This document shows positions 1 through 44,178 of a stretch of 44,178 nucleotides of DNA, one piece after another. The notes beneath the pieces were generated by a model, which made no database searches, was not told the origin of the DNA, and was given only the letters and a program-made list of their open reading frames with translations. Origin of the DNA: Actinomycetota bacterium (GTDB taxonomy: Bacteria; Actinomycetota; UBA4738; HRBIN12); NCBI GenBank assembly GCA_021325015.1, contig JAJPHY010000150.1, forward strand, positions 1-44,178. The letters are read 5' to 3'. How positions within the stretch are numbered: the first letter of the stretch is position 1; the number at the start of each line of letters is the position of its first letter. The position numbers were made by a program, and so were the translations under genes.

Positions 1-851
1 ATCGGTCCCCAGATGGTGCCGAGGCCCCCGATCACGAGCATGGTGACGTCGATCGACATCGGCGTGAGGCCCATGGCCGACGTCGTGAACGACTGGTTGT
101 AGCTGAGGTAGAGTCCGCCGGCCACCCCGGCGATGAAGCCGGAGATCGCGAAGGCGATGACTCGGTACCTCAACGGGCTGATCCCCCGCGCCGCTGCGTA
201 GGCGGGGGAGTCACGGATGGTTCGCAGAGCGATCCCCAACCTGGAGGAGCGGATCCAGGCGACGAGGAGGGTCGCGGCGGCCGCCACCGCGAGGACCGTC
301 CAGAAGTACGCATGCAGCGCGGTCGTGGGGGGCAGGAACGAGTACAGCCCTCGAACGGTCGGGAAGCCGAACGAGCCTCCGGTCAGACCGGCCGGGTCGT
401 TCACAACGATGAACAGGAACACCTGCGCGAACGAGAACGTGAGCAGCGATGTATAGATCCCGTGCAGTCGGAGCGTCGGGAACGCGAGCAGGATCGACAC
501 GCCGGCGGCCAGGAGTCCTCCCAGCAGGATCGCAAGCGGCGGCGGCACCGGCGTGTGCAGCATCAGCAGGCCGGTGCCGTAGCCTCCGAGCGCGTAGATC
601 GCGAGCTGCCCGAAGTTCCAAACGCCGGCGATCCCGAGCACGAAGTTCCAGCTGATGTTGAGCACCAACGTGATCATCGCGGTCACCATCACCCCGACGG
701 CGTAGTCGTTGGACCACACGAACGGGACCAGGACCGCGACCGCTACCAGGGCCAGGATGCCGGCCTTCTCGGCCCCGCTCAGCGCCCGGCCGCGCCCGAT
801 CCGGGTGGCAGTCGGCGAAACGGTGGCGCCGGGCGCCGTGACGGCGCTCAC
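1..851 (-). CDS. livM: Branched-chain amino acid-type ABC transporter permease (LivM-like), 3' end outside window
   Basis: Not in the ORF track. Manual translation from GTG at 851 (GTGA overlap with the livH stop) gives a hydrophobic protein with LNISWNFVLGIAGVWNFGQLAIYALGGY, typical of LivM; the frame appears open to the window edge. Confidence 0.85.
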   Translation of the reverse strand, partial: MSAVTAPGATVSPTATRIGRGRALSGAEKAGILALVAVAVLVPFVWSNDYAVGVMVTAMITLVLNISWNFVLGIAGVWNFGQLAIYALGGYGTGLLMLHTPVPPPLAILLGGLLAAGVSILLAFPTLRLHGIYTSLLTFSFAQVFLFIVVNDPAGLTGGSFGFPTVRGLYSFLPPTTALHAYFWTVLAVAAAATLLVAWIRSSRLGIALRTIRDSPAYAAARGISPLRYRVIAFAISGFIAGVAGGLYLSYNQSFTTSAMGLTPMSIDVTMLVIGGLGTIWGP

Positions 852-1741
852 AGCCGCGCCTCCTCGGGCCTGCCCTTCAATCCGTGGGGCCGGACGATCA
901 GGATGAGCAGGATGATCCCGTAGAGGATCGGCAGGGACCACGTGGTCCCCACGAGGACCTCCGCGGTGGCCTGGATGAGTCCGATCGTGTACGCCGCGTA
1001 CAGCGTGCCCGGCAGGCTCCCCAGCCCCCCGAAGATCACCACGATGAGGGCCTCGAGCAAGGGCAGGTCCCCCGCGCCCGGATACGCGAAGAACTTCGCT
1101 CCCAGGAAGACGCCGCCGATCCCGGCGAGCGCCGACGCGAGCCCCATCGTGAGTGGGTACAGCCTCATCACGGGGACGCCCATCAGGCGGGCGGCGTCCA
1201 GATCCTGCGCCACCGCGCGGATCGCGAGCCCCCACCTCGTCCTCGCCAGGAACAGCCCCAGGGCGGCCATCAGTCCGATCGAGACCAGCGCCATCGTGAG
1301 GTTCTGATAGGAGAGGTCGACTCCCCGGTAGATGTCGATGCCGCCGCTCACCACCGGCGACACGTTCTTCTGGAAGGGCCCGAAGACCTGCAACGCGACG
1401 TTGGCGAAGACGATCGCGACCGCGAAGGTGGTGATGAACGTGACCATCTCGAAGTCGAACCCCCGACGCCCCATGAGCGGCTGCACAGAGATCAGCTCGG
1501 TGAAGGTTCCGAGCGCGAACGTGATCGCGAACGCGAACAGGATGGCCAGCGCGGGGCTCCATCCCGCCACGACCAGGACCCCCCATCCAACGAAGCTCCC
1601 GACCATCACCATCGAGCCCTGGGACATATCGAGGATCCGAAGCGTCCCGTAGATCAGCGTCATCCCGATCGCGACCAGGCCGTAGATCGAGCCGAGCACA
1701 ACCGTCTCGACCAGGATCCCGATGACGTCGGTCAGGTGCAT
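848..1741 (-). CDS. livH: Branched-chain amino acid-type ABC transporter permease (LivH-like)
   Basis: GSIYGLVAIGMTLIYG, RTRWGLAIRAVAQDLDAARLMGV, VIFGGLGSLPG and RPHGLKG motifs. Confidence 0.9.
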   Translation of the reverse strand: MHLTDVIGILVETVVLGSIYGLVAIGMTLIYGTLRILDMSQGSMVMVGSFVGWGVLVVAGWSPALAILFAFAITFALGTFTELISVQPLMGRRGFDFEMVTFITTFAVAIVFANVALQVFGPFQKNVSPVVSGGIDIYRGVDLSYQNLTMALVSIGLMAALGLFLARTRWGLAIRAVAQDLDAARLMGVPVMRLYPLTMGLASALAGIGGVFLGAKFFAYPGAGDLPLLEALIVVIFGGLGSLPGTLYAAYTIGLIQATAEVLVGTTWSLPILYGIILLILIVRPHGLKGRPEEARL

Positions 1742-1749
1742 GAGCCCTC

Positions 1750-2517
1750 CTACAGCGTGCCGAGATAGGTCTGGACGACGGTCTGATCCCTCGACAGCTC
1801 CTCGAGCGGACCGGTTCGGACGATCGATCCCATCTCGACGACGTGCACGATGTCGGCGACGTCGCCGATGTGGGTGAAGTTCTCCTCGACGAGCAAGATC
1901 GTCGTCCCCTGAGCGTGGATGTCCCGGATCGCCGCGTACACGCGCTCGATCGCGACGGGAGCCAGACCGAGGGAGGGTTCGTCGATCAGCAGGATCGAGG
2001 CCTCTCGCATCAAGCCGCGCCCGAGCCCGACCAGTCGACGCTCACCGCCGGAAAGCGTCCGGGCGCGTTGGCCGGCTCGTTCTCGGAGCCCCGGGATGAG
2101 GCCGTAGACGTGTTCGAGAGCGGCGTGCCGCTTCCGCCAGGACCTGGGCAGGAAGGCACCCATCAGCAGGTTCTCCTCGACGGTCATGTCGGGGAACAGC
2201 AGGTCGCCTTGTGGGATGTGGACCATGCCGAGGGTTGCGAGGTACTCAGCACTGCGGCCGTCGACGCGTTCGCCCGCAAGCCACACCTCTCCTCGCCGAC
2301 GCTTGACCAACCCGGAGATGGTGCGAAGCAGCGTGGTCTTGCCGTGTCCGTTCGGCCCGATGATCACGACCGTCTGGCCGGCAGGTACCCGAAGATCCAG
2401 GCCTCGAACGACCATGGTGTCGCCGTAGCCCGACCACAGATCTCGGACCTCGAGGATCGCGTCCCTCCCGGCCGGGACAGGCTCGGCTCCCGCCACGGCA
2501 CGTGGTGCCCCGTTCAT
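1750..2517 (-). CDS. livF: ABC transporter ATP-binding protein (LivF-like)
   Basis: Walker A GPNGHGKTT, signature LSGGE, LLIDEPSLGLAP; start trimmed to ATG 2517 (ATGA overlap with livG). Confidence 0.9.
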   Translation of the reverse strand: MNGAPRAVAGAEPVPAGRDAILEVRDLWSGYGDTMVVRGLDLRVPAGQTVVIIGPNGHGKTTLLRTISGLVKRRRGEVWLAGERVDGRSAEYLATLGMVHIPQGDLLFPDMTVEENLLMGAFLPRSWRKRHAALEHVYGLIPGLRERAGQRARTLSGGERRLVGLGRGLMREASILLIDEPSLGLAPVAIERVYAAIRDIHAQGTTILLVEENFTHIGDVADIVHVVEMGSIVRTGPLEELSRDQTVVQTYLGTL

Positions 2518-3293
2518 GCGCGCGGCTCGCGTTGGGTCAGATCGGCGCCGTGGCGCTGGCCAAGGTAGACCTCGATCACCTGGGGATCCGCAAGCATCTC
2601 GCTCGGCGTTCCGACGAAGAGCTCGGCGCCATGGTGCATGACCAGCACGCGGTCGGCGAGCGACGTCAGCGCGCGCATCACATGCTCGATGACCACAACC
2701 GCCAGGCCACCGTCCCGGAGCGTTCGGATCAGCCTCATCACGTGGTCGATCTCCTGAGGGTTCAGGCCGCCGAACGGCTCGTCGAGGAGGAGGACCCGCG
2801 GATTCGTCGCCAGGGCGGTCGCGAGCATCAGTCGTTTCTTGTCGAACACGCCGAGCGGGCCCGCCGGTGTGTCGGCACGGTCGGTGAGTCCCACGAAGTC
2901 CAGGTGACGCACCGCCTCGGCGATGTCGCCAGCCCTGCCACCCTCCCGGCGGTTTCGGCGAAAGGAGGCGGCCAGGTAGAGGTTCTCCAGCACGGTGAGC
3001 GAGTCGGCGATGGTGGGCTGCTGGAAGGTGCGGGCCAGGCCGAGCGCGCACCTTCTGTGGACGGACGCGTCCGCGATCGACACGCCGCCGAGCAGCACGT
3101 CACCGCTCGTCGCCGGCGTCAGCCCGGTGATGACGTCGAACAGCGTGGTCTTGCCGGCGCCGTTCGGGCCGACGATGCCGAGGATCTCTCCGGCCCGGAC
3201 CTCGAACGACACATCGACGACCGCTCGGAGCCCGCCGTAGTTCTTGCACAGCGCGCGGCCTTCGAGGACCGGGCGCAGCTCCCGATCGTTCAC
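2514..3293 (-). CDS. livG: ABC transporter ATP-binding protein (LivG-like)
   Basis: [39 protein letters not shown]; start GTG 3293 overlaps the binding-protein stop. Confidence 0.9.
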
Positions 3294-4642
3294 GTCAGCC
3301 AGGCTGGCAGCTGGAAGGTCCCCGTCGTGTACGGGTCGGGCGAGATCAGCACCTGCTGCCCGTTCTGGATCTGGAACGTCAGGTGCGGCATCCCGAGCGA
3401 GGGATCGGGTGTGAAATCGGGGTACGGCATGCAGGTGTTCCCGCCGGGGTCCAGGTCGAACGAGTAGGTCCCGCACACCCCTCGGTAGATCGTGCCCTTG
3501 ACGATCCCGTTGATCTTGTCGAACGCGTACGGATCTCCCGCCTCCGCTGCGGCCTGAGCCCACAGCTTGACCAGGTCGTACTGGTCGCCGGCGTTCGAGA
3601 ACCCGGGAGGCCGGTTGAACTTCTGCTGGAACGCCTCGGCGAACTGCTTCGCTCGGTCGTCTCCGGCCAGCACACCCACGACCGTCGACCACAGCACACC
3701 ATCGGCGGCATCCCCGGCCAGGTCCAGGTACTCGGGAATCGATGGCGCGTACTGCTGGTACACGAGCGAGTTCGTTGGGGACTGCCGGAACTGTTTCATG
3801 AACGAGGCCTCGTCGCCCGCCGCGTAGTCGCTGAAGAAGACGATCCCCGGATTCGCCGACCGGATCTTCACGAGCACCCCAGTCCAGTCCGCCTGAGGAA
3901 CTGTGAACTGCTCGAAGCCGTCCGTCGTCCAGCCCTGCTTCTCCATGCCGGCCTGAAAGGTCTTCGAGATGTTGAGCGAGTACGGGTCGTTGGACGTGAC
4001 GACGAAGATCGACTTCTTCGCGGGTGTCCACGTTCCGCTCTCGATCAGGTTGCTTACCAGGACGACGAAGCCGGGGCCGTACCAGGTCTCCGAGGGGTCG
4101 CCCTGGAAGATGTTGGTGATCTGGTGCTCCTTCACGTAGTCGACGTTGCCGTGCCAGGTGTTGACGTGGAACATCGGGATCCGGGCCTGAGCCACGATCG
4201 GGTACTCGACCGACGTGTAGGTCGTGAAGCCGGAGAAGATCGCCGCGACGTTCTGCGAGACGAGCTTCTGGAACACGTTCTTCATCACGTCGGGTTCTTG
4301 AGCTTTGGTGTCCAGGACCTGCAGCTTGAGCGGTCGACCGAGGACTCCGCCCGCGGTGTTGATCTCCGCGATGGCGAGCTGCTGACCGCGGACCATCTGC
4401 TGGCCATCCCCGGCGAACGGGCCGGTCACGGGGCTGGCCGACCCGATCAGGATTGGCTCCGCACTGCCGCCGCCCGCCGCGGTCGAGGCGGCTCCCGAAC
4501 CGGCGTTGCCGGCGAGGTAGCCGCCGACGCCGCCGATGACCAGTCCCCCCACGCCGGCACCCACCGCGCCCTGCAGGAGCTGCCGACGCGTGACCCTGCC
4601 GCCGGCTCCGGCGACCCGCTGCCCACCGGGCTCACTCGCCAT
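3290..4642 (-). CDS. ABC transporter substrate-binding protein (LivK/AmiC-type fold), Tat signal
   Basis: Twin-arginine VTRRQLL plus a hydrophobic stretch; LAIAEINTAGGVLGRPLKL motif; ATG 4642 preceded by a GAGGAGG RBS. Confidence 0.88.
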   Translation of the reverse strand: MASEPGGQRVAGAGGRVTRRQLLQGAVGAGVGGLVIGGVGGYLAGNAGSGAASTAAGGGSAEPILIGSASPVTGPFAGDGQQMVRGQQLAIAEINTAGGVLGRPLKLQVLDTKAQEPDVMKNVFQKLVSQNVAAIFSGFTTYTSVEYPIVAQARIPMFHVNTWHGNVDYVKEHQITNIFQGDPSETWYGPGFVVLVSNLIESGTWTPAKKSIFVVTSNDPYSLNISKTFQAGMEKQGWTTDGFEQFTVPQADWTGVLVKIRSANPGIVFFSDYAAGDEASFMKQFRQSPTNSLVYQQYAPSIPEYLDLAGDAADGVLWSTVVGVLAGDDRAKQFAEAFQQKFNRPPGFSNAGDQYDLVKLWAQAAAEAGDPYAFDKINGIVKGTIYRGVCGTYSFDLDPGGNTCMPYPDFTPDPSLGMPHLTFQIQNGQQVLISPDPYTTGTFQLPAWLT

Positions 4643-4715
4643 CCTGGTCCCCTCCTCACGATCGGTCGCGTGCGTCCGCACCGGATGAACGCGGACCCTA
4701 TGGGTCGGGCGGTTC

Positions 4716-4747
4716 CCCGGGCATCCGTCAAATGACGGATGCCCGGG
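4716..4747. promoter_or_regulatory. Palindromic operator CCCGGGCATCCGTCA-AA-TGACGGATGCCCGGG
   Basis: Perfect 15-bp inverted repeat in the divergent intergenic region between the binding-protein gene and the regulator; the core recurs at 11154-11172. Confidence 0.75.
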
Positions 4748-4825
4748 AAGGCATGCTCGGCACAGCGAGCGTTGCGCGTGCCCGTGGACGCGTGCGAGGA
4801 TGGCTGGCCTGCAGGGGGACGCAGC

Positions 4826-6583
4826 ATGGAGACGGTGTATGGCTCATCGGCCATCGTCCATCGCGATGGGACGATCGAAGAGCTCGAGGGGGCGGCTGGA
4901 CGCCGGTTGCTGCTGGCCAGTCCCGATCTCCTCCGGTACGCGAGGGCGTTGCTCCGGCTCGACGTTCCGGACGTGCGTTTCCTGTGGCATGGCGCGCCGG
5001 GATGGCTCCTCGTCCGCATGGAGCGTTCCCGTCAGGCTCGTTCCGACCGGTGCGTCGTCTCCCTGTGGTGGCGTGATCTCCCCTGTGGTCTGACTGCGCG
5101 CGAGCTCGACGTCCTGACGCTGATCGCCGGGGGGCTGGGAAACCGAGAGATCGCCGGACGCCTGCGCGCGAGCGTCCGGACGGTTTCCACGCACGTGGAG
5201 CACATCTTGCTGAAGCTCGGTGCGCGGAGCCGAGCCGGTGCGGCCGCCATCGCCGTCGATCGGGGACTGCTCCGGCTCCCCATTCCTGGGGGAGCGCGCG
5301 ATCTGGACGGTCTCGGGGTCGGAGCCCTGGAGGCCGCCGTCGCCGAGGAGCGCGACGCCACCCGCTTGATCCGAATCGACGCACCCATCGCGATCGATCG
5401 GCGGCGCCCCCACCTGATCGGCGCGGCGTTTCCGCTCAGCGGCCCGGCCCGTGCCGACGGAATCCAGATGCGCAACGGGGCCATGCTGGCGATCGATGAG
5501 ATCAACGCCCGAGGGGGGGTCGCCGGTCGACCGATCGAACTCGTGTCCGTCGACATGAACATCTTCTCAGAACAGGGGGTTCGCGATGCCTTCGGGCGGC
5601 TCGAGGCCGTGGACATCGACGCCATCATCGTCGGGTACACGCTGTCGGGAACCGAGTTCGCGCTCGAGGCGGCGGCGGATCTCGGCATCCCGTTCCTGCA
5701 CGCGACGACCTCCGAGGCGGCGCTCACGCGGGTTCGCTCCGACCCGGGACGCTTCCAGCGGATCTTTCAAGTCTGTCCGAGCGAGGTTCACTACGGAGTT
5801 GGTTTCATCCGGTTTCTGGACGATCTCGCCCGAGGGGAACGATGGGAGCCACCCAGTCGGCGACTGATGATCATCGAGACTCCCGTGGACAGCGGCCAGA
5901 TGGCGACGACGCCGACGCTGGCGGCGGCCGCCGCTTCTGGCTGGATCGTCGATGCCGTGGAGTGCGTGCCCGAGCTCGATGCGGACTGGGAGGGTCTTGT
6001 GCGCCGAATCCACGCCGTCGATCCCGCCGCTGTTTTGGTCGCGGACTTCGTTCCGAGAGAGCTTGCCGCCTTCCAGCGCGCGTATGCCGCGAACCCCACC
6101 GACGCGCTCGTCTACGCGATCTACGCGCCCTCCGTGCCCGAGTTCCTCGAGCTCGCGGGGCCGACCGCGGAGGGGCTGATCTGGTCGACCGTGACCGGTA
6201 CGTACCCGGATCTCCTCGGCGGACGCTTCGCCCGCCGCTACCTGCGGGCGTTCGGGCGCCCGCCGGGCCGCTCGCACGCCGGGATCGCATACGACGAGGT
6301 TCACCTTCTCGCCAGTGCGTGGGCGGGCGTTGGCAATCCCCGCGATTTCGACGGCGTCGCGTCCCATCTCCGGCATGGGGCGTACCGCGGGGTCAACGGC
6401 ACCTACTTCTTCGACGAGTCCCAGGGAGCCATCTCGTACCCCGGAATGACGCTCGACCCCTCGCTCGGGCAGGCCCACCTCGTGTTCCAGGTGCAAAACG
6501 GGGAGCACCGGGTACTGGCTCCCGCCCCGTACGTCCAGGCGGCGTTCCGTCCACCTCCATGGGTACGGGCGAGGGCCACCTGA
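4826..6583 (+). CDS. LuxR-family HTH regulator fused to a cytoplasmic solute-binding-protein domain
   Basis: LTARELDVLTLIAGGLGNREIAGRL...TVSTHVEHILLKLG (LuxR HTH) followed by LAIDEINARGGVAGRPIEL and a full PBP1-like domain; no signal peptide. ATG 4826 follows a purine-rich RBS (the ORF track starts at 4739). Confidence 0.85.
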   Translation: METVYGSSAIVHRDGTIEELEGAAGRRLLLASPDLLRYARALLRLDVPDVRFLWHGAPGWLLVRMERSRQARSDRCVVSLWWRDLPCGLTARELDVLTLIAGGLGNREIAGRLRASVRTVSTHVEHILLKLGARSRAGAAAIAVDRGLLRLPIPGGARDLDGLGVGALEAAVAEERDATRLIRIDAPIAIDRRRPHLIGAAFPLSGPARADGIQMRNGAMLAIDEINARGGVAGRPIELVSVDMNIFSEQGVRDAFGRLEAVDIDAIIVGYTLSGTEFALEAAADLGIPFLHATTSEAALTRVRSDPGRFQRIFQVCPSEVHYGVGFIRFLDDLARGERWEPPSRRLMIIETPVDSGQMATTPTLAAAAASGWIVDAVECVPELDADWEGLVRRIHAVDPAAVLVADFVPRELAAFQRAYAANPTDALVYAIYAPSVPEFLELAGPTAEGLIWSTVTGTYPDLLGGRFARRYLRAFGRPPGRSHAGIAYDEVHLLASAWAGVGNPRDFDGVASHLRHGAYRGVNGTYFFDESQGAISYPGMTLDPSLGQAHLVFQVQNGEHRVLAPAPYVQAAFRPPPWVRARAT

Positions 6584-6586
6584 CGG

Positions 6587-7612
6587 CTATCGGAGGAGCG
6601 GGGCGACGCGCTCGCCGAACACGTCCAGGGCTTCCCGCTGCAGTGCCCGGTCCATTCCAGGCCAGTAGAGCCGAGCGATGTAGTGCACGTCGCCTCCGGC
6701 CGCGTCCCGGAACCGCGCGATCTGCTCGGCCACCTCCTCGGGCGTGCCGAGGAGGATCGAGGCGCGCAGGGCCTCCTCCTCGCCCGAGGGAAGAGGCGGC
6801 GGGGCCACTGGAGGACCGAGACGCGACCGAGCCCCGTCCATGTCCTCGTACTTCCAGGACACGTACCGGTGGTAGGGGCGCACCAGTTCCCAGGCCCGTC
6901 GTGGGTTGCCCTCGAACGCGAAGGTCGGCAGGTGCAGTGAGATCGCAAGGGTCGCGGGATCCCTTCCGGACCGCTCCCGCTCCTCGCGCGCCCACCGGAC
7001 CTGCTCGGCGAAGGATTCCGCCGTCACGTCGGTCGCCATGAACCCGTCGCCGATTCTCCCCGCCCGCCGGACGGCGGGCTCCGAAAGCGCCCCGATCCAC
7101 AGCGGAGGACCGCCCGCCCGGGACGGAGCCGGGGTGACGGCCACGCCCGGATAGGACCGGGTGCCGCCCGTGACGAGCTTTCCTGCCCAGGCCTGCCGCG
7201 CAACCCTCACTGCCTCTTCGAGTCGCGACACCCGCTCGCGCAGCGGAACGCCGAACGCCTCGAACTCTTCCGCGCGCCATCCAAGGCCGAGTCCGAGCAC
7301 GAGACGCCCCCGCGACAGGAGGTCGACGACCGCGGCGTCCTCGACCAAGCGGAGCGGCTCGATGAGGGGGGCGAGGAGCAGGGCGGTGCCGACCAGCACG
7401 CGGCGGGTTCTGGCGGCGATCGCGGCGCACATCGGCAGCACCGAGGGCAGGTAGGCATCGTCGACGAAGTGGTGCTCGGAGACCCACACCGAGTCCAAGC
7501 CGATGCGCTCTGCCTGCTCCGCGAGCTCGAGAGCCTCCGTGTATCGGTCTTCGTCGGACCGCGGATCCCCCGGGTACCGCTGGCAGGTGATCAGGCCGAA
7601 GCCCAGCTTCAT
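6587..7612 (-). CDS. LLM-class flavin-dependent oxidoreductase
   Basis: AERIGLDSVWVSEHHF, LSRGRLVLGLGLGWRAEEF, PPLWIGA; start ATG 7612 overlaps the C45 stop. Confidence 0.9.
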   Translation of the reverse strand: MKLGFGLITCQRYPGDPRSDEDRYTEALELAEQAERIGLDSVWVSEHHFVDDAYLPSVLPMCAAIAARTRRVLVGTALLLAPLIEPLRLVEDAAVVDLLSRGRLVLGLGLGWRAEEFEAFGVPLRERVSRLEEAVRVARQAWAGKLVTGGTRSYPGVAVTPAPSRAGGPPLWIGALSEPAVRRAGRIGDGFMATDVTAESFAEQVRWAREERERSGRDPATLAISLHLPTFAFEGNPRRAWELVRPYHRYVSWKYEDMDGARSRLGPPVAPPPLPSGEEEALRASILLGTPEEVAEQIARFRDAAGGDVHYIARLYWPGMDRALQREALDVFGERVAPLLR

Positions 7613-8778
7613 ATGCGGCTTGCCTTCTGGGCGGGGATCACCCCGCGTACCGCCGAGGGCTTCGACAGGAAGGAGGCGTAGTCGAGCTCGGCGTACGGCG
7701 TCGTGCAGGGGTGCCCATCGGCCACCCACATCCGTCGCTCATCGAGGTCCATCAGCACCGAGGCGACGGTGGCACCCTGATCGTGCGCGTCCATGCGCGG
7801 GTCGGGGTGGCAGCAGATCCCGGAAGGATGGTTGGCGTGGTCGGCCAGGAGCTCCCGGAAGCTGCCGATCGCGAGCTTCGACCCGCGCCGACGGACCCCT
7901 GCGCGGAGCCGCTCCAGCCGGAAAGGGCTGTCGGGCATGACCCAGAGCGACACATCCTTCGCATCGAAGGACGGCGATACGAAGTGGTTGGTGTGCAGGA
8001 GGACGCCGTCGACCGGGAACGTGAGGAACAGCCGGGAGAAGTCGCCCGGAGCCGCTTCAATGTCGACCGCGATGCCGTCGACCGAGGCGATCAGGTAGTT
8101 GGCCGAGGAGGATCGCACGCCGCGTTGCGTCACGGCGTAGGCATCCGACAGGTTCTCGGCGTCGAGGATTCCGCGAAGCACCAGGTGGTACGGCACGCCT
8201 GGCTCACCGAGGTCACGGTCGGTCACCAGGGCGTTGGTGGCGAGCCCGATTCCCGAGGAGTTCATCCCGATCTTGGCGAGCAGCCCGGCCTCGACCACCG
8301 TCACGAAGTCCGGCCCCTCGTCCTGCCGGACCTCCAGAATCACGACCGTCTCGAACGAATGAAGCAGCCAGTCCCAGTTCTGCCCGATCAGCGTGTGCCC
8401 GTCCGCGCTCCGCTCGGGAAGCACGGCGAATGCGCTGCAGCCGTCGAGCGGGGCGCCCTGGGCGGCAGCGATCCGTGCCTTGGCGGCAAACATCACCTCG
8501 GTCCTGACGTTGATCGCCAGGACGTCCTCGAAGGCCGCGTCGGCGCCCTCCGCGATGCCGCGCATCTCCTCGAGGTACCGAACGTCGAACCGCTCGATCG
8601 GCGCGATGTAGCGCGTGGCCTCCCGTTGAACGTCGGGCCAGCGCCACCCCGTGTAGTGGGCGAAGACCTCCTCGTAGGCCTCGATCGAACGGCGCACCCG
8701 GTCGCGAGCCTGCTCGCCGTACTGCCGGCCGCGCTCCCGGGGCGTCCCGTCCACCCGGACCTGAGGAAACCGTTCCAT
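7609..8778 (-). CDS. C45-family autoproteolytic Ntn acyltransferase/hydrolase
   Basis: GTPRERGRQYG N-terminus, DG|CS autoprocessing site, GQNWDW, GMNSSG, HTNHF. Confidence 0.85.
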   Translation of the reverse strand: MERFPQVRVDGTPRERGRQYGEQARDRVRRSIEAYEEVFAHYTGWRWPDVQREATRYIAPIERFDVRYLEEMRGIAEGADAAFEDVLAINVRTEVMFAAKARIAAAQGAPLDGCSAFAVLPERSADGHTLIGQNWDWLLHSFETVVILEVRQDEGPDFVTVVEAGLLAKIGMNSSGIGLATNALVTDRDLGEPGVPYHLVLRGILDAENLSDAYAVTQRGVRSSSANYLIASVDGIAVDIEAAPGDFSRLFLTFPVDGVLLHTNHFVSPSFDAKDVSLWVMPDSPFRLERLRAGVRRRGSKLAIGSFRELLADHANHPSGICCHPDPRMDAHDQGATVASVLMDLDERRMWVADGHPCTTPYAELDYASFLSKPSAVRGVIPAQKASRI

Positions 8779-8797
8779 GGACCCGACCCTCCTTCGA

Positions 8798-9544
8798 TCA
8801 GATCGCGGTTGCACCGCCGTCCACGGGCAGCGCAACTCCGGTCACGTAGCCGGATCCGTCGGCGGACAGGAACGCGATCGCCTCGGCGACCTCGCGCGGC
8901 GTTCCAAGACGTCTCAGCGGCACCATCTCGTGGAGGTACCGCTCCCCGACCGCAGGGTCATCCATCATCCGCAGCATGGGAGTATCGATCACGCCCGGGC
9001 ACACGGCGTTCACCCGGATCGCCGGCGCCAGCTCCACCGCCAGCTGCTTGGTCAGCGCGATCACTCCGGCTTTGCTGGCGTTGTAGTGGACCGACGGCTC
9101 GTCCCGATCCGCGACGAGCCCCGCCGTCGACGAGATGTTCACGATCGTCCCGCGACTGCCCGCCGCCACGAGTCGTGCGGCGACGGCTCGGGCGACCAGC
9201 CACGAGCCACGGAGGTTCGTGTCCACGACCTCGTCCCACTCCGCTACGTCGAGGTCGATCGCGGGGGCGAACCGGTAGACGCCGGCGGCGTTGACCAGCA
9301 GGTCCGGCGCCCCGCCGAGCGCGGTCGCCGCCTCATCGACGGCGCGCTCGACCTCCGCCGGATCCCGCACGTCGGCGATCACGGCCGACGCACCGAGCTC
9401 GGAGGCGACCGGGGCGAGGGCGTCCCCGCGCCGGTCCAGCACGCACATGCGCGCGCCCTCCTCTGCCAGCAGAGCCGCGGTTGCTCGCCCGATCCCCGAC
9501 GCACCGCCGGTGACGAGCGCGCGGCGCCCATGGAATCGGCTCAC
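8798..9544 (-). CDS. SDR-family oxidoreductase
   Basis: TGGASGIG, VNAAG, YNASK, NAVCPG. Confidence 0.92.
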   Translation of the reverse strand: MSRFHGRRALVTGGASGIGRATAALLAEEGARMCVLDRRGDALAPVASELGASAVIADVRDPAEVERAVDEAATALGGAPDLLVNAAGVYRFAPAIDLDVAEWDEVVDTNLRGSWLVARAVAARLVAAGSRGTIVNISSTAGLVADRDEPSVHYNASKAGVIALTKQLAVELAPAIRVNAVCPGVIDTPMLRMMDDPAVGERYLHEMVPLRRLGTPREVAEAIAFLSADGSGYVTGVALPVDGGATAI

Positions 9545-10317
9545 GTGAGCAGCACCCCGCCGTTCACGCCGATGGTCTGCCCGGTGACGTAGGCCGCGTC
9601 GTCGGAGACCAACCAGGCGACGGTTCCCGCGACGTCGTCGCCCGTTCCATGACGGCCCAGCGGGATCGTGCGTCTGATCGCTTCAAGCTCCTCCTCGAAG
9701 GTGGTGCCCCGCTCGTCGGCGCGGGCGCGGACGTAGTCGAAGTGCATCTGGGTTCGCATGTTCCCGGGAGAGACCGTGTTCACGCGAACGCCTAGGGAGG
9801 CAAGCTCGAGCGCGAGCACCTGAGTGAGCAGCGCAACCCCGGCCTTCGACGAAGCGTAGGCGCAATCCCCGGCCACGGCCTGCTGTCCGAGAATCGAGCT
9901 CGTGTTCACGATCGCGCACCCTTTGCCCTGGCGAGCGAACTGACGCGCGACCGAACGCGACATGAGGAACGTGCCCACCAGGTTCACCTCAATCACCCGG
10001 CGGAACTCGGCCGCCGACGTCTCGGTGACCGGTGTCCCTGGGCCGCCGACACCCGCGAGGTTGACCAGCACGTCGATACCGCCGAACGCCGACACCGTTG
10101 CCGAAACGGCGGCGTCGCAGAAGCGCTCGTCCGTGACGTCCCCGACTAACGTGAGCACCCGGGCGCCTTCATGCAAGGACCGCAGGCGATCCGCCGTCTC
10201 GTGAACGGCGGCCGAGACGTCCACCAGCGTAACGGGCGAGCCGTCGCGGACGAGCCGCTCGGCGACCCGGGCCCCGAGCCCCCCGGCAGCCCCGGTCACG
10301 ATCGAGCGTCGCCTCAC
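9541..10317 (-). CDS. SDR-family oxidoreductase
   Basis: TGAAGGLG, VNLAG, YASSK, NTVSPG; start GTG 10317 overlaps the deacetylase stop. Confidence 0.9.
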   Translation of the reverse strand: MRRRSIVTGAAGGLGARVAERLVRDGSPVTLVDVSAAVHETADRLRSLHEGARVLTLVGDVTDERFCDAAVSATVSAFGGIDVLVNLAGVGGPGTPVTETSAAEFRRVIEVNLVGTFLMSRSVARQFARQGKGCAIVNTSSILGQQAVAGDCAYASSKAGVALLTQVLALELASLGVRVNTVSPGNMRTQMHFDYVRARADERGTTFEEELEAIRRTIPLGRHGTGDDVAGTVAWLVSDDAAYVTGQTIGVNGGVLLT

Positions 10318-11096
10318 GGGACCCGCTCCGCGATCTCGGCGCAGGTGGCAACCCAGACGTCGTCGTGGCCGGTCACCCACTCCAGCATGTGTTCGAGAAG
10401 GGCCAGCCGGTATGGGCGGCCCATGATCTGGGGGTGCATCGTGAGCACGTACGCCCCGCCGAGCCTGCGGTAGCCGAGAAACTCCGCCTCCCAGATCGCC
10501 CCCACTTCGTCCGCGGTGGAGATCTTCTTGGTCCAGGTCGCGCCGTCGAACCAGAAGTGCGCGGCGTCGTCGAGGATCCAATGAATCGGGATCTCAACCA
10601 GTCCGGACCGCTTGTGACGGTACGGGCGCAGGTCGTCCATGAGATTCGACGAGTAGCGAAAGCCGCGAGCCTGCAGCAGCTCCTCGGTGCTCGCGCTGAA
10701 GTCCCAGGAGGGGGACCGGTACCCCACGATCTCGGTCCCGAAGGAACGAAGGACCTCCAGTCCCTTCGTCAGCTCGGCCTCCTCCTCGTCGGGGGCGAGC
10801 GCGGTCGGCGACGTGTGCGTGTAGCCGTGGTGCGCGAGCTCGTGGCCTGCGGCCACGATCTCGTTCACCCGCTCGGGGTGCCGCTCGGCCACGCGGCCGG
10901 GGACGAAGAAGGTCGCCCGCACGCCGAACCTCTCGAGTGCTTCCAGGATCAGAGGCACGGCAACCTTGGCCCCGTACGTTCCCTGGGAGAGGACCCCCGG
11001 CTTCGAGGCGTTCGCGGGGTCCTCTCCGATCCACACCTCCTCGGCGTCGAAGTCGAACGTGAAGGCTGCGGCAGCTCGCTTCCCTTCGGGCCACAC
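10314..11096 (-). CDS. Polysaccharide deacetylase family protein (CE4, PuuE/PgdA-like, cytoplasmic)
   Basis: FTFDFD, ATFFVPG, HELAHHGYTH, GYRSPSW, LTMHPQIMGRP; no signal peptide. Confidence 0.88.
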   Translation of the reverse strand: MWPEGKRAAAAFTFDFDAEEVWIGEDPANASKPGVLSQGTYGAKVAVPLILEALERFGVRATFFVPGRVAERHPERVNEIVAAGHELAHHGYTHTSPTALAPDEEEAELTKGLEVLRSFGTEIVGYRSPSWDFSASTEELLQARGFRYSSNLMDDLRPYRHKRSGLVEIPIHWILDDAAHFWFDGATWTKKISTADEVGAIWEAEFLGYRRLGGAYVLTMHPQIMGRPYRLALLEHMLEWVTGHDDVWVATCAEIAERVP

Positions 11097-11153
11097 GTAC
11101 GAACCCCCGTCTCCGTTGAGCCTCGTGACGATAGGTGCGGGTCCTCGGCGTCA

Positions 11154-11175
11154 GCATCCGTCATTTGACGGAGGG
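11154..11175. promoter_or_regulatory. Second copy of the palindromic operator (GCATCCGTCA-TT-TGACGGAGGG)
   Basis: 19 consecutive bases identical to the reverse complement of the 4721-4742 core; lies about 58 bp upstream of the deacetylase start. Confidence 0.72.
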
Positions 11176-11225
11176 CCCGAACTGGCGCATCGAGCGTATC
11201 GGAGGGGTCGGCTCTCGTGGGTCGC

Positions 11226-12719
11226 TCAGCCGTCCTCGGCACCCGATTCCCCATCGGGCAGCCAGAACTCGACCCGCGTGCCCGAGGCCGGTGCACCGGA
11301 GACCTTCAGCCAGCCACCGCATGACTCCGCTCGCTCGCGCATGCTCTCCAGCCCGAGATGCCCCGCGCGCGCGGATCGGTCCGGCCCCAAGCCCTTGCCG
11401 TCGTCGCTCACGTGCACCAGCATCCCCCCGCGCGAGCGCTCGAGAGTCACGTGAACGGAGCGGGCCTCCGCGTGCTTGGCGACGTTCCGGAGGGCCTCTT
11501 GCAGGATCCGGAAGCAGGTCGTGCGCGCCGGCTCGGCCGGCTCGGCCTGCAGCCGGTTCTTCAGGCTCGCCTCAACCCCCGTGTCACGGTGGAGATCGTC
11601 GAGCAGTCCTCGCACGGCGTCGGCGAGCCCTCCGCGTTCGAGGCTCGGCGGCACGAGCTCGAACAGGAGCGTGCGAAGCTCCCGCGTGACGGATTCGGTC
11701 ATGCGCCCGAGCTCCTCGACCGCGGCGACGAGCTCGGAGTCGTCCAAGCGGCTGCGGAGCATCTCAAGCCGGAGTCCCATGGCGACGGCCTTCTGCACGG
11801 GGCCGTCGTGCACTTCGCCGGCGATGCGCCGGTGCTCCTGCTCCCGGGCCTCCACCACGCGCGCGAGCAGGCGCTTGCGGTCCTCGTCGGTCTCCCGGAG
11901 CGCCGAGACGGTCATGCGCAGCACCTGCTCGACCTCCTTGTGGGCGGTGACGTCGACCATCACCCCCTGCCAGAGCTCCGGAGTCGAGGGCACGGGGACG
12001 GCCTCGTCGCGAATCCACACGACGCGCCCGTCGCGAGCGAGCACGCGATACTCGCACCGGAACGGTCGCCCCTCTCGCTGGCACGCCGCCTCCTCCTGGA
12101 GCACCCGATCCCGGTCCTCGGCGTGCAGGTGCGTGGTGAGGGCGTTCTCCTGCATCATCCACTCCTCAGGCGAGTACCCGAGCACGTCGTGGATCCTCGG
12201 GCTCACGTAGAGCCACTGACCCGTCGGGCCGAGGCCCGCCACGTAGACGATGCAGGGGATCTGCTCGACGAGCGTCCGGTACTTCTGCTCGGCTTGCCGG
12301 AGCTCGCGCTCGACCAGCCGGCGCTCGGTGATGTCGATCGCGAAGCCGACGGCGCCCACGATCTGGCCATCCGGCTGCACCTGCGGCACCACGCGCGACA
12401 GAAACGTCCGGTCCATCCAGTCGAGCTCGTAGGTCGCCGCCCGCCCTTGCAACGCGCGCAGGTGAGCGTCGATCGGTGTGAACGTGGCGTCGTCAGTCCC
12501 GAAGAACTCGAAGAGCGTCCGGCCGACGTTCTCGCCGGACTTGGATCCCAGGCCGGCAAGCGCCCCGCCCTCGGACAGCGTGAACCGCAGGTCTCGATCG
12601 ACCGCCCAGATCACCGCGGGCATCTGCCCGATGAGCGTCGGAAAGCGGTCGCCCTCGCGCGGTGCCGAACCGCCCTCGAGCGTCTCTCGGGCCGCGCGAA
12701 CGCCCTCCCCCCCGGCCAT
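11226..12719 (-). CDS. Soluble PAS-PAS sensor histidine kinase (HisKA_3/NarX-like)
   Basis: Two PAS/PAC units, EHRRIAGEVHDGPVQ H-box, EALRNVAKHA N-box, DDGKG, GHLGLESMRERA. Confidence 0.9.
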   Translation of the reverse strand: MAGGEGVRAARETLEGGSAPREGDRFPTLIGQMPAVIWAVDRDLRFTLSEGGALAGLGSKSGENVGRTLFEFFGTDDATFTPIDAHLRALQGRAATYELDWMDRTFLSRVVPQVQPDGQIVGAVGFAIDITERRLVERELRQAEQKYRTLVEQIPCIVYVAGLGPTGQWLYVSPRIHDVLGYSPEEWMMQENALTTHLHAEDRDRVLQEEAACQREGRPFRCEYRVLARDGRVVWIRDEAVPVPSTPELWQGVMVDVTAHKEVEQVLRMTVSALRETDEDRKRLLARVVEAREQEHRRIAGEVHDGPVQKAVAMGLRLEMLRSRLDDSELVAAVEELGRMTESVTRELRTLLFELVPPSLERGGLADAVRGLLDDLHRDTGVEASLKNRLQAEPAEPARTTCFRILQEALRNVAKHAEARSVHVTLERSRGGMLVHVSDDGKGLGPDRSARAGHLGLESMRERAESCGGWLKVSGAPASGTRVEFWLPDGESGAEDG

Positions 12720-12860
12720 CTCACCCCCTCGTCGACGACTCGACGCGCGCTCCGATACCTAACGGGTGTATCTCGACCTTGAGCGATGTATCGGCACGCC
12801 GGGGGGAAAGGTGAGCGGTCCCTTCGAGCGGTCCGGGTTCGCCCGGGCGGCGGTCCGGGC

Positions 12861-14570
12861 TCAGGCCTCGGCGACCCCGCTGCCCGGAAGCCAGGCCTCG
12901 ACGGTCGTTCCCGCCCCGGGCCGGCTCTCGATCCGGCTCCAGCCGCCCACCATCTCCGCCCGCTCGCGGATGGAGGTGATGCCGAGATGTCCCGGCCGTC
13001 CGTTGCGCAGAATCTCGGGATCCATGCCGACCCCGTCGTCGCGGACGCGAAGGAAGAGCCCTCCCTCTCGCTCCTCGAGAAGCACGTCGACGCGGCTTGC
13101 CTCGGCATGGCGCTGCACGTTCGACAGGGCCTCTACCGCGATTCGGTAGGCGACCGTCCGGATCCCGTCGGGAGGCTCAGAGATCAGACGGTCCTCGACC
13201 CGGCAGTCGCGGAGCTCGCCCTTGGACAGGTCGACGAACTCCCGAACCGCGGCCACCAGTCCACCGGCGTCGAGCGAAGGAGGACGGAGGTCGAACATCA
13301 TGTGCCGGAGGTGATCGATCGCGAGGCGGACGACGTCTTGGAGTCCGTCGACGATCTCGATCTGTTCGGGATCCGACAGGCTCCGCCGGAGGAGCTGGAG
13401 GCGGAGCCCGACGGCGGTGATCTTCTGAACGGGGTCGTCGTGAATCGCCTCCGCGATCCTGCGCCGCTCGACCTCCTCCGCCGAGACCAGCACCTGGAGC
13501 AGCCGTTGCCGCTCCATGTCGGTGCGCCGCAACAGCTCGAAGCTCTCACGGAGCTCCTCGTCGGCCCTCGTACGGGCCGTGATGTCGAACAACGCGCCCT
13601 GCCAGTAACGCGGCCTCCCATCCGGGTCGTCGACGCGGACGGACTCTTCCTGGATCCAGAGCGTCCGGCCGTCCTTCGCGACGGCTCGGTACTCGGCGCT
13701 GAAAGGGGTGCCCTGCTCGTCCGCCCGGAGGCCGAGCTTGATGATCCGCTCGCGATCGTCCGGGTGCAGGATGCGGTCTGCCCAAAGCGACGGATCTCCC
13801 AGCCACTCCTCGACCGTGTATCCGAGGATGGTCTGCAGCTTGGGGCTTACGTAGAGGGGCCGGATGTCGTCGGGTCCGGGCCCGGTGATCTCGTCGATGT
13901 ACGTGATGGCCGGGAGGCGTTCGACCAGCGTTCGATACCTGGTCTCTGCGTCTCGCGCCTCGCGGACCAGCTCGCCCAGGCGGCCGTGGAAGTCGAGCAG
14001 CAACGCAAGCACGAGCCCCACGGTCGAGATGCCTCCCGCGGTCCGGATCCCGGACACGAACTCCGCAGGAAGCTCTGGCCCGACCGAGACCAGCCGCGCG
14101 ACCAAGAGGGTGGTCGCGGTCCATGCGAAACAGGCCCCGAAGATCGTCCAGTGTCGGGCTTGGCCCGCGTACAGGACCGAGGTGAGGGAGATGAGCAGGG
14201 AGACGCTCACTGGAACGAGCGCGATATCGGGCATCGCGAGCGTGACCACCGTTCCCATCACCAACAGTGAACCCCACAGCATGGTGAGCGCCGAGCGCGA
14301 ACGCCCCAGGTCGACCAGACGTCGACCGATCAAACAGGCGACGCCGGTGGCGGCGGTCGCGGACGCGGTCGCGATCAGCCAGCCGCTGTGGAGCGCCACG
14401 GCGCCTGCGGTGCCGCTGGTCGCGAAGCCGAAGGCAAGGAGTCCGATCCACCCGAGCAGGCGGTGGAGGTTTCGATCGGACACACCCTCCGGTACCTCGA
14501 CGTCCCGGATGCGCTCGACCACCTGAACGGACTCGCCCGCCCCATGCGGACGGTCGAGCGGAACGGTCAT
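12861..14570 (-). CDS. Membrane-bound PAS sensor histidine kinase (HisKA_3/NarX-like)
   Basis: N-terminal multi-TM region, PAS/PAC, ERRRIAEAIHDDPVQ, EALSNVQRHA, DDGVG, GHLGITSIRERA. Confidence 0.9.
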   Translation of the reverse strand: MTVPLDRPHGAGESVQVVERIRDVEVPEGVSDRNLHRLLGWIGLLAFGFATSGTAGAVALHSGWLIATASATAATGVACLIGRRLVDLGRSRSALTMLWGSLLVMGTVVTLAMPDIALVPVSVSLLISLTSVLYAGQARHWTIFGACFAWTATTLLVARLVSVGPELPAEFVSGIRTAGGISTVGLVLALLLDFHGRLGELVREARDAETRYRTLVERLPAITYIDEITGPGPDDIRPLYVSPKLQTILGYTVEEWLGDPSLWADRILHPDDRERIIKLGLRADEQGTPFSAEYRAVAKDGRTLWIQEESVRVDDPDGRPRYWQGALFDITARTRADEELRESFELLRRTDMERQRLLQVLVSAEEVERRRIAEAIHDDPVQKITAVGLRLQLLRRSLSDPEQIEIVDGLQDVVRLAIDHLRHMMFDLRPPSLDAGGLVAAVREFVDLSKGELRDCRVEDRLISEPPDGIRTVAYRIAVEALSNVQRHAEASRVDVLLEEREGGLFLRVRDDGVGMDPEILRNGRPGHLGITSIRERAEMVGGWSRIESRPGAGTTVEAWLPGSGVAEA

Positions 14571-14723
14571 GGCCGGGCTCCTCCTCGCTCGGACGAACCA
14601 TCCATGGCATCGGCGGGGTGCGCGGTCGCCTGTAGCTCACGGGATCCTTGCTCTCGGGGTTGCGGTCGCAGGCGAAGTGTCGATGGGCCGGGCCCCCGGG
14701 GCACATGCGATATGGTCGGGTCG

Positions 14724-14897
14724 ATGGCCGGGACGGAGGCCCCGCACGGGCTGGACGACTTGTCGGACGAGGAGCGGGCCGTGCTCGAGCGGGTGGTCGA
14801 TGTCCTACGGCGCCTGCGGTTCGGCACCGTCCTGCTCGTGGTTCAGGACGGCAAGGTCGTCCAGATCGAGATGGCGGAGAAGATCCGGCTGCGATAG
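14724..14897 (+). CDS. yezD: YezD/DUF2292 (OscA-like) small protein, 57 aa
   Basis: LRFGTVLLVVQDGKVVQIEMAEKIRL matches the family pattern; position upstream of sbp-cysTWA is typical; TATGGT at 14711-14716 suggests a leaderless start at 14724. Confidence 0.85.
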   Translation: MAGTEAPHGLDDLSDEERAVLERVVDVLRRLRFGTVLLVVQDGKVVQIEMAEKIRLR

Positions 14898-14925
14898 CAA
14901 CGCGCGCCCTGGGTTGGAGGCTCCG

Positions 14926-15102
14926 AGGCTCGGTGCCTTGACGAGGCCGGGCCTGAGCGGGTAGCGTGAAGCCCGCTCGGCCGACCGGACGACCGGAGGC
15001 CGGGGTCCCATCGGAAGCGATTGCCTTTCGATTGACCGGACAACCGGAGATCGAGGCTCACTCGGTCATGCCCGAGAACCCGGACCATCGAAAGGAGCCG
15101 AG
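14926..15102 (+). ncRNA. Putative cis-regulatory structured RNA leader of the sulfate transporter (twin YGA-CCGG-ACRA-CCGG-AG hairpins plus anti-SD helix)
   Basis: 16-nt repeat at 14983-14998 and 15034-15049 with one mismatch in the loop, each closed by a different outer stem; 15024-15039 is complementary (14/16) to 15080-15095, which covers the SD. Confidence 0.6.
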
Positions 15103-16185
15103 ATGCGGCCTCGCCCATTCCGGTCGGTATCCCGCCTGATCGTCGCTCTGGTTCCGCTCGCCCTCGTCGCCTCGGCGTGCGGCGGCGGATCCTCGCCCGG
15201 ATCGAACACCTCCCGCGGTCCGTGCACGCCGGCCAAGACGCCGGTCATCAACTTCGCCGCCTACAGCACGCCCCGCGAGGTCTACGGCCAGGTCATCCCC
15301 GCCTTCCAGTCCATGTGGAAGGAGGAGCACGACGGGCAGTCGGTGATCTTCCAGGAGTCCTATGCCGGCTCCACGACGCAGGCGCAGAACGTCATCGCCG
15401 GCTACCCCGCGGACGTCGTGGCGCTGTCGCTCGCACCCGATGTGGACGCGATCAAGGATGCGGGCCTGATCACGCACGACTGGACGCAGGCGCCCGACGG
15501 CGGCATGGTCTCGACCTCGGTCGTGGTCTTCGACGTCCGGCCCGGCAACCCGCTCGGCATCAAGGACTACGACGACCTGACCAAGCCGGGCGTTCAGATC
15601 CTCACCCCCGACCCCGCACAGAGCGGCGGTGCGCGCTGGAACCTCGTGGCGGCCTGGGGCGCGGCCCTCCGCGGGTACGCCGGCGTGCGGAAGGGCGACG
15701 AGGCCGGGGCGGCCGAGCTCCTCAAGGGGATTTTCGAGAACGTGCTCACGCTCGACAAGAGCGCCCGAGACTCGATCCAGAACTTCGAGTCCGGCAACGG
15801 CAACGTCGCGATCACCTACGAAAACGAGGTCAAGACCGCGCAGGAGGCGGGCCTTCCGGATGAGGCCGTGTACCCGCCGTCCACCGTCCTCATCCAGAAC
15901 CCGGTCGCAGTGGTGGACAAGAACGCCGAGGCGCACTGCGTGCTCGACATCGCCAACGCGTTCGTCGATTTCCTGCACACTCCCGAGGTCAAGCAGATGT
16001 ACCTGGAGGCCGGGTACCGGTCGACCGATCTCGCGCTCGCGAAGAAGGGCGATCCCAAGCTCGGCTACCCGCCGATCGGGGATCTGTTCACGGTCGACGA
16101 CTTGGGCGGCTGGCCGGCGCTCGACCAGAAGCTGTTCGGCCCCGACGGGATCGCGACGACGGCCCTCGCCGAGGCCCAGGGCTGA
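15103..16185 (+). CDS. sbp: Sulfate ABC transporter substrate-binding lipoprotein
   Basis: Lipobox LVASAC; QESYAGSTTQAQNV, ADVVALSL, GNPLGIKDYDDL, TPDPAQSGGARWN, ITYENE. Confidence 0.9.
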   Translation: MRPRPFRSVSRLIVALVPLALVASACGGGSSPGSNTSRGPCTPAKTPVINFAAYSTPREVYGQVIPAFQSMWKEEHDGQSVIFQESYAGSTTQAQNVIAGYPADVVALSLAPDVDAIKDAGLITHDWTQAPDGGMVSTSVVVFDVRPGNPLGIKDYDDLTKPGVQILTPDPAQSGGARWNLVAAWGAALRGYAGVRKGDEAGAAELLKGIFENVLTLDKSARDSIQNFESGNGNVAITYENEVKTAQEAGLPDEAVYPPSTVLIQNPVAVVDKNAEAHCVLDIANAFVDFLHTPEVKQMYLEAGYRSTDLALAKKGDPKLGYPPIGDLFTVDDLGGWPALDQKLFGPDGIATTALAEAQG

Positions 16186-16198
16186 GCCGAGATCGACG

Positions 16199-17059
16199 AT
16201 GGTGAGCGCCGCGCGGGCGACCGGACGGAGGTGGTCCCTCTCCTCGCGGGCGGCCGCGCGACTTCGGCACCGGAGCCTGCGCGCCGCCGCCGTCGTGTAC
16301 TTGGGGTTGATGATTGCGCTTCCCGCGGCGGTCGTGATCGACGAGGGCTTCGCCCGCGGCCTCAGCGACCTTCGGGACGGGCTGGCCTACCCCGGCGCGG
16401 CGGAGGCCGTCTGGTTGACGCTGGCCACGTCGACGGCGGCGGCGGTGGTCAACGCGGTGTTCGGAACGATCATCGCCTACGTGCTCGTGCGGTTCCGCTT
16501 CCCGGGCCGCCGGCTGCTCGGGGCTCTCGTGGACCTCCCGCTCGCCATCCCGACGCTCGTGACCGGCGTGATGCTCGTCGCGCTCTACGGTCCCGCGTCG
16601 CCGATCGGGCGGGCCCTCGAAGGGGCGGGGATCGAGGTGGCGTTCGCCCGGCTCGGGATCCTGCTGGCGCTCCTCGTCGTGACCCTTCCGTTCGTCGTTC
16701 GAGCCGTCCAGCCCGTGCTCCTCGAGCTCGACCCGGCCGAGGAGGAGGCGGCCGAGACCCTCGGCGCCAGCGGCTGGACGACGTTTCGCCGGATCGTGCT
16801 CCCGGCGATCCGCCCCGCGATCGCGGCGGGGGCGCTTCTCGTGTTCGCGCGCTCGCTCGGAGAGTTCGGGAGCGTCGTGATCGTCTCCGGCAACATCACC
16901 GGACGAACCCTGACCGCGCCGGTCCTGATCTTCCAGCTCGCGTCCCAGTTCAAGCCCGAGCAGGCGGCGGCCGTCGCCTCGGTTCTGTTCGCGATCTCCT
17001 TCGGCACGGTGTTGATCACCACGCGACTCGCGCGCGGGCGAAGAGGGGGACAGCCGTGA
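16199..17059 (+). CDS. cysT: Sulfate ABC transporter permease CysT
   Basis: AYVLVRFRFPGRRLLGALVDLPLAIPT, LPFVVRAVQPVL, EEEAAETLGA, RSLGEFGSV. Confidence 0.9.
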   Translation: MVSAARATGRRWSLSSRAAARLRHRSLRAAAVVYLGLMIALPAAVVIDEGFARGLSDLRDGLAYPGAAEAVWLTLATSTAAAVVNAVFGTIIAYVLVRFRFPGRRLLGALVDLPLAIPTLVTGVMLVALYGPASPIGRALEGAGIEVAFARLGILLALLVVTLPFVVRAVQPVLLELDPAEEEAAETLGASGWTTFRRIVLPAIRPAIAAGALLVFARSLGEFGSVVIVSGNITGRTLTAPVLIFQLASQFKPEQAAAVASVLFAISFGTVLITTRLARGRRGGQP

Positions 17060-17928
17060 GCGCCGGGTTCGCCATCCGGCGGGGCGGCGATCGGGACGCG
17101 ATGTTTCGCAGGCGGCGCCGCGCTGCCGTGCTGCGCGGGATGCTGGTCGCGCTCTGCGTGCTGTACCTCGCGGTGCTCCTCCTCGCGCCGCTCGCCGGCG
17201 TCGTCTGGCAGGCGCTCCGGCCCGGGTGGCGGGTCCTGGGCGACACGTTCACCCGATCCGATGTGGTGCACGCCTTCACCCTGACCGCCGTGATCGCGCT
17301 GATCACCGTGGCCGTCACCACCGCGTTCGGCGTGGTCGTCGCGTGGGTGCTGGTACGGCAGCGCTTCCGCGGCCGGGCGTTCCTGAACGCCCTGGTCGAT
17401 CTGCCGTTCGCGCTCTCGCCCGTGACGGTCGGCCTGGCCTGCGTGCTGCTGTTCGGGCGGGGCGGGTGGTTCCACGACTTCTTCGCCGCGCGCGGGATCC
17501 AGATCATCTTCGCCCTGCCATCGATGGTCCTCGTGACGATCTTCATCAGCGTCCCGTTCACGATCCGCGAAGTGCAGCCCGTGCTCGAGGAGATCGGAGT
17601 CGAGGAAGAGGACGCGGCCCGGACGCTCGGTGCCTCGGTGATGCAGACGTTCCTCCGGGTCACGCTCCCGAACATCCGGCGGGGCCTTCTCTACGGGATC
17701 GCGCTGTCCGCCGCGCGTGCGATCGGCGAGATCGGTGCGGTGCTGGTGGTCAGCGGACTCATCCAGGGCCGTACCGAGACCGCGACGCTCTACATCTACC
17801 GGGCGATGGAGGAGCGGCAAACGGCCTCGGCGTACGTCGTGGCCCTCACCCTTGCCGGCGTGTCGGTCCTGATCCTCGCGGCGATCGAGTGGGTCAAGCG
17901 CAAGCGGACCAGGGAGGACGAAGCATGA
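17056..17928 (+). CDS. cysW: Sulfate ABC transporter permease CysW
   Basis: FRGRAFLNALVDLPFALSPV, PFTIREVQPVL, VTLPNIRRGLLYG, ARAIGEIGAV; GTGA overlap with cysT. Confidence 0.9.
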   Translation: MSAGFAIRRGGDRDAMFRRRRRAAVLRGMLVALCVLYLAVLLLAPLAGVVWQALRPGWRVLGDTFTRSDVVHAFTLTAVIALITVAVTTAFGVVVAWVLVRQRFRGRAFLNALVDLPFALSPVTVGLACVLLFGRGGWFHDFFAARGIQIIFALPSMVLVTIFISVPFTIREVQPVLEEIGVEEEDAARTLGASVMQTFLRVTLPNIRRGLLYGIALSAARAIGEIGAVLVVSGLIQGRTETATLYIYRAMEERQTASAYVVALTLAGVSVLILAAIEWVKRKRTREDEA

Positions 17929-19013
17929 GCGAGCTCATCCGTGTCGAGAACCTCACCAAGCGCTTCGGCGACTTCGAGGCCGTTCGAGATGTGACGTTCA
18001 CCGCCGAGGCCGGCAGCATCACGGCTCTTCTCGGCCCCAGCGGCTCGGGCAAGAGCACCGTGCTGCGGATGATCGCCGGACTCGAGACGCCGACGCGGGG
18101 TCGCATCTGGCTGGGCCAGGAGGAGCAGACGCACACGAGCGTGCAGGAGCGGCGGGTTGGGTTCGTGTTCCAGCACTACGCGCTGTTTCGGCACCTGACC
18201 GTGTGGCAGAACGTGATGTTCGGCCTCGCGGTGCGCCGGATGTCAAAGCGCGAGCGGCGCGCCAGGGTCGAGGAGCTGCTCGAGCTCGTGCAGCTCGGCC
18301 CCTTCCGCGATCGCTACCCCGATCAGCTCTCGGGGGGTCAGCGCCAGCGGGTCGCCCTCGCGCGCGCCCTCGCGCCCCGCCCGAACGTGCTGCTGCTGGA
18401 CGAGCCGTTCGGAGCCCTCGACGCTCGGGTCCGGCAGGACCTGCGACGGTGGCTCGACAACCTGCATCGCGAGCTCGGCGTGACCAGCCTGCTCGTCACG
18501 CACGATCAGGACGAGGCGCTGGAGCTCGCCAACCGCCTGGTCGTGATGCGCGAGGGCCGGATCGAGCAGGTGGGAACGCCCAACGAGATCTACAACGAGC
18601 CCGCCACGCCGTTCGTCGCCGGCTTCGTCGGCAGCGCGAACGTGCTGCACGGGCACGTGATCGACGGCCACATGGAGTTCGGGGAGCATCGTGTGCCGAT
18701 CGCGAACGACCTTGCCGACGGGATCGACGCGCGCGCGTTCGTCAGGCCGCACGACGTGCGCGTGCGAGCGGGCGGTAGCGGCGGAGGGAGCGGCACCGCG
18801 CGGGCCACGGTCGAGCGCATCGTGACCCTCGGGTGGCTCTCCCGCGTGGTGCTCCGGCTCGGCGACGGTCAGGCGATCGTGGCCGAGCTGCCGAGCGACG
18901 AGCTGTGCGATGTCGGGCTGGGAGATGTGGTGGCGGTGGACGTCCGCCGCGCCCTCGCGTTCCGGGCCTCCGACGTCGGCCGGTTGGCGGAGTTCGCGAG
19001 CGTGGAGTCCTGA
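17925..19013 (+). CDS. cysA: Sulfate ABC transporter ATP-binding protein CysA
   Basis: GPSGSGKS, VGFVFQHYALFRHLTV, LSGGQRQR, LLDEPFGALDA, C-terminal TOBE-like region. Confidence 0.92.
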   Translation: MSELIRVENLTKRFGDFEAVRDVTFTAEAGSITALLGPSGSGKSTVLRMIAGLETPTRGRIWLGQEEQTHTSVQERRVGFVFQHYALFRHLTVWQNVMFGLAVRRMSKRERRARVEELLELVQLGPFRDRYPDQLSGGQRQRVALARALAPRPNVLLLDEPFGALDARVRQDLRRWLDNLHRELGVTSLLVTHDQDEALELANRLVVMREGRIEQVGTPNEIYNEPATPFVAGFVGSANVLHGHVIDGHMEFGEHRVPIANDLADGIDARAFVRPHDVRVRAGGSGGGSGTARATVERIVTLGWLSRVVLRLGDGQAIVAELPSDELCDVGLGDVVAVDVRRALAFRASDVGRLAEFASVES

Positions 19014-19025
19014 GCATCTCGGTCG

Positions 19026-20114
19026 ATGCATGATGAGCGCGTGATCCGGCGGCGACACGGGTCGGGGCTCCCGCGGGCGGTGGCGCTCGCGGTCGCGCTT
19101 GCGGTGCTGGGGGCGGGGTGCGCGAGCTCCGCCGCCCGTGCACGGGGCAGCGCGGAAGTCCTGCGCCTCGGGGTGTTCGCCACGCTCTCGCACGCCCCGG
19201 CCATCGTCGGTATCGCCTCCGGGATCTTCGCCCGTGAGCTCGCACCGACTCGGGTGGAAGTGCACGTGTTCGGCTCGGGCGTCGATGCCGGGGTCGCGCT
19301 CCTCGCGGGCTCGATCGATGCCGCCTACCTGGGGCCGTGGCCGGCGGTGTCCCTCTTCGTCCGGTCGGGGAAGGTGGCGGTCGTTTCGGGGGCCGCGCTC
19401 GGCGGGGCCTCGCTGATCGTTCGGCGGGGCCTCGGGATCGCGTCCCGTGAGGACCTGCGCGGCCGGAAGGTCGCCGTGCCGGCGATCGGCAACTCCCAGG
19501 ACCTCGCGCTGCGGACCTGGCTCCACGGCGGAGGTCTGCGGGCCACCGACGAGGGCGGCGATGTCTCGATCACGGAGGTGGAGAGCCCCCGACTCCTCCA
19601 GCTCTTCCGCGCCGGACGCTTGGACGGGGCGTGGGCGCCGGAGCCGTACGCGACCTGGCTCGTTCGGGCGGGTGTGGCCGACGAGCTCGTGAACGAGTCC
19701 TCGCTGTGGCCGGGCGGCCGCTTCCCGAGCGCGGTGCTCGTGGTCTCGGCCGGCTATCTCGATGCGCACCCGGGCGTGGTGGAGCGTCTGGTGCGCGCAA
19801 ACGTCGACTCGATCCGCTTTCTGCGGGAGTTCCCCGAGATCGCCAAGAGCGAGCTGGAGCGGGCGCTCGTTCGCGACGGGGCTCCGGCTCTGCCGGCGCG
19901 GGTGATCGCTGCGGCGTGGCGGCGCGTGACGTTCACCTGGGACCCTCTCCCCTCGGCTCTCGAGTCCGTGGCCCGGGACGCCGCGGCCCTCGGCATCCTG
20001 TCGCTCCCGCCTCGAGGGCTCGCCGGACTCGAGCGCCTTGACGCCCTGGAGTCCGTCCTGGACGATGAGGGCCTTCCGCCGCTCGAGATCGGAACGACCA
20101 TGGGGTCCACGTGA
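19026..20114 (+). CDS. ssuA: NitT/TauT-family (SsuA-like) ABC substrate-binding lipoprotein
   Basis: Lipobox LGAGC, LRLGVFATLSHAPA, IDAAYLGPWPA, GNSQDLALR, DGAWAPEP; start position and substrate uncertain. Confidence 0.72.
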   Translation: MHDERVIRRRHGSGLPRAVALAVALAVLGAGCASSAARARGSAEVLRLGVFATLSHAPAIVGIASGIFARELAPTRVEVHVFGSGVDAGVALLAGSIDAAYLGPWPAVSLFVRSGKVAVVSGAALGGASLIVRRGLGIASREDLRGRKVAVPAIGNSQDLALRTWLHGGGLRATDEGGDVSITEVESPRLLQLFRAGRLDGAWAPEPYATWLVRAGVADELVNESSLWPGGRFPSAVLVVSAGYLDAHPGVVERLVRANVDSIRFLREFPEIAKSELERALVRDGAPALPARVIAAAWRRVTFTWDPLPSALESVARDAAALGILSLPPRGLAGLERLDALESVLDDEGLPPLEIGTTMGST

Positions 20115-20956
20115 GCTCGGTGCCGTCGCTGCGCGTGGTGGGGCGACCCGAGCCGACCTCGCCGAAGCTATCCCTCCGCTCGGTTTCGAAGACCTACCGG
20201 CAGTCGAGCGGGGAGCTCGTCCGGGCACTCGACGACGTCACGCTGGACGTCGCCCCCGGGGAGTTCGTGTGCCTGGTCGGCCCCTCCGGGTGCGGCAAGT
20301 CGACGCTGCTCGACCTGATCGCCGGGCTCGAGCGCCCCGACGCGGGCCAGGTCCTCATGAACGGGCGCCCGATCGCGGGCCCCGGCCCAGACCGGGCGGT
20401 GCTCTTTCAGGAGCCGACGTTGTTCCCGTGGATGAGCGTGATCCGCAACCTCGAGTTCGCGCTCGGCCTGACCGGCGTGCCGAAGGCCGACCGTCGGGAA
20501 CTTGCCATGCACTGGCTGAGCAAGGTGCACCTGTCGGCGTTCGCGAGCGCCCAGCCGCACGAGATCTCACCCGGGATGCGCCAGCGGGCGGTCCTCGCCC
20601 GGGCGCTCGCCTGCCAGCCGGAGGTGCTGCTTGCCGACGAGCCGTTCGGGGCGCTGGACGCGCAGTCGCGCGAGGTGCTGCAGCGGGAGCTGCAGACGGT
20701 GTGGCTCGAGACGCGGAACACCTTCGTCTTCGTGACCCACAACGTGCGCGAGGCGGTGTTCCTCGCGGATCGCGTGGTGCTGATGTCGGCGCGTCCAGGG
20801 ACGCTCGTCGCCGAGCACCGGATCTCCTCGCCGCGGCCTCGCTCGTTCGAGGACGTGCTCCTGGCGAAGGTCGTCGTCGACGTCCACGACCATCTGCTGA
20901 AGGAGGTGCAGAAGGTTGTCGCGACCGAGGAGGGCGTTCGGCCAGGTCTGGCCTAG
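20111..20956 (+). CDS. ssuB: NitT/TauT-family ABC ATP-binding protein (SsuB/TauB-like)
   Basis: GPSGCGKST, LFQEPTLFPW, DEPFGALDA, VTHNVREAVFLADRV; atypical signature ISPGM. Confidence 0.8.
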   Translation: MSSVPSLRVVGRPEPTSPKLSLRSVSKTYRQSSGELVRALDDVTLDVAPGEFVCLVGPSGCGKSTLLDLIAGLERPDAGQVLMNGRPIAGPGPDRAVLFQEPTLFPWMSVIRNLEFALGLTGVPKADRRELAMHWLSKVHLSAFASAQPHEISPGMRQRAVLARALACQPEVLLADEPFGALDAQSREVLQRELQTVWLETRNTFVFVTHNVREAVFLADRVVLMSARPGTLVAEHRISSPRPRSFEDVLLAKVVVDVHDHLLKEVQKVVATEEGVRPGLA

Positions 20957-21701
20957 GGTCGCGATCCTTGTCGTTCTCGTCCTGGCCTGGTGGGCCGTCT
21001 ACGCCACCGGCTTGTGGGATCGCGTGCTCCTGCCCTCCCCGGCCAGCGTGTGGACCGCCCTCTGGTCGAATCTGTCGGGCGCGGGCGGGCTGCTCGTGGC
21101 CGCCGAGCGCAGCGCGCTCCGCCTGTTCCTCGGCCTCGCGGCGGCGGCGGTGATCGGCACGCCGATCGGGCTTGCGATGGCCGCCTCGAAGATCGTGCAG
21201 CGAAGCATCGGCAGCCTGATGGTGGGCCTGCAGGCGCTTCCCTCGATCGCCTGGCTGCCGCTTGCCACCCTCTGGTTCGGCATCACGGAGCGGGCCGTGT
21301 TCTTCGTGGTCGTGATGGGAGCGACTCCCGCGGTGGCGATTGCCACGGCGGCGAGCGTCCGGCTGGTTCCCCCGACGCTGATCCGCGCGGCGCGCACGCT
21401 CGGGTCGAGGGGCGGACGGCTGTACGTTCGCGTGGTGCTCCCCGCCGCGGTCCCCGGATACATCGCCGGGCTTCAACAGGCCTGGGCGCTCGCCTGGCGT
21501 GCCCTCATGGCGGCGGAGCTCATCGTCACCGGGGCACGCGGGCTCGGCCACTTCCTCGAGCGAGCGGGCGCCGTCTTCGACACGCCGCTGATGCTCGCGA
21601 CGATGGTGGCGATCATGCTGGTCGGCATCGGGGTCGACGGGGTGTTCACCCTCGTCGATCGGCGGGTTCGCAGCCGTCGGGGACTCATCCCGTCCGGGTG
21701 A
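20916..21701 (+). CDS. ssuC: NitT/TauT-family ABC permease (SsuC-like)
   Basis: LLPSPASV, LQALPSIAWLPLATLWFG, WRALMAAEL. Confidence 0.8.
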   Translation: MSRPRRAFGQVWPRVAILVVLVLAWWAVYATGLWDRVLLPSPASVWTALWSNLSGAGGLLVAAERSALRLFLGLAAAAVIGTPIGLAMAASKIVQRSIGSLMVGLQALPSIAWLPLATLWFGITERAVFFVVVMGATPAVAIATAASVRLVPPTLIRAARTLGSRGGRLYVRVVLPAAVPGYIAGLQQAWALAWRALMAAELIVTGARGLGHFLERAGAVFDTPLMLATMVAIMLVGIGVDGVFTLVDRRVRSRRGLIPSG

Positions 21702-21759
21702 GCCACCTGAACGCGGTCGCGCGTCCACCGCGAGCGGCCGCGGCAGCGAGCCCGCTGGC

Positions 21760-23097
21760 TCAGTCGACGACGCCGGCGCGCTGGAGGGCGAGCGAGCGCG
21801 TTCGGTCCGTCAGCTCTCGAAGAGCTGGGGTGAAGCGCGGCCGAAGCGGGATCGGGTCGTGAACCCGCTTGGCTTCCTCGGGAACCCGGACCAGGTCGGT
21901 CTCGAACAGCCGGCGGGCGAGATCGAGAGGGCGTGGGGGCTCGGTGCGCACGCCGCCTGACATCACCGGCACGAGCAGCGGCTCCGTTCCCGGCGGCGGG
22001 GGCTCGTCGCGCAGGCCGATGAGGTCTCCCTCGGGTCCGCGGAACACCTGTTTGCGTCCCGGCTCGGTTGCCTTGTCCTCGGAGAGCTTGAGCACCGGCC
22101 GGCCCTCGTACTCGACGAGCTTGTACACCGAGTCAAGGTACGGAGCGTCGGCGGACACCCCCATCTTCGTACCGATCCCGAACGCGTCGATCGGGGCGCC
22201 CGCGGCGACCAACCGGTCGACGTCGTTCTCGTCGAGGCCGCCGCTCGCGAGGATCCGCACCTTGGACAGCCCCGCCCGATCCAGGATGGTGCGCGCGGCA
22301 CGGGAGAGCTCGTCGAGGTCGCCGCTGTCCAGGCGGATGCCCAGCCGGCTCGAGTTCTCGAGCCCGAGGCGGCGGATGACCTCGATCGCCGTTTTGACGC
22401 CGTTCGGGGTGTCGTACGTGTCGACCAGGAAGACCGTGCGGTCCGGGAAGTCCTCGGCGAAGGCGCGAAAGGCGTCCGCCTCGGTCGGGAACGACTGCAC
22501 GTAAGAGTGGGCCATCGTCCCCGAGGCCGTGAGGCCGTACCGTCGGGCCGCCTCGACGTTGCTCGTCGCGACGAACCCCACCATGGCGGTGGTCCGCGCG
22601 ACGGCCATCGCGGCGTCGGCGCCCTGCGTCCGGCGGAAGGCGAAGTCCACCAGCGCCCGGTCCCGGGCCGCCATCCGAACCCGCGCCGCCTTCGAGGCGA
22701 TGGTGGTCTGGAACGTGATCTGGTTGAGCAGGTACGTCTCGACGAGCTGCGCGACCGCGATCGGGGCCGTGATCTCGAGGAGCGGCTCGTCGGCGAAGAC
22801 GATCCGGCCCTCGGGGACGGCCCAGACGTCGCCGGTGAACCGGAGCTCGCGGAAGGCCTCGACCACCTCGTCGTCGTAGCCGAGCTCGTCGGCCAGGTAC
22901 CGAAGGTCCTCGTCCTCGAATCCAAAGCGCTCGAGGAACTCGAGGCAGGGCTCGAGCCCGGCGGCGACCAGGAAGCCGCGGTTCTGGGGCAGGCGGCGAA
23001 CGAACAGGCTGAACGTCGCCGGGCCCTCCATCCCCCGGCGGAGGTAGCTCGCCGCCATGTTGAGCTCGTACAGGTCGGTCAGGAGCGCGCCCGGCAT
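21760..23097 (-). CDS. pncB: Nicotinate phosphoribosyltransferase
   Basis: LLTDLYELNM, DFAFRRTQG, GTMAHS, LVDTYDT, IRLDSGDL, ASGGLDE, VYKLVE. Confidence 0.95.
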   Translation of the reverse strand: MPGALLTDLYELNMAASYLRRGMEGPATFSLFVRRLPQNRGFLVAAGLEPCLEFLERFGFEDEDLRYLADELGYDDEVVEAFRELRFTGDVWAVPEGRIVFADEPLLEITAPIAVAQLVETYLLNQITFQTTIASKAARVRMAARDRALVDFAFRRTQGADAAMAVARTTAMVGFVATSNVEAARRYGLTASGTMAHSYVQSFPTEADAFRAFAEDFPDRTVFLVDTYDTPNGVKTAIEVIRRLGLENSSRLGIRLDSGDLDELSRAARTILDRAGLSKVRILASGGLDENDVDRLVAAGAPIDAFGIGTKMGVSADAPYLDSVYKLVEYEGRPVLKLSEDKATEPGRKQVFRGPEGDLIGLRDEPPPPGTEPLLVPVMSGGVRTEPPRPLDLARRLFETDLVRVPEEAKRVHDPIPLRPRFTPALRELTDRTRSLALQRAGVVD

Positions 23098-23125
23098 GGC
23101 TACAGGCTACGCGAAGGCGACTCGC

Positions 23126-23162
23126 GGGACGTAGGGCCCGGGGGGGTCGTGCCCTTCGTCCG
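23126..23162. promoter_or_regulatory. Tandem DosR-like boxes in the divergent pncB/hydrogenase promoter
   Basis: GGGAC-GTAG-GGCCC (23126-23139) and the weaker GTGCC-CTTC-GTCCG (23149-23162) fit GGGNC-N4-GNCCC; candidate -10 boxes are TAGCCT (minus strand, 23104-23109) and GAGGCT (23186-23191). Confidence 0.55.
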
Positions 23163-23210
23163 TAGGGACCCTCCCGCGCGAACGAGAGGCTATGGGGCAG
23201 GAGGTGGCGC

Positions 23211-24311
23211 ATGCGGTTCCTCGATCACCAGGGATTCGAGCGACTCCTCGCCACCCTCGCCGACGACGGCTACGAGCTCGTCGGCCCCACCGTTCGCGAC
23301 GGAGCCATCGTGCTGGATCGCATCGAGGGAGCAGACGACCTTCCGCGCGGCGTGGGCGAGGAGCAGGGCCCGGGCTCCTACCGGCTGACCTCGCGTGGGG
23401 ACGGCAGGTACTTCGCGTGGGCCCACGGCCCCGACTCGGCCAAGCGGTTCCTGTTTCCCGCCCGCGAGCTGCTCGCGCGGATGCGACGCGAGGGGGGCGC
23501 GTTCGCGGTCGAGACCGCGCCGGACGAGCGGCCGATCGCGTTCGTCGGACTCCGCTCCTGCGACCTGCACGCGGTGGCGGTGCAGGACCGGGTGTTCATG
23601 CACGCCGACCCGGGGTACCGCCGCCGGCGCGAGGCGGCGGTGTTCGTGGGCGTGGACTGCGCGGAGCCGGGCGCCACCTGCTTCTGCGCCTCGATGGGAA
23701 CCGGACCGCGGTGCACCGAGGGCTTCGACGTCGCCCTCACCGAGCTCGAGGGCGGGTTCGTCGTCCAGGCGGCGACGCCGACCGGCGAGGCGCTCCTGGC
23801 TCGGATCGAGACCCGCGAGGCGACCGAGGCCGAGGTCGAGGCGGTCGCCGAGACCGAACGGACCGCGGTCGCCGCCATGGGACGGCAGATGGACGAATGG
23901 GACATGCCGGCCCTGCTGTACCGAAACCGGCTGCACCCCCGCTGGAAGGAGGTCGCCTCCCGGTGCCTGGCCTGCGGGAACTGCACGTCCGTGTGTCCCA
24001 CCTGCTTCTGCCACGACATCGTGGACGGGGTGAGTCTTTCGGGCGACGTCGCGACCCGGACCCGGGAGTGGGCCTCGTGCTTCTCTGAGGAATACAGCTG
24101 GGCGGCCGGGGCGGTCGTGCGCGCGAGCCGCGAGTCCCGCTACCGGCAGTGGCTCACGCACAAGTTCGCGTCGTGGATCGATCAGTTCGGCACCTCCGGG
24201 TGTGTCGGCTGCGGCCGCTGCATCACCTGGTGCCCGGTCGGCATCGACGTCACCGAGGAGGTCGCCGCGATCCGCGCGACCGACGGGGAGGTGGAGGTGG
24301 TGACCTCGTGA
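23211..24311 (+). CDS. hydB: Group 3b [NiFe]-hydrogenase beta subunit (4Fe-4S dicluster)
   Basis: CLACGNCTSVCPTCFC, YRQWLTHK, GCVGCGRCITWCPVGID; GGAGG RBS. Confidence 0.9.
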   Translation: MRFLDHQGFERLLATLADDGYELVGPTVRDGAIVLDRIEGADDLPRGVGEEQGPGSYRLTSRGDGRYFAWAHGPDSAKRFLFPARELLARMRREGGAFAVETAPDERPIAFVGLRSCDLHAVAVQDRVFMHADPGYRRRREAAVFVGVDCAEPGATCFCASMGTGPRCTEGFDVALTELEGGFVVQAATPTGEALLARIETREATEAEVEAVAETERTAVAAMGRQMDEWDMPALLYRNRLHPRWKEVASRCLACGNCTSVCPTCFCHDIVDGVSLSGDVATRTREWASCFSEEYSWAAGAVVRASRESRYRQWLTHKFASWIDQFGTSGCVGCGRCITWCPVGIDVTEEVAAIRATDGEVEVVTS

Positions 24312-25183
24312 GCCTGCAGAGCGCTCCCGCCGGGCCGCCGCTCGACCCCGAGGGACCGCCGGCGCGGATCGCGGTCATCACGCGCATCGTGCCGGAGACT
24401 CCCGACTCCTCGACCTACTGGGCCCGGTTCCGCGTCGGCGAGGGCGAGGGGTACTCGTTCGAGCCCGGTCAGTTCAACATGCTGTACCTGTTCGGGATCG
24501 GCGAGGTCGCGATCTCCATCTCGTCCGACCCCTCGCACCCGCAGCTCCTCGGGCACACGGTCCGCTCGGTCGGACGCGTGACCAACGCGTTCCGCAACCT
24601 CCGGCCCGGCGACGAGATCGGGATCCGTGGCCCGTTCGGCCGACCCTGGCCGCTGGACAGCGCCCGCGGCGGCGACCTCGTGGTCGTGGCCGGCGGCGTC
24701 GGCATCTGCCCGGTGCGACCCGCGATCGAGTACGCGATGCGCCACCGCGAGCAGTTCCGCCGGCTGGTGCTGCTGATGGGCGCGCGCGAGCCGAGCCTGT
24801 TCCCCTACAAGGAAGAGCTCGAGAAGTGGGTCGCCCAGATGCGGCGGATCGGCGTCGAGCTCCACCTCACGGTCGACCAGGCCGACGCCGATTGGAAGTA
24901 CGACGAGGGCGTCGTCACCACGCTGTTTCCCAAGGCGAACCTCGAGCCCGACCGCACGACCGCGTTCATCTGCGGACCCGAGATCATGATGTGGTTCGCG
25001 GCGCGGGGGCTCCTCGAGGTGGGCGTGCCCCCACAGCGGGTCCACGTCTCGCTCGAGCGACACATGCAGTGCGGCGTGAAGCTGTGCGGGCACTGCCAGA
25101 TGGGACCCAAGTTCGTCTGTCAGGACGGACCGGTCTTCCGATGGGACGAGGTCGGTGAACTCCTGGAGGTGCGAGAGCTGTGA
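24308..25183 (+). CDS. hydG: Group 3b hydrogenase gamma subunit (FAD/NAD(P)-binding, 2Fe-2S)
   Basis: FEPGQFNML, VAGGVGICP, ICGPEIMM, LERHMQCGVKLCGHCQ...VCQDGPVF; GTGA overlap. Confidence 0.9.
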   Translation: MSLQSAPAGPPLDPEGPPARIAVITRIVPETPDSSTYWARFRVGEGEGYSFEPGQFNMLYLFGIGEVAISISSDPSHPQLLGHTVRSVGRVTNAFRNLRPGDEIGIRGPFGRPWPLDSARGGDLVVVAGGVGICPVRPAIEYAMRHREQFRRLVLLMGAREPSLFPYKEELEKWVAQMRRIGVELHLTVDQADADWKYDEGVVTTLFPKANLEPDRTTAFICGPEIMMWFAARGLLEVGVPPQRVHVSLERHMQCGVKLCGHCQMGPKFVCQDGPVFRWDEVGELLEVREL

Positions 25184-25992
25184 GGGAGCGCGCCAAGCCA
25201 CGCGTCGCGGTCTTCAAGATGGCCTCCTGCGACGGCTGCCAGCTCCAGCTGCTCGACGCCGAGGAGGCGCTCCTCGAGCTCGCCGGCGCGATCGACATCG
25301 TGAACTTCGCGGAGGCGTCGTCCCACATCGAGCCCGGTCCCTACGACGTCACGCTCGTCGAGGGCTCGGTGTCCACGCCCGAGCTCGAAGAGCAGGTCAA
25401 GCAGATCCGGGACCAGTCGCGGGTGCTGATCACGATCGGGGCGTGTGCTACCTCGGGCGGCGTGCAGGCGCTCCGCAACCTCGCTGACACCGAGGCGTTC
25501 GTCCGGACCGTCTATCCCACGCCCGCCTACGTGAAGACCCTCGAGCGCTCGCACCCGATCTCGGACTTCGTGAAGGTCGACTACGAGCTCACCGGGTGCC
25601 CGATCGATCGCGGTGAGTTGCTCGGGGCCCTCTCGGCCCTGCTCGCGGGCTCGGCGCCGAGGCTCTCCACCTCGCCGGTCTGCGTCGAGTGCAAGCGGCG
25701 TGGCTACGTGTGTGTGGTCGTGGCGAGGGGCGAGCCCTGCCTGGGTCCGGTCACCCGGACCGGATGCGGCGCGCTCTGCCCCGCGTTCGGCCGCGGCTGC
25801 TACGGATGCTTCGGCCCGTCGCAACCCCCGAACACCGAGGCGCTCGCGAAGCGGTTCATCGCGCTCGGGCTCACCCCCAAGCAGGCGGCCGACAAGTTCC
25901 GGTTCATCACGGGATGGGCGCCCGCGTTTCGCGAGGCCGCCGACAGGCTGGAGCGGGGGCCTCGATCGGCGAAGGAGGGAGCGACGCCATGA
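25180..25992 (+). CDS. hydD: Group 3b hydrogenase small (delta) subunit
   Basis: KMASCDGCQ, IGACATSGG, GCP, VCVECK, PCLGPVTRTGCGALCP...CYGCFGP. Confidence 0.9.
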   Translation: MRERAKPRVAVFKMASCDGCQLQLLDAEEALLELAGAIDIVNFAEASSHIEPGPYDVTLVEGSVSTPELEEQVKQIRDQSRVLITIGACATSGGVQALRNLADTEAFVRTVYPTPAYVKTLERSHPISDFVKVDYELTGCPIDRGELLGALSALLAGSAPRLSTSPVCVECKRRGYVCVVVARGEPCLGPVTRTGCGALCPAFGRGCYGCFGPSQPPNTEALAKRFIALGLTPKQAADKFRFITGWAPAFREAADRLERGPRSAKEGATP

Positions 25993-27281
25993 CGCACCGT
26001 TCGGTCGAGGTTCCGGTCATCGCCCGCGTCGAGGGGGAGGGGGCGCTGCACATCACCGTCGAGGATCGCGAGATCAGCGACCTGCGGCTCGAGATCTACG
26101 AGCCCCCGCGGTTCTTCGAGGCGTTTCTGGTCGGCCGGTCCTACGCGGAGGTTCCCGACATCACGGCGCGGATCTGCGGGATCTGTCCGGTCGCCTACCA
26201 GATGAGCTCGATCCACGGGCTCGAGCGGCTCTTCGACGTACGGCTCCCGGCCGGGATTCGGGAGCTTCGGCGACTCCTGTACTGCGGGGAGTGGATCGAG
26301 AGCCACGTCCTCCACGTCTTCCTGCTCGCTGCGCCGGACTTCCTGGGCTTCGAGAACGCGATCGAGATGGCCAAGGCAGCGCCCGACCTCGTCAAGAAGG
26401 CGCTCGAGATCAAGCGGATCGGCAACGACCTGATGGCGGCGATCGGTGGGCGCGAGATCCACCCGGTCTCGCCGCGGGTCGGCGGCTTCTCGAGGGCCCC
26501 GCGGAGACGCGAGCTCGAGCCGTTCCTCCCGCGCCTCGAGTGGGCGTTGGGGGAGCTGCCGGGCATCGCGGACTTCGTCGCCGGACTGCCGCACCCCTCG
26601 CTTCCCAGACCGGCCGAGATGGTCTCGCTCGTGCACCCGGATGAGTACCCGATGAACGAGGGGCACCTCGCCTCCACCGGCGGCCGGTCGTTCGACGCCA
26701 CCACGTTCGAACAGGTCACGGACGAGATCCACGTCGAGCACTCCAACGCGCTCCACTCTGTGATGACGGAGACCGAGACGCCGTACGTCGTCGGCCCGCT
26801 CGCGCGGGTGAACCTCAACGCCGACCGGCTGACGCCGGTCGCCCGCGAGTGCATGGAGCGCACCGGCCTGTCGATTCCCGAGTCCGACCCCTTCTTCTCG
26901 ATGGCCGCCCGAGTGGTGAAGACCGCCGTCGCGATCGAGGAGGCCATCCGGATCCTGGAGGGGTACGCCCCCCCCGGGCCGTCGATGGCCGAGGTGACGC
27001 CCCGCGCGGGTCGCGCGACCTGGGTCACCGAGGCACCGAGGGGCATCCTCTACCACCGCTACGACGTCGAGGCGGACGGGACGATCCGGGAGGCGAAGAT
27101 CGTTCCGCCGACGTCGCAGAACCTCCGGCACATGGAGGAGGACCTGCGGCTGTTCCTCCCCGGGGCCCTCGACCGACCGGACGAGGAGCTCACGAGGATG
27201 TGCGAGATGGTCGTTCGCAACTACGATCCGTGCATCTCGTGCGCGACCCACTTCCTCCGGCTGGACCTCCGGCGGGTCTGA
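25989..27281 (+). CDS. hydA: Group 3b [NiFe]-hydrogenase large (alpha) subunit
   Basis: ARVEGEG, EPPRFFE, L1 motif RICGICPVAY, L2 motif DPCISCATH plus a short cleavable tail. Confidence 0.93.
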   Translation: MTHRSVEVPVIARVEGEGALHITVEDREISDLRLEIYEPPRFFEAFLVGRSYAEVPDITARICGICPVAYQMSSIHGLERLFDVRLPAGIRELRRLLYCGEWIESHVLHVFLLAAPDFLGFENAIEMAKAAPDLVKKALEIKRIGNDLMAAIGGREIHPVSPRVGGFSRAPRRRELEPFLPRLEWALGELPGIADFVAGLPHPSLPRPAEMVSLVHPDEYPMNEGHLASTGGRSFDATTFEQVTDEIHVEHSNALHSVMTETETPYVVGPLARVNLNADRLTPVARECMERTGLSIPESDPFFSMAARVVKTAVAIEEAIRILEGYAPPGPSMAEVTPRAGRATWVTEAPRGILYHRYDVEADGTIREAKIVPPTSQNLRHMEEDLRLFLPGALDRPDEELTRMCEMVVRNYDPCISCATHFLRLDLRRV

Positions 27282-27772
27282 GCGGCCCGATCCGGGTCCG
27301 GGTCGTCGGCTGCGGGAACCCCAGCGCGGGCGATGACGCCGTCGGTCTGATCGCCGTCCGGGAAGTCCGGTCCGAGCTGGAGACCCTGCCGGGGGTCGAG
27401 GTCGTGGAGGCCGGCCCGGCGCTGAACGTCGTGCACCTCCTCGAAGGGGTTGACGCCGCGGTGGTGGTGGACGCCGTGCGCTCGCCGCAGGGACGGCGCT
27501 CGGCTGGGGAGATCGTGCGCGCGGAGGCCGGACCCGACGGGCTCCCGGCCGACGTCGCAACGTCCCTGTCCTCCCACGGGTTCGGTCTGGCCGAGGCGGT
27601 GGCTCTGGCGGGGGCGCTGGGCCATGTCCCACGGATCGTGTTCCTTGGGGTGGAGGTCTCCGACGTCGCCGTCGGACGACCGCTGTCGGCGGCCGTCGCG
27701 GGGGCGCTCCCCCGGCTCGTGGAGCTCATCCGCGCCGAGACCAGGGCGTTCGTGAGGACCCTAGGGTCCTGA
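27278..27772 (+). CDS. Hydrogenase maturation protease (first copy)
   Basis: VVGCGNPSAGDDAVG, VVVDAV, SSHGFGLAE; start uncertain (CTG 27278 or GTG 27239). Confidence 0.85.
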   Translation: MSGPIRVRVVGCGNPSAGDDAVGLIAVREVRSELETLPGVEVVEAGPALNVVHLLEGVDAAVVVDAVRSPQGRRSAGEIVRAEAGPDGLPADVATSLSSHGFGLAEAVALAGALGHVPRIVFLGVEVSDVAVGRPLSAAVAGALPRLVELIRAETRAFVRTLGS

Positions 27773-27913
27773 CCCCAGGTCTCCTACTACCCGTCCCAGC
27801 GGCGCGCGGGTCGAATCGCACAAGCGAAGATCCGCCGGCGGACGCACGCTGAGGCTGTTGGACGTTCGCCGGGGGAAGTGCCTCCACCGGGGAACGTCCG
27901 GCAGGAGGCGGAC

Positions 27914-28588
27914 ATGCCCGTAGACGCTGTCCTCACGACGAGGGACCCCGAGGTCGACCGGCCCCCCGGCCGTCCCGCACCGAGGTCCGGAAACCGCACC
28001 AAGCGAACGAAGTGGCGGCCGGTCAAGGACCAGTCGAAGTTCGAGGCCCAGCTCGACCCCGGCTTTGCCGCGGAGATCGCGGCCGAGGTCGAGGGCGGCG
28101 AGCGGCTCCACCAGTGTATCCAGTGTGGAACGTGCAGCTCGGTCTGCCCGCTCAGCGCCTACATGGACCTGACGCCCCGCCGGCTGATCGCGATGACGCG
28201 AGCCGGCGCGCGAGACGACGTCGTGCACAGCATGACGCCCTGGGTGTGCGCGTCGTGCTACGCGTGCACGGTGGAGTGCCCGAAGCAGATCCCGATCACG
28301 GAGATCATGCACGCGCTTCGCCGCATCTCGCTCCGCGAGATCACCTATCCGAAGCGGTTCACCACCCCGGTGATGACCAAGGCGTTCGTCGACATGATCC
28401 AAGATCGCGGTCGAAGCACGGAGTCGTGGATCTCGATGAAGCTGTACCTGCGGACCAACCCGGCGCTGCTGGTCAAGAACGCCGCGATCGCCGGACGCCT
28501 GTTCCGCCAGGGACGGCTCGGAGTCAGGCGAGCGCGCATCAACGGGCGAGACGAGCTCCGCGCCCTGCTGAAGGCGGTGTCGGCATGA
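27914..28588 (+). CDS. hdrC: Heterodisulfide reductase subunit C-like
   Basis: CIQCGTCSSVCP and WVCASCYACTVECP; AGGAGG RBS before ATG 27914; directly upstream of hdrB. Confidence 0.88.
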   Translation: MPVDAVLTTRDPEVDRPPGRPAPRSGNRTKRTKWRPVKDQSKFEAQLDPGFAAEIAAEVEGGERLHQCIQCGTCSSVCPLSAYMDLTPRRLIAMTRAGARDDVVHSMTPWVCASCYACTVECPKQIPITEIMHALRRISLREITYPKRFTTPVMTKAFVDMIQDRGRSTESWISMKLYLRTNPALLVKNAAIAGRLFRQGRLGVRRARINGRDELRALLKAVSA

Positions 28589-29574
28589 CGACCATCACGT
28601 ACACGTACTACCCGGGCTGCTCGGCAGAGGGTGTTGGGCGTGCCTTCACGGAGTCCCTGTATGCGGTGTTCGAGCATCTGGGCACCGGGTTGAGGGAGCT
28701 GGAGGACTGGAACTGCTGTGGTGCCACCGCATGGCCTTCGGTCGATCAGAGCCAGGCGTACGCGCTCTCGGCCCGGAATCTCGCGTTGGCCGAGGAACGG
28801 GCCCCCGGCGCGGATCCGGCGGACGTGGTTGCCTCGTGCACCGGCTGTTACCGAGCGTTGCTCAAGGCCCAGGAGGCCCTCGGCGCATCGACCCCGACCT
28901 CCGACAGGCTGCGGAACGCGCTCGCCGCGATCGGACTGGACTTCCAAGGTCGGGCGCGGGTCCGTCACCCCGTGGACATCCTGCTGAACGAGATCGGCCT
29001 CGATCGGATCCGTGAGGCGGTCGTCCGGCCACTCCAGGGTGTCAGGGTCGCTTCCTATTACGGCTGCCAGCTGGTGCGGCCGTTTGCGACCTTCGACGAC
29101 CCCCGGAACCCGACGTCGATGGACCGACTGGTCGCGGCGGTGGGCGCCGAGCCCGTGGATTGGCCGCTGAAGGCGCGGTGCTGCGGCGGATCGTGTTATT
29201 GCGGTGGGCCCGTCATCGGCGCGATGCCGGAGGCCACGATGCAGCTCTCGTACGCGCTGCTGCGCGAGGCCTCCAAACGCGGCGCCGACGTCGTGGTCAC
29301 CATCTGCCCCCTGTGTGAGTTCAACCTGGAGGGGTTCCAGGGCCGGATGGCCAGGCGATTCGGCCACCCGCTGGACATGCCGACCGGGTTCCTCACCCAG
29401 CTGATGGGGATCGCCATGGGCATCGACGAGACGCGGCTGGGACTCCATCGGTTGCTGCGGTGGCGACTCCCCGAGGCCGCCGAGTCGGGACCGGCGACGG
29501 CCGGAGGACGGCCGCGCCGCGAGCCAGCTGCGGTGGGCGCATCGACCCATCCAGAGGGAGGCGGCGATGCCTGA
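28585..29574 (+). CDS. hdrB: Heterodisulfide reductase subunit B-like (two CCG domains)
   Basis: YYPGCS...DWNCCGA...CTGCY and YYGCQLVRP...CCGG...CPLCEFNL. Confidence 0.9.
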   Translation: MTTITYTYYPGCSAEGVGRAFTESLYAVFEHLGTGLRELEDWNCCGATAWPSVDQSQAYALSARNLALAEERAPGADPADVVASCTGCYRALLKAQEALGASTPTSDRLRNALAAIGLDFQGRARVRHPVDILLNEIGLDRIREAVVRPLQGVRVASYYGCQLVRPFATFDDPRNPTSMDRLVAAVGAEPVDWPLKARCCGGSCYCGGPVIGAMPEATMQLSYALLREASKRGADVVVTICPLCEFNLEGFQGRMARRFGHPLDMPTGFLTQLMGIAMGIDETRLGLHRLLRWRLPEAAESGPATAGGRPRREPAAVGASTHPEGGGDA

Positions 29575-31585
29575 GGGCGGGCTCAACCCCAAGGCCGTCT
29601 CGACCGACGGCGGTCCGAGGATCGGCGTGTACGTCTGTCACTGCGGCCTGAACATCGCCGGCAAGGTCGACGTGAAGGCCGTGGTCGAGTTCGCGGCATC
29701 GCTCCCGCACGTGACGGTCGCGCGCGACTACAAGTTCATGTGCTCGGACCCGGGCCAGGAGCTGATTCAGCAGGACCTGCGGGACGGTCTGGTGAACCGC
29801 GTCGTGGTGGCCTCGTGCTCGCCGCTCATGCACGAGGCCACGTTCCGCCGCGCCACGGCGGCCGGGGGGGAGAGCCCCTCGCACGTCCAGATGGCGAGCA
29901 TCCGCGAGCACGTGTCCTGGGTCACGGCGGACGGCGACGACGCGACCGAGAAGGCCAAGGCGCTCGTGGCCGGCGCGGTTCGCCGCGTGGCGCTCCACGA
30001 GGTCCTCGAGCCGAGGCAGTCCCCCGTTCGGCCCGACGTGATGGTGGTGGGCGGCGGGATCGCCGGCATCCACGCGGCGTTGACGCTCGCGGACGCCGGC
30101 AAGCACGTCTATCTGGTCGAGCGCGAGACGACCATCGGCGGCCACATGGCCAAGTTCGACAAGACGTTCCCAACGCTCGACTGCGCCGCCTGCATCCTCA
30201 CCCCGAAGATGTCGGCCGTCCGGACTCATCCGAACATCACGCTCTGGACCTACTCCGACGTCGTGAGCGTCGAGGGGTACGCGGGCGACTTCCGGGTCCG
30301 CGTGCGCCACCGTCCTCGGTACGTGCGGGAGGACCTGTGCACCGGGTGCCTCGCCTGCATCGACGCGTGCGTCCACAAGCAGGGCAAGTTCGAGGACGAG
30401 TGGAACGAGGGCCTGTCCAAGCGCAAGCCGATCTACATCCCCTTCCCACAGGCGACGCCTCCGGTCGTGGTCGTCGACCGCGAGGCGTGCATCTGGTTCA
30501 AGACCGGGAAGTGCCCGCGGACGTGCGTGGATGCGTGCGAGCGCGACGCGTTCGACTTCGAGCAGACCGAGACGTTCGACGAGGTCGAGGTCGGTGCGAT
30601 CATCCTCGCGACCGGGTACCGGACCTTCGACGCGTCCAGGATGCCCGAGTACGGGTACGGCCTCTATCCCAACGTCTACACCAGCCTGGAGGTCGAGCGC
30701 CTGCTGAACGCCGCCGGCCCGACGAACGGCGAGATCGTGCTCCGGGACGGCTCGCGCCCGCGCACCGTGGGGATCATCCACTGCGTGGGCTCGCGCGACG
30801 CCAAGCACAACCTGTGGTGCTCGAAGGTCTGCTGCATGTACTCGCTCAAGCTCGCGCACATGGTGAAGGAACGCATCGGCGCCGAGGTCTACAACTTCTA
30901 CATCGACATGCGCACGCCCGGAAAGGGCTACGAGGAGTTCTACGACAAGGTCCTCAGGGAGGGCGTGCACATGGTCCGCGGGCGCGTGGCCGGTGTGACC
31001 GACGAGGCGGCCTCGCCCGAGGAGGAGGGCCACCTGGTCATCCGCGCCGAGGATACCCTCATCGGCTCGGTCCGGCGGATCCCCGTCGACATGGTGATCC
31101 TCGCGGTCGGGATCGAGCCGCAGCCCGATGCCCAGGAAGTCCGCCGGCTGTTCAACGTCTCGTGCGGCTCGGAGGGCTTCTTCACCGAACGCCACCCGAA
31201 GCTCGCCCCCGTGTCGACGTTCACCGACGGCATCTTCCTGGCCGGTGCCTGCCAGGGCCCCAAGGACATCCCCGACAGCGTCGCGCAGGCCGGCGCGGCG
31301 GCGGCGGAGGCGCTCGCGATGATCGACCGCGGACACGTCACGCTCGAGTCGAGCACGGCGTTCATCGACGACGCGGCGTGCTCGGGCTGCAAGACCTGCG
31401 TCGGCCTCTGCCCGTTCGGCGCGATCGCGTTCGACGAGGACCGGAAGAAGGCCGCCGTCAACGAGGTGGTGTGCAAGGGGTGCGGGATCTGCGTGGGTGC
31501 GTGCCCGTCGGGCGCGGCCCAGCAGCACCTGTTCACCGACGCGCAGATCCTCTCGGAGATCGAGGGGGTGCTGGAGTATGTCTGA
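29567..31585 (+). CDS. hdrA: Heterodisulfide reductase subunit A (FAD, Fe-S)
   Basis: GVYVCHCGLNI, VVGGGIAG, DKTFPTLDCAAC, HCVGSRD, CSKVCCMYSLK, GACQGPKDIPDSV, C-terminal ferredoxin domain. Confidence 0.95.
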   Translation: MPEGGLNPKAVSTDGGPRIGVYVCHCGLNIAGKVDVKAVVEFAASLPHVTVARDYKFMCSDPGQELIQQDLRDGLVNRVVVASCSPLMHEATFRRATAAGGESPSHVQMASIREHVSWVTADGDDATEKAKALVAGAVRRVALHEVLEPRQSPVRPDVMVVGGGIAGIHAALTLADAGKHVYLVERETTIGGHMAKFDKTFPTLDCAACILTPKMSAVRTHPNITLWTYSDVVSVEGYAGDFRVRVRHRPRYVREDLCTGCLACIDACVHKQGKFEDEWNEGLSKRKPIYIPFPQATPPVVVVDREACIWFKTGKCPRTCVDACERDAFDFEQTETFDEVEVGAIILATGYRTFDASRMPEYGYGLYPNVYTSLEVERLLNAAGPTNGEIVLRDGSRPRTVGIIHCVGSRDAKHNLWCSKVCCMYSLKLAHMVKERIGAEVYNFYIDMRTPGKGYEEFYDKVLREGVHMVRGRVAGVTDEAASPEEEGHLVIRAEDTLIGSVRRIPVDMVILAVGIEPQPDAQEVRRLFNVSCGSEGFFTERHPKLAPVSTFTDGIFLAGACQGPKDIPDSVAQAGAAAAEALAMIDRGHVTLESSTAFIDDAACSGCKTCVGLCPFGAIAFDEDRKKAAVNEVVCKGCGICVGACPSGAAQQHLFTDAQILSEIEGVLEYV

Positions 31586-32126
31586 GACCGACCGCCCCTT
31601 CGAGCCCCGGATCGTGGCGTTCTTCTGCACCTGGTGCACGTACACGGCCGCCGACCTCGCCGGGATCTCGCGGATGCAGTACGCGCCAAACGTCCGGGCC
31701 ATCCGGCTCATGTGCTCGGGCCGGGTCGACCCGCAGTTCGTCCTCGCCGCGTTCCGGGACGGAGCCGACGGCGTGCTGATCGGGGGCTGCCATCCGGGGG
31801 ACTGCCACTACCAGGAGGGGAACGTCAACGCGCTCCGGCGCTTCGAGCTCCTGCGGCGCATGCTGCGCGACTTCGGAATCGAGGAGGGACGGGTTCGGCT
31901 CGAGTGGATCTCCGCCGCCGAGGGCGACAAGGTTCAGCGGGTGTGCAACGAGATGACCGAGCGGGTTCGCGCGCTCGGCCCGCTGCGGCTCGAGCCGGGA
32001 CCGCGCCGCCGTGTGGGCGTCGGAGTCGTTCCGGTCGGTGCCGCAGAGGCCGCAGCCGGCCCGGCCGCCGGTGAGGCGTCCGAGCCCGTTGGGGTCCTCG
32101 AGACGGAAGGTCGTGAGGCGCGATGA
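31578..32126 (+). CDS. mvhD: MvhD 2Fe-2S adaptor subunit
   Basis: FFCTWCTYTAADLAG, MCSGRVDP, GGCHPGDCHY, EWISAAEG. Confidence 0.93.
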   Translation: MSETDRPFEPRIVAFFCTWCTYTAADLAGISRMQYAPNVRAIRLMCSGRVDPQFVLAAFRDGADGVLIGGCHPGDCHYQEGNVNALRRFELLRRMLRDFGIEEGRVRLEWISAAEGDKVQRVCNEMTERVRALGPLRLEPGPRRRVGVGVVPVGAAEAAAGPAAGEASEPVGVLETEGREAR

Positions 32127-33136
32127 CCAAGCCGAAGGTCGCGTTCTACTGGTGCGCCTCCTGCGGCGGGTGCGAGGAGGCCGTGGTCGACCTGGCCGAG
32201 GACGTGCTCGCGGTGGTGGACGCGGTCGACATCGCGTTCTGGCCGGTGGCGCTCGACTTCAAGGTGTCCGACGTGGAGGCGCTCGCTGACGGAGAGCTCG
32301 CCGCCTCGTTCGTGAACGGCGCCATCCGGACCTCCGAGCAGCGCGAGATGGCCGAGCTTCTTCGGCGGAAGTCCGCCGTCGTGGTCGCGTTCGGCGCGTG
32401 CGCGTGGCTGGGCGGCATCCCTGGTCTCGCGAACCTGTCGAGCCGGGAGTCGATCCTCGAGTTCGTCTATCGGGGCTCTCCCAGCACGTCGGACGGAGAC
32501 GGAGTCCGCCCCCAGGAGGAGACCGACGTGCCGGAGGGCCGGCTGCGCCTCCCGCACTTCGACGAGACGGTGCGCACGCTCGACCAGGTGGTCGACGTGG
32601 ACTACTACCTCCCCGGCTGCCCGCCGCCGGTGGACCTGATCCGTTCCGCGGTGACCGCGCTGGTCGAGGGTCGGCTCCCGGAGAAGGGCTCGGTCCTCGC
32701 CCCGGATGTCGCGCTCTGCGCGGAGTGCCCCCGGGCGCAGACCAAGCCGACGGACCTGAAGGTGACCCAGTTCCGACGCCCGCACGAGGTGATCGCCGAC
32801 CCCGAGACCTGTCTGCTCGCCCAAGGGCTCGTGTGTCTCGGGCCGGCCACGCGATCGGGCTGCGGTGCGCCGTGCACCGCAGCGAACATGCCCTGCACGG
32901 GCTGCATGGGCCCCACCAGCCGCGTGATCGACTACGGCGCGAAGGCGCTGTCGGCGATCGCGTCTCTGGTTGCCCCGAGCGACGAGGAGGCCGTCGGCGA
33001 GGCGGTCGATCGGCTGGTGGATCCGGTCGGCACGTTCTACCGGTACTCGCTGCCGGCGTCGCTGCTCCACCGCCGCGTCGAACGGGACGCGGCCGGGTCG
33101 AGGGGAGGTGGCCAGGGATGGGCTCGGAGATCCTGA
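32123..33136 (+). CDS. mvhG: Group 3c [NiFe]-hydrogenase small subunit
   Basis: YWCASCGGCE, FGACAWLGGIPGLAN, LPGCPP, CLLAQGLVCLGPATRSGC, DPVGTFYRYSLP. Confidence 0.92.
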   Translation: MTKPKVAFYWCASCGGCEEAVVDLAEDVLAVVDAVDIAFWPVALDFKVSDVEALADGELAASFVNGAIRTSEQREMAELLRRKSAVVVAFGACAWLGGIPGLANLSSRESILEFVYRGSPSTSDGDGVRPQEETDVPEGRLRLPHFDETVRTLDQVVDVDYYLPGCPPPVDLIRSAVTALVEGRLPEKGSVLAPDVALCAECPRAQTKPTDLKVTQFRRPHEVIADPETCLLAQGLVCLGPATRSGCGAPCTAANMPCTGCMGPTSRVIDYGAKALSAIASLVAPSDEEAVGEAVDRLVDPVGTFYRYSLPASLLHRRVERDAAGSRGGGQGWARRS

Positions 33137-34581
33137 TCGACCCGATCACCCGCCTCGAGGGGCACGGCCGGATCCATATCTTCCTCGACGACGACGGCGA
33201 GGTCGACCGCGCGTACCTCCAGATCCCCGAGCTTCGGGGCTTCGAGACGTTCGCGCGGGGACGCCGGGCCGAGGACATGCCCCAGATCACGTCGCGCATC
33301 TGCGGTGTCTGCCCCATGGCGCATCACATGGCGGGGACCAAGACGCTCGACGACCTCTACCACGTCGATCCACCGCCGGCCGCCACGAAGGTTCGGGAGA
33401 TGGTCTACGACGCGTTCATGGTGGAGGACCACGCGCTCCACTTCTTCTTCCTGGGCGGTCCGGACTTCGTCGTGGGGCCGTCGGCTCCCAAGGCCGAGCG
33501 CAACGTGCTCGGCGTGATCGGAAAGGTTGGGCTCGAGGTCGGCAAAGAGGTCATCGGAGTTCGCAAGGAGCTGCGCGGATTGATCTCCGACGCGGCCGGG
33601 AAGGTCATCCATCCGGTCTTCGGGCTGCCGGGCGGGATCTCGCAGCCGGTGTCGCCAGAGCTCCGCGACCGGTTCGCCGCGGGTGCGGCCCGCGCGGTCG
33701 AGTTCGGGAAGTTCGCGCTCCAGGTGTTCCGCGACGTGGTGCTCTCGAACCGGGAGTACGTCGATCTCGTCACGTCCGAGGCCTACACGCATCGCACCTA
33801 CTACCTGGGCCTGGTCGACGAGCGGAACCGCGTGAACTACTACGACGGGCGCCTGCGGGTGGTGGACCCGGACGGTGCGGAGCTCGTCACGTTCCCGGCC
33901 CGCGAGTATCTCGACCACGTGGCCGAGCACGTCGAGCCCTGGAGCTACCTCAAGTTCTGCTACCTGAGGGACGTGGGGTGGAAGGGCTTCACCGACGGGG
34001 TCGACAGCGGCGTGTTCGCGGTCGCGCCGCTCGCCCGCCTGAACGCGTCCGAGGGGATGTCGACGCCGGTTGCGCAGGAAGCTTACGAGGAGCTGTGCTC
34101 GACCCTCGGGGGCAAGCCGGTGCACTACACGCTCGCCACGCACTGGGCCCGCCTGGTCGAGCTCGTGAACGCGGCCGAGCGGATGGCCGAGCTCGCCGCC
34201 GACCCGGACATCACGAGCCCCGAGGTCCGGAGGATCCCGACCGAGACCCCGACCGAGGGCATCGGCGTCGTCGAGGCACCCCGCGGCACGCTGATCCACC
34301 ACTACGCCACCGACGAGCGCGGGCTGATCACGCAGGCCAACTTGATCGTCGCCACGCAGAACAACGCGGCCAGGATCGCGCTCTCGGTCGACAAGGCGGC
34401 GAAGGCGCTCGTGCACGGCGCGGAGGTCGACGAAGCGCTGCTGAACCGGGTCGAGATGGCCTTTCGCGCCTACGACCCGTGCTTCGGATGCGCGACGCAC
34501 GCGCTCCCGGGGCAGATGCCGCTGATCGTCGAGGTCCGCGACCCCTCGGGGACGCTCGTACGCGAGCTCCGTCGGGACTGA
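33118..34581 (+). CDS. mvhA: Group 3c [NiFe]-hydrogenase large subunit
   Basis: DPITRLEGHG, PELRGFE, RICGVCPMAH, EAPRGTLIHHY, RAYDPCFGCATH plus a C-terminal extension. Confidence 0.93.
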   Translation: MGSEILIDPITRLEGHGRIHIFLDDDGEVDRAYLQIPELRGFETFARGRRAEDMPQITSRICGVCPMAHHMAGTKTLDDLYHVDPPPAATKVREMVYDAFMVEDHALHFFFLGGPDFVVGPSAPKAERNVLGVIGKVGLEVGKEVIGVRKELRGLISDAAGKVIHPVFGLPGGISQPVSPELRDRFAAGAARAVEFGKFALQVFRDVVLSNREYVDLVTSEAYTHRTYYLGLVDERNRVNYYDGRLRVVDPDGAELVTFPAREYLDHVAEHVEPWSYLKFCYLRDVGWKGFTDGVDSGVFAVAPLARLNASEGMSTPVAQEAYEELCSTLGGKPVHYTLATHWARLVELVNAAERMAELAADPDITSPEVRRIPTETPTEGIGVVEAPRGTLIHHYATDERGLITQANLIVATQNNAARIALSVDKAAKALVHGAEVDEALLNRVEMAFRAYDPCFGCATHALPGQMPLIVEVRDPSGTLVRELRRD

Positions 34582-34587
34582 GGCGAG

Positions 34588-35109
34588 ATGCGCACGCTCG
34601 TGCTGGGCCTGGGCAACGAGCTCGCGGGGGACGACGCGGCCGGCCTCCTCGCGGCTCGAGCGGTGCGCGAGGACCTCGAGGGGCTCGCCGACGTGGTCGA
34701 GAGCGGGGCGTCGGGCATCGCCCTGATCGAGGAGCTCGCGGGCTACGACCGCGCGGTCGTCGTGGATGCGATCCGGACGAGCCGGCGGCCGCCGGGCGAG
34801 GTGGTCGAGCTCGACCTGAGCGACCTGGGACCCCCGGTCGCCCCGAGTCTGCACCAGGCCGGGCTTGCGGAGCTCGCGGCCGTGGCGGCTCGGCTCGGCC
34901 TGCCGTTCCCGGCGCGCACGGTGGTGATGGCCGTCGAGGTGGTGGACCCGTACACGATCGGAGGGCCGATGAGCGAACCCGTCCGGCGCGCGCTCCCCGA
35001 GCTCGCCCGGCGGATCCGCGTGCAGGTGGAGCGGTGGAGGGATGAGGACGAGGCCGGCGGGGCAGTCGGCGGCGTGGAGGAGCAAGGTGCACGACTACGA
35101 GGCCGTTGA
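34588..35109 (+). CDS. Hydrogenase maturation protease (second copy)
   Basis: LVLGLGNELAGDDAAG, VVVDAI, SLHQAGLAE. Confidence 0.88.
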   Translation: MRTLVLGLGNELAGDDAAGLLAARAVREDLEGLADVVESGASGIALIEELAGYDRAVVVDAIRTSRRPPGEVVELDLSDLGPPVAPSLHQAGLAELAAVAARLGLPFPARTVVMAVEVVDPYTIGGPMSEPVRRALPELARRIRVQVERWRDEDEAGGAVGGVEEQGARLRGR

Positions 35110-35443
35110 GAAGCTGATCGACCGGCTCGTCGAGGGGCTCGGCCCGTTCGATCGCATCACGCGGGTGAGGATCCGCGTGAGCCCGATCTACTCCCCCGAC
35201 GCGCTCGAGCAGGCCTTCGAGATGGTGACGAGGGACACGCCGCTCGAGGGAGCCGAGCTCGAGATCGAGGGAGCGGGCGAGCAGATGTGCCCGAGCTGCG
35301 GGGCCCGCTGGTCGCCGACGCACGACGACCTCGCCGGACCGTGGCTGGTCTGTCCGGAGTGCGCGTCGCGCACCCCGATCGAGTCGACGGGCCTCGCGGT
35401 GCTCGAGGTCGTGGACGGGCCCGCTCCGAAGACGGTTTGCTGA
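35087..35443 (+). CDS. hypA: Hydrogenase nickel chaperone HypA (divergent)
   Basis: GTG 35087 after GGAGGAG gives MHDY...; ALEQAFEMVTRDTPLEGAELEIE; CPSC and CPEC zinc motifs. Confidence 0.8.
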   Translation: MHDYEAVEKLIDRLVEGLGPFDRITRVRIRVSPIYSPDALEQAFEMVTRDTPLEGAELEIEGAGEQMCPSCGARWSPTHDDLAGPWLVCPECASRTPIESTGLAVLEVVDGPAPKTVC

Positions 35444-35460
35444 CCCGCGGCCGGTCCCGC

Positions 35461-35498
35461 GGGACCTTCGGCCCGGACCGCCTCGGGTCGGGCGGCCC
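35461..35498. promoter_or_regulatory. Tandem DosR-like boxes upstream of hypF
   Basis: GGGAC-CTTC-GGCCC (35461-35474) and GGGTC-GGGC-GGCCC (35485-35498); candidate -10 CACGAT at 35522-35527. Confidence 0.6.
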
Positions 35499-35525
35499 AC
35501 CCCAGGAGTTTGCCCCTGCGGCACG

Positions 35526-37820
35526 ATGGCCGTGATGGACGTCAGGGCACCCGACCGGACCGAACGACCGACCGCCAGGGACCTCGAGGTTCGGGGCGTC
35601 GTGCAGGGGGTGGGCTTTCGTCCGTTCGTGTGGCGGCTCGCCACCCGCCACGGGATCTCCGGCTGGGTGCGCAATCGAAGCGGCGTCGTCGAGATCCACG
35701 CCGAGGGACCCGAGCCCGCGCTCGAGGCGTTCTGCGCGGCGATCTCGGCCGAGGCCCCTCCGCTCGCTCGGGTCGAGGACGTGCGCTGGTCGTCCGGGCC
35801 GGTCCTGGATCTGTCGGGATTCGAGGTCGATCGGAGCCTGTCCGAGCCCGGAGGCGACCGGCTGGTCTCGCCCGACGTGGCCACCTGCCCGGCATGCCTG
35901 AGCGAGCTGTTCGATCCGAACGACCGCCGGTATCGCTACCCGTTCATCAACTGCACCGATTGCGGCCCCCGGTTCACCATCATCGAGAGCCTCCCCTACG
36001 ACCGCGAGCGGACCAGCATGCGCGCGTTTCCGCTGTGCGAGGACTGCCGGCGCGAGTACCTGGACCCCTCGAACCGCCGTTTCCACGCCGAGCCGGTCGC
36101 CTGCCCGGCGTGCGGGCCAACGCTCGAGCTGCGGGACGCCGGCTGGAGGCCGGTCGATGGCGATCCGATCGTGGAGGCGGCCTCGCTCCTGCGTCGCGGC
36201 GGGATCGTCGCGGTGAAGGGCCTCGGAGGGTTCCACCTCGCGTGCGACGCGACGAACGACCGCGTGGTCCACGCGCTCCGCGTTCGCAAGGAGAGGCCCG
36301 ACAAGCCGTTCGCCGTCATGGTCGCCGACGTCGAGCAGGCGCGCGAGCTGTTCGAGCTCACGCCCGAGGAGATCGCGCTGCTCGCCTCGCCGGCCGCCCC
36401 GATCGTGCTGGTTCGCGATCTCGGCCGTCTCGCCCCGTCGGTCGCGCCCGGGCACCGGCGCCAGGGCGCGATGCTTCCCTCCACGCCGCTGCACCACCTG
36501 CTGCTGCGGGAGGCGGGGGTCCCGCTGGTCATGACCAGCGGGAACCGGAGCGAGGAGCCGATCTGCACCGGAAACGAGGAGGCGCGCGAGCGCTTGTCGG
36601 GGGTCGCGGACGCCTTCCTCGTCCACGATCGCGAGATCGTCTCCCGCTACGACGACTCGGTCGCCCACGTGTGGAGGGGCGGGCCGGCGCTGCTGCGACG
36701 GGCCAGGAGCTTCGCCCCCTCGCCGCTGGAGCTGCCGGCGCGCGTCCGGCCCACGCTCGGGACCGGCGCGATGCTGAACGGCACCTTCTGCCTCGCGAGC
36801 GGAACCCGCGCGTTTCTCTCCCAGCACATCGGCGACCTCGACACGGAGGAGGCCATGCGAGCCTACGCCGATGCGCTCGATCGCTACCGGTCCGTCTTCG
36901 GCCTCGATCCGGAGGTGGTCGCCCACGACCTGCACCCGGACTTCGCCACGACCCGGTTCGCCGAGGAGACCGGGCTGCCGCGCCTGGCGGTGCAGCACCA
37001 CCACGCGCATATCGCATCGGTCATGGCCGAGCACGGCCTCGGGGGGCCGGTGATCGGGGTCGCGGTCGACGGCTTCGGCCTCGGCGAGGACGGGACGATC
37101 TGGGGTGGGGAGTTCCTCGTGTGCGACTGGGGCCGGGCGGAGCGGCTGGGTCACCTCCGTACGGTTCGCCAGCCCGGCGGGGACGCCGCCGTTCGGCACC
37201 CGTGGCGGATGGCGCTCGCCCACGCGGCCGACGCCGGATGCCTCGGCGAGGCGCGATCCCTGATGCCGGAGCGCGACGACGAGGTGGGGGTGGTGAGCGG
37301 GCAGATCCGCTCCGGGCTCGCCTCGCCGCTCACGAGCTCGATGGGGCGGCTGTTCGATGCGGTCTCGGCGCTCGCCTGGGTCTGCCGGGAGGCGACGTAT
37401 GAAGGCCAGCCGGCGATGCTGCTCGAGCAGGCCGCCGAGCCCGCGGACGCGCCCGGGTACCCGGTCCGCATGGACCTGCTCGACGGGCGGCTCATCGTCG
37501 ACACGCGCCCGATCGTCGCCGGCGTGGTGCAGGACCTCCGAGGCGGGGTGCCCGTCGGGCGCGTGTCGTGGCGGTTCCACCGGAGCGTGGCCCAGGCGAT
37601 CGAGCTCGCGTGCGCCCGGATCCGCTCCTCCACGGGACTGGATCGGGTCTGCCTCGGAGGCGGCGTCTTCCAGAACGCGCTCCTCGTGGACGAGGCGGTC
37701 GGCCGCCTGGAGGCGCTCGGGTTCTCCGTGTTCGTCCCCCAGCAAGTTCCCGCCGGCGACGGGGGGATCGCGCTCGGACAGGTGCTCGTCGCGCACGCGC
37801 GGATGGGAGGCGAGGGCTGA
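35526..37820 (+). CDS. hypF: Carbamoyltransferase HypF
   Basis: [52 protein letters not shown]; the true start may be ATG 35535. Confidence 0.95.
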
Positions 37821-38089
37821 TGTGCCTCGGGGTGCCGGGCAAGGTGGTCGAGGTCTTCGAGGAGGACGGGCTGCGGATGGGCCTGGTGGACTTCGGCGGT
37901 ATCAAGCGCAAGGCGTGCCTCGCGTACGAGCCGGACGTCGACGTCGGCAGCTACGTCGTGATCCACGTCGGCTTCGCGATCTCGGTGGTGGACGAGGAGG
38001 AGGCCCGGCGCGCCTACGAGCTGCTGGCCGAGATGGGCAACCTCGAGGGGATCGACCTGCCGCAGGATCCCGAGGGGGTGCGCGAGTGA
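37820..38089 (+). CDS. hypC: HypC chaperone
   Basis: MCLGVPGKV...[10 protein letters not shown]. Confidence 0.95.
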
Positions 38090-39192
38090 GGTTCATCGAC
38101 GAGTACCGCGACGAGCGTATCGCGCGCGGTCTGCTCGACGAGATCGCGCGAACGGTGACCCGGCCGTGGACGCTGATGGAGGTCTGCGGTGGTCAGACCC
38201 ACACCCTCATCCGCGCCGGCATCGACCAGCTGCTTCCGGCCGAGATCGAGCTCGTGCACGGCCCGGGCTGTCCCGTGTGCGTGACGCCCCTTGCGCTGAT
38301 CGACGAGGCGATCGCGATCGCCAAGCGCCCCGACGCGATCCTGTGCTCGTTCGGCGACATGCTCCGCGTTCCGGGCTCGAGCGAGGACCTGTTCATGGCC
38401 CGCGCCGCCGGGGCGGACGTGCGCGTCGTGTACTCGCCGCTCGACGCGCTCGAGGTCGCTCGGCGCAACCCGGACAGGACCGTGGTCTTCTTCGCGGTGG
38501 GGTTCGAGACCACCGCGCCGGCGAACGCGATGGCGGTCAAGCAGGCCAAGGAGCTCGGCATCGCGAACTTCGCCCTGCTCGTCGCCCACGTGCTCGTGCC
38601 GCCGGCGATCGCGGCCATCTTGGTCTCCCCCGGCAACCGCGTCCAGGGCTTCCTCGCGCCGGGTCATGTGTGCGCGGTGCAGGGCTGGACCGAGTACGAG
38701 CCGATCGCGCGCGAGTTCCACGTGCCCCTCGTGGTCACCGGGTTCGAGCCCGTCGACCTTCTGGAGGGCATCCTGATGGTGGTGCGCCAGCTCGAGGAGG
38801 GACGCGCGGAGGTCGAGAACCAGTACGTCCGCGCCGTCGGCCGGACCGGCAACGTCGCCGCCCAGGCCGTGGTCGCGGAGGTGTTCGAGACGTGCGATCG
38901 CGCCTGGCGCGGCATCGGGGTGATTCCGAGGAGCGGGCTCCGCCTTCGCGAGGCCTACCGAGACCACGACGCGGAGGTGCGGTTCCCGCGCGCCGGCGGG
39001 GTCCCCGCGTCTGAGTCCGAGATCTGCATCGCCGGGAGGGTGCTCGTCGGGCGGGCCAAGCCCGACGAGTGCCCTGCCTACGGCACCCGCTGCACGCCGG
39101 AGAACCCCCTCGGGGCCCCGATGGTCTCGAGCGAGGGGGCGTGCGCCGCGTACTTCCTCGCCGGCCGGGCGCGTCGGGAGGTGGGCTCGTGA
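38086..39192 (+). CDS. hypD: HypD
   Basis: [37 protein letters not shown]. Confidence 0.95.
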
Positions 39193-40268
39193 GTCGCGAG
39201 GGCGAGACGGCCGGCGCGCGGGATCGCGAGTTTGCGCTCCGCTGCCCCGTGCCGCTGCCGCCGGGGGACACCGTCCTGCTCGGTCATGGGAGCGGGGGCA
39301 AGCTCACGGCGCAGCTCATCCGGGACCTGTTCGTCCCGGTGCTCGCGGGCGACGGGTCGGAGCTCGCGCGTTTGGGCGACGCGGCCGTGGTCGAGGTGAA
39401 CGGCACGCGGCTCGCGTTCACGACCGACGCCTTCGTCGTCACGCCCGCGTTCTTCCCCGGCTCGAACATCGGCGAGCTCTCCGTGAACGGCACCGTGAAC
39501 GACCTCGCGATGATGGGCGCGAGGCCGCTGTTCCTCTCGGCGGCCTTGATCCTCGAGGAGGGGCTGCCGCTGCAGGACCTCGGCGAGGTCGTGACCGCGA
39601 TGGCGGAGGCGTGCCGGCGGGCCGGTGTCACGCTGGTGACCGGCGACACGAAGGTCGTCGAGCGCGGAAGCGCCGACGGGCTGTTCATCACGACCTCGGG
39701 GGTCGGCGTGATCCCCGACGGTGTCGAGGTGGGTCCGGAGCGCGCTCGCCCGGGGGACGTGGTGCTGGTCTCCGGCCCGGTCGGCTCCCACGGCGTCGCG
39801 GTGATGTCGCGCCGCGCCGGGATCGAGTTCGAGGCGGAGCTCGTCTCCGACACCGCTCCGCTCACCGAGCTCGTGCACGCGATGATCGCCGCGGGCGACG
39901 TCCGGTGCCTACGGGACGCGACGCGCGGCGGCCTCGCGAGCGTGCTGAACGAGCTCGCGCAGGCGTCGAACGTCTCGATCACCGCGATCGAGGCCCAGAT
40001 CCCCGTGCTCGCGCCCGTGCGCGCCGCGTGCGAGATGCTCGGGCTCGATCCGCTGTACGTGGCCAACGAGGGCGTGTGCGTGGCGATCGTCGCTCCGGAG
40101 GACGCCGAGGCGGTGCTCGCCGCGGCGCGCTCGAACCCGCGCGGTGAGCACGCCGCCATCGTGGGGAGCGTCGGCGAGGGGCCGCCCAAGGTCTCGCTCC
40201 GAACCGGGCTCGGCGCGACCCGCCCCCTGATCCTGCTGGCCGGCGACCAGCTCCCCCGGATCTGCTGA
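39189..40268 (+). CDS. hypE: HypE
   Basis: [33 protein letters not shown]-terminal LPRIC. Confidence 0.95.
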
Positions 40269-40365
40269 TCCGGCCGGCTCGCGGTCGGCCGCGCCGGTTG
40301 TGCGCCTCGCCCTTCGCCGGTAGCGTGCGGGTGCCCACCCGCCGTTCGACCGAAGGAGCCCAGGA

Positions 40366-41385
40366 GTGCCCGATCGAGAGTTCTGGATCGACCGGACCGA
40401 GGAGATCCCGGAGGACGAGTTCACCGAGTTCTCCGACTACGACCTGCCGCCTCATGTCGGCTCGACCTCGTTCCAAAAGGTGCTGTGGTGCCCCGACGAC
40501 GAAAGCCTGCTCGCGAGCGGCGCCGAGGTCGCGATCGTCGGCGCGCCGATCGACGACGGCGCCTCGAACCGGTCCGGCGCGCGCTTCGGACCGCGGGCGA
40601 TCCGGGCGGCCACCTACCACTCGGGCGACCTGTGGTCGATCCAGCTCGAAACCGAGGTGCTCTCGAAGCTGAAGGTCGTGGACGCGGGCGACGCCCCGGT
40701 GGTGCCCTCGCGCCTCGCGCGAGGGCTCCGCGTGATCCACGAGAAGGTGCTGCGGGTGGTGCGAACCGGCGCGATCCCGATCGTCCTCGGCGGCGACCAC
40801 TCGGTCACCTACTCGTCCGCCGCCGCGGTCGCCAGGCACCTCGACCCGCGGAAGGTCGGGATCGTGCACTTCGATGCCCACGCCGACACCGGCAACGACG
40901 TCTGGGGCTCGCTGATCTCGCACGGCGCCCCGATGCGACGGCTGATCGAGGAGGGGTGGATCGAGGGCCGGAACTTCGTCCAGGTCGGGCTCCGGGGGTA
41001 CTGGCCCGAGCGCGAGACCTTCGAATGGATGCGGGCGCAGGGCCTTCGCTGGCACCGGATGGTCGAGATCGAGGAGCGCGGGGCCGAGGCCGTGATCGAG
41101 GACGCGATCGCCGAGGCGCTCGACGGGCCCGACTGCATCTACCTCTCGATCGACATCGACGTCGTCGACCCCGGAGGCGCGCCGGGGACGGGAACGCCCG
41201 AGCCGGGCGGGCTGCTCCCGCGCGAGCTCCTGCGCGCCGTCCGGCAGATCGTGGGGCGCGTCGAGCTCGTGGGGATGGACGTGGTGGAGGTCTGCCCTCC
41301 CTATGACCCGGCCGAGGTGACGGCCGCGCTCGCGCACCGGTGCGTGCTCGAGGCGATCTCTGCCCTGGCCGCCAAGCGACCTTGA
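40366..41385 (+). CDS. speB: Agmatinase/ureohydrolase family protein
   Basis: GARFGPRAIR, GGDHS, DAHAD, SHG, DIDVVDP, APGTGTPEPGG, EVCPPYD; exact substrate uncertain. Confidence 0.8.
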   Translation: MPDREFWIDRTEEIPEDEFTEFSDYDLPPHVGSTSFQKVLWCPDDESLLASGAEVAIVGAPIDDGASNRSGARFGPRAIRAATYHSGDLWSIQLETEVLSKLKVVDAGDAPVVPSRLARGLRVIHEKVLRVVRTGAIPIVLGGDHSVTYSSAAAVARHLDPRKVGIVHFDAHADTGNDVWGSLISHGAPMRRLIEEGWIEGRNFVQVGLRGYWPERETFEWMRAQGLRWHRMVEIEERGAEAVIEDAIAEALDGPDCIYLSIDIDVVDPGGAPGTGTPEPGGLLPRELLRAVRQIVGRVELVGMDVVEVCPPYDPAEVTAALAHRCVLEAISALAAKRP

Positions 41386-41434
41386 CGGCCCTCGAGGCCG
41401 CCCGGCTTGGGGGGCGAGGCCGCGCTGTGGGCGA

Positions 41435-41761
41435 TCAGCCGGCGAAGGCCGCGGCTGCCTCGCGCGCGTCGCCATCGGCGCCCAGCCGTACCTTGATGCC
41501 CATGCGCCGGAGCATGTTGAGCATCCCCTCGCCCATGTGGTGGGCGACGATCGCCTCGACGCGGTGCTCGATGAGGAACCGGGCGATGCGGGCGTGATGT
41601 GACCCCTCGGGGCCGGCGTCGTGGGCGCGACTCCACCCGACGTCCAGCTCGTTCCAGCTCACCACCGCGCCGTCGCTCACCTCGGCGAGCGCCACCCGAT
41701 CCGCACGTCCCCACCGCGGATCGATCCGTCCGTCGGCAGCCACCGGAATGCAGACCACCAT
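41435..41761 (-). CDS. NifB/NifX-family cofactor-binding protein
   Basis: MVVCIPV...DPRWGRA...VEAIVAHHMGEGMLNMLRRMGIKV; GAGGGGGAG RBS. Confidence 0.78.
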   Translation of the reverse strand: MVVCIPVAADGRIDPRWGRADRVALAEVSDGAVVSWNELDVGWSRAHDAGPEGSHHARIARFLIEHRVEAIVAHHMGEGMLNMLRRMGIKVRLGADGDAREAAAAFAG

Positions 41762-41839
41762 GCTCGCTCCCCCTCGTCGTCCGCCGGTGCCAAGGGTACG
41801 GCGCGTCGCCCGGGACCGCCGGCCGCGTAGGCTAGGTGC

Positions 41840-42187
41840 GTGCGGGGGCAGGAGCGGTTCGAGGAGCTGGTGGCCGAGGCGGTCGACTCGCTGCCGGAGT
41901 GGGTCCGCGAGCGGATCGAGAACGTGGAGATCCTGGTCGAGGAGCGTCCGCCGCGGAGCGACCCGAACCTCCTCGGGCGCTACCACGGGGTCCCGCTCAC
42001 CAGGCGGGGCGCCGGCTACTTCGGCGTGTTGCCCGACACCATCACCCTGTACCGGAGCACGATCGAGCGCGAGGCCGGTCGCGACGAGGAGCGCCTGCGG
42101 GCGGTCGTCGCGCACACCGTGGCGCACGAGGTTGCCCACTACTTCGGCATCTCGGATGAGCGGCTCCGCGATCTCGACGTGTACTGA
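41840..42187 (+). CDS. Zincin-like metallopeptidase family protein (DUF1025-type)
   Basis: LLGRYHGVPLT, PDTITLYR, HEVAHYFGI; TAGGCT -10 lies 6 nt before the GTG (leaderless). Confidence 0.85.
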   Translation: MRGQERFEELVAEAVDSLPEWVRERIENVEILVEERPPRSDPNLLGRYHGVPLTRRGAGYFGVLPDTITLYRSTIEREAGRDEERLRAVVAHTVAHEVAHYFGISDERLRDLDVY

Positions 42188-42201
42188 AGGCGGAATGCCC
42201 G

Positions 42202-42684
42202 ATGGACGCCGCCAGCCGAACTCCACCCGACCGGACCGCGCTCGACGAGCGAATGATGCGGCTTGCGCTGGAGGAGGCGCGAAGGGCGGGCTCGGCGGGC
42301 GACGTTCCGGTCGGAGCGGTCCTCGCGCGCGGGGGCGAGGTCCTCGCGCGGGCTGGCAACGCGCGCGAGCGCGCTCGGGACCCGACCGCTCACGCGGAGG
42401 TGGTCGTCCTGCGCGAGGGCGCGCGGCGGCTCGGGACCTGGCACCTGGAGGGATGCGCGATCTACGTCACGCTCGAGCCCTGCGCGATGTGCGCGGGAGC
42501 GCTCGTGCTCTCCCGGGTCGGCCGGCTCGTGTTCGGAGCGGCCGACCCGAAGGCCGGGTTCGTGGGCTCGCTCGGCGACCTCGTCCGCGACCCCCGGCTG
42601 AACCACGCCGTCGAGGTCGTTTCCGGGGTCCTCGCCGGCGAGTGCGGCGAGGTCCTCCGCGAGTTCTTCCGCGATCGCCGCTGA
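42202..42684 (+). CDS. tadA: tRNA adenosine(34) deaminase
   Basis: DVPVGAV, DPTAHAE, VTLEPCAMCAGA, FGAADPKAG, RLNH. Confidence 0.92.
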   Translation: MDAASRTPPDRTALDERMMRLALEEARRAGSAGDVPVGAVLARGGEVLARAGNARERARDPTAHAEVVVLREGARRLGTWHLEGCAIYVTLEPCAMCAGALVLSRVGRLVFGAADPKAGFVGSLGDLVRDPRLNHAVEVVSGVLAGECGEVLREFFRDRR

Positions 42685-42815
42685 CGGGTCGGTGTGCGCA
42701 CGGGGGGCTCGGCACCTGCCCCGGGCCCGGCCGGGCGCGCCCGTTTCCCGCGGTCGATCTTGCCCTGGGGATGGGCCGTGAGGGCTGCCCGGGCCGGCTT
42801 GCTAGACTCGCCGGC

Positions 42816-42905
42816 GGAGGCGTGCCGGAGTGGACGAACGGGACCGCCTCGAAAGCGGTTAGGGGTCTAAACCGCCCCTCGCGTGTTCGAATCACGCCGC
42901 CTCCG
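42816..42905 (+). tRNA. tRNA-Ser(CGA)
   Basis: Acceptor stem GGAGGCG/CGCCTCC, anticodon arm ACCGC-CTCGAAA-GCGGT, long variable arm, T arm GCGTG-TTCGAAT-CACGC, G discriminator; CCA not encoded; TAGACT -10 at 42803. Confidence 0.95.
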
Positions 42906-42959
42906 CCGCAGCCGCACCGGATTGCCTGAGCACCGTTCGAGTCGCCGAGTACCGTATGC

Positions 42960-43145
42960 CACGGTGAACGTCGCCCGGGCGGTATCCGGCGGCAGCGCCA
43001 CGACGACGTCGAACGGTTCGCTCGCATCCCTGCCGATCTCCTTCCCCAGCGTCGAGAGCTGGGCCGCGGCCTCGGCGGCCGGCCGGGCGACGACGCCGGG
43101 GTCGGCCGGCGCGTCGAAGATTGGGAGGAAGAGCCCCGAGCGCAT
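42960..43145 (-). pseudogene. Internally deleted LLM-class oxidoreductase remnant
   Basis: MRSGLFLPIFDAPADPGVVARPAAEA resembles an LLM N-terminus, joined almost directly to EPFDVVVALPP (C-terminal-like); the ORF then runs antisense into the tRNA. Left boundary approximate. Confidence 0.55.
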
Positions 43146-43249
43146 GTGCTACCCGGGACCGAGGCCCGCCTCCGCCGCGTACCGGTGCCAGGCGACGTCA
43201 CCCGCGCCGTGGATCGGTGCGACGTGGCCTTCCGCATCGCTGAGATGAG

Positions 43250-43609
43250 TCAGGAGGCAACGGACGGATCGGCCTTCCAGAGGCCGAACGCGTTGCCGTG
43301 CGGGTCCTCGCAGGTCGCGAACCACCCCATGCCCGGCACCGGCGCCGGATCGTCGGCCCGGCCGCCCAGCTCCCTCACCCTGGCGACGCTCGCCTGGATG
43401 TCTTCGACGAAGAAGTACGTGCGCGTGCCCCGATCCTCGGGGTGCGAGGCCGTGATCGCCGCGCCCTGTCGATCGCCGATTCGCGTCATGTGGTACTCGA
43501 ACGGCCCGGGGATCTGGTCGAATCGCCATCCGAACAGCCCGCCCCAGAACTCCCTCGCCTCGGCCGTGTTGGCTGTGGGAATCTCGATGTGCGCGAACTC
43601 ACCGGCCAT
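43250..43609 (-). CDS. VOC/glyoxalase family protein
   Basis: HIEIP...AREFWGGLFGW, YFFVEDI...VRELGG, VPGMGWFATCEDPHGNAFGLW; AGGAGG RBS before ATG 43609. Confidence 0.88.
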   Translation of the reverse strand: MAGEFAHIEIPTANTAEAREFWGGLFGWRFDQIPGPFEYHMTRIGDRQGAAITASHPEDRGTRTYFFVEDIQASVARVRELGGRADDPAPVPGMGWFATCEDPHGNAFGLWKADPSVAS

Positions 43610-43799
43610 GAAGCCCTCCTTCTCCCCCGGCGACCTGGGGGAAGCAGACGACTCGCCCGACAGACTGTTGCCTCTGGGGTAGAGACACCGGTCGCCTCGG
43701 CCGTATTCCGTCGATGACGACGCTGGACCGCGAGATGTGACGTCGACGTTGGCGCGTGCGGTGACTCGATACGACCATCTTCCGCCGGGCCGGACTGAC

Positions 43800-43906
43800 G
43801 TTCGCATTCCCTGTTCGAAGCCTCCGCTGCGGTCCTTCTCGGGGCCGCCGGGACCCTGGTAGGCGCCGTCAAGGGCCACCGACGTCGTCACGACGAGCCT
43901 GCTCAC
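43800..43906 (-). pseudogene. N-terminal remnant of a dihydrofolate reductase/RibD_C-family gene
   Basis: MSRLVVTTSVALDGAYQGPGGPEKDRSGGFEQG with a good RBS; similarity disappears after about 34 codons. Confidence 0.65.
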
Positions 43907-43977
43907 GATCTCCCTCCTCGTGGTCGAGAGTTACGCTTCCCTTGGGATGCGAGGGGTCGCATCGCGGGCGCTCGAGC

Positions 43978-44178
43978 TCAGAAGCGGTCGGGGCGGAACG
44001 GCTCGAGCGAGAGCGAGCTCGGCTTGCCGGCCGCGAGCTCGGCGACGAGCTTCCCGGTCGCCGGCGACTGCGTGAACCCGAGCGTCCCGTGGCCGGCGGC
44101 GACGATCACGCCCCGGACGTTCGGAACCCATCCGATCGCCGGCAGGTCGTCGGGCATCAGCGGTCGGAACCCGAACCA
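43978..44178 (-). CDS. FAD-dependent D-amino acid dehydrogenase/oxidase family protein, C-terminal part
   Basis: Manual translation gives WFGFRPLMPDDLPAIG...AAGHGTLGFTQSPATGKLVAEL...PFRPDRF*; 5' end lies outside the window. Confidence 0.85.
   Translation of the reverse strand, partial: WFGFRPLMPDDLPAIGWVPNVRGVIVAAGHGTLGFTQSPATGKLVAELAAGKPSSLSLEPFRPDRF

Follow-up and report, generated by a model that had tools for sequence, protein, structure and literature searches.

The locus analysed here raises the question of where a transcription factor obtained a sensor domain resembling the exported binding protein encoded next to it, and which genes it might control. The preliminary description of this stretch of DNA (44,178 nucleotides, referred to here as the window) proposed that local gene duplication, followed by fusion to a LuxR-type helix-turn-helix (HTH), had turned a copy of the neighbouring gene into a one-component sensor with the ligand specificity of the importer.

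Organisation of the regulator and its exported paralogue

Translation of the window placed the two divergent open reading frames where they had been reported, i.e., the binding protein at 3290-4681 on the minus strand and the regulator at 4739-6583 on the plus strand, and all three pairs of peptides quoted for their likeness are present in the two translations. The substrate-binding protein gene (3290..4642, minus strand) likely begins at ATG 4642, with GAGGAGG upstream, in a frame open to 4681. Its product, like the regulator, has a Peripla_BP_6 match in Pfam. The regulator gene (4826..6583, plus strand) lies in a frame open from 4739 and encodes 585 amino acids from ATG 4826, with a genome match at 4826-6580. 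ATG 4826, rather than 4739, is the likely start, since the database copy (P0003) is 585 amino acids long. The collinearity of about 390 C-terminal residues of the regulator with the Tat-signalled neighbour was confirmed by BLASTP, which aligns binding-protein residues 75 to 462 with residues 223 to 609 of the regulator frame (144 identities in 392 positions, 37%, with 9 gaps and an E value of 3e-83). Single contig pieces in runs X4 and X6, neither of which is marked as a possible source of the window DNA, cover 4869-5723, including the junction between HTH and sensor, without indels, and 119 of the 120 best database matches share the GerE and Peripla_BP_6 architecture. Thus, the fusion is not an assembly artefact.

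From front to back, the regulator has three parts: a small domain resembling PAS, the LuxR HTH, and a sensor of the Peripla_BP_6 family. The full-length AlphaFold2 model has a pLDDT of 94.6 and a pTM of 0.88, and a model of the N-terminal module alone reaches a pLDDT of 90.2. The N-terminal domain (4826..5089, plus strand; residues ~4-84 of 585) matched no Pfam family and no PAS model, while in the models it is built as strand-strand-helix-helix-strand-strand-strand. Its matches to PAS structures in VIA-align (3a0v_A with Z 8.8, rmsd 2.0 and 75 aligned residues; 7jl6_B with Z 8.3; 3fc7_B with Z 8.1) are borderline by the tool's own note. The LuxR/GerE-type HTH (5090..5254, plus strand) scores 55.9 bits against Pfam GerE (PF00196; cut-off 23.5), a match at frame residues 118-172 that is found in the regulator only, and it superimposes on the NarL DNA-binding domain 1je8_A with Z 12.8 and rmsd 1.4 over 65 residues; matches to NarL and DegU range from Z 12.8 to 13.3. 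The HTH is thus a genuine member of the LuxR/GerE class by both profile score and fold. Behind it follow a conserved GLLRLPxPGG motif, one helix and a linker (5255..5410, plus strand; from the alignment consensus and the model), of which residues 178-189 are disordered, with pLDDT below 50. The sensor (5417..6580, plus strand) is a Peripla_BP_6, type I binding-protein domain with a C-terminal extension. It scores 103.2 bits (cut-off 31.7), and its closest solved structure is 3h5l_A (E 6.6e-63 by sequence; TM 0.88 and 34% identity by fold), which places it in the LivK-type fold.

The earlier view that an N-terminal HTH stands in place of the Tat signal is not supported by this analysis: about 85 PAS-like residues precede the HTH, and the front 150 residues form a complete PAS-like and LuxR module. 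According to the models, a sensor-like domain precedes the HTH, which is the usual arrangement, and the binding-protein domain is appended after the front module. The order recalls VqmA and EL222, in which a LuxR HTH comes directly after a PAS or LOV domain, and the best Foldseek matches of the front module are VqmA chains (6kju_A, E 1.1e-6). Phage VqmA (7dwm_B) aligns over 141 residues of both front domains with Z 12.3, however with an rmsd of 10.7, and TM-scores are low (0.35-0.45), which indicates a different arrangement of the domains. The regulator also differs from these proteins in that its PAS-like domain comprises only ~80 residues without a Pfam PAS match, and in carrying a binding-protein domain after the HTH, which VqmA and EL222 lack. 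Two other familiar classes were rejected. A NarL/FixJ response regulator does not fit, as the front-domain topology is not that of a REC fold; Pfam gave no Response_reg match, and NCBIfam response-regulator models cover HTH residues 117-178 only. LasR, RhlR and TraR are among the fold-search matches of the front module, but quorum-sensing receptors (3szt_A QscR, 7r3h_A RhlR, 2q0o_B, 1h0m_A TraR and 3qp5_A CviR) align in VIA-align at model residues 85-150, i.e., with the HTH alone, and the autoinducer-binding domain PF03472 was not matched by Pfam.

Fused homologues go by the names 'ABC transporter substrate-binding protein' or 'branched-chain amino acid transport system substrate-binding protein' in databases, and the Peripla_BP_6 score above the cut-off would agree with such a name. 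Nevertheless, there is next to no chance that the regulator is a transporter component. By a scan of translation and hydrophobicity, the neighbour has a hydrophobic stretch as well as a TRRQLL motif of the Tat type, whereas the regulator has no Tat motif and its N-terminus lacks such a stretch (over the first 120 residues the maximum is 1.02, in comparison to 1.57 in the binding protein). Moreover, GerE is above its cut-off, and the predicted fold of the front module resembles that of PAS-LuxR transcription factors. As had been described, the regulator is a paralogue of its exported neighbour that bears an HTH and has no signal, and we keep the proposal that such a protein is best read as a cytoplasmic one-component sensor.

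Ancestry of the sensor domain

That the neighbouring gene was copied locally seems attractive at first sight, as the two genes are adjacent, divergent and collinear. Apart from the regulator itself, only the adjacent binding protein matches the sensor domain strongly in this genome (1.4e-78); the genome's two further full-length Peripla_BP_6 proteins did not reach an E value of 0.001 when the regulator was the query. The pair also stands together in all 13 evaluable related genomes. However, within the subfamily the sensor is not closest to its own neighbour, as exported proteins from elsewhere are 46% (P0133), 45% (P0151) and 44% (P0137) identical to it in comparison to 37% for the neighbour. 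In an alignment of 35 partner pairs, the binding proteins of 16 of the 34 other loci are as similar to the window's sensor as its own partner, or more so. Partners show practically the same average identity as non-partners (34.9% and 34.8%, respectively; a value as high or higher arose in 485 of 2000 permutations), and this comparison of sequences gives no support for a shared ligand specificity. Identities between regulators and identities between binding proteins correlate (r 0.79), which speaks for co-inheritance. The pairing is also looser than the related genomes indicate: in metagenomes the two genes are adjacent at 24 of 42 loci, while the other 18 regulators, and the earliest-branching ones in a FastTree phylogeny, have no paralogous binding protein beside them. 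Four related genomes have the transporter and lack the regulator.

Phylogeny argues in the same direction. Sensor domains of HTH-fused proteins form one clade (96 of 160 rows, support 99 in FastTree), recovered in a smaller IQ-TREE analysis (29 of 64 rows, SH-aLRT 100), and the window's neighbour is nested deep among the exported proteins, which form a clade of their own. A tree constrained to unite the regulators and binding proteins of this lineage is worse by 196 lnL units and is rejected (AU p 0.001). The local duplication is thus contradicted, while the shared ligand is unsupported rather than refuted; taken as a whole, the original proposal is very improbable. The split between the sensor domain and the neighbouring binding protein is ancient; the two paralogues are kept side by side in this lineage and did not arise by recent copying at the locus.

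The fused forms, as far as these trees indicate, mostly share a single origin. Fused forms account for 75 of the 128 cluster representatives in which the domain is nearly complete, and a Tat-like motif occurs in 4 of these 75 in comparison to 22 of the 41 exported ones. A separate small clade carries the binding-protein subfamily behind PucR, ArsR and again LuxR HTHs. The regulator belongs to a large, old and widespread family, which is apparently unstudied; we found no description in print of a family combining PAS-like, LuxR HTH and binding-protein domains.

A palindrome at two promoters and the proposed switch

A 20-bp palindrome, CATCCGTCA-NN-TGACGGATG, occurs at two places in the 2.6-Mb genome, both of them at this locus. 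The putative operator 1, between the regulator and the binding-protein gene, is a perfect 15-2-15 inverted repeat (4716..4747) with a conserved core at 4722-4741, and is the only exact copy in the genome. The putative operator 2 (11155..11174) lies upstream of a catabolic operon and is the only site with one mismatch (1 of 18). The two matches in the window compare with 0.02 expected. Of 13 related genomes, 11 have the palindrome in the interval that separates the regulator from the binding-protein gene; of 53 metagenome loci, 35 have it upstream of the regulator, and only 2 further matches lie elsewhere in 364,582 nt. A second palindrome precedes the deacetylase-led operon in all five closest loci, including L040-L043, where it is at the same place. 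Conversely, at loci where this transporter occurs without the regulator, none was found in intergenic DNA. From this co-occurrence we infer that the regulator probably binds the palindrome. The sharing of one palindrome by the regulator/binding-protein intergenic region and the front of the catabolic operon is new here.

Both sites hold the same distance to a -10-like hexamer. On the minus strand, TAGGGT (4695..4700), the candidate -10 element of the binding-protein promoter, which is assigned from sequence only, lies 31.5 bp downstream of the centre of operator 1, and TATCGT (11128..11133), ahead of the catabolic operon, is likewise 31.5 bp downstream of the operator 2 centre. TANNNT is found 30-31 nt from the operator centre in 22 of 35 loci, with all other same-strand offsets below 5, and at the second sites it stands at offset 30 or 31 in 5 of 5 loci. 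These hexamers, assigned by sequence and conservation, are putative, and a sigma-70 consensus scan of 4600-4860 found no promoter. A putative promoter of the regulator itself (4772..4801, plus strand) consists of TTGCGC (4772-4777), an 18-bp spacer and GAGGAT (4796-4801), as read from aligned upstream regions without statistics.

We propose that two copies of the regulator bind the palindrome, whose centre would lie at about -43, in the place of the -35 element, at both promoters. Closure of the flytrap domain on its ligand would then recruit RNA polymerase in the manner of a class II-type activator, so that uptake (the binding-protein/ABC operon) and breakdown (the five-gene operon) would be switched on together. 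The lux box is centred at -42.5, and LuxR-type activators bind near there. Class II-type activation is considered most likely because the palindrome centre is at about -43 at both promoters, a position that would suit an activator. On balance, the regulator is probably a cytoplasmic one-component factor of PAS-like, LuxR and binding-protein domains that binds the palindrome and activates the uptake and catabolic operons.

A site over the -35 region is equally compatible with repression, in which the ligand-free regulator would cover this region at both promoters and be released by the ligand, as in LacI. The order of HTH before binding-protein domain is that of LacI/GalR repressors, and two loci without the regulator (L055 and L057) keep the transporter and catabolic genes, which are then usable in its absence. 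Against this, inspection of the sequence shows no -35-like hexamer at the right spacing from the -10-like hexamers, as is typical of activator-dependent promoters, and the fixed 31.5-bp distance gives the position of LuxR activators; neither point is decisive, and we regard repression as unlikely though worth keeping in view. There is very little probability that the palindrome serves as an RNA hairpin or as the site of another LuxR-type protein, e.g., the response regulator of two PAS-HisKA_3 sensor kinases (11226-14570; Pfam) that adjoin operator 2. As RNA, a 66-nt stretch of the window does fold at -45.8 kcal/mol (z -7.1), but relatives keep the core sequence and not pairing alone, the GC-rich extension of the arms in the window is absent there, and a terminator, for which a scan found no candidate, would be unexpected between divergent genes. 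The kinases are of the type that pairs with LuxR response regulators, and besides the regulator the genome has some ten LuxR-type HTH matches; a search within 14.4-21 kb turned up no response regulator gene near the kinases. The palindrome, however, follows the regulator through the varied neighbourhoods of the 35 metagenome loci and is missing from intergenic DNA where the regulator is absent.

Neighbouring operons, ligand and known systems

The importer genes continue behind the binding protein on the minus strand (3..3290), with Pfam-assigned ATPases at 2514-3290 and 1750-2511, a permease at 848-1741 and another running off the window start. Assignment as an Urt (urea) or Liv importer was rejected, as the best NCBIfam equivalog scores are below the cut-offs: UrtD 187 vs 304, UrtE 175 vs 286, UrtB 150 vs 250, UrtA 46 vs 493 bits and a LivJ-type model 53.5 vs 477. 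By these scores the transporter is related to Urt/Liv importers but distinct. The five-gene catabolic operon (6587..11096, minus strand; Pfam, NCBIfam), tail-to-tail with the regulator, encodes a polysaccharide-deacetylase-family enzyme (10314-11096), two SDR oxidoreductases (9541-10314 and 8798-9544), a C45 autoproteolytic acyltransferase/hydrolase (7609-8835; 289 bits against an NCBIfam cut-off of 85) and a luciferase-like oxidoreductase (6587-7729); all but the C45 protein are below NCBIfam family cut-offs. L040-L043 carry the same gene set. Hydantoinase, amidohydrolase or urease genes occur in relatives' loci, with hydantoinase/oxoprolinase-family genes in L040 and L073.

The compound taken up by the importer, or a close product, is the most likely ligand. 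The gene context, i.e., the C45 amidase-type hydrolase, the deacetylase-family enzyme and the relatives' genes, weakly suggests an amide, lactam or ureide. It is a tentative and rather doubtful idea that one ancient receptor left two descendants, an external one feeding the importer and an internal one fused to the LuxR switch, which both still recognise a common amide- or lactam-type nutrient, so that uptake and breakdown would be activated only after the compound has arrived in the cytoplasm, and that evolution has placed this subfamily, as a sensor cassette for repeated use, behind at least three HTH classes (LuxR, PucR and ArsR). Were it true, LacI-like regulators would have been invented a second time independently, and matched sensor/transporter pairs would have a natural source.

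LacI/GalR repressors often control transport and catabolism of the compound they sense. They likewise join, in one polypeptide, a DNA-binding part ahead of a small-molecule-sensing type I binding-protein fold. The regulator differs in having GerE and not HTH_LacI (Pfam), a Peripla_BP_6/Peripla_BP_5 domain with a C-terminal extension and not the sugar-type Peripla_BP_1/3 core, an added PAS-like front domain, and an operator position that suggests activation and not repression. It is a member of neither the HTH_LacI class nor that core family, and may still work like LacI/GalR proteins, which are held to descend from an ancient fusion between a solute-binding protein and a DNA-binding domain (bioRxiv 10.1101/2025.03.23.644840).

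Among solved structures, SAR11_0655 (8wch_A) is, with 3h5l_A, nearest to the sensor (TM 0.82), at 19% identity, which says little on specificity. SAR11_0655 (8WCH) binds the lactam L-pyroglutamate with a Kd below 5 nM and is encoded beside 5-oxoprolinase genes (PMC11485210). Both it and 3H5L, a structural-genomics binding protein for which no ligand is reported in the sources searched, are, unlike the regulator, exported transporter receptors without DNA-binding parts. AmiC of Pseudomonas aeruginosa has a signal-less LivJ-like fold and is an intracellular amide sensor controlling catabolic genes. It ranks 49th among the sensor's fold matches (1qnl; TM 0.77 normalised to the target) and is remote, with 17% identity in the fold alignment. 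AmiC is a separate protein that restrains an RNA-binding antiterminator (AmiR), whereas the regulator's sensor is fused to its DNA-binding domain. Binding-protein-fold sensors are joined to AraC-type and GntR-type DNA-binding domains in E. coli XylR and B. subtilis AraR, respectively, which differ from the regulator in HTH class, in domain order (the XylR HTH is C-terminal) and in their sugar-type sensor domains.

Domain structure of the regulator

In this window, whose G+C content is about 70%, the binding protein is encoded by a 463-aa open frame on the minus strand (3290–4681) with a Peripla_BP_6 domain by Pfam. Its likely start is the ATG at 4642, with GAGGAGG in front, and the product carries a TRRQLL Tat motif and a hydrophobic stretch. 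The rest of the importer lies 3' of this gene on the same strand and comprises, by Pfam, two ABC ATPases and two Liv/Urt-type permeases, whose top NCBIfam models are UrtD, UrtE and UrtB, each under its curated cut-off. The regulator frame (4739–6583, plus strand) is divergent from that of the binding protein, and since the database copy has 585 aa, translation most likely starts at ATG 4826. In its product Pfam recognises both a LuxR-type HTH (GerE) and Peripla_BP_6.

The last 392 residues of the regulator are collinear with the binding protein (37% identity, 9 gaps, E 3e-83), as the preliminary description had noted with three pairs of similar peptides as examples, all of which were found in the translations. 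For both proteins the closest solved relative is 3H5L (E 3e-68 and 7e-63) and the following matches reach only about 1e-12 to 1e-13; therefore, the two belong to one distinct LivK-like subfamily with a C-terminal extension. In the regulator's own genome (2.6 Mb, 96.5% complete) the sole other strong match to the sensor domain is its neighbour (1.4e-78), and in a search with the regulator two more full-length Peripla_BP_6 proteins stayed short of E 0.001. The fusion is not an artefact of assembly: contig pieces from two other sequencing runs cross the HTH–sensor junction with no indels.

The full-length regulator was modelled with AlphaFold2 from 97 sequences (mean pLDDT 94.6, pTM 0.88). According to this model the protein is built of three domains, not two. 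A front domain (residues 6–82; strand-strand-helix-helix-strand-strand-strand) precedes the HTH helices (91–145), which are followed by a conserved GLLRLPxPGG motif, one helix, a disordered linker (178–189) and, from residue 196 onwards, the two-lobed sensor. Residues 1–160 were also modelled separately (pLDDT 90.2). In structure alignments of this model the HTH matched NarL (Z 12.8, rmsd 1.4), and the front domain gave borderline values against PAS domains (ThkA, Z 8.8, rmsd 2.0, 75 aligned; SrrB, Z 8.3). The top Foldseek matches of the front module were VqmA, a PAS-LuxR factor, and the alignment with phage VqmA spans both the PAS-like domain and the HTH (Z 12.3). The N-terminal domain has no Pfam family and no PDB match by sequence (E 0.14), and its atlas scores, all below 0.9, are leads only. 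The PAS, NarL and VqmA matches thus place the HTH in its usual position, behind a small sensor-like domain, and the model suggests that the binding-protein domain was added behind a PAS-like plus HTH module.

Several known systems resemble parts of this architecture. VqmA and EL222 are similar to the front module, while AmiC, which is cytoplasmic, has a fold related to that of the sensor and, unlike the regulator, is unfused. LacI/GalR regulators are described in a preprint (bioRxiv 10.1101/2025.03.23.644840) as fusions in which a solute-binding protein follows a DNA-binding domain. The regulator shares this order of parts, but its HTH and its receptor belong to other classes, it has a PAS-like domain in addition, and it probably acts in another way.

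Origin of the sensor domain

The preliminary description explained the likeness of the two neighbours by local gene duplication and fusion, and the phylogeny argues against this. A FastTree phylogeny was computed from 160 rows, with the two remaining Peripla_BP_6 proteins of the genome as the root. In it, 96 rows formed a fused clade with support 99: besides 73 fused proteins and 9 fragments, it contains every one of the 13 regulators from the window's family and a single row that bears an exported label. Proteins of the exported type formed a separate group (60 rows, support 89) which includes all 17 neighbours; two rows were unplaced. The fused clade was also recovered by IQ-TREE from 64 rows (SH-aLRT 100). 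Constraining the regulators and binding proteins of this lineage to a single clade, the grouping that local duplication predicts, cost 196 log-likelihood units and was rejected in the AU test (p 0.001), which was made after the tree had been seen. Comparison of partners agrees with this: among 35 pairs, identity was 34.9% between partners vs 34.8% between non-partners (485 of 2000 permutations at least as high), and the window's sensor is matched at least as well as by its own partner by 16 of 34 foreign binding proteins. Regulator and binding-protein distances do correlate (r 0.79), which is what joint inheritance of the two would predict. Of the preliminary description, then, the observation is confirmed and the interpretation is partly supported.

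Comparison of alignment columns between fused and exported forms (39 shared, none conserved but different, 7 fused-only, 11 exported-only) gave no lead on specificity. A small clade nested within the exported proteins holds members of the binding-protein subfamily joined to other DNA-binding modules: P0197 has GGDEF_2 and a PucR-type HTH_30, P0226 an ArsR-type HTH_5, and P0212, of 1130 aa, a GerE HTH. They seem to have been recruited independently of the main fused clade.

Predicted operator and promoter geometry

Between the two divergent genes lies a perfect 15-2-15 inverted repeat (4716–4747), here called operator 1, whose 20-bp core occupies 4722–4741. The regulator's own genome has the core twice, once exactly and once with a single mismatch; both copies are inside the window, where shuffles predict 0.02 matches. 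The single-mismatch copy, operator 2 (11155–11174), lies upstream of the minus-strand catabolic operon (11096 to 6587).

Related genomes were searched with a core pattern in which one position of each half may be C or G. In 11 of 13 the core was found between the regulator and binding-protein genes, without mismatch in five, with 1 mismatch of 16 in four and with 2 in two, and the remaining two genomes keep a degenerate repeat. A second site stands in front of the deacetylase-led operon in all five closest loci. Among metagenome loci, 35 of 53 have a site within 300 nt upstream of the regulator, and only two matches occur elsewhere in 364,582 nt. One of these, in locus L094 (7234–7251, 1 mismatch), is at the start of urease subunit genes, which adjoin a regulator of the family and an amidohydrolase gene. 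In intergenic DNA of loci devoid of the regulator the palindrome was not found. Two weaker hits were set aside: C129:266 (2 mismatches), inside an IlvD-like coding region and without the -10 geometry, and C87:1613 (3 mismatches), inside a long open frame (130–1911), were both treated as chance matches.

The spacing of a -10-like motif is also conserved. Of 35 loci, 22 have a TANNNT on the binding-protein strand that starts 30–31 nt away from the centre of the palindrome, no other offset on this strand reaching 5 loci, and the second sites have it at the same offset in 5/5; it was not found at this offset at the L094 urease site. In the window the putative -10 hexamers are TAGGGT (4700 to 4695, binding-protein strand) and TATCGT (11133 to 11128, operon strand), each 31.5 nt from the centre of its operator. 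If these are -10 elements, the palindrome centre would lie near -43, in place of a -35 element. LuxR-type class II activators bind at this very position, and members of the regulator family probably act as activators. The regulator may dimerise, as the palindrome alone suggests. Its own putative promoter seems, from the aligned upstream regions, to be the pair TTGCGC (4772–4777) and GAGGAT (4796–4801) farther downstream. A sigma-70 consensus scan of 4600–4860 found no promoter and no terminator. The prediction of operator and regulon is well-supported by these sequence comparisons. For experimental tests the locus is unusually complete, with a predicted operator, two predicted target promoters of the same geometry and a paralogous exported receptor.

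The regulator family, its neighbours and candidate ligands

GerE and Peripla_BP_6 are both present in 119 of the 120 best matches in a 90%-identity protein collection (52–99% identical, mostly 545–627 aa), and those with names are called substrate-binding proteins. When all 50%-identity cluster representatives were scanned with the sensor domain, 231 matched at E 1e-30 or better; domain classes were assigned for the best 150, and the 128 with at least 350 residues of the domain comprise 75 fused, 41 exported and 8 short proteins, 2 fused fragments and 2 long proteins without a LuxR HTH. The full-length regulator occurs in 14 of 294 genomes of the same class, all within one family. A 401-genome sample of the phylum yielded only the regulator's own genome and one binding-protein-like match, which, given its stricter first filter, does not imply absence. 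A contig scan with a single protein as query recovered one true relative only; the metagenome scan used the closer 38-row alignment A2, the 97-row A1 being too diverse.

Source databases name these proteins 'ABC transporter substrate-binding protein' or 'branched-chain amino acid transport system substrate-binding protein'. For the whole regulator family this is a systematic annotation error, as its members have an HTH and no signal peptide, and transporter counts and regulon predictions are off as a result for these mostly uncultured bacteria. No paper on a GerE plus Peripla_BP_6 regulator was found in the open-access literature; a term search of a 2012 survey of actinobacterial LuxR proteins (PMC3466318) gave no match to 'periplasmic', and one of a signalling review on solute-binding proteins (PMC8050422) showed Peripla_BP_6 for exported proteins only. 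The family is thus a widespread instance of a known principle that is uncharacterised in the open-access literature. LacI/GalR is the main known case of transcription factors derived from transporter receptors; the present family would be the second large one on this principle, with another receptor class and another HTH.

The binding-protein gene divergently adjoins the regulator in each of the 13 related genomes in which the contig is long enough to show it (it is too short in one more). Among metagenome contigs that extend 1000 nt or more upstream, this neighbour is present in 24 of 42 and absent in 18, and regulators lacking it adjoin deacetylase-family, amidohydrolase, urease, hydantoinase or other transporter genes. 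Mapped on a FastTree phylogeny of 72 regulators, presence of the neighbour must have changed 3 times or more, and the branches that split off first are without the neighbour, the root being uncertain; the pairing may therefore be acquired, not ancestral. Four related genomes have the transporter and no regulator. In L055 (G203, 92% complete) and L057 (G194, 95%), loci lacking both regulator and palindrome, deacetylase, SDR, C45 and binding-protein/ABC genes lie on one strand, which makes the regulator look like an addition to a cluster that is otherwise self-standing. In locus L052 (G081, 68% complete) the regulator and binding-protein genes are split over several frames and pieces, either a decaying pair or poor assembly. 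One related genome has a heliorhodopsin gene two genes from the regulator (L049:4706–5635, Pfam E 2e-96).

The likely regulon would comprise the importer and five catabolic enzymes: a deacetylase-family enzyme with weak resemblance to PuuE allantoinase, two SDR oxidoreductases, a C45 autoproteolytic acyltransferase/hydrolase that exceeds its family cut-off, and a luciferase-like oxidoreductase. After 3H5L, the nearest solved fold of the sensor is SAR11_0655 (19% identity), which, according to its report (PMC11485210), binds the lactam L-pyroglutamate and adjoins 5-oxoprolinase genes. This likeness is only a hint to the ligand; together with the hydantoinase, amidohydrolase and urease genes neighbouring the relatives, it points weakly to amides, lactams or ureides. 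Should the ligand be identified, the regulator and binding protein could act as a ready-made biosensor and importer for the compound.

Beyond the operon, two PAS-HisKA_3 sensor kinase genes adjoin operator 2 (11226–12719 and 12861–14570, minus strand), and no response regulator gene was found near them among ORFs of at least 150 aa out to about 21 kb. A similar PAS kinase adjoins the deacetylase gene in the related locus L041. On the plus strand, 15103–20956 codes for a sulfate/molybdate-type ABC importer (SBP_bac_11, two BPD_transp_1 permeases and a CysA-like ATPase with TOBE), after which come an NMT1-type binding protein and a further ABC ATPase.

What the first reader, a model, noticed from the sequence alone, without database searches (positions are those of the whole stretch)
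14724..15105. YezD/DUF2292 plus twin RNA hairpins: candidate small-protein/RNA regulatory module for sulfate uptake
Seen: the 205-nt gap between yezD and sbp contains two copies of GACCGGAC(G/A)ACCGGAG (14983-14998, 15034-15049). Both fold identically, with an inner CCGG/CCGG stem, an ACRA tetraloop and a YGA/AG internal loop. Their outer stems differ in sequence: CTCGGC/GCCGGG (14976-14981/14999-15004) versus TCGAT/ATCGA (15028-15032/15050-15054). Conserved loops with a swapped stem are what a structured RNA element looks like, rather than a DNA repeat. Two further hairpins (14926-14954, 14955-14978) precede them. Established: DUF2292 proteins (YezD, Pseudomonas OscA) sit upstream of sulfur-uptake genes and are linked to sulfur starvation; I know of no defined mechanism. 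Inference: the hairpins are binding sites for the 57-aa YezD protein or a sulfur metabolite and control sbp-cysTWA-ssuABC after transcription.
Basis: partly seen in the sequence, partly recalled or inferred. Interest (0 to 1): 0.85.

Follow-up and report, generated by a model that had tools for sequence, protein, structure and literature searches.

The report
Sulfur-uptake RNA hairpin switch with YezD
A tiny conserved RNA hairpin in front of sulfate- and sulfonate-uptake genes, found from actinobacteria to Pseudomonas and nearly always beside the small unknown protein YezD/OscA, looks like an undescribed on-switch in which the protein probably grips the hairpin to free the ribosome site or to stop premature termination.

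Summary
The twin hairpins are real. The core is YGA-CCRG-loop-CYGG-AG inside a variable outer stem. Both window copies score E about 1e-8 with a covariance model, and the stems covary. No Rfam 15 family matches, and seven literature searches found no description. This scan has already noted the same hairpin family on other DNA (e1-2629488, e1-1506735).

In the window the 5' arm of hairpin 2 is part of CCUUUCGAU, which is complementary to the sbp ribosome site AUCGAAAGG. Hairpin 2 and ribosome-site masking therefore exclude each other. This held in 16 of 16 related leaders, with covariation. In single-hairpin relatives the 3' arm is the first bases of an intrinsic terminator. Stabilising the hairpin should switch the genes on in both layouts.

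The hairpin occurs in several phyla, including Pseudomonas oscA-sbp spacers, usually just downstream of a DUF2292 gene. One genome has the same hairpin after YezD-like ORFs in non-sulfur contexts, once behind a B12 riboswitch.

Best reading (about 0.6): YezD, predicted to be a dimer, binds the hairpin as an antiterminator and translation activator. A metabolite riboswitch remains possible (about 0.2). Nothing has been shown biochemically.

The parts
14724..14897 (+). yezD: 57-aa DUF2292/YezD/OscA-family protein, the candidate trans-acting partner
   Evidence: PF10055 at E=5.2e-16. There are 589 homologues of 31-100 aa. AF2 gives one helix plus a beta-hairpin, pLDDT 78.7. The homodimer prediction scores 0.56 against a best control of 0.00.
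14938..14967 (+). Promoter-like box: TTGACG (14938-14943), 18-nt spacer, TAGCGT (14962-14967). It would start the sbp transcript at about 14970-14976.
   Evidence: Read directly from the sequence. TTGACN-N16-19-NANNNT was found upstream of the first hairpin in 12 of 19 related leaders, against 8 of 1080 random 90-nt windows. The generic sigma-70 scan found nothing, so this rests on conservation only.
14976..15004 (+). Hairpin 1: outer stem CUCGGC/GCCGGG, internal loop CGA/AG, inner stem CCGG/CCGG, loop ACGA
   Evidence: R1 E=3.0e-8. Covariation.
15024..15032 (+). Anti-SD CCUUUCGAU. Its last 5 nt are also the 5' arm of the outer stem of hairpin 2.
   Evidence: It pairs 9 of 9 with AUCGAAAGG. 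In 16 of 16 related leaders 7-9 of 9 positions pair, against a shuffled mean of about 5.7. The minimum-energy fold of 14970-15112 forms this helix.
15028..15054 (+). Hairpin 2: outer stem UCGAU/AUCGA, internal loop UGA/AG, inner stem CCGG/CCGG, loop ACAA
   Evidence: R1 E=1.4e-8. Covariation.
15087..15097 (+). Ribosome-binding region AUCGAAAGGAG of sbp. 15087-15095 pairs with the anti-SD, and GGAG lies at 15094-15097.
15103..16185 (+). sbp, sulfate/thiosulfate-binding protein, the first regulated gene
   Evidence: SBP_bac_11 at E=9e-32.
16229..21701 (+). Rest of the operon: cysT (~16229-17059), cysW (~17095-17928), cysA (~17940-19013), ssuA-like gene (19026-20114), ABC ATPase (20111-20956), permease (20916-21701)
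   Evidence: Pfam BPD_transp_1, ABC_tran + CysA_C_terminal + TOBE_2, and NMT1_2. Start codons are approximate.

Best explanation
The two hairpins are copies of a conserved, unannotated cis-regulatory RNA element at the 5' end of the sbp-cysTWA-ssuABC transcript.

Element. A 4-bp inner stem (CCRG/CYGG) is joined to a variable outer stem through an almost invariant asymmetric internal loop (YGA / AG).

Off state. In the window, the free RNA pairs CCUUUCGAU with the ribosome site AUCGAAAGG, so sbp is not translated.

On state. A trans-acting factor clamps the internal loop and outer stem of hairpin 2. The UCGAU arm is then held in the hairpin, the ribosome site is free and the operon is translated. 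In single-hairpin relatives the same clamping withholds the first bases (GGCC) of an intrinsic terminator, so transcription reads on.

Factor. It is most likely the neighbouring 57-aa YezD/DUF2292 protein acting as a dimer. Its own synthesis reports sulfur shortage. Hairpin 1 would be a second, cooperative site.

Shown here: the RNA structure, its conservation, the two mutually exclusive pairings, and the gene associations. Inferred: the direction of the switch, YezD as the binder, and the signal.
For: RNA element.
- In 54 hairpins the inner helix is 100% paired, with compensatory changes. Pair 3 is G-C 37, A-U 16, G.U 1. Pair 4 has 1 U-A. Pair 2 has 1 U.G. The outer pairs are C-G 38/U-A 16 and G-C 45/A-U 7/C-G 1. 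No shuffle of 500 reaches the observed covariation.
- Pseudomonad copies add CUGG/CCGG and CUGG/CCAG.

Switch logic.
- The anti-SD pairs with the SD region in 16 of 16 twin or triple leaders, and it covaries: CCUUUCGGU/ACCGAAAGG in L231 against CCUUUCGAU/AUCGAAAGG in the window.
- The minimum-energy fold of the window leader forms the anti-SD helix.
- An automated test found a terminator stem starting at the G of 'AG' in 24 of 35 single hairpins. By eye, 8 of the 11 misses have the same stem with T-poor tails.

Regulon.
- Downstream genes are Sbp, SsuA-like, TauE, Na_Pi_cotrans-like and DUF2292 itself. There were 42 leaders, 10 tested by Pfam and the rest assigned by N-terminal likeness.
- In other phyla the downstream genes include sulfite reductase (assigned by eye from the translation), Porin_O_P (Pfam), and by eye CysT, MetK and an NMT1/SsuA-like protein.

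Link to YezD.
- In 151 family genomes the hairpin and DUF2292 are both present in 107, hairpin only in 2, DUF2292 only in 1, and neither in 41. All three exceptions are incomplete assemblies.
- In 17 of 17 near relatives that have both, they lie in one locus.
- 8 of 9 clear hairpin-bearing genomes from other phyla have DUF2292. In G235, G238, G239, G241 and G242 the gene ends 10-170 nt before the hairpin. Among genomes with only chance pattern hits, 1 of 5 has DUF2292.
- In the family of an Ectopseudomonas genome, 15 of 21 DUF2292 genes are followed by the hairpin within 150 nt. None of 10 DUF2292-negative genomes has an R2 match.
- The one 'exception' genome (G237) has two hairpin-terminators, each directly after a YezD-like small ORF and in front of non-sulfur genes. 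The small ORFs have only weak support: PF10055 E=0.031, hhalign E=0.0015 and 0.0065, and nearest ESM Atlas clusters that carry PF10055 at scores of 0.83-0.84. One of these units follows a cobalamin riboswitch.
- The YezD homodimer prediction scores 0.56 against a best control of 0.00. That mark was reached by 20 of 30 proteins solved as pairs of one chain and by 1 of 23 solved as single chains. The runs agree in at least 95% of contacts, and the partner's pLDDT is at least 74.
Against: - No binding has been measured, and no tool here can model protein with RNA.
- YezD has no detectable likeness to a known RNA-binding fold. The best Foldseek E-value is 0.37 and there is no PDB sequence hit.
- The whole protein is slightly acidic (my count from the sequence), and several invariant residues are Q, D or E.
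- The family-level co-occurrence is partly trivial. The 5 'neither' genomes tested also lack an Sbp homologue, so the whole sulfur module is missing.
- 6 of 21 pseudomonad DUF2292 genes have no recognisable hairpin after them.
- In the window a promoter-like box separates yezD from the hairpins, so YezD would act in trans.
- Homology of the two Oscillospiraceae small ORFs to YezD is below every curated threshold, and BLASTP finds no alignment between them.
- In single hairpins the outer stem is only 2-3 bp. The competition with the terminator is inferred, not measured.
- The cross-phylum copies were found with a fixed pattern, so their GC...GCC flanks cannot count as covariation evidence.
Confidence: 0.6

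Rival explanations
1. The hairpin is the aptamer of a small-molecule riboswitch. A metabolite that rises under sulfur shortage (for example O-acetylserine) would stabilise it. YezD would then be just a frequently regulated or neighbouring gene.
For: - There is deep cross-phylum conservation of a hairpin with an invariant internal loop.
- It has the classical expression platforms: terminator overlap and SD sequestration.
- The regulon is coherent for sulfur uptake and assimilation.
- DUF2292 itself lies downstream of the hairpin in some loci (L024, L031, L135, L186).
Against: - The conserved core is only about 17-25 nt with a 3+2-nt internal loop and a variable 4-5-nt end loop.
- Two or three copies occur per leader.
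- A gene conserved immediately upstream of the element in at least 5 distant genomes is not expected for a riboswitch.
- The same hairpin+terminator precedes non-sulfur genes (a DUF4430 surface protein and a dockerin protein). There it follows YezD-like ORFs, one of them already under a cobalamin riboswitch.
Confidence: 0.2
2. The hairpin is bound by another factor and YezD has an unrelated sulfur role. The other factor could be a different RNA-binding protein, RNA polymerase or a Nus factor, or an sRNA.
For: - No direct evidence ties YezD to RNA.
- 6 of 21 pseudomonad YezD genes lack an adjacent hairpin.
- The literature passages read give OscA/YezD only as sulfur-starvation or CymR/Spx-regulated proteins of unknown function (PMC2996968, PMC3479203).
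Against: No other gene is conserved next to the hairpin across phyla. The neighbours vary: histidine kinases in the window, and by eye cysK in the Desulfuromonadota-type loci. The non-sulfur copies still keep a YezD-like ORF directly upstream.
Confidence: 0.1
3. Translation of the small upstream ORF acts in cis. A ribosome terminating at the yezD stop codon would occlude the hairpin or terminator, as in leader-peptide attenuation.
For: In several loci the hairpin starts 9-25 nt after the stop codon of the small ORF (L108, L123, L210, L265).
Against: - In the window and most actinobacterial leaders a promoter-like box lies between the gene and the hairpin.
- Many hairpins lie far from any DUF2292 gene.
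- YezD is a conserved folded protein with invariant residues across phyla, unlike a leader peptide.
Confidence: 0.05
4. It is a DNA operator, an inverted repeat for a repressor just downstream of the promoter, and not an RNA element.
For: The inner stem is an inverted repeat placed about 11-32 nt after the -10 box in actinobacterial leaders.
Against: - The conserved flanks are asymmetric (YGA against AG).
- G.U and U.G wobble versions (L025; CUGG/CCGG in pseudomonads) keep RNA pairing but not DNA symmetry.
- The outer stems, the anti-SD helix and the terminators covary or overlap at the RNA level.
- All copies examined face the downstream gene.
- Intercistronic copies exist with no room for a promoter.
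Confidence: 0.03

Closest known systems
HutP with the hut terminator of Bacillus subtilis; LicT/SacY/GlcT with RAT-terminators; PyrR attenuators (layouts recalled from general knowledge, not from a call)
   Same: A small regulator gene lies just upstream of an RNA site that overlaps a terminator. Protein binding favours read-through. Several sites can occur per operon.
   Different: YezD shares no Pfam family or fold hit with these proteins. The RNA motif is different. The same hairpin is also used for SD unmasking. Binding itself is unproven.
Guanidine-II (mini-ykkC) riboswitch
   Same: It has two small tandem GC-rich hairpins with ACGR-like tetraloops in a 5' leader. Window hairpin 1 has the loop ACGA.
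   Different: - There is no cmscan match, even at E up to 10.
- The loops vary here (ACGA, ACAA, ACAU, ACCA, UCAA, AAAA, and 5-nt loops), and the conserved part is the internal loop.
- Single and triple copies occur.
- The genes are sulfur-uptake genes, not guanidine genes.
sul1 motif (Weinberg et al. 2017, PMC5737381; section 'sul1 motif' read as a passage)
   Same: It is an orphan cis-regulatory RNA candidate upstream of sulfate transporter genes, and no ligand has been found.
   Different: No Rfam family, sul1 included if it is in release 15 (recalled), matches the window. The associated transporter class (sul1) is also different.
[quoted passage not shown]
   Same: It is a shared attenuator-type leader before a sulfonate transporter operon.
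   Different: Its sequence is given only in a supplement that I could not open, so I cannot tell whether it is the same element.
DUF2292 / YezD / OscA (PF10055)
   Same: The window protein is a clear member. OscA forms a unit with sbp and is induced by chromate or sulfur starvation (PMC2996968 and PMC3596284, passages). B. subtilis yezD is repressed by CymR and Spx (PMC3479203, passage).
   Different: No mechanism has been assigned to the family in any paper I could search. RNA binding is proposed here, not known.

Membership tests
DUF2292/YezD (PF10055), for the 57-aa ORF | Match to the Pfam model above its gathering score of 22 bits | tested here: met
   58.4 bits, E=5.2e-16, profile positions 1-37 of 37.
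Any Rfam 15 family (includes mini-ykkC, SAM classes, cobalamin; sul1 and NMT1 if they are in the release, which I recall but did not check) | cmscan score at or above the family's gathering score | tested here: not met
   0 matches in the whole window at gathering thresholds. At E up to 10 in 14500-15300 the only match is a chance ALIL hit on the other strand.
Guanidine-II riboswitch | Two hairpins, each capped by a conserved ACGR tetraloop (feature recalled) | tested here: not met
   Loop columns vary across 54 copies. Only the A at loop position 1 is 90% or more conserved.
ANTAR-protein RNA targets | Two tandem hairpins with hexaloops, the second overlapping the terminator (feature recalled) | tested here: not met
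   The loops are 4-5 nt, and a single hairpin suffices before most terminators.
Kink-turn | A 3-nt bulge followed by tandem sheared G.A/A.G, with the non-bulged strand reading GA (feature recalled) | tested here: not met
   The 3' strand reads AG, not GA, in 53 of 54 copies; one reads AA.
Protein-dependent antitermination/attenuation (HutP, LicT, PyrR kind): works-like, not homology | The RNA site overlaps a terminator or SD so that the bound and free states exclude each other | tested here: met
Protein-dependent antitermination/attenuation (HutP, LicT, PyrR kind) | The regulator protein binds the RNA site specifically | not testable with these tools
   There is only indirect evidence: synteny and co-occurrence and a predicted dimer.
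Metabolite riboswitch | Direct, selective ligand binding by the RNA alone | not testable with these tools
   Context argues against it but does not exclude it.

The most novel reading that the evidence does not exclude
YezD/DUF2292/OscA is a new, widespread family of dimeric RNA-hairpin-binding proteins. Together with the YGA-CCRG...CYGG-AG hairpin it forms a portable relay module. Any upstream sensor (a sulfur-responsive promoter, a cobalamin riboswitch, or, from earlier scan notes, phage late promoters) sets the YezD level. YezD then opens terminators or ribosome sites on one or several transcripts. This would give a function to a domain of unknown function found from Bacillus to Pseudomonas. 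It would also define a new RNA family that controls sulfur uptake in at least five phyla.
Probability: 0.5. Interest if true: 0.9.

Novelty: new variant of a known kind. Interest (0 to 1): 0.85.

Why it matters
Control of sulfate and sulfonate uptake is understood mainly through DNA-binding regulators (CysB, CymR, CysR/SsuR; recalled). Here a conserved RNA-level switch sits in front of those genes in Actinomycetota, Methylomirabilota, Desulfuromonadota-type genomes, Chloroflexota, Planctomycetota and the family of an Ectopseudomonas genome.

The switch is tied to a small protein whose function has been open since OscA was linked to sulfur starvation and chromate resistance. Because the hairpin lies in oscA-sbp spacers of pseudomonads, the question can be tested directly in ordinary laboratory strains.

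If YezD binds the hairpin, a new RNA-binding fold and a compact, transferable antitermination part would be defined. If it does not, the hairpin is one of the smallest orphan riboswitch candidates known.

Tried and rejected
- Rfam at gathering and at permissive thresholds: nothing relevant.
- Generic promoter/terminator scan of 14400-15300: nothing. The promoter claim rests on conservation only.
- Class-level search drew the same eight families as the order search and added nothing.
Most hits were chance matches in coding sequence, so it gives examples, not a distribution.
- Two viral-contig scans with YezD alignments and a tblastn against phage records found no relative. The phage contexts named in earlier scan notes were therefore not checked.
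- Sequencing runs: no RNA holder listed.
- PDB sequence search and Foldseek PDB: no significant match. The top, non-significant rows were arterivirus nucleocapsid dimers and MazE/AbrB.
- BLASTP between the two Oscillospiraceae small ORFs: no alignment.
- R2 in 41 genomes of that Oscillospiraceae family: only the starting genome had true hits, so the non-sulfur use rests on one genome here.
- A 9-nt anti-SD helix was not evident by eye in all pseudomonad spacers (for example L240), so I do not extend the translational mechanism to them.
- Viti et al. 2009 is not held. I know it only through passages in two citing papers.
- Readings rejected: chance repeat, DNA operator, guanidine-II, ANTAR target, kink-turn, leader-peptide attenuation (see the rivals and the membership tests).
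Full report
OBSERVATION

GACCGGACGACCGGAG lies at 14983-14998 and GACCGGACAACCGGAG at 15034-15049. Each sits inside a different outer stem: CTCGGC/GCCGGG and TCGAT/ATCGA. The ORF at 14724-14897 is a clear DUF2292/YezD protein (PF10055, E=5e-16). It is followed by sbp (15103-16185), cysT, cysW, cysA, an SsuA-like binding protein, an ABC ATPase and a permease.

As a bare 16-mer the repeat is not significant: 2 matches against 0.47 expected, and 7 of 100 shuffles reach 2. No Rfam 15 family matches the window, either at gathering thresholds or at E up to 10 around the site.

THE ELEMENT IS A CONSERVED STRUCTURED RNA

I fetched DUF2292 loci from 40 relatives and found the same twin hairpins after the gene in six of them. 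Their outer stems differ but still pair. A single-hairpin version occurs in many others.

A covariance model of 28 copies (R1) matched 109 of 151 genomes of the same family, with 1-6 copies each. In the window's own genome it matched only the two window copies, which were among the 28 used to build it (E=1.4e-8 and 3.0e-8). In the order it matched genomes of five of eight families.

In an alignment of 54 copies (A4) the inner helix is paired in every sequence.
- Three of its four pairs change compensatorily: G-C/A-U/G.U, G-C/U-A and C-G/U.G.
- The two outer pairs next to the loop switch C-G/U-A and G-C/A-U.
- The covariation score is 0.321 against 0.150 for shuffles (0 of 500 as high), and 0.08 or less when the partners are slid.
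- G and A of the 5' loop side and A of the 3' side are invariant, and the G that follows is 90% or more conserved. The end loop (4-5 nt) varies.

One caveat applies. The cross-phylum rows were found with a fixed pattern that includes GC...GCC, so their flanks carry no weight.

WHAT THE HAIRPIN IS WIRED TO

There are two layouts.

(a) Before sbp (window type). The 9 nt that end in the 5' arm of the last hairpin (CCUUUCGAU, 15024-15032) are complementary to the ribosome site region (AUCGAAAGG, 15087-15095).
- This holds in 16 of 16 twin or triple leaders, with 7-9 of 9 pairs. The shuffled mean is about 5.7, and the flank of the first hairpin gives about 6.
- It covaries: CCUUUCGGU with ACCGAAAGG in L231.
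- The minimum-energy fold of 14970-15112 forms this masking helix.
- The outer stem of the hairpin and SD masking therefore compete for the same five bases.

(b) Before SsuA-like, TauE, Na_Pi_cotrans-like and DUF2292 genes there is a single hairpin. The bases after 'AG' (GGCC...) are the start of a strong stem followed by a T-rich tail. An automated test found this in 24 of 35. By eye, 8 of the 11 misses have the same stem with T-poor tails.

In both layouts, stabilising the hairpin with its outer stem should turn expression on.

THE 'TWO FURTHER HAIRPINS' ARE A PROMOTER

They coincide with TTGACG-N18-TAGCGT (14938-14967).
- This box recurs upstream of the first hairpin in 12 of 19 leaders by a strict pattern. 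TTGAC is visible by eye in five of the seven others.
- It occurs in 8 of 1080 random windows.
- The -10 box ends 11-18 nt before the YGA in most leaders.

The hairpin is therefore probably the very 5' end of the sbp transcript. This is inference from conservation. The generic promoter scan was blank and no RNA run was listed.

REGULON AND RANGE

Of 42 leaders from the family and order, the first downstream gene is:
- Sbp-like in 10;
- SsuA-like in 9;
- Na_Pi_cotrans-like in 16;
- TauE in 3;
- DUF2292 in 3;
- unclear in 1.

Ten representatives were tested by Pfam and the rest assigned by N-terminal likeness.

Most hits were coding chance matches. It did give clear hairpin-terminators in other phyla:
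- a Methylomirabilis MAG, with three copies, one before a sulfite reductase (by eye);
- Planctomycetaceae, before a Porin_O_P protein;
- Pelobacter and Desulfuromonadales;
- Dehalococcoidales, before an NMT1/SsuA-like protein (by eye);
- Oscillospiraceae;
- two records whose titles were not shown, before Porin_O_P and before a CysT-like permease (by eye).

Starting from an Ectopseudomonas genome, the hairpin (C GA CUGG ACCA CCGG AG) lies between oscA and sbp.
- 8 of 11 R2 hits in 31 genomes of that family are such spacers.
- 15 of 21 DUF2292 genes there are followed by it within 150 nt.

WHO BINDS IT

Evidence for YezD:
- In 151 family genomes the hairpin and DUF2292 are both present in 107, hairpin only in 2, DUF2292 only in 1, and neither in 41. 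The three exceptions are 64-87% complete, with the hit at a contig end or on a short contig. Without the six unpublished genomes the counts are 101/2/1/41 of 145.
- 8 of 9 clear hairpin genomes from other phyla have DUF2292, against 1 of 5 genomes with chance hits.
- The gene ends just before the hairpin in Methylomirabilis, Pelobacter, Dehalococcoidales and two Desulfuromonadota-type genomes. In the last two it overlaps what looks by eye like cysK, and the hairpin-terminator precedes what look like metK or a nifH-like gene.
- The apparent exception is the Oscillospiraceae genome. It has two hairpin-terminators, each directly after a 53- or 60-aa ORF that looks YezD-like only weakly: PF10055 E=0.031 as the sole family, hhalign E=0.0015 and 0.0065, and nearest ESM Atlas clusters that all carry PF10055 at 0.82-0.84, which is only a lead. 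One unit follows a cobalamin riboswitch (36.6 bits) and precedes a DUF4430 surface protein. The other precedes a dockerin protein. Reuse of the same hairpin in non-sulfur contexts is hard to fit with a sulfur-metabolite aptamer, and easy to fit with a protein-RNA module.
- YezD is predicted as a helix plus beta-hairpin (pLDDT 78.7). It is predicted to dimerise through strand 35-41, with score 0.56 against a best control of 0.00. That mark was reached by 20 of 30 proteins solved as pairs of one chain and by 1 of 23 solved as single chains. The runs agree in at least 95% of contacts, and the partner's pLDDT is at least 74. A dimer fits the twin sites.

Evidence against:
- Nothing shows binding.
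- No known RNA-binding fold matches.
- The family-level co-occurrence is partly trivial, because five 'neither' genomes also lack Sbp.
- 6 of 21 pseudomonad YezD genes have no adjacent hairpin.
- The non-sulfur case rests on one genome here.

COMPARISON AND NOVELTY

The system works like the HutP, LicT or PyrR kind of protein-dependent antitermination. The gene layout resembles hutP or licT (recalled). Neither the protein nor the RNA belongs to those families.

It is not guanidine-II, an ANTAR target or a kink-turn (see the membership tests). The sul1 motif is a different RNA (PMC5737381, passage).

A bacillus element before a sulfonate transporter operon may be related (PMC2965389, passage). 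Its sequence is in a supplement that I could not open.

Full-text searches found no description of the RNA or of a mechanism for the protein. The terms included DUF2292, yezD, oscA with sbp, riboswitch with sulfate or sulfonate, ssu leader and terminator, and antitermination with sulfur starvation. The passages I read give only three facts:
- oscA-sbp is one unit, induced by chromate or sulfur starvation (PMC2996968, PMC3596284);
- OscA is of unknown function (PMC2996968);
- B. subtilis yezD is repressed by CymR and Spx (PMC3479203).

Earlier notes of this scan on other DNA reached the same family and the same idea (e1-2629488, e1-1506735). I treated them as leads and re-derived the points above from this window.

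VERDICT

The element is a real, conserved, unannotated cis-regulatory RNA (about 0.93). The on-switch logic is well supported by comparative data (about 0.75). YezD as the binder is the best reading (about 0.6) and is unproven.

Noticed in passing
L123:5265-5900 (Oscillospiraceae MAG record): A cobalamin riboswitch (5265-5476) is followed by a 53-aa YezD-like ORF (5556-5717). Then come the same hairpin (5742-5763) with a terminator and a DUF4430/Ig-like surface protein. This looks like a relay from a B12 sensor through the YezD-hairpin module.
   Followed up: partly
L265:1315-1700 (same genome as L123): A second 60-aa YezD-like ORF ends 9 nt before a hairpin whose outer stem is GAAC/GUUC. A terminator and a dockerin-domain protein follow.
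   Followed up: partly
L234, L235, L238, L244, L250, L252, L253 (oscA-sbp spacers in the family of an Ectopseudomonas genome): About 40-60 nt after the hairpin lies a second conserved block (roughly CGCACCGGUACUGCAGCUGUCGCCCGCGAAUGCGG). Its role is unknown. It could be another RNA structure or a promoter or operator for sbp.
   Followed up: no
L228 and L229 (family f7 of the same order): Leaders before sbp carry three tandem hairpins instead of two.
   Followed up: no
window 11226-12719 and 12861-14570, minus strand: Two tandem PAS + HisKA_3 + HATPase_c histidine kinases lie divergent from yezD. They are not conserved next to the module in other loci.
   Followed up: no
L207 and L217 (Planctomycetaceae DUF2292 loci): The DUF2292 genes are followed by other hairpins with the stem order CUGG...CCAG and AA/AG-type loops. 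These may be a diverged version of the motif.
   Followed up: no
L210:1711-2031 and L166 (Pelobacter / Desulfuromonadales): The gene after the hairpin-terminator encodes a 107-aa protein starting MSQQACSKERVVHGHPCFGG, with no Pfam family. In L210 a ThiI-like gene follows it.
   Followed up: partly
L008, L024, L054-L069 and others (actinobacterial relatives): A transporter of about 395 aa with a Na_Pi_cotrans domain is the most frequent single-hairpin target (16 of 42 leaders). It is often followed by DUF2292 and an ABC ATPase, and may be a sulfate or sulfonate symporter.
   Followed up: partly

Follow-up and report, generated by a model that had tools for sequence, protein, structure and literature searches.

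Positions 15024–15097 of the window (the whole stretch of DNA analysed, 44,178 nt) probably act as a translational expression platform, governed by a small sensor hairpin that works in cis in the 5′ UTR of sbp-cysTWA. Our reading is of an ON switch for sulfur limitation, its putative effector being a metabolite or a protein. One segment of the leader can pair either locally, to form the hairpin, or with the Shine-Dalgarno (SD) region of sbp. The same hairpin is found in front of intrinsic terminators in the same bacteria, and its recurrence 5′ of many genes for sulfur acquisition in related bacteria points to a previously undescribed sulfur-responsive RNA switch.

The sbp locus

All features described are on the + strand. 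The sbp open reading frame (15103..16185, start codon ATG at 15103) encodes a sulfate ABC transporter substrate-binding protein. It matches TIGR00971 with 214.4 bits (cut-off 155.5) and also PF13531. On its 3′ side are cysT/W/A-like and SsuA-like genes, as shown by CysW/CysT/CysA and SsuA-family matches. The leader adjoins, on its 5′ side, the gene of a DUF2292/OscA-like small protein of 57 aa (14724..14897; Pfam PF10055, E = 5.2e-16). This protein scores 37.2 bits against the NCBIfam model "sulfur starvation response protein OscA", which is under the cut-off of 85. The gap separating the DUF2292 gene from sbp is 205 nt, and the proposed switch would account for it.

A promoter-like block is present at 14938..14967 and consists of TTGACG (14938–14943), an 18-nt spacer and TAGCGT (14962–14967). 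Its position would place the transcription start of the sbp leader at about 14972–14976. In all 14 leader-bearing sbp loci, the window counted, a TTGAC stands 42–50 nt 5′ of the first hairpin, and TTGACN followed by 17–19 nt and TANNNN is seen in 59 of 75 family loci. The stricter −10 form TANNNT fits one of 75 leaders, that of the window only. A strict sigma-70 scan of 14560–15160 gave no promoters and no terminators. Among the RNA runs listed, none covers 14600–15600.

A leader segment complementary to the SD region

The anti-SD segment, strand a, is at 15024..15039 (CCTTTCGATTGACCGG) and is conserved in alignments A1 and A4. Its partner, strand d, is at 15080..15097 (CCGGACCATCGAAAGGAG) and comprises a pre-SD segment and the SD itself, AAAGGAG, at 15091–15097. 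The consensus of strand d, CCGGTCGATCGAAAGGAG, is conserved across the family alignments. Positions 15080–15095 (CCGGACCATCGAAAGG) pair with strand a at 14 of 16 positions. Nine Watson-Crick pairs form an unbroken run between 15024–15032 and 15087–15095 that overlaps the SD, and there are five further pairs (15034/15085 and 15036–15039/15080–15083), with mismatches at 15033/15086 and 15035/15084. An earlier note on this DNA had described this complementarity, and its coordinates, the 14 of 16 pairs and the 9-bp run over the SD are all reproduced here.

Chance complementarity in a G+C-rich leader might be proposed as the origin of this helix, as a high G+C content raises the pairing background and the folding z-score of the whole leader is only −2.1 to −2.5. 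The helix itself, however, stands out. Of 5000 mononucleotide shuffles, 16 give a perfect run of at least nine pairs between the 108-nt upstream leader and 15080–15100. The duplex 15020–15039 × 15080–15100 has a predicted energy of −19.7 kcal/mol compared with −9.1 ± 2.7 kcal/mol for shuffled 5′ segments, of which 3 in 2000 are as low. In addition the helix is in register across 78 + 36 aligned leaders (see below), a conservation that by itself contradicts chance; the likelihood of this explanation is negligible.

Strand a is also the 5′ half of a hairpin, termed hairpin 2 (15029..15053), which has a stem P1 (15029–15033/15049–15053), an internal loop with unpaired GA (15034–15035) and A (15048), a stem P2 (15036–15039/15044–15047) and the loop ACAA. 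It matches the R2 model with 46.5 bits. As had been proposed earlier, 15024–15039 is thus shared, both stems of hairpin 2 making use of the same strand. Because strand a is the 5′ strand of hairpin 2, this hairpin and the a:d helix are mutually exclusive. A third candidate partner of strand a was also put forward, at 15010..15017 (ATCGGAAG). Eight positions of this segment do pair with 15025–15032, one of the pairs being G.U, with a predicted occupancy of 0.05. The pairing is not conserved in the family (mean z −0.2; z below −2 in only 2 of 60 leaders).

Alternative folds of the leader

A second hairpin of the same type, hairpin 1, is located upstream at 14976..15004. It has P1 14976–14982/14998–15004, P2 14985–14988/14993–14996, unpaired GA (14983–14984) and A (14997) between the stems, and the loop ACGA; its match to the R2 model is 40.9 bits. 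In both the minimum free energy (MFE) structure and the centroid of 14972–15125, hairpin 1 is present together with the a:d helix. For the predicted transcript the 9-bp a:d helix has a probability of 0.77 and hairpin 2 one of 0.005. The earlier note had proposed a test for two near-isoenergetic states. Two folds are indeed found, but they are near rather than equal in energy: the ensembles differ by 3.1 kcal/mol in favour of a:d, and the OFF fold is dominant.

Successive transcript prefixes give a predicted order of formation. In prefixes ending at 15055–15090 the MFE structure is hairpin 2, with 9 of 9 pairs, and in prefixes ending at 15095 onward it is the a:d helix, with 14 of 14 pairs. The best fold switches from hairpin 2 to a:d exactly on addition of 15091–15095, i.e. 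once the SD is made. Two other segments take part in the predicted structures: strand b (15044–15055), the 3′ half of hairpin 2, and strand c (15061–15076), in the spacer. In the OFF fold 15045–15055 is predicted to pair with 15061–15074, and in the ON fold a small spacer hairpin, 15062–15066/15072–15076, is predicted.

A switching mechanism can be proposed from these folds. During transcription strand a would pair with strand b to form hairpin 2. Completion of strand d would then let the more stable a:d helix, which encloses b:c, displace the hairpin and bury the SD; the RNA would be OFF by default. P1, the GA/A internal loop, the 4-bp P2 and the ACNN loop would be recognised by an effector that keeps a:b paired; the SD would then be single-stranded and sbp translated, which would be the ON state. 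Hairpin 2 would thus be the ON-state sensor hairpin. The proposal that hairpin 2 frees the ribosome binding site and the long-range helix blocks it had been made before, and it finds support here on comparative and thermodynamic grounds.

Conservation of the leader and the anti-SD helix

The leader is present in 13 of 14 protein-anchored sbp orthologs (11 of 12 when two unpublished genomes are left out). Among 151 genomes sampled from the group, the full leader model has matches in 87 and the hairpin model in 102. Leaders from Actinomycetota metagenome-assembled genomes were aligned (A1, 78 leaders; A4, 36 leaders). In register, 78.0% of the a:d cells are paired in A1, where the search pattern fixed the 5′ strand in most rows, compared with 32%–55% when the strands are slid. 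The corresponding values in A4 are 81.6% and 25%–58%. The anti-SD pairing is preserved in orthologous leaders, a check that the earlier note had called for. Covariation in the a:d helix is not above that of shuffled alignments (the observed score is reached by 52 of 500 shuffles in A1 and 387 of 500 in A4), and the case for the helix is one of conserved complementarity.

The best downstream duplex of strand a ends 8 nt or less from the start codon in 70 of 76 leaders; in the other six it misses the SD. Strand a is paired downstream in the MFE structure of 57 of the 76, with the SD covered in all 57, and lacks downstream pairing in 19. Forty-eight of these 57 OFF-fold MFE structures also have strand b paired with the spacer. 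Predicted energies favour the OFF fold by over 3 kcal/mol in 48 of the 76 leaders, and its advantage over the ON fold reaches 22 kcal/mol. As the OFF fold is predicted to be far more stable in many members, a small ligand could act only kinetically there.

The proposed sensor hairpin as a family

The hairpin has a consensus of about 29 nt: P1, a GA/A internal loop, a 4-bp P2 and a loop that is mostly ACNN. In A1, 95.6% of the hairpin 2 cells are paired, and the P1 pair at columns 20/40 is GC in 72 rows and AU in 6. A set of 112 hairpin units has 86.0% of its cells paired, with double-sided changes at 7 of 11 pairs. There are 125 double-change cells compared with 42.2 ± 8.7 in shuffled alignments, and the covariation score is 0.327 compared with 0.171; in both cases none of 500 shuffles is as high. 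P1 covaries, and so does P2, which is CCAG/CUGG in 4 units of alignment A2, with CUGG/CCAG and CCCG/CGGG also seen. The GA/A bases and the first loop bases are kept while the stems covary. The loop is of 4 nt in 98 of 112 units, with ACCA in 51 and ACGR in 10. Hairpin 1 lies about 28–77 nt from hairpin 2 and the anti-SD segment. By a regular-expression search it is missing in 16 of 75 sbp leaders, two of which have a variant hairpin 1.

The two tandem units are alike, each with a short palindromic CCGG-N4-CCGG core, and the GACCGG-N4-CCGGAG units might be DNA operators bound by a transcription factor 3′ of the promoter. However, the flanking P1 stems vary in sequence and yet stay complementary, as the 125 double changes (0/500 shuffles) show, P2 covaries in the same manner, and the units are strand-specific and interlocked with SD or terminator strands. 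We regard an operator function as very improbable.

Three further exact genome matches to GACCGG-N4-CCGGAG are inside long open frames and have loops that do not begin with AC; these were set aside as chance matches. Weak R1 matches in front of a DUF2330 gene (L186, L187) were treated as false, as they cover the SD block only and have no hairpin; L181, L182 and the minus-strand match of L185 have no downstream gene assigned. Pairing of a hairpin with the tRNA 3′ end was considered and rejected; it would suit the CUGG variants only. A kissing-loop contact between hairpins 1 and 2 was also rejected because the loops, mostly ACCA, are non-complementary.

No Rfam 15 family matched any part of the window at the gathering score. 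A permissive search of 14600–15300 (E ≤ 10) gave only chance matches to ALIL and SNORD23, both off the leader, and the hairpins of nine family loci gave none at E ≤ 1. No description of such a motif was found in those portions of the literature that the search covered.

The hairpin in front of intrinsic terminators

The same bacteria also carry the hairpin 5′ of intrinsic terminators, with an overlap at the 3′ strand of the hairpin. All 28 distinct examples use the 3′ P1 strand of the hairpin in a downstream stem of the MFE structure, and a U-rich tail follows in 25 of 28. These sites have mostly single hairpins. One sensor is thus joined to two kinds of platform, SD sequestration and intrinsic termination. 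Where a terminator needs the 3′ strand of the hairpin, formation of the hairpin would again be the ON state. On the predicted folds the terminator platform is an independent indication of the same logic as the SD platform. The view of the leader as the expression platform of a hairpin element, which the earlier note had offered, is supported by the in-register conservation, the change of fold and the terminator-type sites.

An SBP_bac_11 gene is located behind the hairpin in 39 of 43 cases. The other genes behind it are of the DUF2292, Na_Pi_cotrans-like, rhodanese, SsuA-family, sulfite-dehydrogenase-like and TauE types. Terminator-type sites precede genes of these same types: DUF2292/OscA-like, SsuA, TauE, Na/Pi-like, sulfite-dehydrogenase-like and rhodanese. 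Sulfur acquisition is common to all genes under this control, so the effector would be expected to report a shortage of sulfur.

The terminator-type sites bear on two other explanations. The leader may be a static element with no effector, with the hairpins serving as protection or marking of the 5′ end and the a:d helix simply setting a translation rate that is low, constant or temperature-dependent. The dominance of the OFF fold at equilibrium (probability 0.77 in the window; more than 3 kcal/mol in 48/76 leaders) would suit such an element, as would the absence of covariation in the a:d helix and the fact that no ligand or protein is known. But one hairpin is coupled to platforms of two kinds, SD pairing and a terminator, each mutually exclusive with it, and a permanently formed terminator before a gene would be purposeless. 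The hairpin also retains its unpaired GA/A and first loop bases although its stems covary, and it is restricted to sulfur-acquisition genes. A static element is thus judged unlikely.

The logic could also be reversed. The hairpin would then be only the idle form, and the functional target would be either the anti-SD strand when unpaired or the extended a:d duplex, with e.g. a double-strand RNase or a repressor acting on it. In many members the a:d helix is 16–20 bp long, with predicted energies of −20 to −34 kcal/mol, and such a length is sufficient for a double-strand-specific nuclease. The terminator-type sites, however, share the hairpin but have no such long-range duplex, so that the common factor of the two platforms is the hairpin and not the alternative fold. 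This makes the reversed logic quite improbable, and the hairpin remains the proposed sensor.

Comparison with known RNA switches

The guanidine-II riboswitch consists of tandem small G+C-rich hairpins with AC-starting tetraloops; it is a translational ON switch whose hairpin state leaves the SD free. The sbp leader resembles guanidine-II (mini-ykkC, RF01068) in its two small G+C-rich tandem hairpins, in its AC-starting loops and in the proposed translational ON logic. It differs in that ACGR loops are a small minority here (10/112), the hairpin loops are mutually non-complementary, two hairpins are not obligatory (16/75 leaders are without hairpin 1 by regular expression) and conserved unpaired bases are found in the GA/A internal loop. 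Moreover, the genes are for sulfur uptake and not for guanidine export or detoxification, and there is no Rfam match (E ≤ 10 for the leader region, E ≤ 1 for the family hairpins).

In ON riboswitches of the add type the sensor forms first during transcription and the ligand-free RNA relaxes to an SD-paired fold. As in the add adenine riboswitch, a strand of the sensor helix here doubles as the anti-SD strand. The sensor, however, is one 29-nt hairpin and not a three-way junction, and no sequence or model similarity between the two was found.

RAT sites of the BglG/SacY type, which depend on a protein for antitermination, are short imperfect hairpins whose 3′ strand doubles as the 5′ strand of an intrinsic terminator, and stabilisation of the hairpin leads to read-through. 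The terminator-type sites have this architecture, the hairpin overlapping the terminator 5′ strand in 28 of 28. This does not apply to the SD-type site of the window, as the sbp form acts on the SD and not on a terminator. ANTAR targets are tandem hairpins with 6-nt loops, whereas the loops here are of 4 nt in 98 of 112 units and the linker is about 28–77 nt.

The SAM riboswitches of Actinomycetota (e.g. SAM-IV) have large pseudoknotted aptamers and are OFF switches of methionine/SAM genes. They are similar to the present element in being cis-acting leader RNAs of sulfur-related genes in the same phylum, but this element appears from its architecture to be ON, is found on uptake genes and shows no Rfam SAM match. 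We know of no RNA sensor in the sulfur-assimilation branch (sulfate, sulfonate and cysteine supply) beyond the SAM, SAH and T-box systems. In model bacteria the control of sulfur starvation is credited to DNA-binding proteins.

Candidate effectors

In the alignments the element displays a structured sensor that covaries, and this sensor appears on different platforms; both are general characteristics of riboswitches. The effector is perhaps a small molecule; a metabolite of sulfur starvation akin to O-acetylserine would be an example. A tentative form of this reading is a new riboswitch class in one Actinomycetota order, with a hairpin aptamer of ~29 nt, often in tandem, that would bind a sulfur-limitation metabolite (of the O-acetylserine kind) and turn ON a sulfur-acquisition regulon by SD release or antitermination. 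The regulon would comprise genes for sulfate, sulfonate, sulfite and thiosulfate together with the OscA-like protein.

The compact, strongly covarying hairpin, the two kinds of platform and the clean gene set make this a directly testable candidate. An RNA of 30 to 150 nt would be enough for ligand screening by probing, and the predicted point mutations are unambiguous.

The hairpin is small and has few conserved unpaired bases, features that suit a protein-binding site no less than an aptamer. An RNA-binding protein as effector is almost as likely as a small molecule, and the DUF2292/OscA-like protein is one candidate. A search of PDB sequences with this protein gave a best E-value of 0.68. 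Its AlphaFold model shows one helix and a β-hairpin (pLDDT 69.3, pTM 0.38), and Foldseek found no PDB match to the model at E ≤ 0.001; these results are neutral as to RNA binding. The hairpin and the DUF2292/OscA-like protein are both present in 95 genomes, while the hairpin alone is found in 7 and the protein alone in 3. Given this co-occurrence, the DUF2292/OscA-like protein may, in a bolder variant, itself be the effector that binds the hairpin. A family of uncharacterised function would then gain a role. The DUF2292/OscA family is also linked by the present analysis to a defined regulatory element.

The anti-Shine-Dalgarno helix of the sbp leader

The sbp open reading frame (positions 15103–16185, + strand, start codon ATG at 15103) encodes a sulfate ABC transporter substrate-binding protein (TIGR00971, 214.4 bits vs a cut-off of 155.5). 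It is followed by genes for CysT/W and CysA and, 3′ of cysA, by a gene for an SsuA-family sulfonate-binding protein (19026–20114, + strand); because ssuA follows cysA here, the sbp leader may also govern sulfonate uptake. In other genomes, unlike in the window, ssuA has a terminator-type hairpin of its own. Upstream of the leader are a 57 aa DUF2292 gene (14724–14897, + strand; PF10055, E = 5.2e-16), whose product is similar to NCBIfam's “sulfur starvation response protein OscA” but scores below the cut-off, and, 5′ of it, two adjacent PAS-HisKA_3 histidine kinase genes (11226–12719 and 12861–14570, − strand). At the other loci examined, this kinase pair does not recur beside the leader.

The leader carries two hairpin units (hairpin 1, 14976–15004; hairpin 2, 15029–15053). 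An earlier note had claimed that positions 15024–15039 (strand a, the 5′ half of hairpin 2) pair at 14 of 16 positions with 15080–15095, including a perfect 9-bp run. Its strings and coordinates were exact on re-reading, and the pairs bear the claim out: 15024–15032 (CCTTTCGAT) pairs perfectly with 15087–15095 (ATCGAAAGG), 15034 pairs with 15085, and 15036–15039 with 15080–15083. AAAGG of the SD sequence AAAGGAG (15091–15097) lies within the 9-bp run. Of 5000 shuffles, 16 gave a perfect run of length 9 or longer between 15080–15100 and the 108 nt upstream. The duplex has an energy of −19.7 kcal/mol, where shuffled segments give −9.1 ± 2.7, with 3 of 2000 as low.

Folding depends on context, as positions 14898–15125 give another fold than 14972–15125. 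In the longer segment, which takes in the untranscribed promoter, hairpin 2 forms and the SD pairs with sequence further 5′. Folded from the inferred start (14972–15125), both the minimum free energy (MFE) and centroid structures have hairpin 1 and the helix between strand a and the SD region (strand d, 15080–15097). The probability of the 9-bp helix is 0.77 and that of all nine hairpin 2 pairs 0.005, with an ensemble difference of −3.1 kcal/mol between the two. Transcript prefixes ending at 15055, 15065, 15079, 15086 and 15090 show 9/9 hairpin 2 pairs; those ending at 15095 or later show 0/9, and 14/14 pairs of the a:d helix. Of the two near-isoenergetic states that had been anticipated, both folds appear, in order, and they are near but not isoenergetic. 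The predicted prefix-dependent flip from hairpin 2 to the a:d helix is the behavior expected of a switch. Hairpin 2, as the sensor, would form first during transcription and, once the SD is transcribed, would be displaced unless something holds it.

The segment 15010–15017, proposed as a third partner, can indeed pair with 15025–15032 (probability 0.05 in 14972–15125), but the family does not support this pairing. In a set of 60 two-hairpin leaders, shuffled linkers are as good partners for the anti-SD segment as the real ones (mean z = −0.2; z < −2 in 2/60).

Leaders in related genomes

Fourteen sbp orthologs (loci L002–L015, E = 3e-109 or better) were found by protein search in 41 related genomes. 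Of these, 13, all except L006, share a common leader plan (11/12 without the unpublished genomes L002 and L014). The plan consists of TTGAC 42–50 nt 5′ of the first hairpin, two units of the form [P1]-GACCGG-loop-CCGGAG-[P1′] with CCTTTCGRTT before the second, then a spacer hairpin that varies, (G)ATCGAAAGGAG and finally the start codon. Scanning one genome per species with the pattern TCGRTTGACCGGNNNNCCGGAG found at least 120 loci, 83 of them with loops starting with AC or TC; the remaining 37, among the matches listed, belong to unrelated phyla and have other loops. Six of the 83, without any SD or second feature, were removed by eye (L069, L081, L096, L098, L104 and L114). The 77 leaders kept all come from records titled Actinomycetota or Actinomycetes MAG; a start could be assigned in 76 (L113 is cut off), and 75 are distinct. 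Of the open reading frames behind the leader, 43 were long enough for a family test; 39 of them are SBP_bac_11, and the four that matched no family are short or cut off.

Hairpin 1 is missing in single-hairpin sbp leaders (L030, L051, L064, L072, L074, L085, L092, L125 and L131). In some of these (L051, L064, L072, L074, L092, L125 and L131), two overlapping G+C-rich hairpins with the strand CGCCCGC in common replace it.

In 68 of 75 leaders TTGAC occurs in the 75 nt before the first hairpin, and 59 of the 75 have TTGACN, 17–19 nt and TANNNN (TATCCA, TACTTC, TATCTC and others). The promoter-like block ends 12–22 nt ahead of the first hairpin's GACCGG in 52 of those 59, a position that would place this hairpin at the extreme 5′ end of the predicted mRNA. 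The block is at 14938–14967 (+ strand) in the window, where a strict sigma-70 scan of 14560–15160 found no promoter; the −10 element of the family block is non-canonical. The block reads as a near-perfect TTGACA and, after 17–18 nt, a non-canonical TAYYYN hexamer, often with GG before the hexamer. This conserved block may mark the site of a particular sigma factor or activator of the sulfur regulon.

Conservation of the anti-SD helix

Strand a (10 nt followed by TCGRTT and GACCGG) was paired by RNAduplex with all RNA 3′ of hairpin 2. In 70 of 76 leaders the best duplex, typically at −20 to −34 kcal/mol, finishes no more than 8 nt from the start codon; in six it lies elsewhere. The consensus partner is CCGGTCGATCGAAAGGAG; thus the entire 5′ half of hairpin 2, beyond its base, can pair with the pre-SD and SD sequence.

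Two leader alignments show the helix to be kept in register across the family. The MAFFT alignment A1 (78 rows; 5′ strand fixed by the search pattern in most rows, 3′ strand free) has 78.0% of the cells of 19 pairs paired, against 32%–55% when slid by 1–3 columns. Alignment A4 (36 rows, 35 distinct, obtained with R1, the model of hairpin 2 plus platform, and fitted to hairpin 2 only) has 81.6%, against 25%–58%. Covariation of the helix above shuffles was not found in A1 or A4, the scores being reached by 52/500 and 387/500 shuffles, respectively. What supports the helix is thus conserved complementarity in register and not covariation. The variation within it does not break pairing: where an A of GAAAGG has become G, the opposite base is U, and the A4 column pair 20/87 has GU 26, GC 5, AU 4 and no mismatches.

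When leaders are folded from −16 relative to hairpin 2 up to the start codon, the MFE has strand a paired downstream in 57 of 76, with the SD covered in 57/57 and the 3′ half of hairpin 2 paired with the spacer in 48/57. When an 18-nt coding flank is added, 67 of 76 leaders show 0/9 hairpin 2 pairs and one (L068) shows 9/9. With the OFF constraint taken from RNAduplex, which is imperfect in some rows including the window, forced OFF is more stable than forced ON in 51/76 leaders (by >3 kcal/mol in 48), and forced ON more stable by >3 kcal/mol in 21/76.

The hairpin unit

Alignment A2 comprises 112 distinct units (57 of hairpin 1, 43 of hairpin 2, 11 terminator-type and hairpin 1 of the window). 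Of its cells, 86.0% are paired, and 7 of 11 pairs show both-sided changes (125 cells vs 42.2 ± 8.7 in shuffles, 0/500); the covariation score is 0.327 vs 0.171 (0/500). Judged by this covariation, the hairpin is a real RNA structure. P1 sequences are many; P2 is CCGG/CCGG, but CCAG/CUGG in four units, and two hairpin 1 variants have CUGG/CCAG and CCCG/CGGG. The units were gathered by regular expressions requiring GACC.G...C.GGA, so that GA, A and most of P2 are invariant partly by construction; the protein-anchored sbp set, free of this bias, shows the same conservation. Loops are of 4 nt in 98/112 units, the commonest being ACCA (51), ACGA (10), ACAT (10) and ACAA (7).

Terminator-type sites and distribution

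Weak secondary R1 matches and divergent-strand matches of R2 (the hairpin model) in public loci revealed a second type of site. This has a single hairpin, commonly of the form GCAGCUGACCGGACAACCGGAGGCCGC, with a conserved A-C mismatch in P1, and the 3′ P1 strand also starts a predicted intrinsic terminator, made of a long G+C-rich stem and a U-rich run behind it. The downstream stem uses the 3′ P1 strand, with P1 absent, in the MFE structures of all 28 distinct examples, and 25 of the 28 sites have at least 4 U within the next 9 nt. Examples are L036:1449–1560, L055:1420–1500 and L193:107–190 (all + strand), with 25 more.

All four small open reading frames tested behind such hairpins encode DUF2292. 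Behind others are a ~400 aa Na_Pi_cotrans-like protein, SsuA-family binding proteins, a SorA/SoxC-like molybdoenzyme and TauE/SafE, and in L102 a rhodanese gene follows two tandem hairpins. All hairpin targets acquire or handle inorganic or organic sulfur. The two units in L102 (1762–1828, + strand), back to back about 2 nt apart before the terminator, have the closest tandem spacing seen.

R1 matches occur in 87 of 151 genomes of the class sample (81/144 without seven unpublished genomes), by family 73/115, 5/6, 2/2, 3/10, 3/13, 0/3 and 0/1. R2 matches occur in 102/151 (96/144), with up to 6 sites per genome; in the window's own genome they are the two leader hairpins only. Three other exact pattern matches in that genome were rejected, as they lie within long open frames and have other loops. 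In L187 (134–235, + strand; R1 25.8 bits, weak) a DUF2330 gene has an SD block GGATCATCGAAAGGAG like that of sbp leaders, without the hairpin; that genome has no sbp match.

Proposed mechanism and known systems

The SD and terminator platforms both exclude the hairpin, so that “hairpin formed” would be the ON state in both. The leader is probably an ON switch in which an effector would stabilize the hairpin and the a:d helix would be the default OFF state. Kinetic control or a protein effector is favored by the hairpin's small size and by the wide margin predicted for the OFF fold in many members; two platform types, conserved unpaired bases and tandem copies also fit a small aptamer.

The architecture of the window's sbp leader resembles that of an SD-sequestering ON riboswitch, and that of terminator-type sites resembles an antiterminator hairpin. 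Guanidine-II has a surface likeness to the sbp leader, but its defining features are absent here. Rfam 15 families gave no match to the window, the leader or nine family loci, and full-text literature searches on sulfur-uptake riboswitches and RNA motifs and on OscA/DUF2292 showed no such motif in titles and abstract openings.

Link to DUF2292

In 24 of 51 full-length public loci the leader has a DUF2292 gene no more than 1.2 kb away, in either orientation, and divergent copies have their own terminator-type hairpin. Comparison of its sequence and predicted structure recognized no fold for DUF2292. PF10055 is present in 98 of 151 sampled genomes, a sample assumed to be that of the R2 search because the per-family denominators are identical. 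Counting related, non-independent genomes, and with hairpin and DUF2292 belonging to one regulon, the two coincide almost perfectly: both occur in 95/151 genomes (90/144 without the seven unpublished), the hairpin only in 7 (five at E = 0.002 or worse; 6/144), DUF2292 only in 3 (3/144) and neither in 46 (45/144). This co-occurrence shows linkage and does not make DUF2292 the effector. The gene for the DUF2292/OscA-like protein often closes a hairpin-controlled Na/Pi-like operon or lies divergent to sbp.

What the first reader, a model, noticed from the sequence alone, without database searches (positions are those of the whole stretch)
27914..34581. Complete methanogen-type HdrCBA-MvhDGA complex in a probable actinobacterium
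Seen: all six subunits are contiguous and overlapping, with intact cofactor motifs and Cys (no in-frame TGA) at the MvhA/MvhD positions that can be selenocysteine. Established: in methanogens MvhADG-HdrABC bifurcates electrons from H2 to ferredoxin and CoM-S-S-CoB; bacterial homologs exist (e.g. in sulfate reducers) with uncertain disulfide substrates. No mcr, dsrC or flx genes are in the window. Inference: the high-potential acceptor here is an unknown disulfide or persulfide, in an organism that also encodes an LLM-class enzyme. Host assignment is inferred, and Hdr-like genes are already reported from some anaerobic actinobacterial lineages.
Basis: partly seen in the sequence, partly recalled or inferred. 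Interest (0 to 1): 0.75.

Follow-up and report, generated by a model that had tools for sequence, protein, structure and literature searches.

The report
Bacterial Hdr-Mvh hydrogenase operon, actinobacterial clade
This is an intact six-gene operon for a hydrogen-using, electron-splitting enzyme of the kind methanogens use; it sits in an uncultured oxygen-respiring actinobacterium, belongs to a bacterial version of the operon found in many phyla, and its sulfur substrate is still unknown.

Summary
hdrC-hdrB-hdrA-mvhD-mvhG-mvhA lie at 27914-34581 on the + strand. They overlap by 4-19 nt, have no internal stop and keep all cofactor motifs.

"Methanogen-type" is imprecise. All six proteins score below NCBIfam's methanogen cut-offs. 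The operon belongs to a bacterial clade: at least 592 species genomes hold an MvhA relative. Of 60 loci with enough flank, 35 keep the same six-gene order, in 11 named phyla.

This scan found the same kind before on other DNA (planctomycete, Dehalococcoidia).

Within the host's lineage it is rare: 12 of 223 family genomes and 14 of 294 class genomes.

Five carrier genomes show no DsrC, DsrA, AprA, McrA, AcsB, ComA, MshC or EgtD. Four of the five have haem-copper oxidase and all five have pyruvate:ferredoxin oxidoreductase.

In HdrB the arginines that bind coenzyme B in methanogens are replaced. An actinobacterial subclade also carries a Cys-bearing insertion (CYCGGP) in that substrate loop.

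Best reading: a reversible H2:ferredoxin/unknown-disulfide bifurcating complex. It is a new member of a known kind and of modest interest.

The parts
27914..28588 (+). hdrC: two-[4Fe-4S] ferredoxin-like subunit, 224 aa, with a roughly 60-aa Arg/Pro-rich N-terminal extension
   Evidence: Pfam Fer4_8 1.2e-10. NCBIfam gives the qmoC N-terminus and CoB_CoM_SS_C, both below cut-off. PDB 8rvv_C 1.5e-16. Motifs CIQCGTCSSVCP and CASCYACTVECP. AGGAGG lies 7 nt before the ATG.
28585..29574 (+). hdrB: catalytic subunit with two CCG domains (the two non-cubane [4Fe-4S] sites), 329 aa
   Evidence: Pfam CCG 7.6e-22, two stretches. TIGR03288 scores 181.9 bits against a cut-off of 345. Five methanogen HdrB chains match at 3e-42 to 4e-39, with all ten Cys aligned.
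29194..29211 (+). Lineage-specific HdrB insertion CYCGGP (residues 204-209, two extra Cys), placed directly after the second CCG motif
   Evidence: The insertion is present in the window and in 9 other actinobacterial sequences. Variants are CYGADP (L015, G013) and SCCGGP (G283). It is absent from G355 and from every non-actinobacterial locus aligned.
29567..31585 (+). hdrA: FAD- and Fe-S-containing bifurcating flavoprotein, 672 aa
   Evidence: NCBIfam HdrA2 scores 798.8 bits (cut-off 1100) over model positions 1-642. PDB 8rvu_a 1.7e-200 over residues 15-669. GGGIAG and three CxxCxxCxxxC motifs.
31578..32126 (+). mvhD: [2Fe-2S] connector subunit, 182 aa
   Evidence: Pfam FlpD 6.3e-54 over the full profile. 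PDB 5odc_D 1.2e-48.
32123..33136 (+). mvhG: [NiFe]-hydrogenase small subunit of the long Mvh type, 337 aa
   Evidence: NCBIfam VhuG 2.7e-61. PDB 5odc_E 2.5e-67 over residues 5-316. The short small subunits 7t2r_E and 5xf9_C score only 9e-21 and 2e-16.
33118..34581 (+). mvhA: [NiFe]-hydrogenase large subunit, 487 aa, with Cys (not Sec) ligands and a C-terminal tail for proteolytic maturation
   Evidence: NCBIfam VhuA 7.1e-113; the next model is ShyA at 6.8e-46. PDB 7t2r_D 1.2e-116 and 5odc_F 1.6e-104. RICGVCPMAHH and DPCFGCATH motifs.
34588..35109 (+). Hydrogenase maturation endopeptidase, the conserved seventh gene of the module
   Evidence: Pfam HycI 1.4e-11. TIGR00072 scores 95.3 bits, above its cut-off. 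A homologue lies just downstream of mvhA in 55 of 80 related loci.
35042..40268 (+). hypA, hypF, hypC, hypD and hypE maturation genes (35042-35443, 35526-37820, 37820-38089, 38086-39192, about 39069-40268). No hypB was seen in the window.
   Evidence: Pfam HypA, HypF domains, HupF_HypC, HypD and AIRS.
23211..27772 (+). Adjacent second hydrogenase: group-3b-like hyhBGSL plus its own endopeptidase (about 27278-27772, start codon unclear). A 141-nt spacer separates it from hdrC.
   Evidence: Pfam Fer4_22, NAD_binding_1+DHODB_Fe-S_bind, Oxidored_q6 and NiFeSe_Hases. NCBIfam sulfhydrogenase HydB/G/D/A and ShyA models, below cut-off, and TIGR00072 at 103 bits. Translation.

Best explanation
The locus encodes a bacterial-type MvhADG-HdrABC complex. 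MvhAG, a cytoplasmic group-3c [NiFe]-hydrogenase matured by the downstream endopeptidase and the Hyp proteins, passes electrons from H2 through the [2Fe-2S] subunit MvhD to the flavin of HdrA. By analogy with the solved methanogen enzymes, the flavin splits each electron pair. One electron goes uphill to ferredoxin. [quoted passage not shown]

Shown here: all subunits and cofactor ligands are intact; the operon belongs to a large bacterial clade with a fixed gene order; and the host is an oxidase-bearing, PFOR-bearing actinobacterium that lacks methanogenesis, sulfate reduction and the Wood-Ljungdahl pathway.

Inferred: the high-potential substrate is not CoM-S-S-CoB but an unidentified disulfide or persulfide. 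The reaction is reversible, and the host uses it together with the neighbouring 3b hydrogenase for redox balancing when oxygen is scarce.
For: Identity: Pfam and NCBIfam and the best solved-structure matches of HdrA, B, C and MvhD, G to methanogen Hdr-Mvh chains.

Motifs and absence of stops. Translational coupling.

Bacterial clade: 592 of 601 pattern-matched stretches in species genomes encode a relative. The best 80 span many phyla at 60-86% identity. 35 of 60 loci with at least 5.3 kb upstream have collinear hdrCBA-mvhDGA. The protease follows mvhA in 55 of 80 loci.

Tree: the window lies in a 99%-supported 16-row clade. Six of those rows carry Actinomycetota titles and the other ten are the window and genome-search loci of the same phylum.

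Not CoM/CoB: McrA 0 of 5 and ComA 0 of 5 carrier genomes. All six proteins score below the methanogen equivalog cut-offs. Arg14, Arg201 and Arg240 of 5ODR HdrB bind the coenzyme B phosphate and carboxylate (PMC13261682, passages read). They align to Val17, Ile211 and Gly250 here, and Gly46 falls in a one-residue gap.

Ferredoxin partner plausible: POR_N enzymes in 5 of 5 carriers.

No other ferredoxin-linked hydrogenase was found. [FeFe] hydrogenase is 0 of 5. The only two [NiFe] large subunits found in G000 with MvhA and HyhL as queries are the two in this window.
Against: There are no biochemical data for any bacterial member, and no RNA data here.

The large subunit's best solved match is the HydL subunit of the Acetomicrobium mobile NiFe-HydABCSL enzyme (7t2r_D, 394 bits against 354 for MvhA). 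The large subunit alone therefore does not fix the group.

A conserved Arg/Lys lies two residues after the Arg14 position in nearly all bacterial HdrB sequences, so an anionic substrate is not excluded.

No candidate disulfide carrier is encoded beside the operon in any phylum. DsrC, mycothiol (MshC) and ergothioneine (EgtD) markers are absent. The acceptor is therefore inferred only by exclusion.

Poudel et al. 2018 found bifurcating Mvh only in obligate anaerobes (PMC6085437), whereas this host has haem-copper oxidase.
Confidence: 0.6

Rival explanations
1. Same enzyme, opposite physiological direction. Under anoxia it works as a confurcating, H2-evolving hydrogenase. It burns reduced ferredoxin from pyruvate:ferredoxin oxidoreductase together with a thiol, and the disulfide is re-reduced by NAD(P)H-dependent reductases. 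The net effect resembles that of HydABC-type hydrogenases.
For: nifJ-type PFOR is present in 5 of 5 carriers. It is present in 11 of the 12 family genomes that carry mvhA and in 88 of the 211 that do not. The family total is 99 of 223 and includes the unpublished genomes G087 and G226. No [FeFe] hydrogenase (0 of 5) and no further [NiFe] large subunit is available to dispose of ferredoxin electrons. An NADP-type 3b hydrogenase, which HydDB lists as NADPH-oxidising and H2-evolving (PMC5037454), sits directly upstream.
Against: Relatives are not independent, so the PFOR enrichment is weak evidence. H2 is expected in hot-spring and mine habitats, where near-identical DNA occurs, and that would favour uptake. 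Direction cannot be read from sequence.
Confidence: 0.3
2. The HdrB site acts on a protein-bound or inorganic sulfur species (a persulfide on a TusA/DsrE-type carrier, or polysulfide) and not on a small-molecule disulfide. The two inserted cysteines would serve as a relay thiol pair.
For: The CYCGGP insertion puts two extra Cys into the loop that carries Gly198 and Arg201 in methanogen HdrB. At least one extra Cys is kept in all 13 sequences that have the insertion. A DsrE-family gene heads a second Hdr/Qmo-like locus on contig C8. Markers of four small-molecule thiols or carriers are missing.
Against: The C8 locus is present in only 4 of 12 carriers and also in 4 of 211 non-carriers, so it is not tied to the operon. 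No sulfur-carrier gene is conserved next to the operon. Most bacterial members lack the insertion.
Confidence: 0.2
3. The contig is mis-binned from another organism, or the operon is an inactive relic, so the actinobacterial setting is an artefact.
For: The genome is a MAG of 169 contigs. The operon is patchy in the family.
Against: GC of the operon is 0.696, against 0.711 for the genome, and the profile across the window is flat. A closed 3.45-Mb chromosome of the same family carries the operon at 76-88% protein identity. G013 and G001 share the 3b-3c tandem arrangement, and L015 shares the flanking NAPRTase, hyp, zincin and deaminase genes. All frames are open and all ligands are kept.
Confidence: 0.03

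Closest known systems
MvhAGD-HdrABC of hydrogenotrophic methanogens (Methanothermococcus thermolithotrophicus 5ODC/5ODR; entries 8RVU/8RVV and 9SW2; the Fdh-Hdr complex 7BKB)
   Same: The same six subunits and cofactor-binding motifs. HdrA, MvhD and MvhG align over their full length. The ten HdrB cysteines are conserved.
   Different: The gene order is one fused operon, hdrCBA-mvhDGA plus protease. Scores fall below all methanogen equivalog cut-offs. The coenzyme-B-binding arginines are replaced and the CoM loop is altered. The host lacks mcrA and comA. Cys is used in place of Sec.
Bacterial hdrCBA-mvhDGA operons. These were drawn as 'MvhAGD-HdrABC' with an unnamed RSH/RS-SR pair in UBA6911 Acidobacteria MAGs that also have an aerobic chain (10.1101/2021.04.09.439258, passages read). 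A group 3c mvh was noted in peatland Acidobacteria (10.1101/197269, passages read). Earlier scan notes are e1-4110434 and e1-1354122.
   Same: Same gene order, the same bacterial HdrB motifs (PGCS.., WNCCGAT, CPLCQFNLE), 60-75% MvhA identity, a protease downstream, and no identified substrate.
   Different: This copy belongs to a separate Actinomycetota clade. Part of that clade has a Cys-bearing insertion in HdrB. The host class rarely has the operon. Here it stands in tandem with a 3b hydrogenase and the hyp genes.
Acetomicrobium mobile NiFe-HydABCSL (7T2R/7T30; PMC8880783, passages read)
   Same: Its large subunit is the best solved sequence match to MvhA (394 bits), including a similar C-terminal tail after the DPCxxCxxH motif.
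   Different: Its small subunit is short (179 aa, 78 bits against 231 for MvhG). Its partners are HydABC (Bfu-type), not MvhD/HdrABC.
metF(V)-mvhD-hdrABC clusters of Wood-Ljungdahl Actinobacteria (PMC7325909 and PMC12917137, passages read)
   Same: Hdr/MvhD genes in uncultured Actinomycetota from hot, H2-rich settings.
   Different: Those clusters lack the hydrogenase subunits and are linked to methylene-THF reductase in strict anaerobes. Here MvhAG is present, no MetF/V gene lies in the window, AcsB is 0 of 5 and a haem-copper oxidase is present.

Membership tests
MvhADG-HdrABC / group 3c [NiFe]-hydrogenase-heterodisulfide reductase architecture | All six subunits encoded together | tested here: met
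   Six overlapping ORFs with the expected Pfam and NCBIfam families.
MvhADG-HdrABC / group 3c [NiFe]-hydrogenase-heterodisulfide reductase architecture | MvhA L1 (ICGxCxxxH) and L2 (AYDPCxxCATH) motifs, as given in PMC6085437 | tested here: met
   RICGVCPMAHH at residues 60-70. DPCFGCATH at residues 453-461, preceded by AY.
MvhADG-HdrABC / group 3c [NiFe]-hydrogenase-heterodisulfide reductase architecture | Long MvhG-type small subunit and an MvhD [2Fe-2S] subunit | tested here: met
   MvhG aligns over residues 5-316 to 5odc_E (2.5e-67). The short HydS and HoxY chains score only 9e-21 and 2e-16. MvhD matches 5odc_D at 1.2e-48.
MvhADG-HdrABC / group 3c [NiFe]-hydrogenase-heterodisulfide reductase architecture | HdrB with two complete CCG motifs (ten Cys); HdrA with FAD and Fe-S domains | tested here: met
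MvhADG-HdrABC / group 3c [NiFe]-hydrogenase-heterodisulfide reductase architecture | HydDB or reference-tree placement of the large subunit in group 3c | not testable with these tools
   No HydDB and no labelled reference set were on hand. Proxies: the best NCBIfam model is VhuA (377 bits; the next model scores 157). However, the best PDB chain is A. mobile HydL, ahead of MvhA.
MvhADG-HdrABC / group 3c [NiFe]-hydrogenase-heterodisulfide reductase architecture | H2-dependent coupled reduction of ferredoxin and a disulfide | not testable with these tools
   This needs an enzyme assay.
Methanogen CoB-CoM heterodisulfide reductase (NCBIfam equivalogs TIGR03288, TIGR03290, NF041778, NF041785) | Score above the curated cut-off | tested here: not met
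   HdrB 181.9 against 345. HdrC 69.8 against 160. HdrA 599-799 against 1100-1400. VhuA 377 against 800. VhuG 207 against 450. VhuD 136 against 215.
Methanogen CoB-CoM heterodisulfide reductase (NCBIfam equivalogs TIGR03288, TIGR03290, NF041778, NF041785) | Coenzyme B/M binding residues of HdrB (Arg14, Arg201, Arg240, Gly46, Gly198; PMC13261682) | tested here: not met
   These positions align to Val17, Ile211, Gly250, a gap and Gly208 respectively. Only Gly198 is kept. The paper does not name the chain; the numbering fits 5odc_B.
Methanogen CoB-CoM heterodisulfide reductase (NCBIfam equivalogs TIGR03288, TIGR03290, NF041778, NF041785) | Host makes and uses CoM/CoB (mcrA, comA) | tested here: not met
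   PF02249 is 0 of 5 and PF02679 is 0 of 5 carrier genomes, with controls positive. Coenzyme B biosynthesis was not searched.
Bacterial hdrCBA-mvhDGA(+protease) operon clade | Collinear six-gene order with a downstream endopeptidase | tested here: met
   The same order is seen in 35 of 60 loci with enough flank, and the protease in 55 of 80 loci.
Bacterial hdrCBA-mvhDGA(+protease) operon clade | Clade-specific HdrB motifs and MvhA tree position | tested here: met
   Alignment of 41 HdrB sequences. FastTree of 91 MvhA rows (SH-like support only).
Sulfur-oxidiser sHdr system (hdrC1B1A-hyp-C2B2 with lipoate-binding protein) | Duplicated HdrB/HdrC and no hydrogenase | tested here: not met
   G000 has a single HdrB, and hydrogenase genes are fused to the operon. 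LbpA was not searched.
DsrC-dependent Hdr-like systems of sulfate/sulfite reducers | DsrC, DsrAB or AprA in the genome | tested here: not met
   DsrC 0 of 5. DsrA 0 of 5 over cut-off. AprA 0 of 5 over cut-off.

The most novel reading that the evidence does not exclude
The actinobacterial subclade has remodelled the HdrB substrate loop. The coenzyme-B arginines are gone and a CYCGGP insert adds a cysteine pair next to the second non-cubane cluster. On this reading the enzyme would reduce a new kind of acceptor, such as a protein persulfide/disulfide or polysulfide, through a relay dithiol. That would let an oxygen-respiring actinobacterium use H2 to make low-potential ferredoxin and reduced sulfur during hypoxia. 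It would be a bifurcating hydrogenase working outside strict anaerobes with a substrate class not yet known for HdrABC.
Probability: 0.15. Interest if true: 0.6.

Novelty: new member of a known kind. Interest (0 to 1): 0.3.

Why it matters
The physiological substrate of bacterial HdrABC-Mvh complexes is an open question, and the operon is very common in uncultured soil, sediment and spring bacteria. This copy adds three things:

- A host that lacks every usual suspect searched here: CoM, DsrC, mycothiol, ergothioneine, the Wood-Ljungdahl pathway and nitrogenase.
- A host that still has an oxygen reductase.
- A compact natural variant of the HdrB active-site loop that could be used to probe substrate recognition.

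It does not change what is known about the enzyme class. It is one more example, in a lineage where the operon is rare.

Tried and rejected
1. Conserved neighbours as a clue to the substrate. I ran tblastn of 14 window flank genes against 80 loci, and blastp of 446 flank ORFs from 10 representative loci against all ORFs. Only the endopeptidase and scattered hyp genes recur. A full all-against-all blastp timed out and was replaced by these two runs.

2. Link to the C8 Qmo-like locus. It is present in 8 of 223 family genomes, 4 of them carriers, so there is no tight coupling.

3. Expression. The look-up of sequencing runs listed no RNA holder. This is no evidence either way.

4. Promoter and terminator scan of 22900-41600. 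Nothing was found, which is uninformative at 70% GC.

5. Literature.
   - 'group 3c' + Actinobacteriota + hydrogenase gave 0 papers.
   - hdrABC/mvhADG + Actinobacteriota/Actinomycetota/soil gave nothing relevant.
   - HdrABC-MvhADG + bacteria + non-methanogen gave nothing relevant.
   - 'group 3c' + heterodisulfide reductase + Actinobacteria + hydrogenase gave 14 papers. The one I opened for Actinobacteria (PMC7325909, passages) reports mvhD/hdrABC clusters and variable group 3c hydrogenases in anaerobic Wood-Ljungdahl lineages only.
   - I found no paper on the HdrB insertion, but I did not search for it specifically.

6. CoM-S-S-CoB as substrate was rejected.

7. Mycothiol disulfide and ergothioneine disulfide were made unlikely (MshC and EgtD 0 of 5 over cut-off). 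Glutathione, bacillithiol, CoA-disulfide and lipoamide were not searched.

8. Nitrogenase (0 of 5) and acetyl-CoA synthase (0 of 5) were rejected as ferredoxin sinks.

9. Structure and complex prediction were not run. The folds are textbook, and the tools return no coordinates with which to place the insertion.

Full report
**Observation.** The window is 44,178 nt at about 70% GC throughout. It is contig C104 of a 2.6-Mb, 169-contig genome that is 96.5% complete and 0.98% contaminated.

At 27914-34581 six + strand ORFs follow one another:
- hdrC 27914-28588
- hdrB 28585-29574
- hdrA 29567-31585
- mvhD 31578-32126
- mvhG 32123-33136
- mvhA 33118-34581

Successive genes overlap by 4, 8, 8, 4 and 19 nt. 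Pfam and NCBIfam assign each ORF to the expected family. Against solved structures, HdrA (1.7e-200), HdrB (3e-42), HdrC (1.5e-16), MvhD (1.2e-48) and MvhG (2.5e-67) match methanogen Hdr-Mvh chains best. MvhA matches 5odc_F at 1.6e-104, but its top hit is 7t2r_D at 1.2e-116. That chain is the large subunit of the Acetomicrobium mobile NiFe-HydABCSL enzyme (PMC8880783, passages). The expected Cys and flavin motifs listed in the observation check are present, and none of the six frames contains a stop, so no selenocysteine codon is used.

**Surroundings.**
- Upstream (23211-27772) lies a second hydrogenase of the NADP-linked 3b (sulfhydrogenase-like) type, hyhBGSL, with its own maturation endopeptidase.
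- A 141-nt spacer and an AGGAGG ribosome-binding site precede hdrC.
- Downstream are a second endopeptidase (34588-35109), hypA, hypF, hypC, hypD, hypE and an arginase-family gene.
- With MvhA and HyhL as phmmer queries, these two are the only [NiFe] large subunits found in the genome.

**What it belongs to.** All six proteins fall below NCBIfam's curated cut-offs for the methanogen enzymes. The best 80 are 60-86% identical. They carry titles from Acidobacteriota, Verrucomicrobiota, Planctomycetota, Bacteroidota, Ignavibacteriota, Elusimicrobiota, Armatimonadota, Gemmatimonadota, Chloroflexota, Actinomycetota and others, plus two archaeal MAGs.

Sixty of the 80 loci have at least 5.3 kb upstream of mvhA. 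Of these, 35 show the same collinear hdrCBA-mvhDGA order, 4 hold all six genes in another order, and 21 lack one or more. The endopeptidase follows mvhA in 55 of 80 loci. No other flank gene is shared across phyla. This is therefore the bacterial form of the complex, a seven-gene module, and not a methanogen import.

Such operons have been noted in MAG studies. Examples are Acidobacteria family UBA6911, drawn with an aerobic chain and an unnamed RSH/RS-SR pair (10.1101/2021.04.09.439258, passages), and peatland Acidobacteria (10.1101/197269, passages). After my own analysis I found that this scan had already reported the same kind in a planctomycete and a Dehalococcoidia genome. The planctomycete note reaches the same conclusion about lost substrate-binding residues.

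**Group 3c.** HydDB could not be run. In favour:
- The best NCBIfam model is VhuA (377 bits, the next model 157).
- The L1 and L2 motifs that PMC6085437 gives for MvhA are present.
- The small subunit is a full-length MvhG-type protein and not the short HoxY/HydS type.
- MvhD is present and hdrABC is linked.
- JGI names close homologues 'F420-non-reducing hydrogenase large subunit'.

Against: the large subunit scores slightly higher to A. mobile HydL than to MvhA.

**Host and distribution.** Same-family genomes coincide with public MAGs titled 'uncultured Actinomycetes bacterium'. One is a closed 3.45-Mb chromosome that carries the operon at 76-88% protein identity. The collection's class for this genome holds only 294 species genomes, in one order and eight families. 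It is therefore a small lineage known here only from MAG records, whatever its NCBI label.

MvhA orthologues (E <= 1e-100) occur as follows:
- Family: 12 of 223 genomes, own included; 7 of 85 high-quality genomes; 6 of 33 genera.
- Class: 14 of 294 genomes.
- Phylum: 21 of 401 evenly drawn genomes. Only 4 of these are at 74% identity or more, 3 are at 51-58%, and 14 are at 40-45%.

In a FastTree of 91 MvhA rows the window sits in a 99%-supported 16-row clade. Its members are all Actinomycetota: six by record title and ten by the genome search group, the window included. They comprise the window's own family, another family of the order, one further family, and MAGs labelled Acidimicrobiaceae and Streptosporangiaceae. 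The clade is nested among other bacterial phyla (SH-like supports only, midpoint root). The complex is thus rare in the lineage but old enough to have its own actinobacterial branch. Operon GC (0.696) matches the genome (0.711). Two relatives share the 3b-3c tandem, and L015 shares further flank genes, so mis-binning is unlikely.

**Metabolic setting.** Family searches covered G000 and four other carriers (G001, G009, G013, G014; 91-97% complete), with positive controls in named genomes.
- Not found: DsrC 0 of 5; DsrA 0 of 5 over cut-off; AprA 0 of 5 over cut-off; McrA 0 of 5; acetyl-CoA synthase 0 of 5; ComA 0 of 5; MshC 0 of 5 over cut-off; EgtD 0 of 5; nitrogenase 0 of 5; [FeFe] hydrogenase 0 of 5.
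- Found: haem-copper oxidase subunit I in 4 of 5, with two copies in G000 and one in the closed chromosome; 2-oxoacid:ferredoxin oxidoreductases in 5 of 5, including a roughly 1200-aa nifJ-type PFOR.

That PFOR is in 99 of 223 family genomes: 11 of the 12 carriers and 88 of the 211 others. The count includes the unpublished genomes G087 and G226, and kin are not independent. The host therefore looks like a facultative aerobe with a ferredoxin pool. This contrasts with the statement that bifurcating Mvh occurs only in obligate anaerobes among complete genomes (PMC6085437), although MAG papers have since drawn it beside aerobic chains.

Near-identical DNA occurs in hot-spring, mine and soil metagenome runs. 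Leaving out the two possible source samples, five runs from three studies hold 0.82-0.96 of the sampled words.

**HdrB substrate site.** PMC13261682 (passages) reports for structure 5ODR that the coenzyme M sulfonate is held by the backbone NH of Gly46 and Gly198. The coenzyme B carboxylate is held by Arg201, and its phosphate by Arg14 and Arg240. The paper does not name the chain, but these residues stand at exactly those numbers in 5odc_B.

In the phmmer alignment, Arg14, Arg201 and Arg240 face Val17, Ile211 and Gly250 of the window protein. Gly46 falls in a one-residue gap, and only Gly198 is kept. Arg14 and Arg201 are kept in all five solved methanogen HdrB sequences.

An alignment of 41 bacterial HdrB sequences shows a consistent bacterial pattern in place of the methanogen motifs: PGCSxKGTGR/K, WNCCGAT, CCGGS-LTGT and CPLCQFNLE. 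A conserved Arg/Lys lies two residues after the Arg14 position.

The window and nine other actinobacterial sequences carry a six-residue insertion, CYCGGP (residues 204-209, nt 29194-29211), right after the second CCG motif. The nine are L014, L017, L030, L031, L032, G001, G009, G097 and G141. It adds two cysteines, giving 12 Cys in all. L015 (identical to G076 in MvhA) and G013 have CYGADP, and G283 has SCCGGP. G355 and all other phyla have no insertion. The insertion lies in the loop that in methanogens carries Gly198 and Arg201. Its position in space was not modelled.

**Mechanism.** By homology with the solved complexes, MvhAG oxidises H2, and MvhD carries electrons to the HdrA flavin. The flavin bifurcates them to ferredoxin and, through HdrC, to the HdrB clusters, which cleave a disulfide.
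- Shown: intact parts, clade membership and host context.
- Inferred: bifurcation itself, ferredoxin as partner, a non-CoM/CoB disulfide or persulfide as acceptor, and use under low oxygen.

Direction is open. With PFOR present and no other ferredoxin-linked hydrogenase found, H2 evolution by confurcation is a serious alternative.

A second Hdr-related locus lies on contig C8. It encodes DsrE, an MvhD-like protein, two HdrA-like proteins and a QmoC-like membrane subunit that matches the qmoC model over positions 6-359 of 360 at 179 bits, below the cut-off of 300. It is not co-inherited with the operon: it occurs in 4 of 12 carriers and 4 of 211 non-carriers.

**Verdict.** The finding is a real, intact, well-annotatable operon and a new member of a known and widespread bacterial kind. 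It lies in a lineage where the operon is uncommon, and it carries a small lineage-specific change at the active-site loop.

Noticed in passing
window 23211-27772: A complete group-3b-like hydrogenase (hyhBGSL) with its own endopeptidase lies directly upstream of hdrC. I found no ATG, GTG or TTG start near the beginning of the endopeptidase's homology. The same 3b-3c tandem occurs in G013 and G001 of the family and, with 44-52% identity, in an Ignavibacteriae MAG (L069).
   Followed up: partly
G000:C8:30453-36332 (L003 11051-16932, minus strand): A second Hdr-related locus encodes DsrE-family, MvhD-like, two HdrA-like (QmoA/QmoB-like) and QmoC-like membrane subunits, with no HdrB and no AprA in the genome. 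It is present in 8 of 223 family genomes. It resembles the Qmo-type modules of earlier scan note e1-3090551 but has no adjacent hydrogenase.
   Followed up: partly
window 40366-41385 and L003 9000-10184: An arginase/agmatinase-family gene flanks both Hdr-type loci of this genome: one after hypE in the window and one next to the QmoC-like gene on C8. This may be coincidence.
   Followed up: no
L039, L041, L042, L045, L053, L063 (related loci): In these Acidobacteriota and Acidimicrobiia loci hdrC lies about 4.9 kb before hdrA, and no HdrB match was found between them. Other genes therefore occupy the gap. This may be the split-HdrA/Bfu variant described in earlier scan notes (e1-944468).
   Followed up: no
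G146:C10:36616-37761: A same-family genome holds a second, 50%-identical MvhA-like frame with one in-frame TGA. It could be a selenocysteine-type paralogue or a broken gene.
   Followed up: no
window 35042-40268: The hyp cluster reads hypA-hypF-hypC-hypD-hypE with no hypB between hypA and hypF. The genome was not searched for hypB.
   Followed up: no
window 4739-6583 and 11226-14570: A LuxR-type (GerE) regulator is fused to a periplasmic-binding-protein domain. Two adjacent PAS/HisKA_3 sensor kinases lie on the minus strand, and an LLM-family oxidoreductase at 6587-7729. No link to the hydrogenase genes was seen.
   Followed up: no
related loci, HdrB position equivalent to window Gly250: Many non-actinobacterial HdrB sequences have a cysteine (NLECYQ/NLECFQ) at the position of methanogen Arg240, which gives an eleventh Cys. 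Sequences with the full CYCGGP insertion have Gly or Ala there, but the pattern is not strict.
   Followed up: partly
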